From a virus, in IMG/VR virus record IMGVR_UViG_3300010231_000013, positions 1-46,053 of that record: a stretch of DNA of 46,053 bases. One strand, given 5' to 3'. A program made the translations under genes and the position numbers. How positions within the stretch are numbered: position 1 is the stretch's first letter; the number at the start of each line of letters is the position of its first letter. The notes beneath the pieces were generated by a model. It searched no databases. It was not told where the DNA came from and saw only the letters and a program-made list of their open reading frames with translations. Shown one piece after another: positions 1-46,053 of this stretch.

Positions 1-55
1 ATGCGGCGGACCGTGCGGCGGACCGTGCGGCGGACCGTGCGGCGGACTCTGCGGC
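1..55. repeat. Terminal direct overlap, identical to 45999..46053 (also present at 773..827)
   Basis: String comparison by eye: at + gcggcggaccgt x3 + gcggcggactct + gcggc occurs at both window ends. Confidence 0.95.
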
Positions 56-700
56 GTACTCTGCGGCGGACCATGCGGCGGACTCTGCGGCGTACTCTGC
101 GGCGGACTCTGCGGCGTACTCTGCGGCGGACCATGCGGCGGACTCTGCGGCGTACCGTGCGGCGGACCCTGCGGCGGACCGTGCGGCGGACCATGCGGCG
201 GACCATGCGGCGGACCCTGCGGCGGACCACAGTCCATCGCTAACGTCCTCGCCGTTCCCGGCCCTGACGTGCAGGTCGATGACGTGCTGAACGACTTCCT
301 GCGCCGACCCAGCCTTCACGTAGGAAACGCGGAGAATGGCGGCATGTACGCGGTGGAGCGCGGCCTGCCAGTCGTAATCATCGGGGAGGCCGGCAAGCGT
401 CTCGGCAAGCTGGACATGCCACTTGGCGCTCTCGCCGTTCGGCAGGCCCTCGAAAACGGTATCCTGTAACAGCGCCAGCCATTCTGGGTAGCCGTAGTGT
501 TCGGCTACGATCTCATGCTTGTTTCCAAGCGCTCCGATCTCTTCGGCATCCATGTCGGGCCGGATATGATGGATATGACAACCTACGCTACAGCCCTTGA
601 AGCCGTCATCGTCATCGCCATAGGTTCCCTTGAGCAGCATGTCCGCTGCGAAGTGGGCGCGGGACTGTTCAAGCAGTTCGGTTTTCTGTTCAGGCGTCAT
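1..700 (-). CDS. Repeat-tailed protein copy A, N-terminal part of a wrap-around gene. ATG at 700; continues 46053 -> 45901. 265 aa once the 55-bp overlap is removed.
   Basis: Nt 260-700 are identical to 948-1388 (copy B), so the same start context caggcgtcat applies. 645 + 153 nt = 798 nt = 266 codons, in frame across the junction. Confidence 0.75.
   Translation of the reverse strand, partial: MTPEQKTELLEQSRAHFAADMLLKGTYGDDDDGFKGCSVGCHIHHIRPDMDAEEIGALGNKHEIVAEHYGYPEWLALLQDTVFEGLPNGESAKWHVQLAETLAGLPDDYDWQAALHRVHAAILRVSYVKAGSAQEVVQHVIDLHVRAGNGEDVSDGLWSAAGSAAWSAAWSAARSAAGSAARYAAESAAWSAAEYAAESAAEYAAESAAWSAAEYAAESAARSAARSAARSAA
3..230 (-). repeat. 12-bp tandem repeat array A, 19 units in this part. 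With 45953..46000 the circularised array has 23 units.
   Basis: Units are gcggcggaccgt, gcggcggactct, gcggcgtactct, gcggcggaccat, gcggcgtaccgt, gcggcggaccct. Head-to-tail, no spacers, in frame with the minus-strand gene. Confidence 0.95.
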
Positions 701-722
701 GTTCTCGTCCTCGTTGTGTGGT

Positions 723-1388
723 TCAGGCGGCGCGCGTCAAAGCAGCGAGAACGCCGTCACGAATTTCCTGGAATGCGGCGGACCGTGCGGCGGACCGTGC
801 GGCGGACCGTGCGGCGGACTCTGCGGCGTACTCTGCGGCGGACCATGCGGCGGACTCTGCGGCGTACCGTGCGGCGGACTCTGCGGCGGACCGTGCGGCG
901 GACCGTGCGGCGGACCACAGTTCATCGCTAACGTTCTCGCCATTCCCGGCCCTGACGTGCAGGTCGATGACGTGCTGAACGACTTCCTGCGCCGACCCAG
1001 CCTTCACGTAGGAAACGCGGAGAATGGCGGCATGTACGCGGTGGAGCGCGGCCTGCCAGTCGTAATCATCGGGGAGGCCGGCAAGCGTCTCGGCAAGCTG
1101 GACATGCCACTTGGCGCTCTCGCCGTTCGGCAGGCCCTCGAAAACGGTATCCTGTAACAGCGCCAGCCATTCTGGGTAGCCGTAGTGTTCGGCTACGATC
1201 TCATGCTTGTTTCCAAGCGCTCCGATCTCTTCGGCATCCATGTCGGGCCGGATATGATGGATATGACAACCTACGCTACAGCCCTTGAAGCCGTCATCGT
1301 CATCGCCATAGGTTCCCTTGAGCAGCATGTCCGCTGCGAAGTGGGCGCGGGACTGTTCAAGCAGTTCGGTTTTCTGTTCAGGCGTCAT
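723..1388 (-). CDS. Repeat-tailed protein copy B (221 aa). An N-domain of about 165 aa is followed by 12 tetrapeptide repeats (WSAA RSAA ESAA RYAA EYAA...) and the tail FQEIRDGVLAALTRAA.
   Basis: Track ORF. GAGGA-type RBS in cgaggacgagaac upstream of the ATG. Tight spacing within the minus-strand operon. Confidence 0.8.
   Translation of the reverse strand: MTPEQKTELLEQSRAHFAADMLLKGTYGDDDDGFKGCSVGCHIHHIRPDMDAEEIGALGNKHEIVAEHYGYPEWLALLQDTVFEGLPNGESAKWHVQLAETLAGLPDDYDWQAALHRVHAAILRVSYVKAGSAQEVVQHVIDLHVRAGNGENVSDELWSAARSAARSAAESAARYAAESAAWSAAEYAAESAARSAARSAARSAAFQEIRDGVLAALTRAA
775..918 (-). repeat. 12-bp tandem repeat array B, 12 units
   Basis: Same unit family as array A. The first five units are identical to units 1-5 of array A. 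Confidence 0.95.
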
Positions 1389-1424
1389 GTTCTCGTCCTC
1401 GATTTGAAAAGGGGTCAGCGCACC

Positions 1425-1748
1425 TCAAAGGACGCGGCTGTGATAGTCCCGGAGAAGATCGTCCGGGTGCGGAATGCCGCGCGCGTCGTCTTCATCTTCG
1501 GGCTCGCAGGGCATGGCCTGCAACTGCTCGTAGTGATCGCGGCAGATGCGTTCGACCTCGGCTGTGTTCCAGCACTTGCGAAGGCCCTTTTCGGGGAGCG
1601 AGACGTAGTACTCCGCGCCATCCTGTGAGCCGCCGTAGGAGGCGTTCTCGTTCAGCCAGAGCGTGAAGTAGGTGTAGGGGCCGCTCTCGCGACGTTCCCA
1701 AAGCGGGTAGGTGATGGCGGGGAGGGCTTTCACTGCGAGGGAGGTCAT
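1425..1748 (-). CDS. Hypothetical protein (107 aa), early-left operon
   Basis: Track ORF with plausible composition. The stop lies 3 nt from the upstream gene. Confidence 0.6.
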   Translation of the reverse strand: MTSLAVKALPAITYPLWERRESGPYTYFTLWLNENASYGGSQDGAEYYVSLPEKGLRKCWNTAEVERICRDHYEQLQAMPCEPEDEDDARGIPHPDDLLRDYHSRVL

Positions 1749-1750
1749 GG

Positions 1751-1951
1751 TTAGGCCTCCGCTATCCGGTAAGCGATGATGCTCGTGTCTCGCCCTTTTC
1801 GATAAATCCAGTTCGGGGCGATTTCTCCGGCCGGGCCAGCGATAACGCTTTCAACGCCGTCCTTGAACCGAACGTGTACAATGGCATCGGGGTCGCCTTC
1901 CCAAGGGCCCCCATCCCAGTCGATCCACTCGGAGAATTTCTGAACGATCAT
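1751..1951 (-). CDS. Hypothetical protein (66 aa)
   Basis: Track ORF, tightly packed in the minus-strand operon. Confidence 0.6.
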   Translation of the reverse strand: MIVQKFSEWIDWDGGPWEGDPDAIVHVRFKDGVESVIAGPAGEIAPNWIYRKGRDTSIIAYRIAEA

Positions 1952-1954
1952 CGA

Positions 1955-2125
1955 TCAGGCCTCCGAGCGGATAATGAACTGCTTGTTGACAAGCACCCGG
2001 CGCGCCTTGGCCTTATCGGCGTAGCCGCCCTTGACGCGCTTGACCTCGACGCAGTCGAACTGAGCGCCGAAGTCGGCAATGACGCGGAAAATCTGGTTTG
2101 CGGTGTTTTCGATGAACTTCGGCAT
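1955..2125 (-). CDS. Hypothetical protein (56 aa, MPKFIENTANQIF...), first gene of the leftward operon
   Basis: Internal ATG at 2125 preceded by GGGAGCAAAGAAG. The longer 117-aa track ORF would run through the operator region into the repressor gene. Confidence 0.55.
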   Translation of the reverse strand: MPKFIENTANQIFRVIADFGAQFDCVEVKRVKGGYADKAKARRVLVNKQFIIRSEA

Positions 2126-2143
2126 CTTCTTTGCTCCCAAGTT

Positions 2144-2160
2144 CGGGAGACTGTCTCCCG
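2144..2160. promoter_or_regulatory. Perfect 17-nt palindrome CGGGAGAC-T-GTCTCCCG in the leader of the leftward operon
   Basis: Read directly. Lies between the putative leftward promoter/operator and the first leftward gene. Confidence 0.5.
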
Positions 2161-2210
2161 TTGTCTTTCGCCCTGGCCGGTGCCAGTGGGTGGCTGATGG
2201 GGAGACTATG

Positions 2211-2245
2211 ACAAATAAATTTGTGGTGCGCAACAAAAAAATTTG
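2211..2245. promoter_or_regulatory. Left operator region: perfect ACAAATAAATTTGT (2211-2224) plus degenerate ACAAAAAAATTTGG (2232-2245)
   Basis: The same 14-bp palindrome (as reverse complement) occurs at 2901-2914 on the other side of the repressor gene. Confidence 0.6.
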
Positions 2246-2255
2246 GCGGCGACAA

Positions 2256-2843
2256 TTATCTTGGTCGAATCGACGTGACCTTCGCGGCCCACTCGACCTC
2301 GACGTCAAAATCCGGCGGTGCGTTGTAAGAGATCAGGTGGAAGTGACCGGGCTTGCTGCCCGCCATCAGTTTCTTGATGACGATTCTGCCGTCTGCGCGG
2401 CCGATGACGCATACACGCCCTAGCAAATCCGAAGTGACCGGCTGTCGCCTGTCGTCGTAGAAAACGGTATCGCCGTCTTCTATGCGCCCGCCCATGCTGT
2501 CACCGCGAATTTCAAGAGCGACGGTATGTTCCGTGCTCATTTCCGGTGCTTCTACTTGCCCAAGGTTTCCTTGCCCTTCGGAGAAGTCTACAGCCCCTGA
2601 GCCGGCTAAAGCAATCCCAACAATTGGGACCATGCCGGATTCACCTTTTATCCCGTCCAAAAGGAACTCAGGGTTAATGGACAGTGCCCGCGCAATGGCC
2701 GTGAGGTTCTGCGGCTTCTTGGTCTTGCCAGCCTCGATAGCCTGGATCGTCTGAGGCTTGATCCCCACGCGACGTGCCAGGTCCCCTTGAGACCAGCCCC
2801 GCGTTTCGCGCGCCTCTCTCAGTCGTTTTGCCAAGTCTGCCAT
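2256..2843 (-). CDS. CI-like repressor: XRE-type HTH plus S24 (LexA-like) autopeptidase domain, 195 aa from ATG 2843
   Basis: HTH GWSQGDLARRVGIKPQTIQAIEAG. Candidate Ala-Gly cleavage site ALAGSG. Catalytic GDSM and IKKL motifs. Divergent from the cro-like gene. No SD before either ATG, so possibly leaderless like lambda cI. Confidence 0.9.
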   Translation of the reverse strand: MADLAKRLREARETRGWSQGDLARRVGIKPQTIQAIEAGKTKKPQNLTAIARALSINPEFLLDGIKGESGMVPIVGIALAGSGAVDFSEGQGNLGQVEAPEMSTEHTVALEIRGDSMGGRIEDGDTVFYDDRRQPVTSDLLGRVCVIGRADGRIVIKKLMAGSKPGHFHLISYNAPPDFDVEVEWAAKVTSIRPR

Positions 2844-2880
2844 GTGGCAGAGTTTAAATTTTATGGGCCTCATCCGCGCG

Positions 2881-2914
2881 CCAAAGATATTTGTTGCATG
2901 ACAAATTTATTTGT
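2881..2914. promoter_or_regulatory. Right operator region: perfect ACAAATTTATTTGT (2901-2914) plus degenerate CCAAAGATATTTGT (2881-2894)
   Basis: Lies in the 85-bp divergent intergenic region between the repressor and the cro-like gene. Confidence 0.6.
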
Positions 2915-2928
2915 GGCATGACGGGAGC

Positions 2929-3177
2929 ATGGAACAGCCCACGACACCTCTTGAGCGCGCCATCAAACATTGCGGCAGCATCGCAGAATTGGCGAGGCGC
3001 ATAGACCGATCCCCGCAGCTCGTCGGGTATTGGCGCAATGCGGTCAAAGGCGTCCCGGCCGAGGAAGCTCCGCGCATCGAAGCCGCCGTCGATGGCGCTG
3101 TTACGAGGCAGGAGCTTTGCCCCAACGTCTTTGGGTCGCCCACCACCCAACCCGCACAGGAAGGGCAGGCGGCATAG
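2929..3177 (+). CDS. Cro/YdaS-like small HTH regulator
   Basis: CGSIAELARRIDRSPQLVGYWRN HTH. Position divergent from the repressor. Start uncertain (ATG 2929 with very short SD spacing, or TTG 2911). Confidence 0.75.
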   Translation: MEQPTTPLERAIKHCGSIAELARRIDRSPQLVGYWRNAVKGVPAEEAPRIEAAVDGAVTRQELCPNVFGSPTTQPAQEGQAA

Positions 3178-3179
3178 CC

Positions 3180-3461
3180 ATGAGCGAGACAGGCGACAAT
3201 ACCGGCGCAAACCAGCTTCGCGCCTTGGTCGAGCGGATCGAACGGATCGAGGAAGAAATCGCCGATCTGAACCGCGACAAGTCCGAAATCTACAAGGAAG
3301 CCAAGAGCGGCGGGTTCAACGTCAAGGTGCTGCGCAAGGTGATCGCCGCGCGCCGGCAGGACGCCAGCGAACGGCAGGAAACCGAAGCCATTTTCGATCT
3401 CTACTGGGGAGCGATCCATGGCGACGCTCACGTGCGTGCACGCGAGGGGATTCCATCATGA
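3180..3461 (+). CDS. GapR-like DNA-binding protein (DUF2312 / UPF0335 family), 93 aa
   Basis: QLRALVERIERIEEEIADLNRDKSEIYKEAKSGGFNVKVLRKVIAARRQDASERQETEAIFDLY closely parallels Caulobacter GapR as recalled. Confidence 0.85.
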   Translation: MSETGDNTGANQLRALVERIERIEEEIADLNRDKSEIYKEAKSGGFNVKVLRKVIAARRQDASERQETEAIFDLYWGAIHGDAHVRAREGIPS

Positions 3462-3874
3462 CTGGGCGCCTTGAGGAAATCCGCAACGAAGCAATCGAGC
3501 AGGAAGCCTATTGGCGCGCCCGGCGTGTAGGTTACCTCCGCATCGGCCTTGAAGAAGCCCGCGATGCGGGAATGACCGTTGCCAAAGCGGCGGCATATCT
3601 CGGCATTACACAAAACGCCCTGTACGCTGCTTGCTACCGGCATCGCATAAAACTGGCGAAGGCGTCTCGTCCTCGGCGCGCTTCGAGCCTTGTCGATCAC
3701 AGCATTGCTTGTTCGGCCCCCGCCAATATCGAAATCCGGGAAACCATTCGTGATACCGCGCTCGCCAATCGCGGGAAGGCCACCGCTGCCGAAATCGCGG
3801 CGGCCATAGGCGTCACTCGCAATGCAATCATCGGGCATTGGTTTCGCGCTCGGAAGGAAGGGGCTTCCGCATGA
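3458..3874 (+). CDS. Two-HTH protein with a GcrA-like C-terminal HTH (138 aa)
   Basis: ATAAEIAAAIGVTRNAIIGHWFR matches the GcrA N-terminal signature SASQIAAxLGGVSRNAVIGKVHR. ATGA overlap with the upstream stop. Confidence 0.7.
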   Translation: MTGRLEEIRNEAIEQEAYWRARRVGYLRIGLEEARDAGMTVAKAAAYLGITQNALYAACYRHRIKLAKASRPRRASSLVDHSIACSAPANIEIRETIRDTALANRGKATAAEIAAAIGVTRNAIIGHWFRARKEGASA

Positions 3875-4065
3875 GCGCCCTCTCCGACCCCAACGCCTCC
3901 CGCAAGCTAAAGCCGTCCGCTCGAAGCCTGTTCCTCCTGGGAATGGACACGGTTGAAATAGCCGAGCGTCTTGGCGTTTTGGAAGCCGTCGCATCTCGTT
4001 TCATCTTCGTCGCCCGGTGCCGTGAGAAGGGACTGCCCGCGATCGTCGAAAGGCGTCCGTCATGA
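3871..4065 (+). CDS. Hypothetical small protein (64 aa), possible HTH
   Basis: GGAAGGAAGGGG RBS. ATGA overlap with the upstream gene. Confidence 0.6.
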   Translation: MSALSDPNASRKLKPSARSLFLLGMDTVEIAERLGVLEAVASRFIFVARCREKGLPAIVERRPS

Positions 4066-4145
4066 GCGACCCCATCACCATCATCGACGTGATCCTCTGG
4101 ACCATGCTCGGCCTTGCCGTGTGGAAGGCGGGGAGGGCGATATGA
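4062..4145 (+). CDS. Candidate 27-aa transmembrane micropeptide (MSDPITIIDVILWTMLGLAVWKAGRAI)
   Basis: Below the track cut-off. ATGA overlaps at both ends fill an otherwise 77-nt gap. Single hydrophobic helix. Confidence 0.35.
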   Translation: MSDPITIIDVILWTMLGLAVWKAGRAI

Positions 4146-4783
4146 TCGCGGCTCTCTTCGTGCAAACCGGTGGGTGCTACTATGGCATCGATGGCGTTGA
4201 CCCGTGGGACGAAGCCAGAGACGCGCGGCTTTATGACGGGCCTTGGCCTGTCGTCGCGCATCCTCCCTGCCAGCGATGGGGGAAGCTTTGGGCCGGACAG
4301 CCGCTGTTCATCAAACGCACTGGAATCCGCAAGACCAAGGGTGATGATGGCGGTTGTTTTGAGGCGGCGCTGGCTGCGGTCCGTCGATACGGCGGTGTTA
4401 TCGAGCATCCGTGGGGCAGTCATGCCTGGGCGCATTTCGGCATAAACAGGCCACCGCGTTCTGGTGGGTGGGTTTGTGCTGACTTTCATGGCGGCTGGAC
4501 CTGTTGCGTTGAGCAGGGACGTTACGGGCACTATGCACGCAAGCCCACGCTTCTTCTGGCCTATCATTGCGATCTGCCGGAACTGGACTGGGGCATCGGC
4601 GCATCGCGTCTTGATCCCGCCATCATCGAGCGAATGGGCCTTGAGCGCGCCAAACGGCTGGGCGAGGTCGGCGGTCGCGGCGGTGGCAAGGACAGTGCAC
4701 CTCGCATCGGTACTCCGATACCGTTCCGCGATCTCCTGATTTCCATCGCGTCCACCGCGATCAGACAGCGGGTGGCGGCATGA
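4142..4783 (+). CDS. Minimal C5 cytosine-methyltransferase-like protein (213 aa) with no obvious target-recognition domain
   Basis: LFVQTGGCY (motif I-like), HPPCQRWG (motif IV PCQ), VIEHPWG (motif VI-like), IGTPIPFRDLL (motif X-like). GGGGAGGG RBS. Function uncertain. Confidence 0.6.
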   Translation: MIAALFVQTGGCYYGIDGVDPWDEARDARLYDGPWPVVAHPPCQRWGKLWAGQPLFIKRTGIRKTKGDDGGCFEAALAAVRRYGGVIEHPWGSHAWAHFGINRPPRSGGWVCADFHGGWTCCVEQGRYGHYARKPTLLLAYHCDLPELDWGIGASRLDPAIIERMGLERAKRLGEVGGRGGGKDSAPRIGTPIPFRDLLISIASTAIRQRVAA

Positions 4784-5313
4784 CCTCACACACGAATTGC
4801 CCGGACGGGCAGGGGGACGACTTCGCCCGTCCGGGCTACAGCGGGTCGAGGACGCCCGCTTGTCCGCAATCTGAAAACGATGAGCGTCGAACCGCGTTCA
4901 CAACGTCCACCCGGACCGTGTTCGTCGCGATCTGCTCCAGCAATGGCGTCATCGTCAGAGCCCGAGGTGTTGCTGGCCCTCCATTGAGAACGCATGAAAC
5001 TGGACTGAAAATCCTCGGGCTCGCATTCCGTCCCGCGCGTACTCCCCGCGCGGTTCGCGTCGGAGGCTTGGGCAGACTCCTCCCCTGCCTGGGCTTCCGA
5101 CGCCCCAATTCTGTCGGGCCGTTTAAGGCCGCCCGACGCCTTTTTCTGTCGCTGCTCGTCAAGCCTGCGAAGCAACCGAGCGGCGGCTTCTCCAAGTGTT
5201 TCCGGTCCTTTGCTGGTGCGCTGTTCCATGCCCGAAACAAGAGCATGGAGCTGCGAGCATGGCGTACCGAGAAACTGAGTCTTTCAAGCAGAAATCGGGG
5301 CATGAGTACATGA
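4780..5313 (+). CDS. Doubtful ORF (177 aa, Arg/Ser/Pro/Gly/Cys-rich), coding status unresolved
   Basis: For: ATGA overlaps at both ends and an open frame. Against: wrong-frame-like composition, strong internal hairpins, and position-specific GC at 4841-4960 that fits the minus strand better. Confidence 0.3.
   Translation: MTSHTNCPDGQGDDFARPGYSGSRTPACPQSENDERRTAFTTSTRTVFVAICSSNGVIVRARGVAGPPLRTHETGLKILGLAFRPARTPRAVRVGGLGRLLPCLGFRRPNSVGPFKAARRLFLSLLVKPAKQPSGGFSKCFRSFAGALFHARNKSMELRAWRTEKLSLSSRNRGMST
4799..4836. other. Perfect 12-bp inverted repeat gcccggacgggc / gcccgtccgggc with a 14-nt loop
   Basis: Read directly. Starts 16 nt after the stop of the preceding gene. No U-tract follows. Confidence 0.6.
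5113..5145 (+). terminator. Terminator-like hairpin gtcgggc-N11-gcccgac followed by gccTTTTT
   Basis: Read directly. Lies inside the doubtful ORF 4780..5313. Confidence 0.3.
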
Positions 5314-5669
5314 GTTCCTCCGAGGTTGCCGGCGATTACGTCCGGCGAATGATTGAACACGAGACGAAGGGCTGGGGCGATCAGCAGAACGCCCTTGCCA
5401 GATTGGAGGCCCGCTACGGGCTCCCTTTTTGGTCCCTCACCAATCTCAAATCAGGCCGCGCAAAGACGGTCGAGGCCGGGCTCTTTGCCCGCATCAGGGC
5501 GGCTTATTTGGACCTGTGCCAGCGCCAGGTCAGCAAGCTCCAGCACGAAATCGCTATCGAGAAGGCCCTGACCGACGATGACAATCTTGCAGATTTGGAG
5601 AGCGAGGCTCGCCGTCTTGCGGCGCGGATTGCGCAGACGCGGGCGAAACGCATGGTTGGCCGCCGTTGA
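5310..5669 (+). CDS. Hypothetical protein (119 aa, MSSSEVAGDYVRRMIEHE...)
   Basis: Protein-like composition from this ATG onward. An alternative start at 5259 has GGAG 8 nt upstream. Confidence 0.7.
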   Translation: MSSSEVAGDYVRRMIEHETKGWGDQQNALARLEARYGLPFWSLTNLKSGRAKTVEAGLFARIRAAYLDLCQRQVSKLQHEIAIEKALTDDDNLADLESEARRLAARIAQTRAKRMVGRR

Positions 5670-5690
5670 GCGGCTGAGAAGGAGGACGTG

Positions 5691-5807
5691 ATGGAGCTTC
5701 TGTTTACCATTGGGGTTGTCGTCGGCTGTTTTATCGGCGGATTTGCTGCCGTCGTCCTGTTGAGGTTGGCCATTCAATACGCCGTCATGCGCGGCTTGGG
5801 GTGGTAA
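5691..5807 (+). CDS. 38-aa membrane peptide (MELLFTIGVVVGCFIGGFAAVVLLRLAIQYAVMRGLGW)
   Basis: Below the track cut-off. Near-consensus RBS AAGGAGGA 5 nt upstream. Fills the gap between genes. Confidence 0.6.
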   Translation: MELLFTIGVVVGCFIGGFAAVVLLRLAIQYAVMRGLGW

Positions 5808-5809
5808 CC

Positions 5810-6142
5810 ATGAACGCCATCCCCGACGCCGACGACTTCGAACTGACGCTGGAGCTTCCCAAGCTTCAAGGCTTGGACATGCGCGGCGACTTCCTCCGCG
5901 CCGAAGTCTCCTATCTCCACAACCGCATTGCCGAGATCAAGCGCCAGGAAAAGGCGGAAAGGGCGAGGCTGGCACAGGAGCGCGCCGACGAACGCCGTCG
6001 CCATGCCGAGACGATGAAAGAGCTTGGCGAGGATGAGGCTGACTACCGCCGCCGCGTCAAGCTCGCCATCGCCGAAGCCGAAGCCGTCATTGCTTCGGAC
6101 ATGGCCGCGTTGAAGCCCATTTCCCTCGCGCTTGCGGAGTAG
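5810..6142 (+). CDS. Hypothetical coiled-coil protein (110 aa)
   Basis: Track ORF trimmed to its ATG. Charged helical composition. Confidence 0.7.
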   Translation: MNAIPDADDFELTLELPKLQGLDMRGDFLRAEVSYLHNRIAEIKRQEKAERARLAQERADERRRHAETMKELGEDEADYRRRVKLAIAEAEAVIASDMAALKPISLALAE

Positions 6143-6147
6143 GTACC

Positions 6148-6345
6148 ATGCCTCGCGATCATCTCACCACGGACCTCAATGCAGCCCTCGACCTCGAGGA
6201 GCATGACTTCGCGGACGATCTGCGGGGCGTGGACATACCGGCATCACGGCTGGGCATCGTCCTTGTCTGGGGCTTCGTCGCCATCATGAGCATCCTGATC
6301 TGGATTGCTCTTGCTGCTGCGCTCGTACGGCTGGCGGGGCGGTGA
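6148..6345 (+). CDS. Small membrane protein (65 aa) with a C-terminal TM helix
   Basis: Track ORF. Hydrophobic stretch GIVLVWGFVAIMSILIWIALAAALV. Confidence 0.65.
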   Translation: MPRDHLTTDLNAALDLEEHDFADDLRGVDIPASRLGIVLVWGFVAIMSILIWIALAAALVRLAGR

Positions 6346-7181
6346 TGGAACCTACAAGGCCTGTTCTGCGATGGCATGGTGGGAAATGGCTTCTGGCCCC
6401 CTGGATCATCAGCCACTTCCCCAAACATCGCGTCTATGTTGAGCCATTTGGCGGGGCAGGGTCTGTCCTGATGCGCAAAGACCCCGCATACGCCGAAATT
6501 TGGAATGACCTAGACGGGGAGGTCGTCAATCTATTTCGTGTGCTTCGCTCCGAACTGGGGCCTGAGCTTGTAAGGCTACTCACACTCACGCCATTTTCGC
6601 GGCAAGAGTTCATTGAAGCCTATGAGGCATCTGCCGAGCCAATCGAACGGGCGCGCAGGCTGGTCATCAGATCCTTTATGGGGTTCGGATCAAATGGCCA
6701 CAATCGGGTCACAGGATTCCGAGCCAACAGCAATCGTTCCGGAACAACGCCGGCGCATGATTGGCGAAATTATCCAGACAGCCTTGCCACTGTCGTTGAA
6801 CGAATCTCGCGCGTGACGATCGAAAGCAAGGATGCAAAGGCTGTCATGGCTCAACATGACTGCCCTGACACGCTGCATTACGTTGACCCGCCTTACGTAT
6901 TTTCGACCCGCGCCGACCTGTCAAAAGACTATGCACACGAACTAACAGACGACGACCATGCCGCGCTTCTCGTCTTTCTTCGGGGGCTTGAGGGTATGGT
7001 CGTGCTGTCCGGCTATCCGACTGATCTATACGATCATGCGCTGCATGATTGGCAGCGGGTCGAGCGCGAAGCATTGGCGGATGGTGCCTCTAAGAGAACT
7101 GAGGTCCTCTGGATAAATCCTCTTTGCGCCGCTCGGCTTGAGGCGGAACGGCTTCCTCTATTCGGTGGGGAGTCCGCCTGA
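6345..7181 (+). CDS. N6-adenine DNA methyltransferase, D12 (Dam-like) class
   Basis: LRWHGGKWLLAPWI, EPFGGAGSV (AdoMet site) and VDPPY catalytic motif. TGATG overlap with the upstream stop. Confidence 0.9.
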   Translation: MEPTRPVLRWHGGKWLLAPWIISHFPKHRVYVEPFGGAGSVLMRKDPAYAEIWNDLDGEVVNLFRVLRSELGPELVRLLTLTPFSRQEFIEAYEASAEPIERARRLVIRSFMGFGSNGHNRVTGFRANSNRSGTTPAHDWRNYPDSLATVVERISRVTIESKDAKAVMAQHDCPDTLHYVDPPYVFSTRADLSKDYAHELTDDDHAALLVFLRGLEGMVVLSGYPTDLYDHALHDWQRVEREALADGASKRTEVLWINPLCAARLEAERLPLFGGESA

Positions 7182-7537
7182 TGGCCACCAGCATGTCCAT
7201 CGAACTGCCATGGCCGGCGAAGCCGCTGCATCCGAACGCGCGCCCGCATCACATGGTCAAATGGAACGCCACCAAGAAGGCAAGAGCAGACGCCTACATT
7301 CTCGCAAAGCGCATCGGCAAGATAGACGCTGAGGCCATCAAAGTCACGTGCATCTTCTTCCCGCCTCTGGTGAAGCGCTACCGCGACCTCGATAACATGA
7401 ACGCCGCTTGCAAGGCGTATCTCGACGGCATCGCAGACGCCATCGGCATCAACGACAAGTGCTTCCTTCCCCAAGCTCCTGCGTGGGGCATCCCCGTCAA
7501 GGGCGGCAAGGTCCGTATCGTGCTGGAGGCTGCATGA
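7181..7537 (+). CDS. rusA: RusA-family Holliday junction resolvase
   Basis: LPWPAKP, RYRDLDNMNAACKAYLDGI and KGGKVRIVL parallel E. coli RusA motifs. Confidence 0.85.
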   Translation: MATSMSIELPWPAKPLHPNARPHHMVKWNATKKARADAYILAKRIGKIDAEAIKVTCIFFPPLVKRYRDLDNMNAACKAYLDGIADAIGINDKCFLPQAPAWGIPVKGGKVRIVLEAA

Positions 7538-8346
7538 GCAACCGAGCATGGATGCCGCTCCACATCGATGATTATATCCGCGACACGGATCATCTGAACG
7601 CGTCAGAGCATGGTGCTTATCTTCTTCTCATCATGAAATACTGGCGCGACGGCGGCCTTCCTTCGGATGAAGGGTTGATCCGGCGTTACGCGAAACTCTC
7701 TCCCGATCAGTGGGCCGAAAGCCGGGATGTCATCGCCGCTTTTTTCGAAGAGGGGTGGCACCACAAACGCATCGACGCCGAACTCGCAAAGGCTGATGAG
7801 ATCATCGAAAAACGGCGACTAGCAGCGAAAGAACGGCATTCTAATAGCAAGAGCAATGCAAGTGCAGAGCAAGTGCATAGCACTTCCCCAAGCAAATGCA
7901 CTGATACGGGCGTGCCACCTGTAACCAGTAACTTTTCAGAACCTAGCGGTTCTGACGCGGCTCCGCCGGTCGATCCTCGACAACAGCTTTGGTCGGAAGG
8001 TGTTTCCATCCTCAAAGCCATCAGCGGCAAGACAGACGGCGCCGCCCGGCAGCTTATCGGCATGTGGTCCAAGGCCACCAAGGACGATTGCGCGGCCATC
8101 ATGGCGAAAATAACGACGGCGCAGAGGGAGCGCATTGGCGACCCGGTGTCGTGGATCACGGCTGCGCTCAAACCCCCCGACAAACCGCCCAAGAAGGCAA
8201 CCCAAGCCAGCATTTGGACAGACGAGGCCATAGCCTACGGAATTATCGATGAACCAGATAGCACACAGGATCGACGTTTGGGCTCTCGCCTCGCAAGAGG
8301 ACAAGATCAAAGCCCTGGTTTCGCTCGGCGGATTGCCGGCTCGTGA
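7534..8346 (+). CDS. DUF1376 (YdaU-like) replication-associated protein
   Basis: The N-terminus WMPLHIDDYIRDTDHLNASEHGAYLLLIMKYW is typical of the family. ATGA overlap upstream. The last 98 nt overlap the next gene and lose the coding GC3 signal. Confidence 0.75.
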   Translation: MSNRAWMPLHIDDYIRDTDHLNASEHGAYLLLIMKYWRDGGLPSDEGLIRRYAKLSPDQWAESRDVIAAFFEEGWHHKRIDAELAKADEIIEKRRLAAKERHSNSKSNASAEQVHSTSPSKCTDTGVPPVTSNFSEPSGSDAAPPVDPRQQLWSEGVSILKAISGKTDGAARQLIGMWSKATKDDCAAIMAKITTAQRERIGDPVSWITAALKPPDKPPKKATQASIWTDEAIAYGIIDEPDSTQDRRLGSRLARGQDQSPGFARRIAGS

Positions 8347-8782
8347 GTCCGTCAACCAGCAAATCGACAAGGCGTCGTACTACATCGCCCTTGAGGGTGT
8401 GACGCGCTACGGGCTTGCCGAAGCCGTCCGGTCGATACTCAAGGGCGGCCTGTCACACGCCTTTTTCCCAAGCCCGCCAGAGCTTCGCATCCAGTGCGAC
8501 AAGGCCATGGAGTGGCACGAGCGGCAGCGTGAGCGCGAATTTCGCGAGCAACGCTATCTCCGGGAGCGCCAAGAGAACAATAGGATCACCACGCGCACCC
8601 CGGAAGCCATTGCACGGCAACAGGCGGCCTATCGCAAGTTCCTTGCTGGATACCAGGCGGAGAAGCAATCGGGGGAAGAACTGGAGCGTGCCGAAACCCG
8701 CGCTCGCTACGGCATGACAGACGAGGCTATCGCCGGCGTTCCGGATCAACCCATCCCGTCAAATTTCAAGAGGATCGCTTGA
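8249..8782 (+). CDS. Hypothetical protein (177 aa), replication module
   Basis: High GC3 from its ATG onward. Protein-like composition. Confidence 0.7.
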   Translation: MNQIAHRIDVWALASQEDKIKALVSLGGLPARESVNQQIDKASYYIALEGVTRYGLAEAVRSILKGGLSHAFFPSPPELRIQCDKAMEWHERQREREFREQRYLRERQENNRITTRTPEAIARQQAAYRKFLAGYQAEKQSGEELERAETRARYGMTDEAIAGVPDQPIPSNFKRIA

Positions 8783-8784
8783 GC

Positions 8785-9366
8785 ATGACCGACATGGATA
8801 TCTCCGATCGACCGATTGGGTATAACCCCGATTTTCTGCGGTCTGTGTACGCCAAGCGCAGGGACGACGAGCGCAGGATGAGGGAGCTAGAGCGCCGTGA
8901 GGAGCTCCTCCGCGAACGGGAGGCGATGCTGGCAGCAAAACAGCGTCATGTCCTTGCCGAGAGCGCAGCCCTCATAGCGCGCCGCAGGGAAGCCAACGAC
9001 GCCATGGCCAAGGCCAACGATGCCCTGCGGAAGCTTCGCGCCGAGACGGATAAGGTTCAGGTTCGGCGCGTCCCGGTCAAGACCATCTTGCGCCGCATCT
9101 CTCTCGCCACCGGCATCAAGCCCTATGAAATCATGGGCAGCAGCCGATCCCGTCATGTCGTGTTTGCGCGGCAGGCGGTTATGTACTGGGCCGTGCGTCT
9201 CAGTGGTCGTTCGCTGCCGGAAATAGGCCGCGCTCTAGGCGGCAGGGATCACACGTCAATCATTCACGGATCGCTGGCCTATCCGGCAAAGCGTGCTGCT
9301 CAAGGCAGGACGTTGCGGGTCATTCGGCGCGGCGGCAATCACCCCGGAAAGGACATCACCCCATGA
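8785..9366 (+). CDS. Protein with a DnaA domain IV-like C-terminal HTH; putative replication initiation or regulation
   Basis: RSRHVVFARQAVMYWAVRLSGRSLPEIGRALGGRDHTSIIHG matches the Bac_DnaA_C signature. ATG 8785 chosen over TTG 8779. Confidence 0.8.
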   Translation: MTDMDISDRPIGYNPDFLRSVYAKRRDDERRMRELERREELLREREAMLAAKQRHVLAESAALIARRREANDAMAKANDALRKLRAETDKVQVRRVPVKTILRRISLATGIKPYEIMGSSRSRHVVFARQAVMYWAVRLSGRSLPEIGRALGGRDHTSIIHGSLAYPAKRAAQGRTLRVIRRGGNHPGKDITP

Positions 9367-9596
9367 CCATCCCACAAGCGATCATGGACGAGGCGCGGAA
9401 GCTTATGGAGCACCCACTTGCTCGTCCGTATCGCAGTAAGGCATTTGCAATGGAAATTGCTCTCGCCTTATCGGACGCAGAACACCGCGGCGCGGAAAGG
9501 GAGCGGGAGCGCGCGGCCAAGATTGCGGAATCGAATGACGCTTTCCCTTCCGAAGGAGAGCACATCGCCGCCGCCATCCGCAACACCAAGGACTAG
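9363..9596 (+). CDS. Hypothetical protein (77 aa)
   Basis: Track ORF. ATGA-type overlap with the upstream gene. Confidence 0.65.
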   Translation: MTIPQAIMDEARKLMEHPLARPYRSKAFAMEIALALSDAEHRGAERERERAAKIAESNDAFPSEGEHIAAAIRNTKD

Positions 9597-9604
9597 GGGA
9601 CAGC

Positions 9605-10168
9605 ATGGCGAAGGCGGGGCGCAAGCCGAAAGTGGCGGCATATCGAGAGCCGAACGGGCGCATATCCAGGGCGCGCGAACCAATTGACAAGATAGCATTG
9701 GAGGCGAGAGCAAAAATGCTCGGCATCACAATGCTGGACGCGAAGAACCAGCTCGCCTCAACCTTCATCGGCAGGCTGCACATGCAGTATCAGGCATGGG
9801 AGAAGCGCGGCCCGCGCGACCAGCGCCGCCCGGCAGAATGTCTTGACCGACGCGAGTATGCCGCTGCCACGCGGTTTCTCGAACTGCACAACGACCGCCT
9901 CAAGGTGGTGCAGGCCGAGGGTGCGCAGTACGATCACAGGCCCGGCGGCAATGCCGACATCGAAGCTGTCGAGGAGTGGGCGCGTCAGGTGAACGAAAGC
10001 TACCGCGAGGCTCGCAAGGCCATCCAAGAAGCACAGAACGAAAACAGGTCCGAGAACCTGTGGGCTGCGCTGGACTATTGCATCCTCCGCGACCAGCCGT
10101 TCAGCCATCTAGTCGGAAGCCTGCGCATCCTGTGCAATGCACTGGCGAGACATTGGAAGGTGGCTTGA
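9605..10168 (+). CDS. Hypothetical protein (187 aa). Last gene of the early-right operon, so positionally a candidate late-gene regulator.
   Basis: Track ORF. Followed by a strong terminator and a structured intergenic region. Confidence 0.7.
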   Translation: MAKAGRKPKVAAYREPNGRISRAREPIDKIALEARAKMLGITMLDAKNQLASTFIGRLHMQYQAWEKRGPRDQRRPAECLDRREYAAATRFLELHNDRLKVVQAEGAQYDHRPGGNADIEAVEEWARQVNESYREARKAIQEAQNENRSENLWAALDYCILRDQPFSHLVGSLRILCNALARHWKVA

Positions 10169-10228
10169 CGAGGCAAGGCAAATCATGCATTTCTGACATT
10201 GCTGGTCACAGTCGGAACTGTGTCCAGC

Positions 10229-10270
10229 GAAAGGCCGCCGAGTTGATAGCTCGAGCGGCCTTTCTTCATT
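10229..10270 (+). terminator. Rho-independent terminator at the end of the early-right operon
   Basis: Perfect 10-bp stem gaaaggccgc / gcggcctttc with a 16-nt loop, followed by a T-rich tail ttcatt. Confidence 0.6.
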
Positions 10271-10345
10271 CCAACCGCTTAGGACGGTCCCTTAGGTATC
10301 ACAATCCAGCAAGGATGATACCTGGCTATCGAGATGCGAGGCGGC

Positions 10346-10585
10346 ATGCAGGCAATCGTCACATACATGCCGTGGCTGCTTTCTGCGATCACGATCTACA
10401 TGACGATCATGGCGGGCAACAAGGCTCGCTACGCATGGTTGATCGGCCTAGGCAATCAGGCGCTTTGGCTGACGTGGATTTGCGCGGCCGGGGCGTGGGG
10501 CCTGCTGCCGATGAATATTGCCCTTTGGGCTGTATATGCCCGCAATCATTTAAAATGGGCGGAAGCGAACAAGGGTTTCCAGTAG
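10346..10585 (+). CDS. Small 3-TM membrane protein (79 aa)
   Basis: Three hydrophobic segments. GAGG 4 nt upstream of ATG 10346. Confidence 0.65.
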   Translation: MQAIVTYMPWLLSAITIYMTIMAGNKARYAWLIGLGNQALWLTWICAAGAWGLLPMNIALWAVYARNHLKWAEANKGFQ

Positions 10586-10713
10586 CGCCAGCCAAACGAG
10601 TAACCCCGAAAGACCCACAGGCATTCGTGCCGGTTGAAGCTCTTAGGGCTGGTTCCGCCTCGCACCCTTCCACCGCATAAGGACTGACAGCATGGCAACC
10701 GCGCGCGAAGGCA

Positions 10714-10872
10714 ATGGCGGGTAACGCCAAGTACGTCGCCCGCGAAACTCGGAGCGGCTGGGAGGTAGTGCTGTTAGGCGAAGTGATGACAGTGCACGTT
10801 TGCATCGCCCTCAACGGCTTTGTCGCCGCGCAAACCGCGCAAGCGCTGAATGAACTTCGCAATGGCGGCTAA
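10714..10872 (+). CDS. Candidate small protein (52 aa)
   Basis: Below the track cut-off. GC3 about 73 percent. Poor RBS. Overlaps the next small ORF by 11 nt. Confidence 0.3.
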   Translation: MAGNAKYVARETRSGWEVVLLGEVMTVHVCIALNGFVAAQTAQALNELRNGG

Positions 10873-10972
10873 GCTCCTTGCCCTGGCCTTTCTCATGGCC
10901 TTGTCCTCCTGCCTCTCCGATCCCAACCCCTGCACCATGCATGAGTGGCTGAGTAACCCGAGGTGCCGTTGA
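10862..10972 (+). CDS. Candidate 36-aa lipoprotein (MAAKLLALAFLMALSSC-LSDPNPCTMHEWLSNPRCR)
   Basis: Signal peptide plus lipobox LSSC. GC3 about 80 percent. Coupled to both neighbours. Confidence 0.5.
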   Translation: MAAKLLALAFLMALSSCLSDPNPCTMHEWLSNPRCR

Positions 10973-11142
10973 TGGACCCCAACACGGAAGCCTCTCTCAT
11001 CATCGAAGCCCTGACACAGTTCGCCTCCCGCCATGGCATCGACTGCATGCTCGACCTCATCGAAGGCGTTCATCAGGCATACGAGGCTTTCGGCTCCGAT
11101 GACCGCGAAGGCGCAGAGATAGAACTGGTGACGGTGCAGTGA
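10972..11142 (+). CDS. Candidate acidic small protein (56 aa)
   Basis: TGATG overlap with the lipoprotein ORF. GC3 about 75 percent. The antisense track ORF 10774..11172 looks spurious. Confidence 0.5.
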   Translation: MDPNTEASLIIEALTQFASRHGIDCMLDLIEGVHQAYEAFGSDDREGAEIELVTVQ

Positions 11143-11170
11143 GTGCTGCAACCCAAGAAAGGAACTAACC

Positions 11171-11410
11171 ATGGCCGAACGTTACGCAACGATCCTTGTC
11201 GAGGAAGACGGCACCGAAGTCGTGTCCAACATCGCGATCATCGAAGGCAAGCCTAACAGCCTGCCGAAAGGCTACAAGCGTGAGACCGTTCCGGCGGGCG
11301 TCAAGATCGGCATGGTACGTGGTGGAGCGGGAGAACAGGCCGGCGGCTTCGGCTTCCCGTCAATAGACGCAACCACGACACAGAAGCAGTCCGACAAGGG
11401 CGCGAAGTAA
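11171..11410 (+). CDS. Hypothetical protein (79 aa)
   Basis: Track ORF with an AAAGGA RBS. Confidence 0.65.
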   Translation: MAERYATILVEEDGTEVVSNIAIIEGKPNSLPKGYKRETVPAGVKIGMVRGGAGEQAGGFGFPSIDATTTQKQSDKGAK

Positions 11411-11435
11411 GCGCTGAGAGCAGCGAGGCAACAGC

Positions 11436-11765
11436 ATGGTAGGCCGTCCATTCCAGAAAGGGCAGTCGGGCAACCCCGGCGGCAGGCCAAAGGGCATCGC
11501 AGCCAAGGCTCGCGAATACGGAGACAAGGCGCTCCAGGTGCTTGTCGATGCGCTGGACGATGAAAACCCGAAGGTGCGCTTGACGGCTGCCAGCGAGATC
11601 ATCGATCGCGGCTACGGCAAGGCTTTGACCATGACGGCTGACCTGACAAACAAGATCGAGGATTTCGATGACGAATCTCTCGATGCTGCCATCGCTTTCC
11701 TCAAGTCAAATATCGGCACTGCTGATCAGGCTGGAGAGGGAGAGACAGCGCCGACATCTCACTAA
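11436..11765 (+). CDS. Putative terminase small subunit (DUF5681-like)
   Basis: The N-terminal FQKGQSGNPGGRPKG motif is typical of this small-terminase-associated family. Lies directly upstream of TerL. Confidence 0.65.
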   Translation: MVGRPFQKGQSGNPGGRPKGIAAKAREYGDKALQVLVDALDDENPKVRLTAASEIIDRGYGKALTMTADLTNKIEDFDDESLDAAIAFLKSNIGTADQAGEGETAPTSH

Positions 11766-13107
11766 CCGGCTCAAGTCCTACAAGCCGTACGCCAAGCAGG
11801 CATCGTTTCACGCCGCAGGGGCCAAATATCGCGAGCGGCTTCTCAGGGCAGGCAACCAGCTCGGCAAGACATACTGCGGAGCCTATGAACTGGCGATCCA
11901 TCTGACGGGTCGCTATCCTGTATGGTGGGAAGGACGGCGCTGGGATCGCGGCGTGTCATGGTGGGCAGGCGGCAAGGACAGCATATCCGTCCGCGATTCC
12001 GTCGCGCAACTGTTGCTAGGGCCGCCCTCTGATCGTGGCACGGGGACAATACCCAAGGCGGCCATCGTTGACATCTCGCCATCGCGCGGCGTCGCTGACG
12101 GCGTGGACAGCGTGACGGTCCAGCATGAAAGCGGCGATCAAAGCCGGCTGGTGTTCAAGACTTATGACCAGGGCCGCGAACGATGGCAGGCGGCGACACT
12201 GGATGGCGTGTGGTTCGATGAGGAGCCGCCGGAAGATATTTACATGGAGGGACTGACCCGAACGAATGCCACGGGCGGCATGACGTTCATGACGTTCACC
12301 CCATTGCTCGGCATGTCGAACGTGGTGAGGCGGTTCTTGACGGAAAACTCCCCCGATCGCCACGACACGAACATGACGATAGAGGACGCGGAGCATATCC
12401 CGCCGGAGGAACGGGCGCGGATCATCGCGAGCTACCCTCCGCATGAACGAGAGGCCCGCACCAAAGGCGTGCCGATCCTTGGCTCCGGCCGCATCTTCCC
12501 GGTGGCCGAAGCTGACATCTCGGTCGATGCGTTCAAGTTACCGAGGTTCTGGCCACAGATCGGCGCCATGGATTTCGGATGGGATCACCCGTTCGCTGCT
12601 GTCAGACTGTCCTATGACAGCGAAGGCGATGTGATCTACGTCACGCACTGCTTCCGGGCTCGCGAGCAAACGCCGCTCGATCACGTGCGCAATGTGAGGG
12701 CCTGGGGCGAATGGTTGCCGTGGGCATGGCCGCATGACGGATTGCAGCATTCGAAAGACAGCGGTGAGCCTCTGTCGAAGCAATATCGCGCGAACGGGCT
12801 GAACATGCTCGGCTCCCACGCGACGTTCCCGGATGGCTCTGTGGGTGTCGAGGCGGGCTTGTTCGACATGCTGGAGCGCATGCAGACGGGCCGGTTCAAG
12901 GTATTCAGCCATTTGAACGAATGGTTCGAGGAGTTTCGCCTTTACCATCGCAAGGACGGCAAGGTGGTGAAGGAAGGCGACGACCTCATGTCAGCCACGC
13001 GCTACGGCGTGATGATGCTGCGGCATTCCATCGTTAATCCTGCCGAGTTCAAGGCTGCGCGGCAGCAATCGACCCGCATGGCCGATCCGTTGGGAGATTA
13101 CCGATGA
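11668..13107 (+). CDS. terL: Terminase large subunit
   Basis: YKPYAKQASFHAAGAKYRERLLRAGNQLGKT (Walker A-like), VWFDEEP (Walker B-like) and a C-terminal nuclease-like region. GC3 supports a start at 11668, overlapping TerS by 98 nt. Confidence 0.9.
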   Translation: MTNLSMLPSLSSSQISALLIRLERERQRRHLTNRLKSYKPYAKQASFHAAGAKYRERLLRAGNQLGKTYCGAYELAIHLTGRYPVWWEGRRWDRGVSWWAGGKDSISVRDSVAQLLLGPPSDRGTGTIPKAAIVDISPSRGVADGVDSVTVQHESGDQSRLVFKTYDQGRERWQAATLDGVWFDEEPPEDIYMEGLTRTNATGGMTFMTFTPLLGMSNVVRRFLTENSPDRHDTNMTIEDAEHIPPEERARIIASYPPHEREARTKGVPILGSGRIFPVAEADISVDAFKLPRFWPQIGAMDFGWDHPFAAVRLSYDSEGDVIYVTHCFRAREQTPLDHVRNVRAWGEWLPWAWPHDGLQHSKDSGEPLSKQYRANGLNMLGSHATFPDGSVGVEAGLFDMLERMQTGRFKVFSHLNEWFEEFRLYHRKDGKVVKEGDDLMSATRYGVMMLRHSIVNPAEFKAARQQSTRMADPLGDYR

Positions 13108-13337
13108 AGGTTGACCGGTACAGGATTGGCATCGTGCACTCACAGGCATGGCATGTGCCCGCCGGCAGCACCGCATGCGTGGAAAGCACAGACGAATACT
13201 GGGCCAAGGCTTCTGAACTCGCCTCTGACGCCATGGGGCAAGCTGTGCGGTTTGAGCATCTGGAACTTGTTCTGGAGAGGGAGAACCCGGACGGCTCCTC
13301 CTATGTGAGGTCAAGGCGCAAGCTCGTCGCGGCATGA
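13104..13337 (+). CDS. Hypothetical protein (77 aa)
   Basis: Track ORF. ATGA overlap with TerL. Confidence 0.65.
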   Translation: MKVDRYRIGIVHSQAWHVPAGSTACVESTDEYWAKASELASDAMGQAVRFEHLELVLERENPDGSSYVRSRRKLVAA

Positions 13338-13813
13338 CAGTCCGCATCGCTGGCGGGAGCCTTCGCGATCTGACCTACATCCTTGGCAATCTTCGCCCTG
13401 CCGACCGCAACGAAATCGAATGCCAGATGGCCGAATGGGACGCGCCGCTGATTGCGCTGCGCTGCATGCAGGGCTTCGCCTATGTGGCGGAGTTGAACGG
13501 CAACCCGGAGGCTGCGTTCGGGGCGATCGAGCAAAGGCCGGGGCTTTGGGAGGCATGGTCCTGGGGCACGCGCAAGATGCCGCGCTGCATACCGGAGATC
13601 ACGCGCTTCTTCTTCGCCGTTCTAGGCCCTGACGTGGCTTCACGTGAAGCATGGCGGGTCGAGGCACGGCCAAGCGCCGACAACGATCTGGCGTCACGAT
13701 GGCTTCGTAAGCTCGGCGCCACGGAAAGATGCCGCCTGCCTCGCTTCGGCAAGAACGGCGAGGACTTCAAGCTGTTCGACTGGACAAGGGAAAGCTGGAA
13801 TGTGTTTCGTTAA
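13334..13813 (+). CDS. Hypothetical protein (159 aa)
   Basis: Track ORF. ATGA overlap upstream. Confidence 0.7.
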   Translation: MTVRIAGGSLRDLTYILGNLRPADRNEIECQMAEWDAPLIALRCMQGFAYVAELNGNPEAAFGAIEQRPGLWEAWSWGTRKMPRCIPEITRFFFAVLGPDVASREAWRVEARPSADNDLASRWLRKLGATERCRLPRFGKNGEDFKLFDWTRESWNVFR

Positions 13814-13991
13814 ACCCCCTTCACCGCCGCCGCTGCCCGCGCCGCCCACCGTATCGGACGCGGCAGTCCAGCAGCGCCAGGCTGATGCCGTCGCACAGCT
13901 TCGTGCTTCTTCCGGCACGGCGGGAACGGTCAAGACCGATCTTTCCGCCTCTGATGTCCAGACCAAGAAACGCGTGTTGCTAGGCGTCTGA
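13800..13991 (+). CDS. Hypothetical Pro-rich small protein (63 aa, MCFVKPPSPPPLPAPP...)
   Basis: Internal ATG of a track ORF. Ends in a TGATG overlap with the next gene. Confidence 0.55.
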   Translation: MCFVKPPSPPPLPAPPTVSDAAVQQRQADAVAQLRASSGTAGTVKTDLSASDVQTKKRVLLGV

Positions 13992-14335
13992 TGACCGCAA
14001 TGAAGCGCACCTTCCGCAATCGCGGCTGGCCGTGGTGGGTATGGCGGGCCATCGCCAACCGCCGCGTCCGGGCCGGGCTTGCGATAGCAGGCGAGCCGGT
14101 GACCACGGCGACGATCAATGTCGCCTATGACGGGTTTACCGTGTCCACATCGAAGGGCGTTGGACCCTATGCCTATTCCGCGACAGGCTTTCCGGCTGGC
14201 CTCGATGTCGATGCCGACACGGGCGAGGTAAGCGGCACGCCGACCGAAAGCGGGACGTTCGATGTCGTCATCACCGTGACCGATGCCAACGGCCACACGT
14301 CCGATCTTGCGTTTACCCTTGAGGTGGCTTCCTGA
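13991..14335 (+). CDS. Ig-like (He_PIG-type) domain protein (114 aa)
   Basis: YAYSATGFPAGLDVDADTGEVSGTPTESGTFDVVITVTDANGHTS matches the putative-Ig-domain signature. Confidence 0.7.
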   Translation: MTAMKRTFRNRGWPWWVWRAIANRRVRAGLAIAGEPVTTATINVAYDGFTVSTSKGVGPYAYSATGFPAGLDVDADTGEVSGTPTESGTFDVVITVTDANGHTSDLAFTLEVAS

Positions 14336-16056
14336 TGGCCGACGAACGCGCAAGGGACGTGCTGAGCCAGCAATCGTCCATGGAAGACGAGCGCTGCGAA
14401 TACGAGCGTGTGTGGGAACAGGTTTCCGAGTTCTGCGACCCGGATGCTCCCAGCGTGTTCTCCAGCCGTCTGACCTATCGATCCAACCAGGCGGAACGGC
14501 AGGAGCGTCGTGGCGCCAAGGTGTACGACAACACCATCAACAGCGCCGCGAACCGTCTTGCCGCAGGGCTTGAAAGCCTGATCATTCCGCAGTCTGAAAA
14601 GTGGCACGGCCTTTCGACGGAGGCGATCAACGACGAGGAGACGGACGAGGAGCGGGAATGGGCGGAAGGCCTTCGCGACTTCCTGTTCCTGATCCGGTAT
14701 TCGCCAAGCTCGAATTTCGTGCCGTCCGCGCAATCGGTGCTGCGCAACGTGGTTCGCTATGGCCCGGCCTATCTCTACGCGGAGGAAGGTTTCGACGGGA
14801 CGCTGATCCGTTATTCGTCGGTCCCGGTGGTCGAAGGCTATATCAAGCGCAACCGCTGGGGCATTGTCGACACGTTCCATCGCAAGTACGAGCGCACGGC
14901 GCGACAGGTTGCGCAGCTCGTCGGCTATGAGAAACTGCCGGCCAAGATCAAGTCGCTGGTAGACGATCCGACCAAGTGCGACCAGAAGATTTGCCTCATC
15001 CAGGCGATCCGTCCCCGCAGTGAGCGCAAGCTCTACGAGGCGGGCGGCATGCACATCTATCTGGATTCGCCGTTTGAATCAGTCCACGTGATTGAGGAGG
15101 AGGAGTTCGTCGCCAAAGAGGGCGGGTTCCAGAGCTTCCCCGTCTCGTGCTTCAACTGGCGCCGCTACGAGGGTGAGACATACGGGATTTCTCCGACCAT
15201 CGAAGCATTGACGACGATCCGTGAAATCAACGCTGTCCGTCGCACGGGGTTGCGAGCGCTCCAACAGATCACTGACCCGGCGACGGCATCGAAAACCAAT
15301 CTCGACTTCGTGCCGGTTCTGAATCCGGGCCAGAATTACGAGGGCCTGATAGACGATCAGGGGCGGCCACTTATCCAGGCGATCAATGTGGGGCAGAATC
15401 CGCAGCCGGCGCTCGAATATGCGCAGCAGCGCGCGGAGGAAATCCGGGACATGCTGTTCGTGAACCTGTTTCAGGTGCTGGTCCAGAATCCCGACATGAC
15501 CGCGACCGAAGCCTTGATCCGGGCAGAGGAAAAGGGCGCGTTGCTCGGGCCGTCTGGGTCGATCATTCAATCCGGCTTTGCTTCCAATCTGGATCGCGAA
15601 ATGTCGATCCTCGAAGAAAAGGGCCTTTACGACGCGGACAGCCGGTTCCTTCCGCCTGACAGCCTGGCCGGCAAGACCATCCGCCCGACCTTCACAAGCC
15701 CGCTGGACATCCTGCGCAAGGCTGCGGAATCGAAGGATGCCGATCTTGTCGTGACCGCTGCGGTTCAATTCGCTGGCGCGGCACAGGACCCGTCGATCCT
15801 CGATAACATCGACCCTGACGAGTATATTCGCATCAAGAAGAACGCCAGCCGCGCGCCGCAGCGCTTGCTCCGCACCCAAGACGAGATCGCACAGATCAGG
15901 CAAGCAAGGGCATCCGCGCAGCAATCGCAGGCAGGCATTGCAGGCATTGCACAGGCGGCAGCGGCGGCCAAGGACGGGGTGCCGGCTGCGATCCAGGCAC
16001 AGAACAGCGGCTTGACCGACGCGCTGTCCAAGATGATGCCGCAGGGCAATGGCTAA
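14335..16056 (+). CDS. Portal (head-to-tail connector) protein, T7 gp8-like
   Basis: 573 aa. N-terminus with RCEYERVWEQVSEFCDPD, typical of podovirus connectors. Position after the terminase. Confidence 0.9.
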   Translation: MADERARDVLSQQSSMEDERCEYERVWEQVSEFCDPDAPSVFSSRLTYRSNQAERQERRGAKVYDNTINSAANRLAAGLESLIIPQSEKWHGLSTEAINDEETDEEREWAEGLRDFLFLIRYSPSSNFVPSAQSVLRNVVRYGPAYLYAEEGFDGTLIRYSSVPVVEGYIKRNRWGIVDTFHRKYERTARQVAQLVGYEKLPAKIKSLVDDPTKCDQKICLIQAIRPRSERKLYEAGGMHIYLDSPFESVHVIEEEEFVAKEGGFQSFPVSCFNWRRYEGETYGISPTIEALTTIREINAVRRTGLRALQQITDPATASKTNLDFVPVLNPGQNYEGLIDDQGRPLIQAINVGQNPQPALEYAQQRAEEIRDMLFVNLFQVLVQNPDMTATEALIRAEEKGALLGPSGSIIQSGFASNLDREMSILEEKGLYDADSRFLPPDSLAGKTIRPTFTSPLDILRKAAESKDADLVVTAAVQFAGAAQDPSILDNIDPDEYIRIKKNASRAPQRLLRTQDEIAQIRQARASAQQSQAGIAGIAQAAAAAKDGVPAAIQAQNSGLTDALSKMMPQGNG

Positions 16057-16372
16057 GTCGTTTGCGCGCGCCTCGCAAGGCCGGGGGCCGAGTGCTGCCG
16101 ACCTGGCGCTGGCCAAGGCCTATGTTCGTGTGTTTTCGGGCGAGGATGGCGAAATGGTCCTCACCGACCTGGCTGCCTCGGCGGGATATTTCAGGCGCCC
16201 ATCCTACGGGGAGTGGATCGCCAAGACCAAAACGCCACAAGGCTTTGAACTGCACAGCGCCTTGAGCAATGCGCGTGCCGAGGTGGTGCAGCACATCATG
16301 GATTTCCTGACGATGAGCGAAGACAGGCTTGTCGAACTGGAGAAGGCGGCCCGGCTGGAGTCGGGTCGCTGA
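16049..16372 (+). CDS. Hypothetical virion-module protein (107 aa)
   Basis: Track ORF overlapping the portal stop by 8 nt. Confidence 0.7.
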   Translation: MAKSFARASQGRGPSAADLALAKAYVRVFSGEDGEMVLTDLAASAGYFRRPSYGEWIAKTKTPQGFELHSALSNARAEVVQHIMDFLTMSEDRLVELEKAARLESGR

Positions 16373-16428
16373 GACGCCCACGGCTGGCTTAGCCGGACAA
16401 TCCCTCCCAAGAATGAAGGAATACGACT

Positions 16429-17001
16429 ATGGCACGTGGACTTCCGCGAACCCTTCAACGCGCCGCTGCTCGCGCGGCGGGCGCAGTCGCCCCGGCAACC
16501 GGCCTTACCGTCAAGATCGACGGGCAGGGCGGTTCCTACAGGGCTGTCTTCACACTCAAGGACATGGCGATCACTGTCACCGACGCGCTCGCCTATGCCA
16601 GTCAGAAGCTATTCACCTTCAAGGAAGGCAAGGTCAGGCTCAAGGGCGGAACGGCCTCGCTGGCCTTCGCCGTCACCACGACGCGCGCTTCGACCATCAA
16701 TGACAGCGCGGCCATGGACTGGTCCATTGGGTCGGCTGCGGCCTCCAGTTCGACGCTGGCGACGACCATGGTCGATTTCATCGCCAAGCAGGACAAGACG
16801 CTCGACGGCACCGGATCGGCCTACACAACCGCGCAGGCGGCCGATTTCGCCGCTGCGGCAACCTTCGATGGTACGAGCGCGGCAAAGGCCATCTATCTCA
16901 ACGTCGCGTTCCCCACCGCTACCGATATCGATGCGGACGGAACCCTGACGGTATCTGGCACCCTGACGCTCCTGTTCGAGCTGTGGGGTGACAACGCGTA
17001 A
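16429..17001 (+). CDS. Hypothetical structural-module protein (190 aa, Ala/Thr-rich beta-type); possible capsid accessory or decoration protein
   Basis: AAGGAA RBS. The function guess comes from position only, between portal and scaffold. Confidence 0.65.
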   Translation: MARGLPRTLQRAAARAAGAVAPATGLTVKIDGQGGSYRAVFTLKDMAITVTDALAYASQKLFTFKEGKVRLKGGTASLAFAVTTTRASTINDSAAMDWSIGSAAASSSTLATTMVDFIAKQDKTLDGTGSAYTTAQAADFAAAATFDGTSAAKAIYLNVAFPTATDIDADGTLTVSGTLTLLFELWGDNA

Positions 17002-17080
17002 TCGCGCCGCAATGGCGTGGTGAGGGGCCGGCGCTGCGGTAGCCGGTCCATCTATTCCAACCGCAAACCAGGAAAATCTC

Positions 17081-17980
17081 ATGACAGATCAGGCGGAAGC
17101 CGGGTCCGTGGCGGAAACCCCGCCGGCGGGCGCCCCTGCACAGCCAAACGGTGAGGTGGCCAACGGGTCTGCCACCGAACCGGCAAGTCCCTTTTCCGGT
17201 CTTCAAGATGAAGGCGCCCGGAAGTGGGTCGAGACCAAAGGGTACAAGACCACAGACGATGTTGTGACGGCGGCTCGCAGCCTTGAACAGAGGCTGGGCA
17301 CCGCAGTCACCGTCCCTGCGGCGGATGCACCGAAGGAAGAATGGGAGAAGTTCACTTCCAAGCTTCCCGACAATATCCGTCCTGTGACGGCAGCGGACCA
17401 GATCGAATACGTGCGCCCGGAAGGGTTGCCGGAAAACCTGCCCTATTCGGAAGACCTTGCCAATGCGTCCAAGCAATGGGCGGCAGAGGCTGGCGCTTCG
17501 AAGACGGTAGCCCAGGCCTATCACGACAAGTTCGTGAAGTTCATGGCGGACCAGGCGATGGCCAGACAGGCCGAAGTCGCTCAAGCCGTCGAAGGAACGC
17601 ACGAAGCGCTTGTGAAAGACTGGGGCCCTGTGGACAGCGAGACATTCAAGGCCAAGCACGAAATGGCCAACAGGGCGATCAAGAAGCTCGATCTGGTGGA
17701 TGCCTACAAGGAAAGCGGCATCCTCCTTCCTGACGGCACGCTCACCAATCCTCGGATCGCCAAGGCGTTTCAGGCCATCGGTGAAGCGATGTTCAAGGAA
17801 GACACGCTGGCCGAAGGCGGAGCCTTCTCCGGGGAAAACCCGTTCAAGAAGGATGCCAACGGCGCACGCAACATGACTGCGATCTCTGCCCTGGTCAAAC
17901 GCGACCCCGAACGTGCGCGGCGACTGGCTCGCGAGGCGGGAGAAAACCCCGACCTCTGGATGCCGAACAACCCCTTTTAG
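17081..17980 (+). CDS. Putative scaffolding protein (299 aa)
   Basis: Acidic, helical and low-complexity. Lies immediately upstream of the major capsid gene. Confidence 0.75.
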   Translation: MTDQAEAGSVAETPPAGAPAQPNGEVANGSATEPASPFSGLQDEGARKWVETKGYKTTDDVVTAARSLEQRLGTAVTVPAADAPKEEWEKFTSKLPDNIRPVTAADQIEYVRPEGLPENLPYSEDLANASKQWAAEAGASKTVAQAYHDKFVKFMADQAMARQAEVAQAVEGTHEALVKDWGPVDSETFKAKHEMANRAIKKLDLVDAYKESGILLPDGTLTNPRIAKAFQAIGEAMFKEDTLAEGGAFSGENPFKKDANGARNMTAISALVKRDPERARRLAREAGENPDLWMPNNPF

Positions 17981-18010
17981 TCGCCGCCTTCCCAGAAAAG
18001 GTAGACGAAA

Positions 18011-19000
18011 ATGGCAGACGCTTGGGTCCAACTCCAGGACGCAATCATCCCCTCTGTGTATGCGCAGTACTCTTTCGAGGCGCATGTGCAGTCCCTCGAA
18101 ATCTTCCAGGCCGGCGTTCTCTACAACGACCCGATGGTTTCGAGCAAACTCAGCATGGGCGGTCGCATTGTCGATATGCCCGGCTGGAAAGACCTCGGCA
18201 ACGATCCGTCCGAGCCGGTCAACGACGACCCGACCGATTCGATCGAAATGAAAAAGATCGGTTCGCGCCGGGAGGCTGCGGCCCGCAACGTTCGCGCTCA
18301 GGCGTGGGGCGTTACGGACCTCGTGTCGATCCTGGCCGGCGACGATCCGCTCAGGGTCATCGTCAACCGTCAGACGGACTATTGGCAGCGTGCCAACAAG
18401 CTGTCCCTGATCAAGATGCTACAGGGCGTCATCGCGGACAACGTTGCCAACGACTCCAGCGACATGACGCTGACGACTGGCGCTTCCATTACGGAAACGG
18501 ACGCCATCGACGCCGCCTATCTCATGGGCGACCGCGCCGACCAGTTTTCGACGTGGTGGATGCACTCCAAGCAGATGAAGGCGCTAAAGAAACTCGATCT
18601 CATCGACTTCGTGCCGTCTTCGCAGCAGGGCGGGATGCTGATCCCGTACTACATGGGCCTGCGCTGCGTGGTCGATGACGACATTCCCGTTTCGGGAAGC
18701 GTCTACACGGCGTTCATGTTCAAGCCGCGTGCGATCATGTGGAACGAGCTTCCGGTCAACACGGAAGGCGGCCCTCTGGAGCGCGACCGCAAGCCTCGCG
18801 AAGGCCATGGCGGCGGCGTCACCGAACTGGTTTCGCGTCGTCACTTCGTGCCGCATGTGCCCGGCACGCGCTGGCTGGCCGCATCCGTCGCGGACGAGTT
18901 CCCGACCGATGCCGAACTGGCCACGGCGGCGAACTGGGATCGCACGGCTTCGAGCGTCAAGAACATGACGTTCATCGCCGTCAAGACCACCGAGTCCTGA
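18011..19000 (+). CDS. Major capsid protein (329 aa)
   Basis: Size, position after the scaffold, and a strong terminator downstream. Composition typical of HK97-fold coat proteins. Confidence 0.85.
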   Translation: MADAWVQLQDAIIPSVYAQYSFEAHVQSLEIFQAGVLYNDPMVSSKLSMGGRIVDMPGWKDLGNDPSEPVNDDPTDSIEMKKIGSRREAAARNVRAQAWGVTDLVSILAGDDPLRVIVNRQTDYWQRANKLSLIKMLQGVIADNVANDSSDMTLTTGASITETDAIDAAYLMGDRADQFSTWWMHSKQMKALKKLDLIDFVPSSQQGGMLIPYYMGLRCVVDDDIPVSGSVYTAFMFKPRAIMWNELPVNTEGGPLERDRKPREGHGGGVTELVSRRHFVPHVPGTRWLAASVADEFPTDAELATAANWDRTASSVKNMTFIAVKTTES

Positions 19001-19007
19001 TGACCAC

Positions 19008-19042
19008 AGCCCCGGGCGGTTCGCTGCCCGGGGCTTTTCCTT
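19008..19042 (+). terminator. Rho-independent terminator after the capsid gene
   Basis: Perfect 10-bp GC stem agccccgggc / gcccggggct with an 8-nt loop, followed by TTTTCCTT. Confidence 0.75.
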
Positions 19043-19052
19043 GCGAGGCACC

Positions 19053-19217
19053 ATGATTACTCGAAAGCCCAAGCGCGACGTGCCCGGTCCCGACAAGCGG
19101 TCGAAGGCAAGGCGTGCTTTCCGTGCCGCTGCGCAGCTCCAGGCGGGCAACGATGCCCTGCCGGTCTATGACAGTCGCGGCCGACCGCGCAAGCACCGCT
19201 ATTTCGTGAAGGCGTGA
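19053..19217 (+). CDS. Candidate basic small protein (54 aa)
   Basis: Below the track cut-off. GAGG 4 nt upstream. Fills the gap before the adaptor gene. Confidence 0.45.
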   Translation: MITRKPKRDVPGPDKRSKARRAFRAAAQLQAGNDALPVYDSRGRPRKHRYFVKA

Positions 19218-19220
19218 CCC

Positions 19221-19823
19221 ATGGCGTTGACCGAGACGGACGTTGCCAATCTCGCGATCAACGTCCTCGATGAGGCGCCGATTGACGATATCGCTGATGA
19301 CGTGAAAGCAGCGCGCCTGTGCAAACTGCATTTCGCGCAAACCCGCCAGGTCGAGCTTGCAAAGCACGATTGGGCTTTCGCGATCACGTCAGCAAGCCTT
19401 ACTGGAACAGATACCGGGTCGGGTGACGGCACGCTGAACTGGTCCTACACCGTTCCCTCCGATTGCCTGCGGCTCTTTCCATTGACCTATGATGGCGAGC
19501 CGACTGGTCAGCCGATTTCCTGGCGTCAGGAAGGTTCGGTCATTCTGTCCGACCAGGAAAGTCCGCGCATTGTTCGCTACGTGCAGGACGTGGACGATCC
19601 CGCCGACTGGCCGCCGCTGTTCGTGGATGTGTTTTCCTCAGCGCTCGCCATCAAGATTTGCGTTCCCCTGACGCACAAGCAATCGATGTTGGACCAGGCC
19701 AAGGCGGCCTATGAAACGGCGCTGGCTTCGGCGCTGCAAATGAATGCCATGCGGCGTCAGGGCAATCTCTATCTCGGCTCATGGGCGCTCGCCCGTGGCG
19801 ATTGTCGGTACTGGCGGGCCTGA
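19221..19823 (+). CDS. Putative head-tail adaptor (T7 gp11-like tail tubular protein A)
   Basis: 200 aa. Position directly before the nozzle-size gene. The N-terminus LTETDVANLAINVLDEAPI is typical of this class. Confidence 0.7.
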   Translation: MALTETDVANLAINVLDEAPIDDIADDVKAARLCKLHFAQTRQVELAKHDWAFAITSASLTGTDTGSGDGTLNWSYTVPSDCLRLFPLTYDGEPTGQPISWRQEGSVILSDQESPRIVRYVQDVDDPADWPPLFVDVFSSALAIKICVPLTHKQSMLDQAKAAYETALASALQMNAMRRQGNLYLGSWALARGDCRYWRA

Positions 19824-22288
19824 TGGCGCTCTATCCTCTCCAGGACAGCTTTGTTCGGGGCGAAGTCTCGCCGCGCCTGCATGCGCGCGCGTCGCTGGAC
19901 TTCTATCGCTCCGCGCTGTCACTGTGCGAGAACTTCATCACCATGCCTCATGGCGGCATCCGCAAGCGCGGGTGCACCTATTTTGCTGGCGAGGTCAAAA
20001 GCTCTGCAAGTGCGGTCAGGCTCATTCCGTTCATATTCAGTGCCGATCAAGCCTACTGTCTCGAATTCGGTAACCTCTACATTCGCGTCTATGCGTACGG
20101 CGCGCGCGTTGGCACGGTTGAGGTGGTGTCCCCATGGGCAACGGCTGACCTTGACGACCTGTTCTTCTATCAGTCCGCCGACGTGATGTGGATCGCGCAT
20201 CCCGCCTATCAAACGCGAACCCTGACCAGAGAGTCGAACACGACGTGGACGCTGGCGACGCTGACTGTCGAGGACGGCCCCTATCTCGACATCAACACGA
20301 CATCGACCACACTGACGCCAGCCAAAACGGGTTCGGCAACGCCGCTTATGACGGACAACACCACGCCAAGCGGCACGGTGTCGTCCAGCGATGGCGGCAC
20401 CGACAGCTACAAGCTGTTCGACCAGGATAACGCAACACAGGTCAACATCGGCACCGGTTCGACGGCGACGGTCACCTATGACTTCGGCAGCGGCGTCAGC
20501 AAGGTCGTTGATGCATATGGGCTGACGGCTCCTGCGGATAACGGCAGCACGGGCGACATGCCGTCACAGTGGCGCTTCCAAGGGTCCAGTGATGGATCGA
20601 CCTGGGCGACGCTAGACGCGCAAACATCGCAGTCCGGGTGGATCGGTTCCGAAACCCGCTACTACGATTTCGAAAACGAAGCATCCTTCCGCTATTACAG
20701 GTTTCTGTTCGGCGGTGGCGGCGGCACGGATGGCGTCGTCACGACGATGGCCGAGATCAGCCTTCATCAGGCGGCAAGCGATCAGACCCCGTTCAACCTC
20801 ACGGCATCGTCAACCACGGGCATCAACGACGGTGCGGGGTTCAAGACGACGGATGTTGGCAGGGCAATACGGCTGCTGGGCAGCGACGCACTCTATCGCT
20901 GGGCCGAGATAGTCTCTCGCACGTCTGCCACGGTCGTGACCGTCCGCATGCATGGCCAGGTGCTGCCGGACACATCGCCAATCGTCAACTGGCGCCTCGG
21001 CGCATGGTCAACCGAAACGGGATGGCCCGACAGCGTGACTGTGTTCGAAGAGCGCCTTTCCTTCGGCAAGTCACGTCGCATCAACGCGTCGAAGACCGGC
21101 GATTTCACCAACTTCGCCGTGGGCGAAAAGGACGATGATGCGCTGGAGTTTCTTGAGGCCGGCGGTGGCCAGGCCAATGACATCGTGTGGATCGAGGATT
21201 CGGACGGCGCATTGATCATCGCCACGGCTGGCGGCATTCGCGCTCTTTCCGGGTCCGGCATTGACGAAGCCCTGACGCCATCGTCCTTCAAGAACCGCAA
21301 GTCGCGAACCTACGGCGCGGCGCGCATTGCACCGGTCGATGCCGGATCGTCATTCGTGTACGTGACCCGCAGCCGTCGTCAACTGGCCGAACTGGTAGCC
21401 GACAATGCGGGACGGTTTGCATCGTCCGACATTGCCGTCGTCAACGAACACATTCCCAAGAAGGGCGTGATCGAACTCGGCTTCCAAAGCGATCCCGATC
21501 CCTTCATCTGGTTTCCGGTCGATACCGGCGAACTGGGCTGCTACACGCTTCAGGCCGATCAGGAAGTGCGCGGCGTGACACGCCACAAGGCCGGCGGGGC
21601 TCTTTCCGGGTCCTCATGGCCAGCGATCGAGCGCTGTGTCGTCACGCCAGGCCAGAACGGACCTGACGATGTGTGGTTGGTGGTGCGCCGCACGATCAAC
21701 GGTGCGACCAAGCGATACATCGAGGTCATGCAGCCGCCGTTCGAATATGCCGACCTTGAAGATGCGGTCCAGGTCGATTGCGCGCTGTCCTATTCCGGCG
21801 CGGCCACGGGAACCCTGACTGGCTTGTCGCATCTTGAAGGGCAGACGGTCGATGTGCTTGCAATCAACAAGGTCTATCGCGGCCTGACTGTCTCAGGCGG
21901 AAGCGTGACGCTCCCCGGCGGCGCGACCACGACCAAGGCCACAGTGGGCCTGCCGGTAACGGCCCTTGCCGATACGCTGGAGCTGGACGTTGGCGGCAAG
22001 GACGGGTCGCTGCTTGGGCGCCGCAAGAAGGTGTCGGCAGTGATCCTTTCGCTGTTCGAAACCGACCTTAGCGGCTTGACCATCCGCAGCCTCATGCGCG
22101 GAGCATGGGAGCCGGTCAAGCTACCGACCAACGTCGCTTCTGACGGCACCATAAGCCTGTTCACCGGCAATGTTGCAGTCCCTATCGATGACAGTTGGGA
22201 AGGCATGGGCAAAGTCGAAATCCGCCATGTGAACCCGACGCCATGCACAATTCGCGGACTGACTCCCATTTTTGACAGTGAGCCTTGA
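19823..22288 (+). CDS. Putative nozzle (T7 gp12-like tail tubular protein B) with an inserted discoidin/F5-F8-type-C-like domain
   Basis: 821 aa from ATG 19823 (TGATG overlap). Insert contains SQWRFQGSSDGSTWATLD...FRYYRFLF. Confidence 0.75.
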   Translation: MALYPLQDSFVRGEVSPRLHARASLDFYRSALSLCENFITMPHGGIRKRGCTYFAGEVKSSASAVRLIPFIFSADQAYCLEFGNLYIRVYAYGARVGTVEVVSPWATADLDDLFFYQSADVMWIAHPAYQTRTLTRESNTTWTLATLTVEDGPYLDINTTSTTLTPAKTGSATPLMTDNTTPSGTVSSSDGGTDSYKLFDQDNATQVNIGTGSTATVTYDFGSGVSKVVDAYGLTAPADNGSTGDMPSQWRFQGSSDGSTWATLDAQTSQSGWIGSETRYYDFENEASFRYYRFLFGGGGGTDGVVTTMAEISLHQAASDQTPFNLTASSTTGINDGAGFKTTDVGRAIRLLGSDALYRWAEIVSRTSATVVTVRMHGQVLPDTSPIVNWRLGAWSTETGWPDSVTVFEERLSFGKSRRINASKTGDFTNFAVGEKDDDALEFLEAGGGQANDIVWIEDSDGALIIATAGGIRALSGSGIDEALTPSSFKNRKSRTYGAARIAPVDAGSSFVYVTRSRRQLAELVADNAGRFASSDIAVVNEHIPKKGVIELGFQSDPDPFIWFPVDTGELGCYTLQADQEVRGVTRHKAGGALSGSSWPAIERCVVTPGQNGPDDVWLVVRRTINGATKRYIEVMQPPFEYADLEDAVQVDCALSYSGAATGTLTGLSHLEGQTVDVLAINKVYRGLTVSGGSVTLPGGATTTKATVGLPVTALADTLELDVGGKDGSLLGRRKKVSAVILSLFETDLSGLTIRSLMRGAWEPVKLPTNVASDGTISLFTGNVAVPIDDSWEGMGKVEIRHVNPTPCTIRGLTPIFDSEP

Positions 22289-22290
22289 CC

Positions 22291-22767
22291 ATGTGCACCT
22301 TTGCGCTTCTCTCCATCGTAGGCGCGGGCATCTCGGCAGCCGGTTCGGTCGTGCAGGGTGTCCAGGCCAATCAGGCCGCCAAGGCGCAGGCCGCCGCCTA
22401 TGAGCAACAGGCGCGCGCCGATGCGCAGGCTTCTGCCTATGAGGCGCAGAAGGAACGTCGGCAACAGGAACTCGTCGCGGCCAATGCGCGCGCACAGGTC
22501 GGCGCTTCCGGCGTCGCATTCAGCGGATCGCCAACCGAAGTTCTGTCTTCCAATGCGCAACAGGGTGCCTTGGATATCGCCGCCATTCAGTATGGCTCGC
22601 AGCTTCGCCAGAACAATCTCACCACGCAGGCCGGTATTTCTCGCGCCTCGGGCAAGAGCGCCATGGTCGGCGGCCTGATCAATGCCGGATCGTCGTTCGT
22701 GTCCGGCATCACGAACCTCTATGATCCGAGCCGCGCCGTGCGCTTTGGTGGATCGGCGTTTTCCTGA
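22291..22767 (+). CDS. Internal virion protein (about 158 aa)
   Basis: N-terminal hydrophobic segment. Gln/Ala-rich. Position equivalent to T7 gp13/14. Start is ATG 22291 or TTG 22285. Confidence 0.7.
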   Translation: MCTFALLSIVGAGISAAGSVVQGVQANQAAKAQAAAYEQQARADAQASAYEAQKERRQQELVAANARAQVGASGVAFSGSPTEVLSSNAQQGALDIAAIQYGSQLRQNNLTTQAGISRASGKSAMVGGLINAGSSFVSGITNLYDPSRAVRFGGSAFS

Positions 22768-25700
22768 TGGCAAGAATCCCGCTCCAGACCGCACAGCGTA
22801 GCCTCGATACGGGCGGCGTCGTCCAGTACCCGACAGGCTCGCCCATAGGCGAAGCCTTGCAGGGTGCCGGCAATGCCCTTTCATCGCTTGCGATGCGGGT
22901 GAAGGAAAAGCAGGACCAGAAAGACGCTTTCGACGCCAAGGTGCATGAACAGGAGTTCTCCCAAGCGCTTGCCGGCATGGAAGACAGCGCGATACAGAAC
23001 GCGCCCGAAGATGCTTCCGGGCTGCATGACAGCACCTATGGCCAGATCAGCCCGGACGGCAAGGTGGCAAAGCCTGGCGCGTTCGATACGATCTTCGACC
23101 AGTACGTGCAGAAGATGCCGGAAAGCCAGCGGCAGACCTTCGAGGCAAAGCGCAATCTCTATCGCATGCAGGGCTCCAACCGCATGGCGGTTGCCCAGTA
23201 CAATGGCGAGCAATCCTACTACAAGGTCCAGGTCCAGAAGACACAGGACCAGATCGTCAATTCGATGCTGGCCGGTGATCCCAACGACACCAAGACATTC
23301 GACCAGTTCAAGCAGCAGGGCCTCGATATCATCGACAAGTCGGGCCTGCCGGCGCTTGAAAAGGATGTCGCGCGGACGAATTGGGAAGCGAGCGCCAGCG
23401 AGACGCTGTTCAAGCTGAAACTCGCCAAGGACCCGACGTTTGCAGGCAAGGCCAGGGATGCGCTCGGGTTGGCACCACCTGTCCAGGCGGTGGCGGCGAG
23501 CGACATTCCAGCGGAGGGCGCCGCGCTTCTCAACACGATTGCTGGAACCGAAAGCGCAGGCAAATACAATATCATCAACGGAGGCGCGACGTTCTCCGAC
23601 TTCTCGCGTCATCCGAAGGAAGGCCAGCGCGGGAGTGCCGGCATTGCCGCTGGCCGTTATCAGTTCCTGCCGTCCACGTGGGATCGGGCAGCGAAGGCGC
23701 TCGGCCTCACGGATTTCTCCCCGGCCAATCAGGACAAGGCTGCTTGGTGGCTAGCCCAAAGCGACTATAAGGCCCGCACCGGTCGCGATCTTCTGACCGA
23801 CCTGAAATCGCCAGACATGAACGTTCAGGCCGGCGTTCGCCGTGCCCTGTCCTCGACGTGGGAAGGTCTGAAAAGCCTTGGCGATGGCCAGTTCGCAAAC
23901 AAGGTTGCAAGCGGTGGCAGACTGCCCGCAGCCGATCCGGCATTCGCTGCGATACCGCCTGACAAGCGCCTCTCCCTCGCTGGTGAGGCGGACCGCGTTG
24001 CCGCATCGCAGGCCGTCGAGTTGCGAACCGGTATTGAAGCGGCTGCGCAGAACGCGCCCGTCGCCATCATGCAAACCGGGCAATATTCAGGGCAGATGCC
24101 GACCCGCGATCAATTCGTGGCAGCATATGGGCAAAGCGGAGAACAGAGGTTCCAGTCATTCCAGTCTACCGTGGATGCGAGCCAGCAAGCTTATTCCATG
24201 CAGACGATGCCCAACGACCAGATACAAGCGCTGGTAAAAGCGGCAGAGCCGTCTCAGTCTGGCAACGCGGCAGTTGACGATCTCAAGCATTACCAGACCA
24301 TCAAGGCCGCAGCGGAATCGGTTATCAAGGCGCGCGAAGCTGATCCGGTGGCGTATGTCCAGCGGACCATCCCAAGCGTTGCGCAAGCATGGGATCAGGC
24401 TGGCAACAATCCCGCCGGTTACCAAGCCGCCATTGCGGCGACCGTGGCAGCACAACAGAAGCTCGGCATCAAAAGCACGGCTATCTTCCCGGCCGATATG
24501 ACCAAAGGCGCGGTCGCTCAATTCAAGGATGAGACGCGCCCGCAGGAAGATCGCATTTCAGCGGTCACGAACCTTTTGCTGGCCACGCCTGACCCGTCGC
24601 AGCGTCGTGCAATCTTCGATCAGATGGTCAAAGCAGGGCTGCCAGACACGACGGAGGGCGCGTTCAATGCCATCGCGCGAGGTGATGCCGCTGCGGCAAA
24701 TCGCTTGTTCCAGGCCGCAATGGTCGATCCGTCGAAGCTGCCAGGGAAAGCTCCATACAAAACCGACGACATCAATCAGCAAATCCAGTCCGATATCATG
24801 GACGCTGGCCAGCTTGGTGATGTCTACTACGGTTTGAGCGATGGCTCGACGGCTAATCTGCTAGCGGCGCAACGAGACGCCAAGCTCCTGGGCAACGCCG
24901 TGGAACTGCGCGTGCGCAGCGGTGAGAGCCTGCCCGAGGCTGTAGCCGGTGCAGCCAAAGACCTGTACGGCGATGTTAAGCCGGTCGAAGGCGACAGCCG
25001 GGTCAATGCGCACATCCTGGTCCCTTCGACGGCTGACGAAGGAAAGGTTCTCGACGGCCTTCATTCGGTGATGCCAGACGTCAAGTCGGCGTTGGAATCT
25101 CAATTTAAAGCGCCATCCGCTGCCCCGTCTGGAGATTTCAAAGGTCTTCTGTCGCCCGGGAACATTGATCTTGGTGATCGTCCCGTTGTGAAGAATGCTG
25201 ACGGGACTATCAGCACCGTCCGGTCTATGTCTTTCGAGGAAGATGGCCAAGAGGTGCTTATCCCAACCGTATCGCCGGATGGAAAAATACTCTCAGACCA
25301 GGCGGCTGTCGATCTTTACCACAAAACTGGCCAGTTCCTCGGGAAGTTCGATAGTCCTGAAAATGCAGACGCCTATGCCGAAGCACTTCACGAGGCACAG
25401 GCGCGCTTTTACCAAGGCAGAGCGACTGGCGGAAATGCGGTGAGGGACCAGATTCGAGCCAATCGCATCAGCGATATTCTCATCAACGGCTATTTCCGCA
25501 ACATGGGCGAGGGTTACGCCTTCTTCGACGGCTATACCGGAACCGCCGTGACGGGAACTGATGGAAAGCCGCTCATCTTCACTGATCAGAACATGATGTC
25601 GCCAGCCGAGCGCCTTGGAAACTATGTCGGTGGCTTGGTGCAGCCCAAGCCAGATACATCGCCCGCAGCGGTCCCACCGGCGACGCCGCAGCCTGCCACG

Positions 25701-25877
25701 ACGGCGCCGGTAGGCGGAACGGTCTCAGCTCCTCCCGTCAAGGACACGCCCCAATCTCAGATCCAACAGGACAGGCAGCAATTGTTCGATTCCGCTAAGC
25801 AGTCGGGCGGCGTGCTTGATGCCCTTTCGAGGACATGGACAGACCTCACCAAGCCCATAGGGTCACTGGGCAAATGA
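22767..25877 (+). CDS. Internal virion / ejection protein with a lambda R-like (GH104) lytic transglycosylase domain (1036 aa)
   Basis: [24 protein letters not shown]...[33 protein letters not shown] parallels lambda R as recalled. Confidence 0.85.
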   Translation: [1036 protein letters not shown]

Positions 25878-27601
25878 GCGACATCTACGGCTTCCGCGAA
25901 GGCCCGTCCTACAGGCCGATGTCACAGGCCGATTTTTGGCAGTCGGCGTTAGATCAGCCCCTGTCAGCCGCTTCGACATTCGGGACGGCAGCTAAAGGCG
26001 GCGCACTGGACAGCTTTGGCCTTGGCACCATCGCGCGTGACCTCATGACGCCAAGCGGCAACGACGCGCCGCAGCCGACCGGCAATGCCTATGTGGATAC
26101 GGTCCAGAAGCTGGACGACCTCATCGCGCCGCGCAACGTCATCAAGCGGTTCACTGGAACGATGGATCGTTCGCAGCCGGCCATGACGGAAGACGCATGG
26201 AAGTCGTCGGCATACTATCGCGACGGGCTCCCATACGATCCGGCCATGACGGAGCAGCGCGCGGCATCGCTGGCCTACCAATACGACCAGCGCAAGGTGC
26301 GCGACTTCTACACGCAAAAGCGTCCGATCACGTCCTTCCTCGGACAGTTCGCGGGGCAGGCGGCGGACCCGATCAACTATATCCCGATCTTCGGCCCGGA
26401 GGTAAAGGCGGCGGCACTGGCCAAGGCCGGGAACCTCCTTGGCGAGACACTGGTAGGGGCAGGCGAGGCGGCGGCCAATACCGGCGTGTTCGGGGCCGTA
26501 ACGGCCGGCACAAGGGCGAAATTCGGTGACGATGTAAGCTGGCAGGCCATGTTGAGCGACATGGCCATGGCCGGACTGATCGGCGGCGTCGCACCGCATG
26601 TCTTTCGCGGAATAGGCGCGGTTGCCGGCAAGGGCTTTGACACTTTCCGGGAGCGGTTCACGGATCGCGCATCCACGCTGGAAAACGTCCAGCAAGGCCG
26701 CCTTGCGTTGAACGAGGCCGTGGACGGAATGGTTCACGACAGCGAGGTCAAGCTCGGGCCTAACTCCACGGATGGCATTGCCAAGGTTGTCCGTGATATC
26801 CCTGCCGAGTTTCGGCCCGGCGACAACGCCGTTGCACAGGACAAAGCCGGGAACTTGTTGCCCATCGGTGGCGGCGCCGTGCCTGACACGGGGTTTGCGC
26901 CAGCCAATGTATACGCGGACGGGAAAGTATATGTCGGTGCGCCGGGAGAAACCGCCGCGGCTCTCAAGGATCGATACGCAGCACAGGGCGATCCCGTCTC
27001 GACTGGGTTCCTGACCAGCGACGGCAGGCTTGTTCCTTCGCAGATTGCGAAAGGTGCCAAGCGAGCCAAGGCCGCCACAGTCGAAACGCCAGTTTTGCAG
27101 GACGCTTCTCAGCAGCCAGTATCGAGCGGATCGTCGCTTGAGCGAACTGCGTCGTGGGTGATCCGGGACAAGACCACCAAGCAAGTCGTCATGGAAACCT
27201 ACGATCCCAAAAAGGTCGAGCGCCTGAATACGGCAAAATACGAGGCGGTTCCTATCGGGCAATACCTTGGCGAGTTGAACACGTTGGCACACGCCACGGC
27301 TCAAGGTGGGCAGCAACCACCCATTGACGCAACGACGCCACGTCCCGAACCGCTTCCGGCAGAACGCCAGACTGCCGAAGCGCGCATCGCCAAGCCGGAA
27401 GACGCGAAGGCGTTGGCCGATCAATACCGTGTCGATCCGCAGACCGGGGACTTCCCGGAACTGGCATCGATTGAAAACCTCAAGGCGCAAGGTCGCCTGA
27501 CGGAAGACGATGCGCGCGCCCTCGATGAGGCTGCATCCGACTTCGAAAAGGCAAACGCCTGGGGTGAAGCCCTCAAATCCGTGGTCAATTGCCTGCTATG
27601 A
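25874..27601 (+). CDS. Internal virion / ejection protein (575 aa)
   Basis: ATGA overlap with the upstream gene. Size and position. Confidence 0.8.
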   Translation: MSDIYGFREGPSYRPMSQADFWQSALDQPLSAASTFGTAAKGGALDSFGLGTIARDLMTPSGNDAPQPTGNAYVDTVQKLDDLIAPRNVIKRFTGTMDRSQPAMTEDAWKSSAYYRDGLPYDPAMTEQRAASLAYQYDQRKVRDFYTQKRPITSFLGQFAGQAADPINYIPIFGPEVKAAALAKAGNLLGETLVGAGEAAANTGVFGAVTAGTRAKFGDDVSWQAMLSDMAMAGLIGGVAPHVFRGIGAVAGKGFDTFRERFTDRASTLENVQQGRLALNEAVDGMVHDSEVKLGPNSTDGIAKVVRDIPAEFRPGDNAVAQDKAGNLLPIGGGAVPDTGFAPANVYADGKVYVGAPGETAAALKDRYAAQGDPVSTGFLTSDGRLVPSQIAKGAKRAKAATVETPVLQDASQQPVSSGSSLERTASWVIRDKTTKQVVMETYDPKKVERLNTAKYEAVPIGQYLGELNTLAHATAQGGQQPPIDATTPRPEPLPAERQTAEARIAKPEDAKALADQYRVDPQTGDFPELASIENLKAQGRLTEDDARALDEAASDFEKANAWGEALKSVVNCLL

Positions 27602-30150
27602 GAATCCGTCCGAAAATCGGTGACGATTGCTTCAATGCGGCAAATGCCGCAGCCGGGGATCGCCTACACCGCGAAGATATCCAGGAAGCATTCCAGCGCG
27701 TGTTCGATGAAAAGCGTCGCATGGAAGCCGCAGGCGAAATCGACAACATGGCCGAGCGTCTGGCGACCTTTGCCGAAAAGGAAGCTGAGCGGACAAGGAT
27801 CGCCGCTGCGCTACAGCGCCGCCACGCCGCCCTGAACATTCTTGTCCGCGACAGGCTGGATGGCCAGATCAACGGCTTTCTCAAGGCCGGCATGAAGCCA
27901 CGTGACGCCATGCTGGCGATCCTTGAAGGAACATCGAAACAGGTAGAGCAGGGCAGGGCATCGGTTGACGCGATCCGCCTTGCCAATGAAGCCCGCTATG
28001 TCGGCGCCATGATGGCCGAAATCCAGCGCGACAATCCGCACCTGATTACGGCACTCAGCGATCCGAAGTTGGACGCCGACATCATGCGCGAAATGGTTGA
28101 GTTGAAGGAAGGCGGCAATCCCGGCGTGACCGGAAACAAGGACGCTCAATACGTCGCCAAGGTGTTCGCGTCCTATGCCGAACTCGCCCGAACCGACATG
28201 AACCGCCTTGGCGCCTCAATAGGCAAGCTGGATGGCTGGGCTGGCGCGCAGACCCATGACAACATCAAGATGATCCAGGCCGGCAAGGATGCATGGGTAA
28301 CGGCCATCCTTCCGAAGCTCGATCTCCTGCGCACCTTTCCGGAGGCGACCACTGAAAAGGATATCGTGGATGCTCTCGACGGTATCTATGACACGATCAT
28401 TACCGGCTTTTCGAACAAGATGTCACCGAAGGAAATGGGCCAGCGCGTCAACCCGGCGAACCTCGCTAAGCGGCTGGGCCGTTCCCGCGTTCTGCACTTC
28501 AAGAATGCCGAGGCGGCGCTCGCCTATCGCGACCAGTTCGGTTATGGCACGACGGCGGCGGGCATCTTCAATCACTTGCGTCGATCCGCACACATCGCGG
28601 CGGTCATGGACAAGCTTGGACCCAATCCGGAGGTCATGTTCGGATCGATTGCCGAGAGCTTGAAGCGCAAAGTCAAGGAAGGCCCGGGAGACGAGGCTAC
28701 CAAGAACAAGCGCATTGCCGAACTCAGTACCGACGACGGGAAGATTCGGCAGGCGCTCGATATCGCCACTGGCCTCATTTCGCGACCCGTCAATGCGACC
28801 GGTGCCAAGATCGCCGCCGATATCCGCGCCACGGAAAGCATGGCCAAGCTTGGCGGTGCCGTCATCACGGCGCTGCCTTCGGATACTGTCCAAGTCGGGA
28901 TTTCCTCGATGTTCCGGGGCTCCGGCTTCATGAAAGGCTTCGTGTCACAGATCGAAGGCATCATGCAGGGGCGTCCCAAGGGTGAACAGGCCGAAATCGC
29001 CTACATGCTTGGCGAGGGGTTTGATGGCCTGATTGGGCACGTCGTCAATGGCGCCGCCGCCGTGGACGGTCCTCTCGGCAAGATGGCGCGTCTCCAGGAA
29101 CTGTTCTTCAAATACAGCGGCCTCACATGGGCGACGGATGTAGGTCGCGCCGTCGCGGGCAGGACCATCTCGGCCGAAATGGCCATGCGCGCCAAACTGC
29201 CCTTCGACAAGCTCCCGCCTCTCTACCGCGACACCCTGTCCCGATACGGGATCGATGCTGCCAAATGGGATGTCATTCGTCAGGCCAAGACGCGCATGGC
29301 CAACGGTCGAGAGTACATCACCCCGGATGCCATCCGCCTCTTGCCGGATGAAGCTGTGGCCGGTCTTGGGAAGACCGCCGACGACGCGAGGCAAGAGCTG
29401 GAACAATCGCTTCTGTCATTCGTGGCGGACCAGACCAACTACGGCGTGATCGAAACCGACGCACGATCGCGCCGAACTTCGACGCTCGGCTTGCGGCCCG
29501 GAACCGTCGCCGGCGAGGTGGTGCGCTTCATCATGCAGTTCAAAGGTTTCCCGATAGCCTTCATGCAGCGGGTCTATGGTCATGCGGCGTTCGGCTATTC
29601 CAGCGATGTCAGCAAGTGGACCCGCGCCGCGCACATCGGGACGATCATGGCCGCGACCACGATGGCGGGATACGTTTCGATGGCCATGAAGGATTTGCTC
29701 AAGGGGTATTGGCCGCCGCGTGACCCGACAGACCCTAAGACGTGGGCTGCGGCGTTCGTTCAGGGCGGTGCCGCCGGCATCTATGGCGACTATCTGTTCA
29801 GCCAGGTCAACCGATTTGGCAGCGGCCCACTAGAGACAGCAGCCGGCCCGACAATCGGCACGGCAGGCGATCTCATTGAACTGGCGTTGAAAGCCCGCGA
29901 CTATGGCGTCGCCAAGGTCCAGGGCGAGGACGCGCGCGGGCCGGTTGCCGATCTGGTCAATCTGTTTCAGCAGAACACGCCGTTCGTGAACCTGTTCTAC
30001 ACCAAACTCGCGACCGATTTCCTGTTCATGGATTCGCTGAGAGAAGCGATCAAGCCGGGATATCGAAAGCAAAAAGCCAACAGGCGAAAACAGGATTACG
30101 GGCAGACGACGGCACCGTTCGTGCCGGAATCGCTCACGCCTTTCCAATAA
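27598..30150 (+). CDS. Large internal virion / ejection protein (850 aa)
   Basis: ATGA overlap with the upstream gene. Size and position before the tail fibre. Confidence 0.8.
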   Translation: MRIRPKIGDDCFNAANAAAGDRLHREDIQEAFQRVFDEKRRMEAAGEIDNMAERLATFAEKEAERTRIAAALQRRHAALNILVRDRLDGQINGFLKAGMKPRDAMLAILEGTSKQVEQGRASVDAIRLANEARYVGAMMAEIQRDNPHLITALSDPKLDADIMREMVELKEGGNPGVTGNKDAQYVAKVFASYAELARTDMNRLGASIGKLDGWAGAQTHDNIKMIQAGKDAWVTAILPKLDLLRTFPEATTEKDIVDALDGIYDTIITGFSNKMSPKEMGQRVNPANLAKRLGRSRVLHFKNAEAALAYRDQFGYGTTAAGIFNHLRRSAHIAAVMDKLGPNPEVMFGSIAESLKRKVKEGPGDEATKNKRIAELSTDDGKIRQALDIATGLISRPVNATGAKIAADIRATESMAKLGGAVITALPSDTVQVGISSMFRGSGFMKGFVSQIEGIMQGRPKGEQAEIAYMLGEGFDGLIGHVVNGAAAVDGPLGKMARLQELFFKYSGLTWATDVGRAVAGRTISAEMAMRAKLPFDKLPPLYRDTLSRYGIDAAKWDVIRQAKTRMANGREYITPDAIRLLPDEAVAGLGKTADDARQELEQSLLSFVADQTNYGVIETDARSRRTSTLGLRPGTVAGEVVRFIMQFKGFPIAFMQRVYGHAAFGYSSDVSKWTRAAHIGTIMAATTMAGYVSMAMKDLLKGYWPPRDPTDPKTWAAAFVQGGAAGIYGDYLFSQVNRFGSGPLETAAGPTIGTAGDLIELALKARDYGVAKVQGEDARGPVADLVNLFQQNTPFVNLFYTKLATDFLFMDSLREAIKPGYRKQKANRRKQDYGQTTAPFVPESLTPFQ

Positions 30151-30340
30151 GCCGCAGGGCCAGGCCAACGGCGCCTGCGCAGACTGTCCACAATCCGACG
30201 ATCACCAACGGCGCATAGTCCGGCCAGTGGATACCGCCGTATCTGACGTTGGCGATACCCATCGCAAAGAGTAGCCCGACCGCGATCATACCGCCCACCA
30301 CAATCGCGGCAACGATGGCTTTTTGTGAAACCGTAATCAT
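30134..30340 (-). CDS. Reverse-strand 2-TM membrane protein (68 aa), moron within the virion operon
   Basis: GGAGGG RBS 5 nt upstream of the ATG. GC3 about 69 percent. Two hydrophobic helices. The only minus-strand gene between 2843 and 35908. Confidence 0.6.
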   Translation of the reverse strand: MITVSQKAIVAAIVVGGMIAVGLLFAMGIANVRYGGIHWPDYAPLVIVGLWTVCAGAVGLALRLIGKA

Positions 30341-30381
30341 TCAGCCCTCCAGCGGGGCGCTATCTTCCCACGGAGATCGAC

Positions 30382-32610
30382 ATGGTACAAGTGCCCAAGC
30401 AGCGCATGCGCTGGACGCCTCCGGCTGCCCGGATCGAAGGCGAGCGCCTGTTGAAGGCCCGCGCGGCTGCACAGCGTGTGCAGGATGCCGCTGTCCAGGC
30501 CAAGGCGGAAGCCGAAGTCGCGCTGGCCCAGGAAGAAAAGGCCTTGGGCGAAAAGGTTGGCGAACTCGAAAAGACGGTCGAGACGCTGATCAGAGACATT
30601 CCCAAGATGATGCCGGCATCGGGCGGCGGGCGCCGGACAATCGAAAAGGTTCTCAAGCGTATCTATGACCTCCCTGATGGCCTCGGATCGGCGGCAGGAC
30701 ATGATGAAGGCGACTTTGCTACCGCCGCACAAGGCACAAAGGCCGACACGGCTGTTCAACCCGAAGATATTGGAACCGCGGCGACCCATGATGCCGAAGA
30801 TTTCGCCACGGCGGCACAAGGCGAGCTTGCCGATAGCGCGTTTCAGTCCGCGAATGTCATCGATGAAGACGACATGGCGTCGGACAGCGCCACGAAAGTG
30901 CCGACGCAACAGAGTGTCAAAGCCTATGCCGACCTCAAGGCCGCGAAGTCCGCCAACGGCTCCGACTTCGCCAGCCTGCCCGATGTCCGCAAGAACATCA
31001 AACTGCCGACCTACTGCACGGATCGCACTGCGGCCAAGGCGCTCGATGTCACCAAGGACACGGCGCTGCACATCGTGGGCGATGGGGACCGCAACGGTAC
31101 TTTCGTCTTTCGCTCGGGCGATTACAGCTCGTACATCACGGCAGACACGCGCGAAGGCATCTATTTCGCACCGACCAGCGATGCGACTGGCGCGAGCGGT
31201 GCATGGGTCCGGCTTGGCGGTTGGGCCGTTGAAGGGGCTGACGTTCGGTGGTTCTACAACAGCGCGGACGCCACCGACTATCAGCCCGCAATTCAGGCGG
31301 CATTGAACCTGACGCGTTTCGCCAAACTCCCCGGCAATCCGACCGAACTGAAAATCTACTCCAGCATCACCATGCCGTCTTCGGCCAAGCTCACCGGCAC
31401 CGGCATCCTCGGCGGCAACGGCTCAAGCCTCCGTGCCGATTCCACGCTTAACGCGCCGATGGTCATCATGGCGAACTCTGCCGAAGTGTCGCGACTTCGA
31501 CTCCTTGGATCGCAGGATGGCGTAAACACAACGCGAACCGGCCAGACGCTGATTTCCCTGACCGACTGCACCCGCTGCGTCATCGACAGCGTGTGGTTCC
31601 AGTACGGCTATGTCGGGCTCTACCTCGCGTCGTCCAGCGGTGCCAGCGGCGGAAACGACATCACTAACTGCCTATTCTACACATGTGCCTCGTACCAGTT
31701 CCAGATTGCCGGCGCGACAAGTGCCGGTGTCGATTTCCGCATGGACAATTGCACGTTCACCGCACAGTCCGCGACAAGCAATTGGAAGATCGACGGCCTT
31801 GGTTCGGGCCTCGTTTCGAACGTCAAGATCACCGGAAACAGCATCACGTCGGCGCCTGCGCTCGACTTTAACACCTACGCTTCGCTCTACGGCGGCATCA
31901 AGTTCGAGAACACCATTGTCGAAAGCTCGTCCGGCGGCTCGGTGCGCTTGCGCGGCACAGTGACCGACAAATGGTTCGGTGTCGAATTTGTAAGCTGTGA
32001 TCTGAACTCTGCCGGCGGCGTCGGCCTGACGATCGACTATTCCGCAGACGTGCGTATGACGGGCGGCATTCTCGGCTCCACCTCAACCAACGGGTGCCTT
32101 CGCGTCGTCGGCAAGGCATGGAATACGACGCTGGTAGGCGTGAAGATGGCCACGGGCAGTGGCGTCGTGCCGATCACCAACACGTCAGGCGCTGAAATCA
32201 CCTATCTGACTGTTGTGGCACCGACGCATACCGGATCGACTGCGCTCATTGATTTCTCGACCGCAACGACCGTCTCGGAGATCTACGTGTCGGGCGGTGA
32301 ATGGGGCACATCGTCCACGCCGATCATTCTCCCCACCGGTGCCGCGCTTGGTGTTCTGACCGGCCCACTTCGCCGCAAGGCCCTTGTCGGCACGCTGGAC
32401 GGGTCGGGCGCCGCTACTGTGGCGCATGGCATCACAAACGGCCAGAAGCGCATCGTGTCGATCGGGGCATTCTATTCGTCGGCGGGCTCAATGAAGCCGG
32501 TGACCTGGCAGATCGACGGCTCCAACATCTATCTTTCGGCGGGAGCGGCAAGCACCAAATACCGCATCGTCTTCTCGTACACCGAGAACATTGACTCGAA
32601 CTGGTCGTAG
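30382..32610 (+). CDS. Tail fibre / tailspike with a right-handed beta-helix (pectate-lyase-like) C-terminal region
   Basis: Duplicated DFATAAQG-x-x-AD-x-A-x-Q fibre motif. SATKVPTQQSVKAYAD. NDITNCLFY and MDNCTF beta-helix-type repeats. Confidence 0.85.
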   Translation: MVQVPKQRMRWTPPAARIEGERLLKARAAAQRVQDAAVQAKAEAEVALAQEEKALGEKVGELEKTVETLIRDIPKMMPASGGGRRTIEKVLKRIYDLPDGLGSAAGHDEGDFATAAQGTKADTAVQPEDIGTAATHDAEDFATAAQGELADSAFQSANVIDEDDMASDSATKVPTQQSVKAYADLKAAKSANGSDFASLPDVRKNIKLPTYCTDRTAAKALDVTKDTALHIVGDGDRNGTFVFRSGDYSSYITADTREGIYFAPTSDATGASGAWVRLGGWAVEGADVRWFYNSADATDYQPAIQAALNLTRFAKLPGNPTELKIYSSITMPSSAKLTGTGILGGNGSSLRADSTLNAPMVIMANSAEVSRLRLLGSQDGVNTTRTGQTLISLTDCTRCVIDSVWFQYGYVGLYLASSSGASGGNDITNCLFYTCASYQFQIAGATSAGVDFRMDNCTFTAQSATSNWKIDGLGSGLVSNVKITGNSITSAPALDFNTYASLYGGIKFENTIVESSSGGSVRLRGTVTDKWFGVEFVSCDLNSAGGVGLTIDYSADVRMTGGILGSTSTNGCLRVVGKAWNTTLVGVKMATGSGVVPITNTSGAEITYLTVVAPTHTGSTALIDFSTATTVSEIYVSGGEWGTSSTPIILPTGAALGVLTGPLRRKALVGTLDGSGAATVAHGITNGQKRIVSIGAFYSSAGSMKPVTWQIDGSNIYLSAGAASTKYRIVFSYTENIDSNWS

Positions 32611-32614
32611 GCTA

Positions 32615-32642
32615 AAACGCGCCATCACGGGGAGGCGCGTTT
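32615..32642 (+). promoter_or_regulatory. Perfect 9-bp hairpin aaacgcgcc / ggcgcgttt spanning the RBS and TTG start of the next gene
   Basis: Read directly. No real U-tract, so it looks more like a sequestering or processing hairpin than a classic terminator. Confidence 0.4.
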
Positions 32643-34260
32643 GAGACTGACCGTTCTGGCCTCGGCCATCCTGTTTGCGGCGCTGGTCTTCCTTTCGATC
32701 GGCATCCGCGTCCCGATCATGTCGGATGAGGTCGGCTATCTGGCCATCGCCCGCTACATGGCAACCGGGCAAAAGCTGTTCGTCCAGTTCATGCCGTTCT
32801 ACAGCGCCGGGCAGTCGGTCTTGCTGGCGCCGCTGTTCAAGCTTGGGCTGCACAGTCAACAGGTCTATCAGGCCGGCATCTGGATAAGTATCCTGGCAAC
32901 GGCTCTCGTGCCGGTCGTGCTGGTCGCGGCGGCGAAGGAAATGCAGTTCCCCATGGACCGCAAGCTGGTCGCGGCTTCCGTGATCGCGGCGATCATGCCG
33001 GCCTATTTCTACCACGTCTTCCTGCTCTGGCCGGAGGCGACGCTGCGGCTGGCATTCATCGTCAGCTTCTACCTTCTCGCGGTAGCGTGGAACCGGAAGT
33101 CCAACGTTGTGTGGCTGGCCTTCGCGGCGGTGATCGTTGCGATGTACGCGCTGCACTCAAGGTCGATCCTGCTTATCCCGCTTGCCGCGCTGATGATCTG
33201 GATCGGCTGGCGGTATCAGAAGATGAGCATATGGGCGGCGGGCGCTTCCGTTGCGGTGATCGGCGCCGGGTTCGTGCTTGCCGGCAAGATGAACCACTAT
33301 TTCGAGGTGCAGCTTTGGGGCGCCAGCCGGGGAGATATCAGCCGAGCCGGTGAGATGGCCGCCGCACTGGCTACGCCGGAAGGCAATCACAGAATGGTTG
33401 CGGAAGCCATGGGCCAGGCGTGGGTTATCCTCGCCACGTCGTTCTGTCTGTTCGCGGTCGGGTTCTTTTCGCTATGGCGCTTCGGGATCGAGAGACTGGA
33501 ACGCATGGTGCCATTGATGTTCGCGGCGCTGGCATGTCTTGCCGTGTTCATCCCGTCTGTGGCTGTCATGATCCAGTTTAACCGGGTCGATCAGGTCATT
33601 TACGAGCGCTACACTGGCGTCGTGACAACGATCCCGGTGTGGCTCGGCGTCATCTACCTGGCGCGGGACGTGGACAAGCACCGGGCCGTCAAGTTCCTCG
33701 GCATCGCCGTTCTGGCCATGCTGGGGGCAGCGCTCTTGTGGGTGTTCCGGCAGGGCGCTCCGACCTTGATGATTACCCCGAACATATCTGGGCTGCTGTG
33801 GGTCAACTACTTCACGAATGCGATGAGCGCGTCCTTGAAGACTATGCTGCTGTACGGCACGATCGGCGGTGGCTTAGTGGCGCTTTTGCTGACGGCGCTC
33901 CCGCGTCGGGCCGTGCTGCCCGTTCTCGCCGTGGTGACGGTCGGAGCTGACGCAATGATCTACCATGCCGTGTACGGGGCGCATATTGGGCGCGGCTATT
34001 ACATCGGTGAGGCGTCGCGGGTTTACGGGAAGGCCAAGCCGCCGATCTTTTGGGACGCCTCGCTCGGCTATAACGGCAACACGCTCATGGACCAGTACGT
34101 TCTTGGGGCGATGCTGCCAAGCGACATCGGTAAGGTCGACTTGCAGCCGGGTCAGGCAACTGTGGTTCCCGGCACGTTCGAAAAGGCCGGGTATTGCTCG
34201 CTCGGCACATTCCCGGATGGGTCGAAGCTTCTTACGAAGGCCGATTCCTGCTTGCCGTAG
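32641..34260 (+). CDS. Polytopic GT-C fold glycosyltransferase (ArnT/PMT-like); probable cell-surface glycan modification (lysogenic conversion)
   Basis: More than 10 predicted TM segments. First-loop motif SDEVGYLAIARYMATG resembles the GT-C DE motif. TTG start with a GGGGAGG RBS. Confidence 0.7.
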   Translation: MRLTVLASAILFAALVFLSIGIRVPIMSDEVGYLAIARYMATGQKLFVQFMPFYSAGQSVLLAPLFKLGLHSQQVYQAGIWISILATALVPVVLVAAAKEMQFPMDRKLVAASVIAAIMPAYFYHVFLLWPEATLRLAFIVSFYLLAVAWNRKSNVVWLAFAAVIVAMYALHSRSILLIPLAALMIWIGWRYQKMSIWAAGASVAVIGAGFVLAGKMNHYFEVQLWGASRGDISRAGEMAAALATPEGNHRMVAEAMGQAWVILATSFCLFAVGFFSLWRFGIERLERMVPLMFAALACLAVFIPSVAVMIQFNRVDQVIYERYTGVVTTIPVWLGVIYLARDVDKHRAVKFLGIAVLAMLGAALLWVFRQGAPTLMITPNISGLLWVNYFTNAMSASLKTMLLYGTIGGGLVALLLTALPRRAVLPVLAVVTVGADAMIYHAVYGAHIGRGYYIGEASRVYGKAKPPIFWDASLGYNGNTLMDQYVLGAMLPSDIGKVDLQPGQATVVPGTFEKAGYCSLGTFPDGSKLLTKADSCLP

Positions 34261-34323
34261 CCGGGCACCTCACATAGCCGGACAGCCCGGCAACCCCCAC
34301 CATCATCTGAGAAGGAATGCACC

Positions 34324-34566
34324 ATGCGCGCCATCCACAATTGGCGGGCCGTGCTGGCGCGCGCCTATTCGGTGCACTTCGGCATCGCCGCAGCGCTGTT
34401 CTGGGTCATCGTTGCCTTGTCCGACGTATGGCCGCTTTTCGACGGCCTCTTGCCGATATCGCAGGGGTGGTTTGCTGCGCTCGGCCTGATTTTCTCTCTC
34501 GTGTCCGTCTTCGGTCGGTTCGTAAAGCAGCCGGCAATCTCAGGAGAACCCAATGAAAAGGACTAG
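34324..34566 (+). CDS. Putative holin (80 aa, 2-3 TM)
   Basis: Hydrophobic helices and a charged C-terminus. Lies immediately upstream of, and overlaps, the endolysin gene. Confidence 0.6.
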   Translation: MRAIHNWRAVLARAYSVHFGIAAALFWVIVALSDVWPLFDGLLPISQGWFAALGLIFSLVSVFGRFVKQPAISGEPNEKD

Positions 34567-35038
34567 GCTCGTGGGAGCCGGTGGCGCCATCCTTGCCGCT
34601 GGCGCCCTCGCCATATCGCAGATCGGCGGTTACGAGGGGCTGAGGCTCTATGCCTACCAGGATGTCATAGGCGTCTGGACGGCCTGCTACGGCGAAACGA
34701 AGGGCATCAGGCCCGGCATGCGCTTCACCAAAGACCAGTGCAACGTCATGTTTATCGGCTCCCTGCAAGAGCATGAGCAGGGCATGCGGGCCTGTCTCAA
34801 TGCCCCCGATGCACTCCCCATGAAGGTGTACGTCGCGGACCTGTCCCTGGCTTACAACATCGGCACCGGGGCATTCTGCAAATCGTCCATCGCGGCCTAT
34901 CAGAACGCCGGCAACATTCGCGGCTCCTGTGACCGCTTCCCGCTGTTCAACAAAGCTGGAGGCAAGGTCGTGAAGGGCCTCGTCCGCCGCCGTGCGCAGG
35001 AACGCGCGCTTTGCATCGATGGAGCGAACGGTGCCTAA
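34553..35038 (+). CDS. Endolysin, GH24 (T4-type) lysozyme with an N-terminal signal-anchor-release-like segment
   Basis: GGYEGLRLYAYQDVIGVWTACYGET catalytic region. N-terminus MKRTRLVGAGGAILAAGALAISQIGG. AGGAGA RBS. Confidence 0.9.
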   Translation: MKRTRLVGAGGAILAAGALAISQIGGYEGLRLYAYQDVIGVWTACYGETKGIRPGMRFTKDQCNVMFIGSLQEHEQGMRACLNAPDALPMKVYVADLSLAYNIGTGAFCKSSIAAYQNAGNIRGSCDRFPLFNKAGGKVVKGLVRRRAQERALCIDGANGA

Positions 35039-35468
35039 TCCCTACACCATCGGCGCAACCATCATCGTTTTCCTCGGCCTTGTCGCCGGCCTCCTGTTCT
35101 ATCGAGGCGAGGCCATCTCTGCAAAGGCCGCCGTGGCACAGGCTCAAGCCGATCTCGTGACAGCCAAGGGCGTCAACGACGCGCTGGCGACCGCGCTCAA
35201 GGAAGCGCAGCGGCAGGCCGATCTGGCGAACAAGGTCACGGCTGATCTGGTGGCCTCGAATGCCAAGATCGATGCCGGAGTCGCCGCAACCAATCAGAAG
35301 CTCGCGGATTTGGAGAAATCAAATGCGGCCCTACGTGACTTTCTTGGCACTGTCGTGCCTCCTGACCTTTGGAGCCTGTACGACGACCAGCAAGATAGCT
35401 CTCCAGCAAGCGACGGTGGCAAGGCCCCGAGTGCCCGCTGCGCTGATAGCGCCTTGCCCGCCTGCTGA
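35031..35468 (+). CDS. i-spanin (Rz-like)
   Basis: N-terminal TM followed by a coiled-coil periplasmic domain. GTG 35031 has GGAG 6 nt upstream; ATG 35019 is an alternative start. Confidence 0.7.
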   Translation: MPNPYTIGATIIVFLGLVAGLLFYRGEAISAKAAVAQAQADLVTAKGVNDALATALKEAQRQADLANKVTADLVASNAKIDAGVAATNQKLADLEKSNAALRDFLGTVVPPDLWSLYDDQQDSSPASDGGKAPSARCADSALPAC

Positions 35469-35595
35469 CGAAACGGCGTGGTCCACCACGCGCGACATCG
35501 TTGACGCGGCGGTCAACAACAAGGCGGCACTGCGAAAGTGCAGCGCTCAAGTCGATGGCGTCCGCTCTTGGGATGCCGCTCAAGCATCAAAATAG
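35323..35595 (+). CDS. o-spanin (Rz1-like lipoprotein), overlapping the i-spanin gene out of frame
   Basis: MRPYVTFLALSCLLTFGAC lipobox. Pro-rich mature part. GGAG 7 nt upstream. Confidence 0.75.
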   Translation: MRPYVTFLALSCLLTFGACTTTSKIALQQATVARPRVPAALIAPCPPADETAWSTTRDIVDAAVNNKAALRKCSAQVDGVRSWDAAQASK

Positions 35596-35620
35596 CAGTG
35601 CATTAGGGGCAGACGGGCAT

Positions 35621-35911
35621 ATGGCGGATGAGCAAATGGACAGCGATCTTCGCTCACGAATGGTCAGCGTCGAACACAGGAGCGCAGAACACGCGCAGCG
35701 CATCATGGCTCTCGAAACATGGAAGCAGCAAAGCGACGTGTCAGAGGCTCGAAAAGATGAGCAATGGATTGCCTTGAAGGGCGATATGGTCGTCCTGAAA
35801 TCCAGCATCAACGAGGTCCAAGGCACGTTGAAATGGATCGGCCGCACCATCATAGGCGGCATCATCGCCGCGATCCTCGTGTTCCTCGTGAAGGGTGGTT
35901 TCGCGCCTTAG
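35621..35911 (+). CDS. Tail-anchored coiled-coil membrane protein (96 aa)
   Basis: ATG 35621. C-terminal TM IIGGIIAAILVFLV. Confidence 0.6.
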   Translation: MADEQMDSDLRSRMVSVEHRSAEHAQRIMALETWKQQSDVSEARKDEQWIALKGDMVVLKSSINEVQGTLKWIGRTIIGGIIAAILVFLVKGGFAP

Positions 35912-36036
35912 CCCCACCCCGCCCATTGCGCCAGCTTCACCACAAGCCATCCCGGCACTGCCGCCAACGCTATAATGGCGAATATCAGCGCCAGCCAAAG
36001 GATCATGCTCACGTCACCGGGGAAGCGGGCGGCCAT
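35908..36036 (-). CDS. Candidate 42-aa membrane peptide, last gene of the leftward attP-proximal cassette
   Basis: Below the track cut-off. GAGGA 6 nt upstream. One TM helix. The stop overlaps the convergent gene's stop. Confidence 0.45.
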   Translation of the reverse strand: MAARFPGDVSMILWLALIFAIIALAAVPGWLVVKLAQWAGWG

Positions 36037-36073
36037 GGGTTAGTCCTCTGTGCGTGAACGGGGGCTATCATGG

Positions 36074-36355
36074 CTAGATCAGCGCCGATTGCTCAATCGT
36101 CAAGCGCGGGATGTCATCAGATGGTTGGTTGATCGTGACGACGCATTTCAATAGCGTATCCCAATGCGGGCCGAGTTCAATAATTTCGCTTAGCTCGCTG
36201 ATTTCCTCAAAATAGACCGTTAGCATGTGTCCGCCTTCCTCTGAGCGGTACTCCAGGTCCGCTTTCCATCGCAGGGTTGAAACCATCGTATCACCAACCT
36301 CACCTTCGGTGACGACGGCTCGCGTACCTGGGAATTGTACTACATTCTCCGACAT
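36074..36355 (-). CDS. Hypothetical acidic protein (93 aa), attP-proximal cassette
   Basis: Track ORF, 6 nt downstream of the preceding gene. Confidence 0.65.
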   Translation of the reverse strand: MSENVVQFPGTRAVVTEGEVGDTMVSTLRWKADLEYRSEEGGHMLTVYFEEISELSEIIELGPHWDTLLKCVVTINQPSDDIPRLTIEQSALI

Positions 36356-36361
36356 GTCCGT

Positions 36362-36610
36362 CTATCCTTCTATCTCGGGGGAGAGGGCGGCGTCGATCAT
36401 GGATTGCCACCCGATGCGCGCCACATCTCCAATTGTTTTTCCGTGCCCGTACCAGACGAAAGCATCAACCATCGCCTCAGTCGGCTCCCGCATCGCCTCG
36501 ATAGCGGCGCGGGCATATTCATCGGATTCAGCAATAGTCATTCCATAGCCAAGCGGCACCTTGGCCAGGATTGCTTGCGCCACGCGCTCGATCATCTCGT
36601 TTTCAGCCAT
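36362..36610 (-). CDS. Hypothetical protein (82 aa), first gene of the attP-proximal leftward cassette
   Basis: Track ORF. Consensus AGGAGG RBS upstream of the ATG at 36610. Confidence 0.65.
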   Translation of the reverse strand: MAENEMIERVAQAILAKVPLGYGMTIAESDEYARAAIEAMREPTEAMVDAFVWYGHGKTIGDVARIGWQSMIDAALSPEIEG

Positions 36611-36643
36611 TCGTACCTCCTAGAGACAAGCCGGGAACAAACT

Positions 36644-36713
36644 GGTGCAGCCACGGTGCACCACAGCCTGCAAGTTCCTGCATCGTTCGACTCCTATCTG
36701 CATCATTCTGCAA
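36644..36713. promoter_or_regulatory. Six helically phased TGCA-core repeats arranged as three pairs (GGTGCA x2, CCTGCA x2, TCTGCA x2); candidate integrase arm-type sites and/or cassette promoter
   Basis: TGCA at 36646, 36657, 36669, 36679, 36699 and 36709, with spacings of 11, 12, 10, 20 and 10 bp. Confidence 0.4.
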
Positions 36714-36760
36714 TATGCCCTGTTGACGAAAGGCCGGAAATCAAGGAAACAGCGCCCGTC

Positions 36761-36804
<44 letters not shown>

Positions 36805-36814
36805 CGTTTTCAAA

Positions 36815-37816
36815 TCAACTCCCTGTTTTCATTAGCACATTTGCCGTCTCAAAGCCAGTGCGGTGCGCTGGTGGGCCAGAAAGCCGGTTTGTGACCGTTC
36901 TGTCCTTCATCGCGTGGCCATAGGTATCCACTACGAGCTGCGCACTCTCCCATCCCCCAAGCCATGCCACCGTCACCGGATCGATTCCGGCTCTCAGAAG
37001 CCCCGTCGCGAAGCCATGCCTCAGCGCGTGCGGCGTCAAACGACGGATGCCGGCGCGTTTGATCGCTGCGAACCATGCTGACTTGATGCTGTGGCGGCTA
37101 GAGTAGCCGAAGACGCGGCCTGACCTGTCGGTCGGCAGATTGGCTAGCGCCACCACGAGATTCGGCGGAAGATGCACCACATGGTCGTCGCCGTTCTTGG
37201 TCTTCCACAGAACGGCCTCAGAGGCCCCCAAATCAACGGCGCTCCAGTCCAGATCGGTCATGTTGGAAATGCGCGAACCGGTCAGATAGCCGAAGATGGC
37301 CAAGGCCCCGAGATTGGTCGGCGCTGCTCTAGCGAAGGCACATACCCAAGGCCAGTCAGCTTCATCTCTCTTTCGCTTCGGAACCGGGAAGCGATCCACC
37401 TTAAGCAGCGGGAAGCAAAGGCCAAGCGATGCCGCATGGTTGATGATGGCCACGGTCGGCGTCACGAACTGTCGATTGCGCGTTGCCGGCCCGGCCTTCG
37501 GATAGACCTTGATCGCGGCAAGCCGGATGGCGCCCGGGGTCATGTCCTTGACCAGCGTGTTCTTCCAATGGTCCAAAACAATGGAGACGAAACGATCCGA
37601 CTTGTCCGCATCGAGGTAAAGAGCGGCGGCGGCTCCGAAAGTCAGGATCGACGCCGGGCCATCAAGGTCACGTTTGAACTCTCTGGCTTCGGCTCGGTTT
37701 GCAATTCTCTCTGCCGTCTTTTTGTCAGCCGTTCGAGTGCTTTCGTGTATCCGTCTTCCGGCAACCGTACCGCGATACCACCAGATGCCGTTGCGGTCAT
37801 AGAGCTTGAGCGGCAT
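36815..37816 (-). CDS. int: Tyrosine integrase
   Basis: The C-terminal HALRHGFATGLLRAGIDPVTVAWLGGWESAQLVVDTYGH contains the HxxR...Y catalytic signature. The N-terminus LYDRNGIWWYRGTVAGRRIHESTRT is typical of phage integrases. Confidence 0.95.
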   Translation of the reverse strand: MPLKLYDRNGIWWYRGTVAGRRIHESTRTADKKTAERIANRAEAREFKRDLDGPASILTFGAAAALYLDADKSDRFVSIVLDHWKNTLVKDMTPGAIRLAAIKVYPKAGPATRNRQFVTPTVAIINHAASLGLCFPLLKVDRFPVPKRKRDEADWPWVCAFARAAPTNLGALAIFGYLTGSRISNMTDLDWSAVDLGASEAVLWKTKNGDDHVVHLPPNLVVALANLPTDRSGRVFGYSSRHSIKSAWFAAIKRAGIRRLTPHALRHGFATGLLRAGIDPVTVAWLGGWESAQLVVDTYGHAMKDRTVTNRLSGPPAHRTGFETANVLMKTGS

Positions 37817-38022
37817 GATGGTTCCTCCAGGAGCATTTCAAGGTGCTCGGGCAACAGGATCATGGCCTTGCCGAAAACGCGACATGCACCGATCTCCCGC
37901 GCTCTCTTGCGCAGCGCCCTCTCTGAAACATGGACGCCCATGTCGGCCAAGCGCGCAACCGCCATCTGAGGCGACACGCCTAAATCGAGGATGTTACGCC
38001 CGCTGTCCACAGCCCGTGTCAT
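37642..38022 (-). CDS. Excisionase-like / HTH protein (126-aa ORF; probably only the N-terminal 65 aa or so are functional)
   Basis: Position upstream of int. HTH-like VSPQMAVARLADMGVHVSERALRKRA. The last 175 nt overlap int, and int has the better GC3 there. Confidence 0.55.
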   Translation of the reverse strand: MTRAVDSGRNILDLGVSPQMAVARLADMGVHVSERALRKRAREIGACRVFGKAMILLPEHLEMLLEEPSCRSSSMTATASGGIAVRLPEDGYTKALERLTKRRQRELQTEPKPESSNVTLMARRRS

Positions 38023-38219
38023 TCTCCGCTCCCTTGGGGGAGCGGGCTACGAAAAGACAACGGACTAAGCATGGCACGGCCGTTTGTGAGAAAACCGGCT
38101 TTCAGCGAAGCCGAATGCAGCATCGCGACAAGCGCTTTGTCGTCAGGGTAGAAAAAGAGTTTACCAGCGCCAACGATGTCGCAATCCGGCCTAATAGCTT
38201 CTTTGCGCTCACTCGCCAT
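38019..38219 (-). CDS. Hypothetical protein (66 aa)
   Basis: Internal ATG with GGAGG 6 nt upstream. ATGA overlap with the xis-like gene. Confidence 0.55.
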   Translation of the reverse strand: MASERKEAIRPDCDIVGAGKLFFYPDDKALVAMLHSASLKAGFLTNGRAMLSPLSFRSPLPQGSGE

Positions 38220-38511
38220 CGCGCGCCTCCAGAGCCCGGAGGGTGGCGGCATCGTCTTTTTCCCAGCCGACCCAGCCTTCGCGCTCCGATCTGCGCTCCA
38301 TTTCCGCAAGGTCGCGGTGCATTTTCGCCAAGAACGTTTCCTCGTGCCGCCCCGCATAATTTCGCATGGCCTGCTCCAGCACCCTCATAAGAAGTTCCGC
38401 CTGTTTCCGGCCTTCAATTCCAAGAGTACCTATCGTCTGGCCGAACACACGTTTCGTCGGGGCGCCATAAATGGGCCTGTCGATTGTGCCGCGATTGGTC
38501 AGGGCGCTCAT
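38209..38511 (-). CDS. Hypothetical protein (100 aa)
   Basis: Track ORF, coupled to both neighbours. Confidence 0.65.
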   Translation of the reverse strand: MSALTNRGTIDRPIYGAPTKRVFGQTIGTLGIEGRKQAELLMRVLEQAMRNYAGRHEETFLAKMHRDLAEMERRSEREGWVGWEKDDAATLRALEARDGE

Positions 38512-38900
38512 GGTGCCTGCTCCTTGGCGATGGCGGCGGCAACGAAGCCGCGCGTTGATGTCCGAAGCGCGGGATATGCCGGATCGCCGGCAACGAAGTG
38601 CAGCGCGTCCCGCAGGTGTTTCACCTCTGCCTGGAGGCGGTCGCGTTCGGCTTCGGCGGCTTCGACTCGGCTTTTGAGCTCCGTTACCCGTCCAACTAGG
38701 TTTTCGCCACCTTCGCGGTGTGGCTCACGAACGAGGACTGCCCATACTTTCTCTGTGGCGTCATTGTTTGTGCGGTGATACCAATCTGCGAGCGCCGTTG
38801 CTTCATCCCGCTCCCGTCTCACGGCCTCAAGCTCGGCGCGGAGAGAAGCGACTGTTTTGAGCGCAATTTCGAGTTCGTCTTCAAGCTGATCGTTGTACAT
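38508..38900 (-). CDS. Hypothetical coiled-coil protein (130 aa)
   Basis: Track ORF with heptad-like charged sequence. Confidence 0.7.
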   Translation of the reverse strand: MYNDQLEDELEIALKTVASLRAELEAVRRERDEATALADWYHRTNNDATEKVWAVLVREPHREGGENLVGRVTELKSRVEAAEAERDRLQAEVKHLRDALHFVAGDPAYPALRTSTRGFVAAAIAKEQAP

Positions 38901-39124
38901 TACTTGTCCTCCGGCCAGCGCGGCTTTCCAAGCAGAGGCTCGACAGCCCCTATGATCTTTAGCGCCGCGTCGAGCTTCGCGGAGAGGGCTTCGAGGGCGT
39001 CGGCGGCTTTGAAAATGCGGGTTCCTCGCAAGAATGCATCGCCAAGCTCGGGCTGTCTTCCGAGAAATTCACCTTCCTGCCGCAGTTTGGCCACCAGCCC
39101 CTTGATGTCGTCGGCGGCGCTCAC
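38900..39124 (-). CDS. Hypothetical protein (74 aa)
   Basis: Track ORF, with a 1-nt overlap to the downstream gene and a 4-nt overlap to the upstream gene. Confidence 0.65.
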   Translation of the reverse strand: MSAADDIKGLVAKLRQEGEFLGRQPELGDAFLRGTRIFKAADALEALSAKLDAALKIIGAVEPLLGKPRWPEDK

Positions 39125-39432
39125 TTCGACCCTCCCTCAGCCGGAGAGGCGGGGGCTTGGCGACCGGCTTCGGTGATGCGGTATTCTTTGGACCCGCGAC
39201 CGCGCCACCTTTTCTTCCCGTTCTCGCCTTCGAGTGGGACTTCGCCATGCCTCTGCTTCGATTGCACCAAGCCCAAGTCCGACATTTTTGAGAGGCGATA
39301 ACTGTGGTCGGAGCCGTTCGACCCGCCGCAATCGAGCGGCGTTGCCCAATAGCGGCCGTACTGGGCGAGATGACGGTTAGCCGCTTCGAGTTCCGTCAGC
39401 ACTTCAAGATCGCGCGCCGTCAACTTACGCAT
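39121..39432 (-). CDS. Hypothetical protein, possible winged-helix (103 aa)
   Basis: ATG 39432 with GGGAGG 8 nt upstream. The longer track ORF overlaps the upstream gene. Confidence 0.6.
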   Translation of the reverse strand: MRKLTARDLEVLTELEAANRHLAQYGRYWATPLDCGGSNGSDHSYRLSKMSDLGLVQSKQRHGEVPLEGENGKKRWRGRGSKEYRITEAGRQAPASPAEGGSK

Positions 39433-39434
39433 CG

Positions 39435-39644
39435 CTAGAGCCTCCCTTGGAAGGGGTGGAGGGGGCGGGGAGCATGCACAGGGCATCCGCACGTGACGAC
39501 GAACATTGTCTGGCCGCGCTCATCTTTCACGCCACCCATGTAGCCGCGACCGTGGCCGTTATCTATGACCGGGCAGGTGCATCCGCGCATGAGCGCTTCG
39601 TCGCTGCCTGGATTTGGTACGGTGTTCGGGGTGTCAGTCATCAT
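39435..39644 (-). CDS. Cys-rich small protein (69 aa; CTCP...CGCPVH), possible zinc binder
   Basis: ATG 39644 with GGAGGA 5 nt upstream. Confidence 0.6.
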   Translation of the reverse strand: MMTDTPNTVPNPGSDEALMRGCTCPVIDNGHGRGYMGGVKDERGQTMFVVTCGCPVHAPRPLHPFQGRL

Positions 39645-40104
39645 GGCGTTCCTCCGCTGTGTCTGGTGTGAGAGCGGCGCGGGCCTGATCACGACTAGCC
39701 TTGTCCGGATACTGCAACATGCCCCGCAACGCCTTCTCCAGCGCCTCTATCCGGCGGTCGGAGGCTTCGGCGCGGGCTTCGGAGCCGATGATCGTGTCCG
39801 CGAAGCTTGCCTGAGCGAGGTCGATGCACTGCAATGCTTCCTGCAAATCATCCGGCGTTCCGAGATTGGCAATGAACAAGCGGGCATCAGAGAGCGCAGA
39901 CCATCCTTGTTTCGACAGGTCTTTGCAGTTTGTCCAAGCGGCTCGCGCCTCATCCCGTTCCGCCCTTGCCTCGGCAAGCTCGCGTTGCGTGGTGGCGAGA
40001 AGATCAGCCCGGACGTATTCGGTCGAGCGAGGACGGCTATCTTTGAAGGCAAGCAAGCCGTGCTTCCCGGCTATCGTCCATATCCGTTCAGGTGCGTCAG
40101 TCAC
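39634..40104 (-). CDS. Hypothetical protein (156 aa)
   Basis: GTG 40104 preceded by AAGGAGG with 5-nt spacing. The upstream part of the track ORF is low complexity. Confidence 0.6.
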   Translation of the reverse strand: MTDAPERIWTIAGKHGLLAFKDSRPRSTEYVRADLLATTQRELAEARAERDEARAAWTNCKDLSKQGWSALSDARLFIANLGTPDDLQEALQCIDLAQASFADTIIGSEARAEASDRRIEALEKALRGMLQYPDKASRDQARAALTPDTAEERHDD

Positions 40105-40163
40105 TTGCGCCTCCTTGGGTTTCGATGGCGATGGCGAAGGCGTCTGCCATTGCGGGGTCTGCA

Positions 40164-40403
40164 TCAGCAGCCGCACAGCATCGCAATATCGTCAGAGGCA
40201 AGAGCGCGGATCAGGGCAGCGCAGCTTACAAGGGCGTCGTCGCCAGCCGGGGCGATGGGTTGAGATTGGAGGGCGGCGGGATGCTCCAGAAAGGCTATAG
40301 CTTTGTCGATAGCATCGATCTGTTGAAGACGATTTGATGCGCCCGATGCTGCGAAGCGCAAGCCCTTAGTGATGACGGAAGCGGGGTCTCGTGTGTTATT
40401 CAT
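40164..40403 (-). CDS. Hypothetical protein (79 aa)
   Basis: Track ORF. ATGA overlap with the upstream gene. Confidence 0.6.
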   Translation of the reverse strand: MNNTRDPASVITKGLRFAASGASNRLQQIDAIDKAIAFLEHPAALQSQPIAPAGDDALVSCAALIRALASDDIAMLCGC

Positions 40404-40771
40404 GCCAAATCCTCAGGGTAAGCCAATCCAATCCGCCCCGGCTGGCTTACAAGCCTGTGTCGCACGGATGGATTGTTGACGCGATTGCCGGGAAGGCCGT
40501 GGAACAGGCTGCAATGCCGGGCGTGGATGCGCACTTCGCTGTATTCGCCGTAATGATGCTCGCGGAAAATCAGATATTGTCCGTCGATCCGGCGTAGCGG
40601 CTCGCATACCGCATACCAGCCAGTCGCCTTAAAAGTTCCGCTCTCGAAATTGATCAGGTCTCCGGGCAGGTACGAAAGCGTTTCCGCCTTTACCGGCATC
40701 AGATGGCCGTATTGGACGACGGCAGGAGTTGCAATCAGTCCCTTGAGAAGGGATCGCCTTGAAATGATCAA
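40400..40771 (-). CDS. Small protein with a twin-arginine (Tat) type signal peptide (123 aa)
   Basis: The N-terminus MIISRRSLLKGLIATPAVV matches the S-R-R-x-[FL]-L-K Tat motif followed by a hydrophobic region. Confidence 0.65.
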   Translation of the reverse strand: MIISRRSLLKGLIATPAVVQYGHLMPVKAETLSYLPGDLINFESGTFKATGWYAVCEPLRRIDGQYLIFREHHYGEYSEVRIHARHCSLFHGLPGNRVNNPSVRHRLVSQPGRIGLAYPEDLA

Positions 40772-40868
40772 GCGTCACCTCCTGCCCGTTCCCCCTCGCT
40801 GACAGGGGCGGGGGAGCAGGCCGCTTGCAACGGGTAGGGAACGCGGCGCACGATTGGACCGAGATGGC

Positions 40869-41348
40869 TCATGGCAGAACCCACCCGTTGTTGCCGTTTT
40901 CGTCAGTGATGTGGGTTTCGACTGCTGGCTCTGGAGGCTTGTCTGCCAAACGAGCCTCCGCAAATTCGGCACGCTTTCTCCATTCGTCTCGTGCGCGCCC
41001 CGATTGCTCATGGGACCATTGCTCTGCTTGCAAGCGTTCGGCGAGTTTATCGCGCTCATGCTGTAAAGCCTCCCGCATCCTCTCCCCCTCCTTCTCTGCG
41101 GATGCGAGACGGGTGCGGAGCCGGTCGCATTCTCTTTCTGCCGCGATGCAGCAGCGTTGCGCGTATTCCTTGCTTTCGCGTTGGACGACCAGTGCCGCCT
41201 CCAGTTCACCAATCCGCTTGTCCTTCTCGGATAGGGCGGCGGAGGCTTCGAGAAGGACGCCAGCATCATCGGGGAGAAATTCGCTCGGCGCATTGTTCCA
41301 AGCTGTGTAAGTGTCTTTCAAGCGCTCGATCAGGTCTGTCTCAGGCAT
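40869..41348 (-). CDS. Hypothetical coiled-coil protein (159 aa)
   Basis: ATG 41348 with an AAGGAA RBS. The extension in the 201-aa track ORF is Pro/Arg-rich and overlaps the upstream gene. Confidence 0.65.
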   Translation of the reverse strand: MPETDLIERLKDTYTAWNNAPSEFLPDDAGVLLEASAALSEKDKRIGELEAALVVQRESKEYAQRCCIAAERECDRLRTRLASAEKEGERMREALQHERDKLAERLQAEQWSHEQSGRARDEWRKRAEFAEARLADKPPEPAVETHITDENGNNGWVLP

Positions 41349-41730
41349 TGCGGGATTCCTTGTAAAGCTGTGTCCGGGGCAAGGGCTTGAGCGCGCTCTT
41401 GTCGATGCGCGGGGCCTTGGCTGTGGTGGGGAAGGGAGCGGACCTGATCTTGCCGGCGGGGCGTTTGATGCCAAGGTGCTTGGCCTCGCGTCGCTTCGCC
41501 TGGTTTATGGCGGGGCGGTCCTGCCCGTGGGTTTTTGCCTTATGGCAAGAGACATGGGCCGGGCGAAGGTTGCCGTCGCTATCGTCGCGGGTCAGTTCCC
41601 AGGCGATGACATGCTCGATTTCCCACGCTTCGCGAACGCCATCGATCTTCTGCTCGCAGAGGTGGCAAATGCCGTTGTTGGCTGCGAAGATGCGCGCACG
41701 GTCCTTGTCGGTGAAACGCTTGCGGGGCAT
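41341..41730 (-). CDS. HNH endonuclease (129 aa)
   Basis: CHLCEQKI...WEIEHVIAW...NLRPAHVSCHKAKT is an HNH signature with flanking Cys/His ligands. Confidence 0.8.
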   Translation of the reverse strand: MPRKRFTDKDRARIFAANNGICHLCEQKIDGVREAWEIEHVIAWELTRDDSDGNLRPAHVSCHKAKTHGQDRPAINQAKRREAKHLGIKRPAGKIRSAPFPTTAKAPRIDKSALKPLPRTQLYKESRNA

Positions 41731-41894
41731 TACCGCACCGCCTTCCTGCCAACAGTAGGCCATGGCCAGCCGATTTCAGCGGCAAGCTGTTCGTGCTTCT
41801 GCACGTACTCGGGGCTGGCCTTCCTGACCTTGTAGGTGCGAACAACCACGGTCGGGCGGCGGAAGGCCGAGAGGATGCGCTTGAGGATCGTCAT
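41730..41894 (-). CDS. Hypothetical small basic protein (54 aa)
   Basis: ATGA overlap with the upstream stop and a 1-nt overlap with the HNH start. Confidence 0.5.
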   Translation of the reverse strand: MTILKRILSAFRRPTVVVRTYKVRKASPEYVQKHEQLAAEIGWPWPTVGRKAVR

Positions 41895-42388
41895 GCCGCC
41901 CGCGCCTCCGTTTCCAGAAGGCCGGCGACATAATCTAGGACGGCCTGCTTGCTTGCTTGGAAGGTTTTGGCGTCCATGGCGCGGCGCGACTGGCTCCATG
42001 CCGTGAACTGGACCAGCACATTGCCGTTGATCGTCACGATGGTGTCTGGCTCGCGGGAGCGCAGATGCTTGTACCAACGCTCGGCTTCGGCGCGGCTCGC
42101 GCATGGAACTGTCGTGCTGTCGCAGAAGCCGCCGGCAATGAGGCCGTGCTTGCGAAGCTGATCTTCATTCAGGAAGCGGCTGGCGACATGCTCTGGCAGC
42201 GTCAGCCAAGCCTCGTGCAACCAGGCGAACTGGTGTTTATGCGATACCCAGGAACGGTCTTCCTGCACTTCGCAGCGATAGCGTTCGCCGACGACTAACG
42301 CGTGGTTCGCGAGATTGTGGAAACGGGGCAGAGGCATCATTGCTTCGCCGTCCCATTCGAAGATTATGTTGATGCTGTCTCGGCTCAT
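41891..42388 (-). CDS. Hypothetical protein (165 aa); weakly NinB/DUF1367-like, recombination-module neighbour
   Basis: Track ORF adjacent to exo. The motif resemblance is weak and from memory only. Confidence 0.65.
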   Translation of the reverse strand: MSRDSINIIFEWDGEAMMPLPRFHNLANHALVVGERYRCEVQEDRSWVSHKHQFAWLHEAWLTLPEHVASRFLNEDQLRKHGLIAGGFCDSTTVPCASRAEAERWYKHLRSREPDTIVTINGNVLVQFTAWSQSRRAMDAKTFQASKQAVLDYVAGLLETEARAA

Positions 42389-42392
42389 GACC

Positions 42393-43067
42393 TCACCCCG
42401 CCGCCATGAGGCGCACCGGTTCCGGCACGTCTGAATTGTCTGGATCGTACTTGGCTTTGAGCCGGTGAACCGTGTCGCGAAGCTCGTTCAGAAACTCGGT
42501 CACGTCCTTTTCAAGCGCGGCGATCATTTCCTCGTCGCGGTGGACGCGCTCAATGAAGATTTGCATGGATGGAGGAAAGTCGGGATTGAATGAGACAAAA
42601 TCCGTCCACGCCCGATCACAGCACCTCATTTGCCACTGCATCTGGGTCTGATATTTCCCTGGTATCGGCTCTCCCAAGAGTGTGGCGAGATGTTGAGCGG
42701 GCTGGGGTGACTTAATCTCCAGAAGCCCGTCACGCCCCACAAGGCCGTCCGGCGATGCGTGGGTGCCGCTAATGTTTGGGTGCCGTGCCAAGCCAATTTG
42801 CTCGACGGCAGAATTCGTCATGAATTCGTACATGGCGCGCGCTTGAGGCTCGCGCTCAATTCCGTCCTGCATAGCCCCCGTCTGAAAGATTTCGACCGGT
42901 TTGCCCGTCAACCGCTCGATAACGAGAGTTGCCATACGGTTGGCGCGTGAAGCGCCCCAGCCCGTCTTTGTTCTCGCTACTGCTTCATGGAGGACGGATG
43001 CGCCAAGGCTCCCACACCTAGCCATGCGCCATTCATCCGATCCTTGGATCAAATCTGAATTATCCAT
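42393..43067 (-). CDS. YqaJ-type viral recombinase exonuclease (lambda Exo-like, PD-(D/E)XK)
   Basis: QGSDEWRMARCG N-terminus. ASPDGLV...GLLEIKSP active-site-type motifs. Confidence 0.9.
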   Translation of the reverse strand: MDNSDLIQGSDEWRMARCGSLGASVLHEAVARTKTGWGASRANRMATLVIERLTGKPVEIFQTGAMQDGIEREPQARAMYEFMTNSAVEQIGLARHPNISGTHASPDGLVGRDGLLEIKSPQPAQHLATLLGEPIPGKYQTQMQWQMRCCDRAWTDFVSFNPDFPPSMQIFIERVHRDEEMIAALEKDVTEFLNELRDTVHRLKAKYDPDNSDVPEPVRLMAAG

Positions 43068-43554
43068 GCGGAACGTCCTTCACGATAAAACTGGCGTGTT
43101 GCTGAGAAATCCCGAATTCTGATGCGATCTCGCGAAGCAGCAGGCCATGTCGGCGCATTTCTGATGCGCGTGCGCGGTCAAGGCTTGTCAGTTTCGTTCC
43201 CGCGTTCCGATCACCAATGGCTGCCGTTCCGTGACGGCGCGCATCATCGTAATTCGCCGAACGAGTGTCCCATCGGAGATTGCTGAGTCGGTTGTTTGAT
43301 GGATTGCCGTCGCTATGGCACCCCTCCATGCCGGTGGGGCATGGACCTATGAACGCTTCGAGAACAAGCCGATGAACCCAAAGCCCTTTTCGCCGCCGAT
43401 CGTACAGATTGACTTTTTGGTAGCCGCGATGATCCGAGGAAAGCCGCAAAACGCCGCCTTGGCTCCCTTGCCTACGGCATGATCGAATTCTTCCATGATC
43501 GGATACTTCATATAGTCCCTCAAACTCTTTGATTGGACGCCATTCTTCGATCAC
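43060..43554 (-). CDS. Homing-type HNH endonuclease (NUMOD4 + HNH_3 + C-terminal HTH)
   Basis: WRPIKEFEGLYEVSDHGRIRS (NUMOD4). VHRLVLEAFIGPCP...CHSDGNPSNNRLSNLRWDT (HNH). Confidence 0.85.
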   Translation of the reverse strand: MIEEWRPIKEFEGLYEVSDHGRIRSCRRQGSQGGVLRLSSDHRGYQKVNLYDRRRKGLWVHRLVLEAFIGPCPTGMEGCHSDGNPSNNRLSNLRWDTRSANYDDARRHGTAAIGDRNAGTKLTSLDRARASEMRRHGLLLREIASEFGISQQHASFIVKDVPHG

Positions 43555-44339
43555 TTGCCCATCCTCCGCTTTTTGGCTGCGAAGGAATCTTCGATCCGCT
43601 GCATTTGGCTAGCCGGTATAGCGTCGATGCTTTCGGCTTCAAGCCAAGTCAGAAAGGCAGCCTCATCGGTTTCCGTCTCTTTGATGAGCGCGCGGATGTG
43701 GACAGCTTGTTCCTGGCTTATCTTTCCATCATCCACCGTTTGATCCGATTTCGACCCGTCATCATCATGAGAGACGGACAAGCCAAGCGCCAGCTTGAGC
43801 GTGTAGCGCTGTAGGTACGTCGTGGTGGATGCAATGGCCTGGAGGCTGTTTTTGCCGGCGCCGCTGTCCGGTGGGCCGGAAAGTGCGGTACGGGTCGAAT
43901 GACCGTCCACATGCTCAAGGATGCATGTGATGGTGATGGGCCGGTCAACGCCGTTGTCGCTCTCGAACCGGTAGGACAGCCCGTTCGCGGTCAGGATCGG
44001 CGTCACCTGTTCTTCGATCCCCGCCAAATCCTCATGGCGGTAATTGACGCGCGGCTTTCCTGACGGCGTGTAATCAACCTCTCGCGTCTTGATGATCGGG
44101 CGAAGCTCGGCCTTCGCCGCTGCTACCGCCTTGGTGAACGCCAGCTTCGCGTTGCGAGCCTCCTCGCGGTCGCGAAGGTCCATCATCTGCTTGAGAATTT
44201 CGGCGGAAACGCCCATTTCGAGCGCTCGGCCTACCATTTCCATCGGGGTCAGTGCCGGCGCATTGACCTTCTGGCGATGCTCGGCCAGATCAACTGGCTC
44301 ATCATGTTCGACGGTGAGCGCATTTGCGACGGTGTTCAT
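43551..44339 (-). CDS. erf: ERF-family single-strand annealing protein
   Basis: VNYRHEDLAGIEEQVTPILTANGLSYRF and GKNSLQAIASTTTYLQRYTLKLALGL are ERF-type motifs. Confidence 0.85.
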   Translation of the reverse strand: MNTVANALTVEHDEPVDLAEHRQKVNAPALTPMEMVGRALEMGVSAEILKQMMDLRDREEARNAKLAFTKAVAAAKAELRPIIKTREVDYTPSGKPRVNYRHEDLAGIEEQVTPILTANGLSYRFESDNGVDRPITITCILEHVDGHSTRTALSGPPDSGAGKNSLQAIASTTTYLQRYTLKLALGLSVSHDDDGSKSDQTVDDGKISQEQAVHIRALIKETETDEAAFLTWLEAESIDAIPASQMQRIEDSFAAKKRRMGK

Positions 44340-44352
44340 GTGTCAGTTCCTC

Positions 44353-44550
44353 TTACGCTGCGCTTCTGAGCGCGTTCGGATAGCGGTCGGCCAACTCGTC
44401 AAGCATCGCTGCCGTGACGATCCGGCAGGCTTCTTCTTCCGAAAAGCCGGCGTTACGGGTCAGCCGCTCATAGCGCTCGAAACGGCTTTCCCAGGCTGTA
44501 GGAGAGCGGGTGAGGCGAGCGGCTTCGATGCAGTCAGGAGCGGGGGTCAT
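44353..44550 (-). CDS. Hypothetical protein (65 aa)
   Basis: Track ORF. ATGA overlap upstream. Confidence 0.6.
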   Translation of the reverse strand: MTPAPDCIEAARLTRSPTAWESRFERYERLTRNAGFSEEEACRIVTAAMLDELADRYPNALRSAA

Positions 44551-44735
44551 GGCTTGACCTCAACGCACTGGAACACAGATGGCTTGCGGCAGGCGCAGAA
44601 GTCGTAGCCATAGTCGTCGTCATCGCCGTCGGTCGCCCAATCGTCCGACCAGCATTCCGGTTCTTCGCAGCCGTCACAGCCGCAACCTTCGAACATGTCG
44701 GAACCGCAGCAGAGATTTCCGCAGGCGTTGCACAT
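44547..44735 (-). CDS. Cys-rich, highly acidic microprotein (62 aa, 11 Cys)
   Basis: ATG 44735 with GGAGGG upstream. MCNACGNLCCGSDMFEGCGCDGCEEPECW... Confidence 0.55.
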   Translation of the reverse strand: MCNACGNLCCGSDMFEGCGCDGCEEPECWSDDWATDGDDDDYGYDFCACRKPSVFQCVEVKP

Positions 44736-44848
44736 CAGATCATCCCTCCAACAGCCCCCGCCACGATCATGGCGAGGATGAAAACAAAGGGGTGGCGGCC
44801 AAATACGTAGTTGGCGAGGGCAACGAGAAGGGTGTCGGAGGTGCGCAT
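44735..44848 (-). CDS. Candidate 37-aa membrane peptide
   Basis: Below the track cut-off. GAGG 7 nt upstream. TGATG overlap with the downstream gene. Confidence 0.4.
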   Translation of the reverse strand: MRTSDTLLVALANYVFGRHPFVFILAMIVAGAVGGMI

Positions 44849-44857
44849 GGCTCGACC

Positions 44858-45172
44858 TCAATCCGTGTAGAGGCAGATGACGCGATAGAAGTACTTGCCG
44901 TCGCCCAAGCTCTTGAAATCGTAGTGAGGGCGGAAAGCCTTCTCCATGGAGCATCCTGGAGTGCGATAGTCAGCCAGCCACTCGGACGAAGGAATGGCCT
45001 TGTAGATGCACTCCCGGCAGACGCGCTCGACCTGATCGGCGGGAAGATCGCTCGATACGTCGTATTCGTAATAACTGTCGCCATAGGCGCGCTTCTGACC
45101 CGAATGCGTGTTCTTGTATGTCACGCCGTCGATGGTCTTATGCTGGCGATCAATGTGCGCAGTGATGTTCAT
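44858..45172 (-). CDS. Hypothetical protein (104 aa)
   Basis: ATG 45172 with AAGGAG 7 nt upstream. ATGA overlap with the upstream stop. Confidence 0.65.
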   Translation of the reverse strand: MNITAHIDRQHKTIDGVTYKNTHSGQKRAYGDSYYEYDVSSDLPADQVERVCRECIYKAIPSSEWLADYRTPGCSMEKAFRPHYDFKSLGDGKYFYRVICLYTD

Positions 45173-45648
45173 GGGGTCTGCTCCTTCATCTGGTGGCTGG
45201 CGAGAGCGGCGGACGGGTCGCGTACAATCCATTCCGCCCAGAAATATCCATCGGGGAGCGCAGGGCCGATCAGAGCAACTTGCTCATCAACCGCGCCGAG
45301 CGTCGGACACCAGAAATCATCGACGCCATGAACGACAATGACGTGGTTCACATCGCGAGGCCCGCGACCTGTAATGATGACCGGAAGCCCGCCGCCACGC
45401 GAATACATGGCGTTGGCGACTTCCTTGAAATCGTCTCCAAGGACCGGGATATAAATCCGACGAAGCCCTTGCGGATGAAGCCATGCGTCGGTGAATACCT
45501 CATTCTCAGGGCCGGTCATTTCGTCATGAGAGTGGGGAACGCTGTCGCGCTCGACGCCAAGAACGCATGCGATTGCGGTACGGTAGCAATCGCCTTGAAT
45601 GCCCTTTGCCGGAGCGTGCATGAACGCCTGTTTCTGTCGGGTGAGCAT
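45169..45648 (-). CDS. Hypothetical protein with a papain-like Cys/His arrangement (159 aa)
   Basis: IQGDCYRTAIACVLG (Gln-x-x-Cys) and NHVIVVHGVDD (His...Asp) resemble C39-like cysteine peptidase motifs. From memory only. Confidence 0.6.
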   Translation of the reverse strand: MLTRQKQAFMHAPAKGIQGDCYRTAIACVLGVERDSVPHSHDEMTGPENEVFTDAWLHPQGLRRIYIPVLGDDFKEVANAMYSRGGGLPVIITGRGPRDVNHVIVVHGVDDFWCPTLGAVDEQVALIGPALPDGYFWAEWIVRDPSAALASHQMKEQTP

Positions 45649-45878
45649 CACGCTGCATCCTTGCTGGCGAGGCGCTTGCGGTTCTCGCGGTTGATCTTGT
45701 GGCGGAACCACTCGCGTTCGATCATTTCGGCGCGGATTTCGGCCAACTGTTCGTCGGTGAACCAGTCCAGCCCACGCCAGCGGCACATGACGCGATCCAA
45801 GGCGAGATCGAACGTGTTGCCGGCGCTTAGGCTGTAGCTGTTCAGCTTGATCTGATGTTCGTGTCGTGCGCGGTCCAT
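45648..45878 (-). CDS. Hypothetical protein (76 aa)
   Basis: Track ORF with a 1-nt overlap to the downstream gene. Confidence 0.65.
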   Translation of the reverse strand: MDRARHEHQIKLNSYSLSAGNTFDLALDRVMCRWRGLDWFTDEQLAEIRAEMIEREWFRHKINRENRKRLASKDAA

Positions 45879-45900
45879 CGGTCTTGTCCTCGTTGTGTGT

Positions 45901-46053
45901 TCAGGCGGCGGGCGTCAGAGCAGCAAGGACGCCATCGCGGATTTCCTGAAATGCGGCGTACCATGCGGCGGACTCTGCGGCGGACTCTGCGGAGGACCAT
46001 GCGGCGGACCGTGCGGCGGACCGTGCGGCGGACCGTGCGGCGGACTCTGCGGC
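45901..46053 (-). CDS. Repeat-tailed protein copy A, C-terminal part (stop at 45901-45903). The same gene as 1..700 across the circular junction.
   Basis: The tail AFQEIRDGVLAALTPAA is homologous to the copy B tail. Repeat units 45953-46053 continue into nt 56 onward. Confidence 0.75.
   Translation of the reverse strand, partial: AAESAARSAARSAARSAAWSSAESAAESAAWYAAFQEIRDGVLAALTPAA

Follow-up and report, generated by a model that had tools for sequence, protein, structure and literature searches.

Does a phage genome really carry tandem copies of an early gene whose N-terminal domains are encoded by identical DNA and, if so, what might the protein do? The question is raised by two adjacent minus-strand genes in a viral DNA of 46,053 nucleotides (IMG/VR record IMGVR_UViG_3300010231_000013; this whole stretch is the window below). 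One gene, copy B, is complete, while the other, copy A, runs across the ends of the contig. The features needed for the argument are as follows.

723..1388, minus: copy B, complete gene of 221 aa, an open reading frame with an identical counterpart (J1) in an independent sister contig
56..700, minus: 5' part of copy A, head and most of the repeat array, matching copy 2 of the sister contig
45901..46053, minus: 3' part of copy A, final repeat units, C-terminal helix (...ALTPAA) and stop, matching copy 3 of the sister contig
1..55, no strand: terminal overlap of 55 nt, equal to 45999-46053 (circle closure) and also to 773-827 in the array of copy B
255..713, minus: first copy of an identical 459-nt tract, head codons 1-149 plus 13 nt upstream including the RBS
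943..1401, minus: second copy of the 459-nt tract, by direct comparison with 255-713
2..228, continuing at 45951-46053, minus: 12-nt tandem array of copy A, unit TCC GCC GCA NNG, from repeat analysis
774..916, minus: 12-nt tandem array of copy B, 11.9 units, from repeat analysis
723..773, minus: tail b, the final 16 codons (FQEIRDGVLAALTRAA) and stop, compared with tail a at 45901-45951
707..713, minus: GTCCTCG (coding strand GAGGAC), the RBS microhomology at a duplication junction, with the same heptamer at 1395-1401 and 45886-45892
2256..2873, minus: CI-like repressor (HTH_3 + Peptidase_S24); the early-left operon begins after the 2126-2255 spacer
43551..44339, minus: ERF-type single-strand annealing protein, further down the same operon

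Copy B encodes a helical head followed by 11-12 SAAx units and a C-terminal helix ending in ...ALTRAA; copy A has 22-23 such units. An earlier note, made from the sequence alone, had described the N-domain DNA as identical over about 440 nt. The identical tract in fact extends over 459 nt, and the three substitutions reported beside it lie at 234/922, 247/935 and 254/942; all three of these retained differences sit within one 55-mer of the divergent array. The tails, said to differ at eight positions of which seven are synonymous, do so (eight differing sites in 17 codons, the remaining one being Pro/Arg). Purifying selection on the tail, as the same note proposed, is upheld by the numbers: pS is 0.47 against a pN of 0.026, and at least seven synonymous changes among eight would arise under random placement with P = 7.7e-4. 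The RBS-containing microhomology at the duplication junctions is likewise present, as GTCCTCG at 707, 1395 and 45886.

How many copies the phage carries is a separate matter. Positions 1-95 of the window are identical to 773-867 and the contig ends fall inside a repeat array, so that closure runs through a repeat common to both arrays. Copy A (45901-46053 plus 56-700) gives 265 aa only with the overlap removed; joining the ends as they stand breaks the reading frame. Exact look-up of the flanking proteins retrieved a sister contig (JGI 3300010384 Ga0136217_1000235; 47,032 nt with a 226-nt overlap, 99.6% identical) that holds three gene copies, with all three heads within its linear sequence. 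The tandem junction itself had no exact match in IMG/VR or the JGI metagenome contigs. Compared with the sister, the first 663 nt of copy A correspond to copy 2 and the last 154 nt to copy 3, and the switch at 46036..56 coincides with the closure point. Since the switch falls exactly there, copy A most likely joins parts of two paralogues and was created by the closure. Taken with the three copies in the sister and the 808 nt by which the two circles differ, it also suggests that about 808 nt, or one copy, was probably lost from the window. On these sequence comparisons the phage has at least two copies and probably three, although a real two-copy state could have arisen in the window phage by true unequal crossover.

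The tandem layout itself is secure. The junction, which leads from tail b across the RBS into the following ATG, is internal to the window contig, and the independently assembled sister contains it twice, so it is not an artefact of the window assembly. Of the earlier description, then, the adjacent paralogues stand but the count of two does not sit with the sister's three, and the 265-aa copy A reads through as claimed yet rests on a closure inside a repeat. The accompanying suggestion that the N-domain is either homogenised by gene conversion or very recently duplicated is plausible given that the sister contig is a mosaic, in which boundary type and tail type assort independently among the copies; equally, the perfect N-domain identity could be inflated by an assembler merging variant bubbles. 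The difficulty is a general one: of 166 family genes in public contigs, 26 are truncated because the contig stops within their array. Such arrays break or mis-close short-read assemblies, making gene copy numbers in public phage contigs unreliable.

The genes belong to a family that is real and large, and almost always one of phage or prophage early regions. The family search gave 1,284 hits, and representative clusters at 50% identity number 1,411 at E<=1e-3, of which 414 are retained at E<=1e-10; viral contigs contribute 294 relatives. Members span many phyla and come mostly from uncultured soil and water phages, the 50 genome loci extending from Rhizobiaceae to Saccharimonadales, Acidobacteriota, Actinomycetota and one Nitrosarchaeum MAG. 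In cultured phages and plasmids the gene is confined to 13 Xanthomonas phage records and four megaplasmids, always annotated as hypothetical; Xanthomonas phage KPhi1 gp60 and phiXaf18 gp37 are examples. The early-left operon location put forward in the earlier note is confirmed by the flanks, the genes lying in a leftward operon downstream of the CI/S24 repressor and upstream of ERF and YqaJ exonuclease genes, and an early region context is seen in every locus examined, phage or prophage. In about 130 loci, ERF, YqaJ, repressors, HNH and integrase recur nearby, with no conserved partner gene found. A promoter and terminator scan detected no minus-strand signal near the window genes.

Known families offer little purchase on the protein. 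Neither copy, nor the head, matches Pfam, NCBIfam or PADLOC, the last giving nothing at E<=1 with either the head or the full-length sequence. No consistent Pfam family emerged from 121 members and a further 20 divergent or Ala-rich ones, and matches to FAM199X and Cse1 were judged to be composition noise. The only significant library families are PHROGs, where copy A matches phrog_3416 (E 4.6e-10) and phrog_8332 (E 1.8e-7). Both are clusters of phage proteins of unknown function, which probably hold the cultured-phage members such as KPhi1 gp60 and phiXaf18 gp37; their matches are limited to the last part of the head plus the repeat arm (residues 135-225 and 197-261), and the head alone matches no PHROG. 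The inhibitor of CBASS cyclases Acb3 (PF25187; bioRxiv 10.1101/2025.07.23.666291) is also a helical phage protein, and three of the 121 members touched its profile. The best E-value there, 0.018, is far below significance for 121 x 24,736 comparisons and was set aside as composition noise, and none of 22 individually scanned proteins, both window copies included, matches it. Longer family members carry just an N-terminal Cys-rich or coiled-coil extension, which is uninformative, and a literature search for the repeat motif retrieved nothing relevant. Published accounts of Acb3 and of Imm5 do not fit the family either.

AlphaFold models are almost entirely helical and confident, with a pLDDT of 92.6 for the full-length protein and 97.1 for the head alone, an all-alpha domain of about 150 aa. 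Blocks of the C-terminal helix reach 92-94 and the arm tip 61-74. A sequence-profile search of the PDB gave a best E of 0.15, and Foldseek against the PDB gave best E-values of 1.9 for the full model (TM <=0.26) and 4.2 for the head (TM <=0.25), while the one match in BFVD is an uncharacterised family member. The head is thus modelled with very high confidence, yet no solved structure matches it. The earlier note had recognised no characterised family for the N-domain, a judgement with which these searches agree; with no known family or fold matched, the family appears, by exclusion, to be a new one.

What the head does conserve is a set of polar residues. In 253 sequences below 70% identity, H16, D20, C37, C41, H62, D80 and E84 are each conserved at 94-99%, and this holds down to about 25% identity. 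The motif of the family (H16, D20, G-C37-x-x-G-C41, H62, P-E-W-L, D80-x-x-F-E84-G-L-P) is present in both window copies at every residue. Such conservation suggests a putative metal site, possibly a Cys2His2 zinc site with an acidic cluster, and pLDDT together with sequence position indicates that the conserved residues may cluster in space. The same considerations would have the C-terminal helix pack back onto the head. In the window this helix corresponds to the tail AAFQEIRDGVLAAL, which aligns with AAYQxIRDxxLxAL of relatives as a conserved amphipathic helix, and its predicted packing would explain the purifying selection on the tail.

The arm is predicted to be a helical hairpin of variable length, built from Ser-Ala-Ala-(Trp/Arg/Glu) tetrapeptides. 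In units with another Ser after them, the fourth residue is W in 29%, R in 28% and E in 26.5%, the three together making up 84% of units. Silent codon positions within the arrays are near-uniform, with departures of 0.3-5%, against 53% and 34% at the first two bases of the fourth codon. Ser and Ala codon choice differs among lineages while the amino acids stay the same, and the pattern recurs from 32% to 67% GC. The repeat arms evolve in concert, silent sites being homogenised and the W/R/E variety kept, with selection apparently acting on the arm at the protein level. A DNA-level function of the 12-nt repeat was rejected, as lineages fix different Ser and Ala codons. The arms also offer a clean natural example of concerted evolution combined with selection for heterogeneity, the Trp/Arg/Glu mix being maintained across genomes of 32-67% GC.

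Two known types of helix invite comparison. The Alacoil is an Ala-rich antiparallel helical hairpin and the ER/K motif a single alpha-helix spacer. The arm resembles them in being a predicted long helical hairpin of mainly small residues, and its charged or aromatic side chains, at i and i+4, could stabilise it by forming ladders. Neither, however, is known for a strict four-residue period with Trp, Arg or Glu in fourth place, and the tip of the arm is modelled at low confidence (pLDDT 61-74).

Copy number and array length were surveyed in relatives. More than one copy is present in seven of 80 viral loci, and these multi-copy loci originated independently in several clades. The largest has about 11 copies, with heads 77% and remainders 44% identical, and several of its paralogues lack Cys37 or more of the motif. 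Relatives close to the window gene, at 62-78% identity, all have just one copy. Array length is the same in 13 pairs of near-identical phages. Over short times, then, the arm is not hypervariable, and the idea of a contingency or hypermutable locus was dropped. Some family members have no repeats at all, so that the arm may be dispensable.

The best overall explanation, though one we would stop short of calling probable, is that an uncharacterised family of phage early genes is present here as a tandem array and that its product is an early host-directed effector, that role being our best guess. The array would have originated by illegitimate recombination at the 7-nt RBS microhomology and later been reshuffled by unequal homologous exchange or gene conversion, keeping heads identical and leaving arms and tails as mosaics. 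The protein would be cytoplasmic and made early in lytic growth, and may act on a broadly conserved host target in anti-defence or host takeover, with the arm providing variable binding or spacing and gene amplification being the adaptive response. If it is indeed host-directed, the family would be a large and phylogenetically broad addition to phage counter-measures (~1,400 clusters at 50% identity, many phyla).

There is a parallel in poxviruses, where Elde and colleagues are said to have described in 2012 a 'genomic accordion' at K3L, a host-interaction gene amplified in tandem whose near-identical copies can diverge. Here we see two to three copies with identical heads, and from two to about 11 in other phages. 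The poxvirus gene, unlike the phage one, has a known target, PKR, and a known selective agent. A more ambitious version of the effector explanation would see a new class of phage early effector, a conserved metal-dependent head, its fold so far absent from solved structures, bearing an expandable helical arm of tetrapeptide repeats. Phages would tune it by exchanging 12-nt units in frame and by amplifying the gene (two to about 11 copies), their opponent in an arms race being some host defence or housekeeping target that is widely conserved. That we consider a rather long shot.

Some observations sit awkwardly with an effector. Seven near-invariant His, Asp, Cys and Glu residues fit an enzyme or a structural metal site better than a fast-evolving inhibitor; arrays unchanged between near-identical phages, and the existence of repeat-free members, were also counted against it.

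The strongest rival, unlikely though worth serious attention, makes the head a metalloenzyme whose substrate is a nucleotide, a nucleic acid or some other small conserved molecule, with the arm as scaffold, spacer or oligomerisation element and duplication as a matter of dosage. The conservation of H16, D20, C37, C41, H62, D80 and E84 speaks for it, as do the DNA-metabolism neighbours (ERF, Rad52, YqaJ, methyltransferases, VirE primase) and a spread over bacterial phyla and the Nitrosarchaeum MAG contig, which argues for a universal substrate. Yet there is no sequence or fold likeness to any known enzyme, and the loss of Cys37 or more of the motif from several paralogues of the 11-copy array would be unusual under dosage selection. 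The maintained W/R/E composition, moreover, suggests that the arm is functional.

That last point bears also on a neutral account, in which the arms are side effects of replication slippage that a helical hairpin tolerates, copies are neutral and transient, and neither arm length nor copy number is adaptive. We find this doubtful. The near-uniform silent positions do indicate rapid turnover by slippage or unequal exchange, and repeat-free members and the single-copy state of close relatives are in keeping with it. Neutrality, however, would not lead one to expect variation to fall only in the fourth codon's first two bases, or W, R and E to fill 84% of units although mutation could give Lys, Gln or Gly just as readily. 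Nor would it account for the same amino-acid pattern spelt with different codons from 32% to 67% GC, or for multi-copy loci independent in several clades.

A further possibility is that the product serves the recombination module, perhaps by inhibiting host RecBCD/AddAB, and is a positional analogue of lambda Gam or P22 Abc. That would explain why, in many loci, genes for ERF, RecT or Rad52 annealing proteins and for YqaJ exonucleases follow a few genes further downstream, and the acidity of the family (median pI 5.5, net charge about -8.5) would fit. The association is loose, however: ERF and YqaJ lie within 3 kb in just 13 and 11 of about 130 loci, and in phiXaf18 the gene adjoins one for a VirE-family primase, no annealing protein or exonuclease being annotated within 4 kb of it. 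Pfam and the PDB reveal no likeness to Gam or Abc and, the copy B arm being net positive, the arm is no DNA charge mimic. We judge this reading improbable.

Imm5-like proteins are Ala-rich, and the earlier note had named them in connection with the periodic tails. An Imm5-like immunity or superinfection-exclusion protein, the tandem copies forming a small polyimmunity locus, is nevertheless very unlikely. The protein is mostly alpha-helical, a likeness that does not discriminate, and Ala-rich, and tandem paralogues can occur in both families; the diverged copies, up to about 11, do recall polyimmunity loci. Imm5 itself, however, occurs beside a DYW deaminase or CdiA-CT toxin or in a toxin-free chromosomal polyimmunity locus (Zhang et al. 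2012, PMC3482391), whereas the present family lacks DYW-deaminase or CdiA-CT neighbours and is found in phage early operons, with recombination genes in the window and in the prophages examined and no recognisable promoter of its own. No toxin gene was seen in any neighbourhood inspected, and among cultured phages the only carriers are a group of Xanthomonas phages, with the gene beside a primase gene. The Pfam models (PF14423, PF21805) match neither copies A and B and 20 further members, Ala-rich paralogues among them, at E<=1 (22 proteins together) nor the other 121 members at E<=0.1; with about 140 members scanned and no toxin genes nearby, the proposed link is unsupported.

Least credible of all is that the whole duplication is an assembly artefact of a single-copy phage: the contig does end inside a repeat of a kind that commonly breaks assemblies, but the junction is internal to the window contig and recurs twice in a 99.6%-identical contig with three heads, and the copies have two distinct tails and two distinct head/array boundary sequences.

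The tandem gene finding is real but needs correction as regards copy number and 'copy A'. The earlier note had reported two adjacent paralogues:

723-1388, minus strand: copy B (221 aa)
45901-46053 plus 56-700, minus strand: copy A (265 aa)

Alignments divide the protein into a head some 150 aa long, successive four-residue repeats (the arm, SAAx units encoded by 12 nt) and a conserved C-terminal helix (the tail, the last 17 codons). The identity claimed for the N-domain DNA is borne out, since 255-713 equals 943-1401 over 459 nt without a difference, a tract that takes in 13 nt upstream of the ATG; three substitutions lie just outside it, at 234, 247 and 254. None of these surviving head differences is more than one 55-mer away from the divergent array. 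An assembler that collapsed isolated variant bubbles would leave this pattern, so the true head identity may be below 100%. The last 17 codons differ at eight sites, seven of them synonymous as had been described (pS 0.47, pN 0.026; P = 7.7e-4 for at least seven of eight synonymous if placed at random), and purifying selection acts on the tail. The microhomology noticed at the junctions was likewise recovered: the ribosome-binding-site heptamer GTCCTCG (coding strand GAGGAC) lies upstream of copy B, of copy A and of the next gene, and one illegitimate exchange between two such sites accounts for the 688-nt duplicated unit.

The first 55 nt of the window equal its last 55, and copy A reads through only with this overlap removed, a plain join being out of frame. 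Both contig ends fall within the 12-nt tandem array and window 1-95 recurs unchanged at 773-867, in the array of copy B, so the circle was closed via a repeat present more than once. A sister contig (JGI 3300010384 Ga0136217_1000235; 47,032 nt) carries the exact proteins of both flanking genes, with flanks 99.6% identical to the window and a terminal overlap of 226 nt, likewise inside the array. Its linear sequence contains three heads. The first copy, J1, is identical to copy B; the second, J2 (269 aa), shares its head/array boundary with window copy A but its tail with copy B (723-773); the third, J3 (257 aa), combines a different array with the tail of copy A (45901-45951). The copies are mosaics made by recombination. 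The first 663 nt of window copy A match J2 and the last 154 nt match J3, the switch falling at 46036..56, exactly the closure, and the circular lengths of the two contigs are 808 nt apart, about one gene copy. Probably, therefore, one copy was lost at closure of the window. A real unequal-crossover deletion in the strain would require a breakpoint coinciding with the contig ends, and is the less favoured explanation. The tandem junction is secure, being internal to the window contig and present two times over in the sister contig; the tandem arrangement of the genes is real.

Short-read assemblies systematically break at the repeat array. Among 166 family genes, 26 end at a contig end inside the array, 0-90 residues past the head (loci L010, L015, L022-L024, L027, L035, L042, L043, L046, L052, L059, L064, L071, L080, L083, L084, L100, L111, L114, L120, L130, L137, L139, L146 and L149). 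The 12-nt repeat also makes long spurious ORFs in other frames (window 1-243, plus strand; 757-918, minus strand; and others), reading MRRTVRRTV... or PPHGPPHG..., which a gene caller could report. In the database protein P0217 (333 aa), SAAx repeats give way to the same repeat read in its VRRRVRR frame; this frameshift, whether sequencing error or real, marks the fragility of such genes in public data.

In 253 sequences below 70% identity, the head conserves H16 (99%), D20 (94%), C37 (97%), C41 (99%), H62 (96%), D80 (97%) and E84 (97%). Three pairs among these stand at i, i+4 positions on helices, which suggests a putative metal site. The AlphaFold model of copy B has a pLDDT of 92.6 overall (head 93-98, C-terminal helix 92-94, arm tip 61-74), and the head alone reaches 97.1. 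The arm is predicted to be a helical hairpin bringing the chain back to the head, where the tail would dock, in keeping with the purifying selection on the tail. No hydrophobic N-terminus was seen, so the protein is probably cytoplasmic. Foldseek against the PDB found no relative of full model or head (best E 1.9 and 4.2, TM ≤0.26), and against BFVD only one match, an uncharacterised family member. Sequence libraries gave no match save two PHROGs of unknown function on the arm. The earlier suggestion that the N-domain belongs to no characterised family thus held in both HMM library and structure-prediction checks: the family is uncharacterised and, having no detectable known relative, this large unstudied group is new by exclusion.

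In SAAx units with Ser next, taken from 245 proteins, position four is Trp in 29%, Arg in 28% and Glu in 26.5%. A codon survey of 30 arrays (294 units) found a single Ser codon and one or two Ala codons throughout each array. Departures from the majority base of an array affect 0.3-5% of units at silent third positions, and 53% and 34% of units at bases one and two of the fourth codon. Glu is encoded only by GAG and Arg only by AGG or CGG, even at 32-47% GC, while the Ser and Ala codons fixed differ between lineages. The repeat units evolve in concert, with selection keeping the W/R/E mixture and acting on arm composition at the level of the protein. Concerted units, the kept mixture and the lineage-specific Ser and Ala codons speak against the repeat acting at the DNA level. 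Near-identical phages have identical arrays, which are therefore not hypermutable; in some relatives an ordinary helical segment replaces them.

The window (60.4% GC over 46,053 nt) has the layout of a temperate lambdoid phage:

2256-2873: CI-like HTH/S24 repressor
36815-37816: integrase
42393-43067: YqaJ-like exonuclease
43551-44339: ERF annealing protein
near the last two: HNH genes

Replication and structural genes follow the repressor on the plus strand. Copies B and A come fourth and fifth in a leftward early operon starting past the repressor, confirming their earlier placement. The family is large and everywhere annotated as hypothetical, with 1,284 matches in a word-indexed search, 1,411 representative clusters at E ≤ 1e-3 in an exhaustive one, and 294 relatives in IMG/VR. 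Species-representative genomes hold 50 loci, from Rhizobiaceae (73% identity) to Verrucomicrobiales, Saccharimonadales, Actinomycetota, Acidobacteriota, Chloroflexota and a Nitrosarchaeum MAG; the only cultured phages are 13 Xanthomonas phage records, for example phiXaf18 (gp37). Distant members (25-35% identity) were seen on contigs assigned by binning to the archaeon (L128) and to the CPR groups Saccharimonadales, Kaiserbacteria and Saccharibacteria (L093, L094, L108), reflecting either a very wide viral host range or viral contigs binned there. All neighbourhoods inspected are phage or prophage early regions, and the genes lie in early operons, in prophages usually between repressor and recombination genes. 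No conserved partner gene appeared in the neighbourhoods surveyed, the recurrent neighbours being only ERF, YqaJ, repressors, HNH and integrase.

More than one copy occurs at seven of 80 viral loci and at none of the 50 genome loci. The largest, L044 (IMGVR_UViG_3300037422_000254, about 2750-12216), has about 11 tandem paralogues with heads 77% identical (median) and remainders 44%; several are without Cys37, some have lost more of the head motif, and the arms are Ala-rich (AAWAARAAA...). In other tandem pairs the head is 85-100% identical and the arm most diverged. Conserved heads with diversified arms are a recurring pattern. Speculatively, the protein might be an early effector directed at the host, its arm variable and its copies amplified under selection. 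A plain enzyme is a slightly more doubtful reading and other rivals are less probable again; the proposed link to the immunity family Imm5 is not supported, given the absence of a sequence-model match and the phage early-region neighbours.

Three further features of the window may be mentioned:

36761-36827, plus strand: borderline Rfam tRNA match (29.1 bits, gathering score 29, E 0.04) that overlaps the end of the integrase gene at 36815; ARAGORN found no tRNA here, and this may be a tRNA-derived attP core
44547-44771, minus strand: small early ORF for a Cys- and Asp-rich peptide (…CNACGNLCCGSDMFEGCGCDGCEEPECWSDDW…), with no match in Pfam or PHROG
2126-2255: spacer separating the repressor gene from the first early-left gene, with an A/T-rich stretch containing the near-palindrome TTTGTGGTGCGCAACAAA; a candidate operator/promoter region

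Follow-up and report, generated by a model that had tools for sequence, protein, structure and literature searches.

A tetrapeptide-repeat motif was reported in mycobacteriophages in 2007, with 48, 26, and 15 repeat copies in phages Tweety, Che8, and PMC, respectively, and with invariant third codon positions (PMC2884959). As described in two later reviews, Tweety mutants that escape defence gain or lose tetrapeptide repeats in gp54, and these repeat-number mutants are specific for the Phrann or the MichelleMyBell prophage defences (PMC9262239, PMC8549241). This places Tweety gp54 among the few cases of phage defence escape via a change in repeat number. Wild-type Tweety gp54 is inactive against the Phrann defence, its native role is not known, its mechanism is called obscure, and the counter-defence function has been shown in the Tweety mutants only (PMC9262239). 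The nearest parallel to gp54 named by Pham et al. is variable region 2 of bbp36 in Bordetella phage BMP-1/BPP-1 (PMC2884959). Like the gene studied here, the phage gene bbp36 contains a tandem repeat that stays in frame and varies in copy number between isolates (9–20), whereas its unit is 24 bp long (a 19-bp repeat plus a 5-bp spacer) and encodes a different peptide (PMC2884959).

Here, we investigated a tetrapeptide array in a 46,053-nt stretch of viral DNA (IMG/VR record IMGVR_UViG_3300010231_000013), referred to as the window. The locus of interest is array B, at 774–917 on the minus strand, within a gene that we call gene B. Array B and its gene have many features in common with Tweety gp54, Che8 gp57, and PMC gp51, including a 12-bp unit that encodes two alanines plus a variable pair (G, W, Q, R, or E, then S or Y), invariant third codon positions with variation at the first and second, a high-GC core, unique N- and C-terminal regions that flank the array, and a DLH-x-R-A-x-x-G-E helix directly before it. 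In both groups, the repeat number also varies between related phages, and the gene occupies the early part of a temperate-phage genome. The units WSAA, RSAA, ESAA, GSAA, and RYAA are common to the window and the gp54 group, and PMC gp51 carries the window's units WSAA, RSAA, ESAA, and RYAA. However, the N-terminal half of the gene B globular domain has no detectable similarity to gp54; the connection is limited to the last two helices, the array, and the beginning of the tail, and it runs partly via intermediate sequences. The tail is 16 aa in gene B versus ~38 aa in gp54, and unlike gp54, the protein has tandem paralogs of different lengths in the same phage (two to three). Hosts also differ, as the gene B family is found in Proteobacteria and many other phyla and the gp54 group in Actinobacteria.

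Array B and its gene neighbourhood

The features of gene B and its surroundings are as follows.

701–722, minus strand: intergenic spacer separating gene B from the paralog that follows, bearing the conserved upstream element ...AACGAGGAC... (from the sequence)
723–1388, minus strand: gene B, 221 aa, consisting of an N-terminal globular domain, the 12-unit array, and a C-terminal tail; stop codon at 723–725
726–773, minus strand: C-terminal tail of gene B, FQEIRDGVLAALTRAA, with pLDDT 90–94 in the model
774–917, minus strand: array B, 12 units of 12 nt, NNG-T(C/A)C-GCC-GCA (Tandem Repeats Finder and unit reading)
918–1388, minus strand: N-terminal domain of gene B, residues 1–157 (family alignments)
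2256–2873, minus strand: CI/LexA-like repressor, HTH_3 plus Peptidase_S24 (Pfam), upstream of gene B in the same orientation
36815–37816, beyond ERF: integrase (window ORF)
43551–44339, minus strand: ERF single-strand annealing protein, downstream of gene B within its operon (Pfam match made on the identical JGI contig)

An earlier sequence-only reading of this DNA described an in-frame 12-nt repeat with 12 units in array B, and both Tandem Repeats Finder and our minus-strand reading of the units confirm it. The program places a period-12 array at 774–916 (11.9 copies, score 209) and further period-12 arrays at 2–228 and 45951–46053. The units of array B follow the order W R R E RY E W EY E R R R, with AA after each, at a GC content of 0.78 versus 0.60 for the genome. 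The units are not identical, and the longest perfect run is three units. The ORF listing agrees with the proposal that the arrays contain no stop codon in any of the six frames; the genuine frame is the one that runs on from the conserved N-terminal domain into the conserved C-terminal tail, as in more than 1000 homologues.

Units in the window take the form NNG-T(C/A)C-GCC-GCA, encoding (W/R/E/G)(S/Y)AA, and variation is limited to the first two codons of each unit, as had been claimed. The claim that Ala-Ala is invariant fails at a single unit, WSSA, which is unit 20 of the second array ("array A") that spans the window's ends. Across the window's 35 units, there are zero synonymous differences and the third codon positions are invariant. 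The array sequence is Trp-rich with a net positive or neutral charge. The N-terminal domain is predicted to be all-helical except for one small β-hairpin (AlphaFold2 pLDDT >90), and family alignments show conservation of H16, D20, C37, C41, H62, E84, and H144. In the tail, the motif [YF]-x-E-I-R-D-x-x-L is kept across closer relatives.

The JGI contig Ga0136217_1000235 is a second, independent contig of this phage; outside the arrays, ~21.7 kb of it align to the window with 0 mismatches. It encodes an exact copy of the gene B protein, and array B, at the coordinates given above, does not differ between the two contigs and can be taken as solid. The window encodes a terminase, portal/adaptor, tail proteins, an integrase, a CI-like repressor, and ERF, which bears out the view that the repeat is phage-borne. 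The repressor at 2256–2873 marks the early-left operon, and a YqaJ exonuclease is also found further downstream of ERF (Pfam, JGI contig). The window shares with prophages of Aureimonas, Lysobacter, and another genome the order repressor, gene B family, ERF/RecT/YqaJ, integrase. The gene family sits in the temperate-phage early operon, between the repressor and the recombination genes.

The gene family and its relation to gp54

A word-sharing search returned more than 1284 homologues with the same three-part architecture. There were also 357 matches in viral contigs and 47 genomes, from many phyla. The N-terminal domain alone matches 1087 clusters at 50% identity, and about two-thirds of its relatives are without a clean tetrapeptide array. 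Judged by these matches, the gene B family is large, and it is unnamed. The sequence-only reading called a phage-borne repeat of this kind unusual, which is overstated given the size of the family and the 2007 description of the motif in mycobacteriophages (PMC2884959). Scans with Pfam, NCBIfam, and PADLOC gave zero matches for genes A and B and 80 family members, and Tweety gp54 likewise has no Pfam match. Searches of the PDB by sequence, using single sequences and profiles, gave no meaningful match, and the N-terminal domain of gene B alone had no PHROG match. Literature searches with the repeat peptides SAAWSAA, SAARSAA, and SAAESAA returned chance matches only.

A tblastn search of gene B against GenBank phages matched the N-terminal half only, in Xanthomonas phages at 43% identity, and gave no mycobacteriophage match because the repeat was masked. 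Gene B matches phrog_3416 with E = 1.1e-6, aligning residues 134–219 to profile positions 120–208, a match that includes the low-complexity array; phrog_3416 is the gp54 family (E = 1e-142). An HMM of the Tweety N-terminal domain detected 13 divergent family members (E = 2.7e-5 to 8e-3), all ahead of the best-scoring of 4079 decoys (E = 0.15), through matches to the last two pre-array helices. The family N-terminal HMM searched directly against the gp54 N-terminal domain scored 5 bits, which is not significant. With hhalign, a narrow profile aligned 21 columns, and a broad profile aligned 113 collinear columns (P = 2.7e-4, probability 42%). These profile comparisons point to the gene B protein being a distant relative of Tweety gp54, Che8 gp57, and PMC gp51, which are its closest known relatives; the homology is remote.

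The codons used for the repeat are characteristic of each genome. A single S-A-A 9-mer is used in 31 of 37 family arrays, and the 9-mer varies by genome (TCC-GCC-GCA, TCG-GCA-GCG, AGC-GCC-GCC, AGT-GCC-GCC, and others). Arginine is encoded by AGG in 22 arrays and by CGG in 12, and the two are never mixed. W, R, and E all occur in 31 of the 37 arrays, with near-equal residue totals (E 138, R 133, W 118). Since the S-A-A codons are uniform within an array and different between genomes, these data indicate concerted evolution with selection at the protein level.

Array length among homologues ranges from about 2 to about 27 units. In four phages (L137–L140) with flanks 98–99.5% identical, short-read assemblies contain 15, 7, 6, and 3 units, and two versions of the window's own locus exist (window versus JGI contig). 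The proposal that array length is variable is thus borne out by comparison across relatives. Several sample pairs have identical arrays, so the arrays are not in constant flux, which argues against extreme instability. Short-read metagenome contigs can collapse arrays, and part of the apparent length variation may be artefact.

In classic simple-sequence contingency loci of the Moxon type, frameshifts in repeats of 1–8 nt turn expression on and off. The window array is similar to in-frame VNTR and contingency loci in bacterial surface proteins in having short tandem units that would change in number by slippage or unequal recombination, which in those loci give heritable, rapidly changing phenotypes. 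Unlike classic contingency loci, the window unit is 12 nt, is always in frame, and is not identical from copy to copy. On/off switching by frameshift is impossible with 12-nt units, as a whole-unit change keeps the frame.

A predicted hairpin arm and its possible function

We used AlphaFold2 to model the gene B protein with its 12 units, which gave two helices at residues 155–183 and 190–218 (pLDDT 91). A model of the 23-unit protein, the input sequence of which is probably chimeric, gave helices at 155–205 and 211–261 (pLDDT 88.7). The array is thus predicted to form an antiparallel helical hairpin that is longer with more units, which refines an earlier suggestion of a variable stripe on an Ala-rich helix. 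The hairpin turn is of low confidence in these monomer models (pLDDT 51–71), and the array may form a long intermolecular coiled coil rather than a hairpin. Because the array alone separates the tail from the last pre-array helix, we infer that the hairpin would return the tail to the side of the globular domain. In gene B, inspection by eye gave no evident sign of complementary R-E pairing across the hairpin (unit 1 versus 12, 2 versus 11, and so on). A Foldseek search of the model against the PDB gave no structural match (E > 2), and the sole match in BFVD is an uncharacterised family member.

Antiparallel, alanine-packed coiled-coil arms are known as "Alacoil," and such arms are found in seryl-tRNA synthetase, GreA, and DksA. 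Like these, the gene B array would be a two-helix antiparallel hairpin off a globular domain that serves in reach or recognition, with small residues allowing tight packing. However, Alacoil-type arms are of fixed length and non-repetitive, unlike the array of gene B.

Our preferred reading, which we hold to be somewhat better than an even bet, joins these observations: the locus would be an early-gene coding minisatellite that encodes a re-sizable hairpin arm, belongs to a gp54 superfamily, and likely acts in counter-defence. The protein consists of a ~155-aa globular domain, a run of (W/R/E)-(S/Y)-A-A, and a short conserved tail. The run is predicted to fold as a helical hairpin, antiparallel and alanine-packed, that extends outward from the globular domain. 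One unit gained or lost would make the arm ~3 Å longer or shorter and would change the W, R, and E side chains at its tip and faces. Slippage or unequal recombination between near-identical 12-mers would gain, lose, and homogenise units, and tandem paralogs would also recombine with each other. As a result, arm length would change fast, while the frame is always kept.

By analogy with Tweety gp54, we infer a counter-defence role and a tuning mechanism, in which the arm would most likely be a tunable recognition element that neutralises abortive-infection or toxin-antitoxin defences of the host or its prophages. The idea of a fast-evolving recognition surface fits the sole studied relative, Tweety gp54, in which escape mutants gain or lose repeats (PMC9262239, PMC8549241). 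The two or three paralogs of different lengths would then represent a panel of specificities. More speculatively, in a reading that we hold to be less likely than not, gp54 may be one twig of a very large, multi-phylum superfamily of early phage proteins. Their alanine-packed hairpin arms would be built from a self-homogenising 12-nt minisatellite, with slippage and recombination between paralogs continually re-sizing them and re-tuning them against abortive-infection or toxin-antitoxin defences, and tandem paralogs would act as the panel of arm lengths, a general "vernier" counter-defence based on repeat length. If the gp54 link holds, the module would be widespread, with 1087 clusters (50% identity, N-terminal domain alone) in many phyla and a conserved early-operon position, and it would offer many tractable systems in proteobacterial hosts for testing. 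The predicted extensible hairpin, anchored at both ends, would in that case explain "tuning" in concrete structural terms, as a hypothesis that depends on the length of the arm and the register of its tip and not on the spacing of two domains.

We weighed this preferred reading against three others. The array could be a neutral low-complexity expansion, acting as a tolerated linker or spacer of drifting length and playing no part in recognition. At the array position, about two-thirds of N-domain relatives are degenerate or non-repetitive, and a range of ~2 to ~27 units has no obvious optimum, as would be expected under drift. However, x-S-A-A is kept via different codons, with serine encoded from both the TCN and the AGY families; nearly every array keeps W, R, and E in near-equal numbers (138 E, 133 R, 118 W); the segment is predicted to be ordered; and length changes in gp54 give a strong phenotype (PMC8549241). 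We consider neutrality unlikely. A little less likely again is that the protein is an accessory of the recombination module, such as a host-nuclease inhibitor or adaptor like lambda Gam, with the hairpin as a probe inserted into its target. In the window and in three prophages, the gene comes shortly before ERF, RecT, YqaJ, or NinB in the operon's direction, and array-less homologues of gp54 in Gordonia phages lie between RecE and RecT. Such adjacency is nonetheless expected of any early-left operon gene, other contexts are without recombination neighbours, and a hairpin of 2–27 units is a poor fit to a fixed channel. The net positive or neutral, Trp-rich array is unlike a DNA mimic, and on this ground we reject the DNA-mimic idea.

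The third alternative, that the repeat acts as DNA (an iteron array, a recombination hotspot, or the target of a diversity-generating retroelement) and that its frame is incidental, strikes us as very improbable. The GC-rich tract (0.78) does stand out from the genome and all six frames are open, as this alternative would have it. Yet it is the DNA unit that differs between lineages and the peptide that is conserved. Pfam matches on 22 kb of called genes include no reverse transcriptase, the large ORFs encode structural proteins, and the variable positions (T/C/G, G/A, and C/A) are not adenine-specific. A diversity-generating retroelement is thus rejected on two grounds, the lack of a reverse transcriptase Pfam match among the called genes and the lack of adenine bias.

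Contig ends and tandem paralogs

The remaining features lie at the two ends of the window.

1–229, minus strand: second-paralog array up to the contig end, units 1–19 (unit reading)
230–700, minus strand: N-terminal domain encoded by the second paralog, named A for the window and A' for the JGI contig; 3 of 470 nt differ from the B copy
45901–45998, minus strand: array end (WSSA ESAA ESAA WYAA), tail FQEIRDGVLAALTPAA, and stop codon (sequence)
45999–46053, no strand assigned: 55-nt terminal duplicate of window 1–55 (exact end overlap)

The sequence-only reading compared an array A of 23 units to the 12 units of array B. Its arithmetic is correct, as 265 − 221 = 44 aa, or 11 units, but array A is probably a junction chimera. 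The window's 23-unit array exists only via joining the window ends through the 55-mer, which reads AA-ESAA-RSAA-RSAA-RSAA-T in coding orientation. This 55-mer is an array k-mer with three occurrences in the JGI contig, where we find three tandem paralogs, namely B (12 units), A' (24 units, B-type tail), and A'' (21 units, A-type tail). The 23-versus-12 comparison is therefore probably chimeric, and the 55-nt overlap is a repeat node and not proof of circular closure. The window's gene A corresponds to the head of A' (minus one 60-nt block) plus the last four units and tail of A'', and is most likely a closure or assembly chimera.

Units 1–19 at 1–229 read W G W W R G RY E W EY E EY E W EY E R R R. 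On the JGI contig, this second-paralog array contains an additional 60-nt block (EY-E-W-EY-E) and is followed by a B-type tail, and after A' comes the same spacer as at 701–722. All three differences between the second-paralog N-terminal domain and the B copy adjoin the array. The array end at 45901–45998 belongs, on the JGI contig, to the third paralog A'' (257 aa, 21 units), and its tail FQEIRDGVLAALTPAA differs from the B tail by 7 synonymous changes and 1 non-synonymous change in 16 codons. The statement that the first five units of the two arrays are identical needs correction, as the count began at the first position of the window, which falls within the array rather than at one of its ends; 7 consecutive units are common to both.

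We think it probable that the two-paralog, 23-versus-12 picture is an assembly or closure artefact, with at least three paralogs in the real genome and a gene A made chimeric via the repeated 55-mer. The end overlap is exactly 55 nt and is located within the array, the 55-mer is present three times in an otherwise identical JGI contig with a circle 808 nt longer than the window, and every k-mer of at least 99 nt in the N-terminal domains is duplicated. Family genes also frequently terminate contigs, with 26 of 129 family ORFs running off contig ends. Against an artefact, the JGI contig closes inside an array too (226-nt overlap), the number of its 60-nt blocks (3 versus 2) is likewise ambiguous, and the two versions may coexist in the population as real recombinants; array B is untouched. 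An exact 35-mer beside the array is absent from both the viral_contigs and the metagenome_contigs sets, so these hold no further copies of the phage for a population comparison. In general, such arrays break or mis-close short-read phage assemblies, and "circular" contigs that close within them can drop whole gene copies.

The repeat array of gene B

Tandem Repeats Finder located period-12 arrays at three places in the window, with the coding strand of the arrays being the minus strand. Array B, the 12-unit run within gene B, is one of these.

2-228, coding strand minus: period-12 array, 18.9 copies, score 314
774-916, coding strand minus: period-12 array, 11.9 copies, score 209
45951-46053, coding strand minus: period-12 array
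723-1388, minus strand: gene B, ORF of 221 aa

The C-terminal part of gene B reads ...GENVSDEL-WSAA RSAA RSAA ESAA RYAA ESAA WSAA EYAA ESAA RSAA RSAA RSAA-FQEIRDGVLAALTRAA. The 12-bp repeat noted in the sequence-only reading is therefore real for array B. Its count of 12 units holds, but its placement at 775-918 is one base out of phase, as the units occupy 774-917. Every unit in the window follows the consensus NNG-T(C/A)C-GCC-GCA. Nucleotides vary only at positions 1 and 2 (TGG, CGG, GGG, GAG), position 5 (TCC/TAC) and, once, position 7 (WSSA), and there are no synonymous differences among the window's 35 units. The arrays are 76-78% GC, versus 60% for the genome, and are open in all six frames, which explains the MRRTVRRT and CGGPCGGP ORFs already regarded as artefacts. 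The gene B frame is real, because it is the sole frame that runs into a conserved N-terminal domain and a tail common to homologues. Within the N-terminal domain (window 918-1388), homologue alignments show H16, D20, C37, C41, H62, E84, and H144 to be nearly invariant, as are G36 and G40, which precede C37 and C41. These conserved His, Asp, Cys, and Glu residues might form a putative metal-binding or catalytic site.

The second array and contig closure

The window ends overlap exactly over 55 nt (1-55 and 45999-46053), and joining them produces a 265-aa "gene A" with 23 units. The JGI contig Ga0136217_1000235 (47,032 nt) is the same phage: outside the arrays, flanking stretches of 11.3 kb and 10.4 kb show no mismatches to the window. 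It carries three tandem paralogs.

Paralog B: 12 units, same as the window copy
Paralog A': 24 units (W G W W R G RY E W EY E EY E W EY E EY E W EY E R R R), B-type tail ...TRAA
Paralog A'': 257 aa, 21 units, array end Wssa E E WY, tail ...TPAA

In coding orientation, the 55-mer of the window reads AA-ESAA-RSAA-RSAA-RSAA-T. Each of the three paralogs in the JGI circle holds one copy of it, and the window circle is 808 nt shorter than the JGI circle, so both window ends stop at a repeat node. The window probably lacks these ~808 nt, including most of the third paralog, and its "gene A" is probably a chimera in which the A' head (less one 60-nt block) runs into the final four units and the tail of A''. 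Given the three copies of the 55-mer, the array of 23 units and the picture of two gene copies proposed earlier are probably artefacts of contig closure through the repeat. The JGI contig likewise closes within an array (226-nt overlap), and its number of 60-nt blocks is ambiguous, so the unit counts of both versions are provisional, and the two forms may coexist. Array B is solid at its own coordinates.

Among 129 family ORFs, 26 run off contig ends, many of them inside the array and some on contigs of at least 35 kb, and one such contig carries the gene at both ends (loci L059 and L070). At two other family loci, L113 (5935-6738) and L128 (5971-6783), the array shifts to another open frame (...SAASRRGRRSRRRG...) or contains runs of N. 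They probably reflect errors of sequencing or assembly within the repeat, which stay hidden because all six frames are open. Phage assemblies often break or close at these arrays, which clearly damage assemblies built from short reads; part of the apparent length variation may therefore be artefact.

The window copies are also mosaic. By k-mer analysis, exact duplication covers ~430 nt of each N-terminal-domain copy, and the domain DNA differs at only 3 of 470 nt. The tails (726-773 versus 45904-45951) differ by seven synonymous changes and one non-synonymous change in 16 codons. The mosaic suggests purifying selection on both tail types and gene conversion or recombination that breaks within the array. 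It points to paralogs of long standing, with gene conversion homogenising their 5' parts and crossovers falling in the array. Tandem paralogs are also present at four other family loci.

The family, its predicted fold, and array turnover

A word-indexed search returned 1284 homologues of gene B, and nearly all of the best 120 have the N-terminal domain, Ala-rich tetrapeptide repeats, and the conserved tail. The N-terminal domain alone matched 1087 clusters at 50% identity (E ≤ 1e-3). Family loci number 357 in viral contigs, and members were found in 47 species genomes of Proteobacteria, Acidobacteriota, Actinomycetota, Bacteroidota, Patescibacteria, and others. Pfam, NCBIfam, and PADLOC models did not match the family. 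The PDB gave no match to gene B by sequence or by fold, including a Foldseek search with the confidently predicted fold of the N-terminal domain.

AlphaFold2 models gene B (pLDDT 91.2, pTM 0.85) as an all-helical globular domain followed by helices 155-183 and 190-218. The 23-unit protein (pLDDT 88.7) has the same domain, then helices 155-205 and 211-261; this model illustrates scaling in principle only, because it was built on a probably chimeric sequence. Both models place a low-confidence turn mid-array, with the tail at pLDDT 90-97. The array is thus predicted to be an antiparallel hairpin that has both its ends anchored on the globular domain and would grow by ~3 Å per unit. From this topology, the tail would pack on the globular domain.

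Array length ranges from ~2 to ~27 units, with a median of 12, in 66 close homologues with a recognisable tail. In other clades xSAA is replaced by AAYA/ADAA, ARAAWD, or AEAAW repeats, and in about two thirds of the N-domain cluster representatives the array position is taken by a degenerate or non-repetitive segment. This suggests an ordinary helical hairpin as the starting point from which the arrays expanded.

Among 37 arrays with at least six strict units, a single S-A-A 9-mer is used throughout the array in 31. Across genomes this 9-mer may be TCC-GCC-GCA, TCG-GCA-GCG, TCT-GCG-GCG, TCA-GCA-GCA, AGC-GCC-GCC, or AGT-GCC-GCC. No array mixes its Arg codons: 22 arrays use AGG and 12 use CGG. 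One tally of first residues gave E 138, R 133, and W 118; all three are present in 31 of the 37 arrays. These patterns are the signature of concerted evolution, in which units turn over rapidly through slippage or unequal exchange, together with protein-level selection for x-S-A-A and for the W/R/E mixture. A purely DNA-level role of the repeat is ruled out by such selection.

Four metagenomic contigs whose flanks are 98-99.5% identical have 15, 7, 6, and 3 units, yet several sample pairs have identical arrays; the arrays are therefore labile over evolutionary time without changing constantly. In two of the four contigs, L138 (1-700) and L140 (2907-3576), whose lineage is 98-99.5% identical to the other two (L137 and L139), the array is fused internally to an alternative C-terminus, LAPTVTELKSGALDLINRMIEVA, and not to the canonical YQKIRDGVLAAL tail.

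Relation to Tweety gp54 and genomic setting

The repeat of mycobacteriophage Tweety gp54 has a 12-bp unit encoding two invariant alanines, then G/W/Q and S/Y, with invariant third codon positions and a very GC-rich core; Tweety has 48 copies, Che8 26, and PMC 15 (Pham et al. 2007, PMC2884959). Read directly, the relatives Che8 gp57 and PMC gp51 contain WSAA, RSAA, ESAA, GSAA, and RYAA, the same units as the window. The segment before the array is ...IADLHR(R/Q)AAAGE/Q... in all three mycobacteriophages and ...VIDLHERAxxGE... in the window's family.

The gp54 family corresponds to phrog_3416 (E = 1e-142), which residues 134-219 of gene B also match (E = 1.1e-6). An HMM of the family N-domain had no significant match to the gp54 N-domain. 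With a narrow profile, hhalign aligned the last helix alone; with a broader one, it aligned 113 collinear columns (P = 2.7e-4, probability 42%). A Tweety-clade N-domain HMM ranked 13 divergent family members (E = 2.7e-5 to 8e-3) above all 4079 decoys (first at 0.15), its alignment spanning the two helices that precede the array. From these comparisons, we take the module that bears the array to be homologous, and the gene B family and gp54 to be distant members of one superfamily, a claim that stops short of the globular domain's N-terminal half.

In Tweety mutants that escape the prophage defences of Phrann (gp29/gp30) or MichelleMyBell, repeats have been gained or lost, and the change in repeat number is said to "tune" counter-defence by an obscure mechanism (Hatfull reviews PMC9262239, PMC8549241). 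We infer a counter-defence function for the gene B family. The proposal of a length-variable, fast-evolving recognition element was largely right, and matches the known, poorly understood gp54 system. The gp54-type repeat system is already known, and gene B is a distant addition to it. What is new here is how broad the superfamily is, its conserved place in the early operon, the concerted-evolution signature, the predicted extensible hairpin, and tandem paralogs differing in length.

The window is a complete temperate phage, encoding large terminase, portal/adaptor protein, tail and internal virion proteins, and integrase. The paralogs are located in the leftward early operon, in the order repressor, three small ORFs, paralogs, small ORFs, ERF, HNH, YqaJ exonuclease, and further on integrase. 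On the opposite side are a divergent Cro/YdaS-like gene and a replication module.

2256-2873, minus strand: CI/LexA-like repressor
About 1480-2004 in Gordonia phages PhinkBoden, Smoothie, and WilliamBoone (L149-L151): array-less gp54 homologues, phrog_13065, 174-178 aa

Aureimonas flava, Lysobacter enzymogenes, and one other genome have prophages with the same order of repressor, family gene, recombination module, then excisionase and integrase, and more distant family members are found among small early genes. The array-less homologues of the gp54 N-terminal domain in the Gordonia phages lie between a RecE-like exonuclease and a RecT-like annealing protein, which resembles the place of the gene B family beside recombination genes.

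Downstream of the virion genes, two large plus-strand ORFs (30382-32610, 742 aa; 32641-34260, 539 aa) had no Pfam match and no informative PHROG match; they may be tail fibre or receptor-binding proteins. The rightward early operon (L001 7928-8209, corresponding to the part of the window that lies right of the Cro-like gene) has genes for a DNA-binding protein resembling GapR, a protein with a DnaA_C domain, DUF1376, and a D12 methyltransferase. This gene content points to an alphaproteobacterial host, and the closest named homologues are from Rhizobiaceae, Tianweitania, and Aureimonas.
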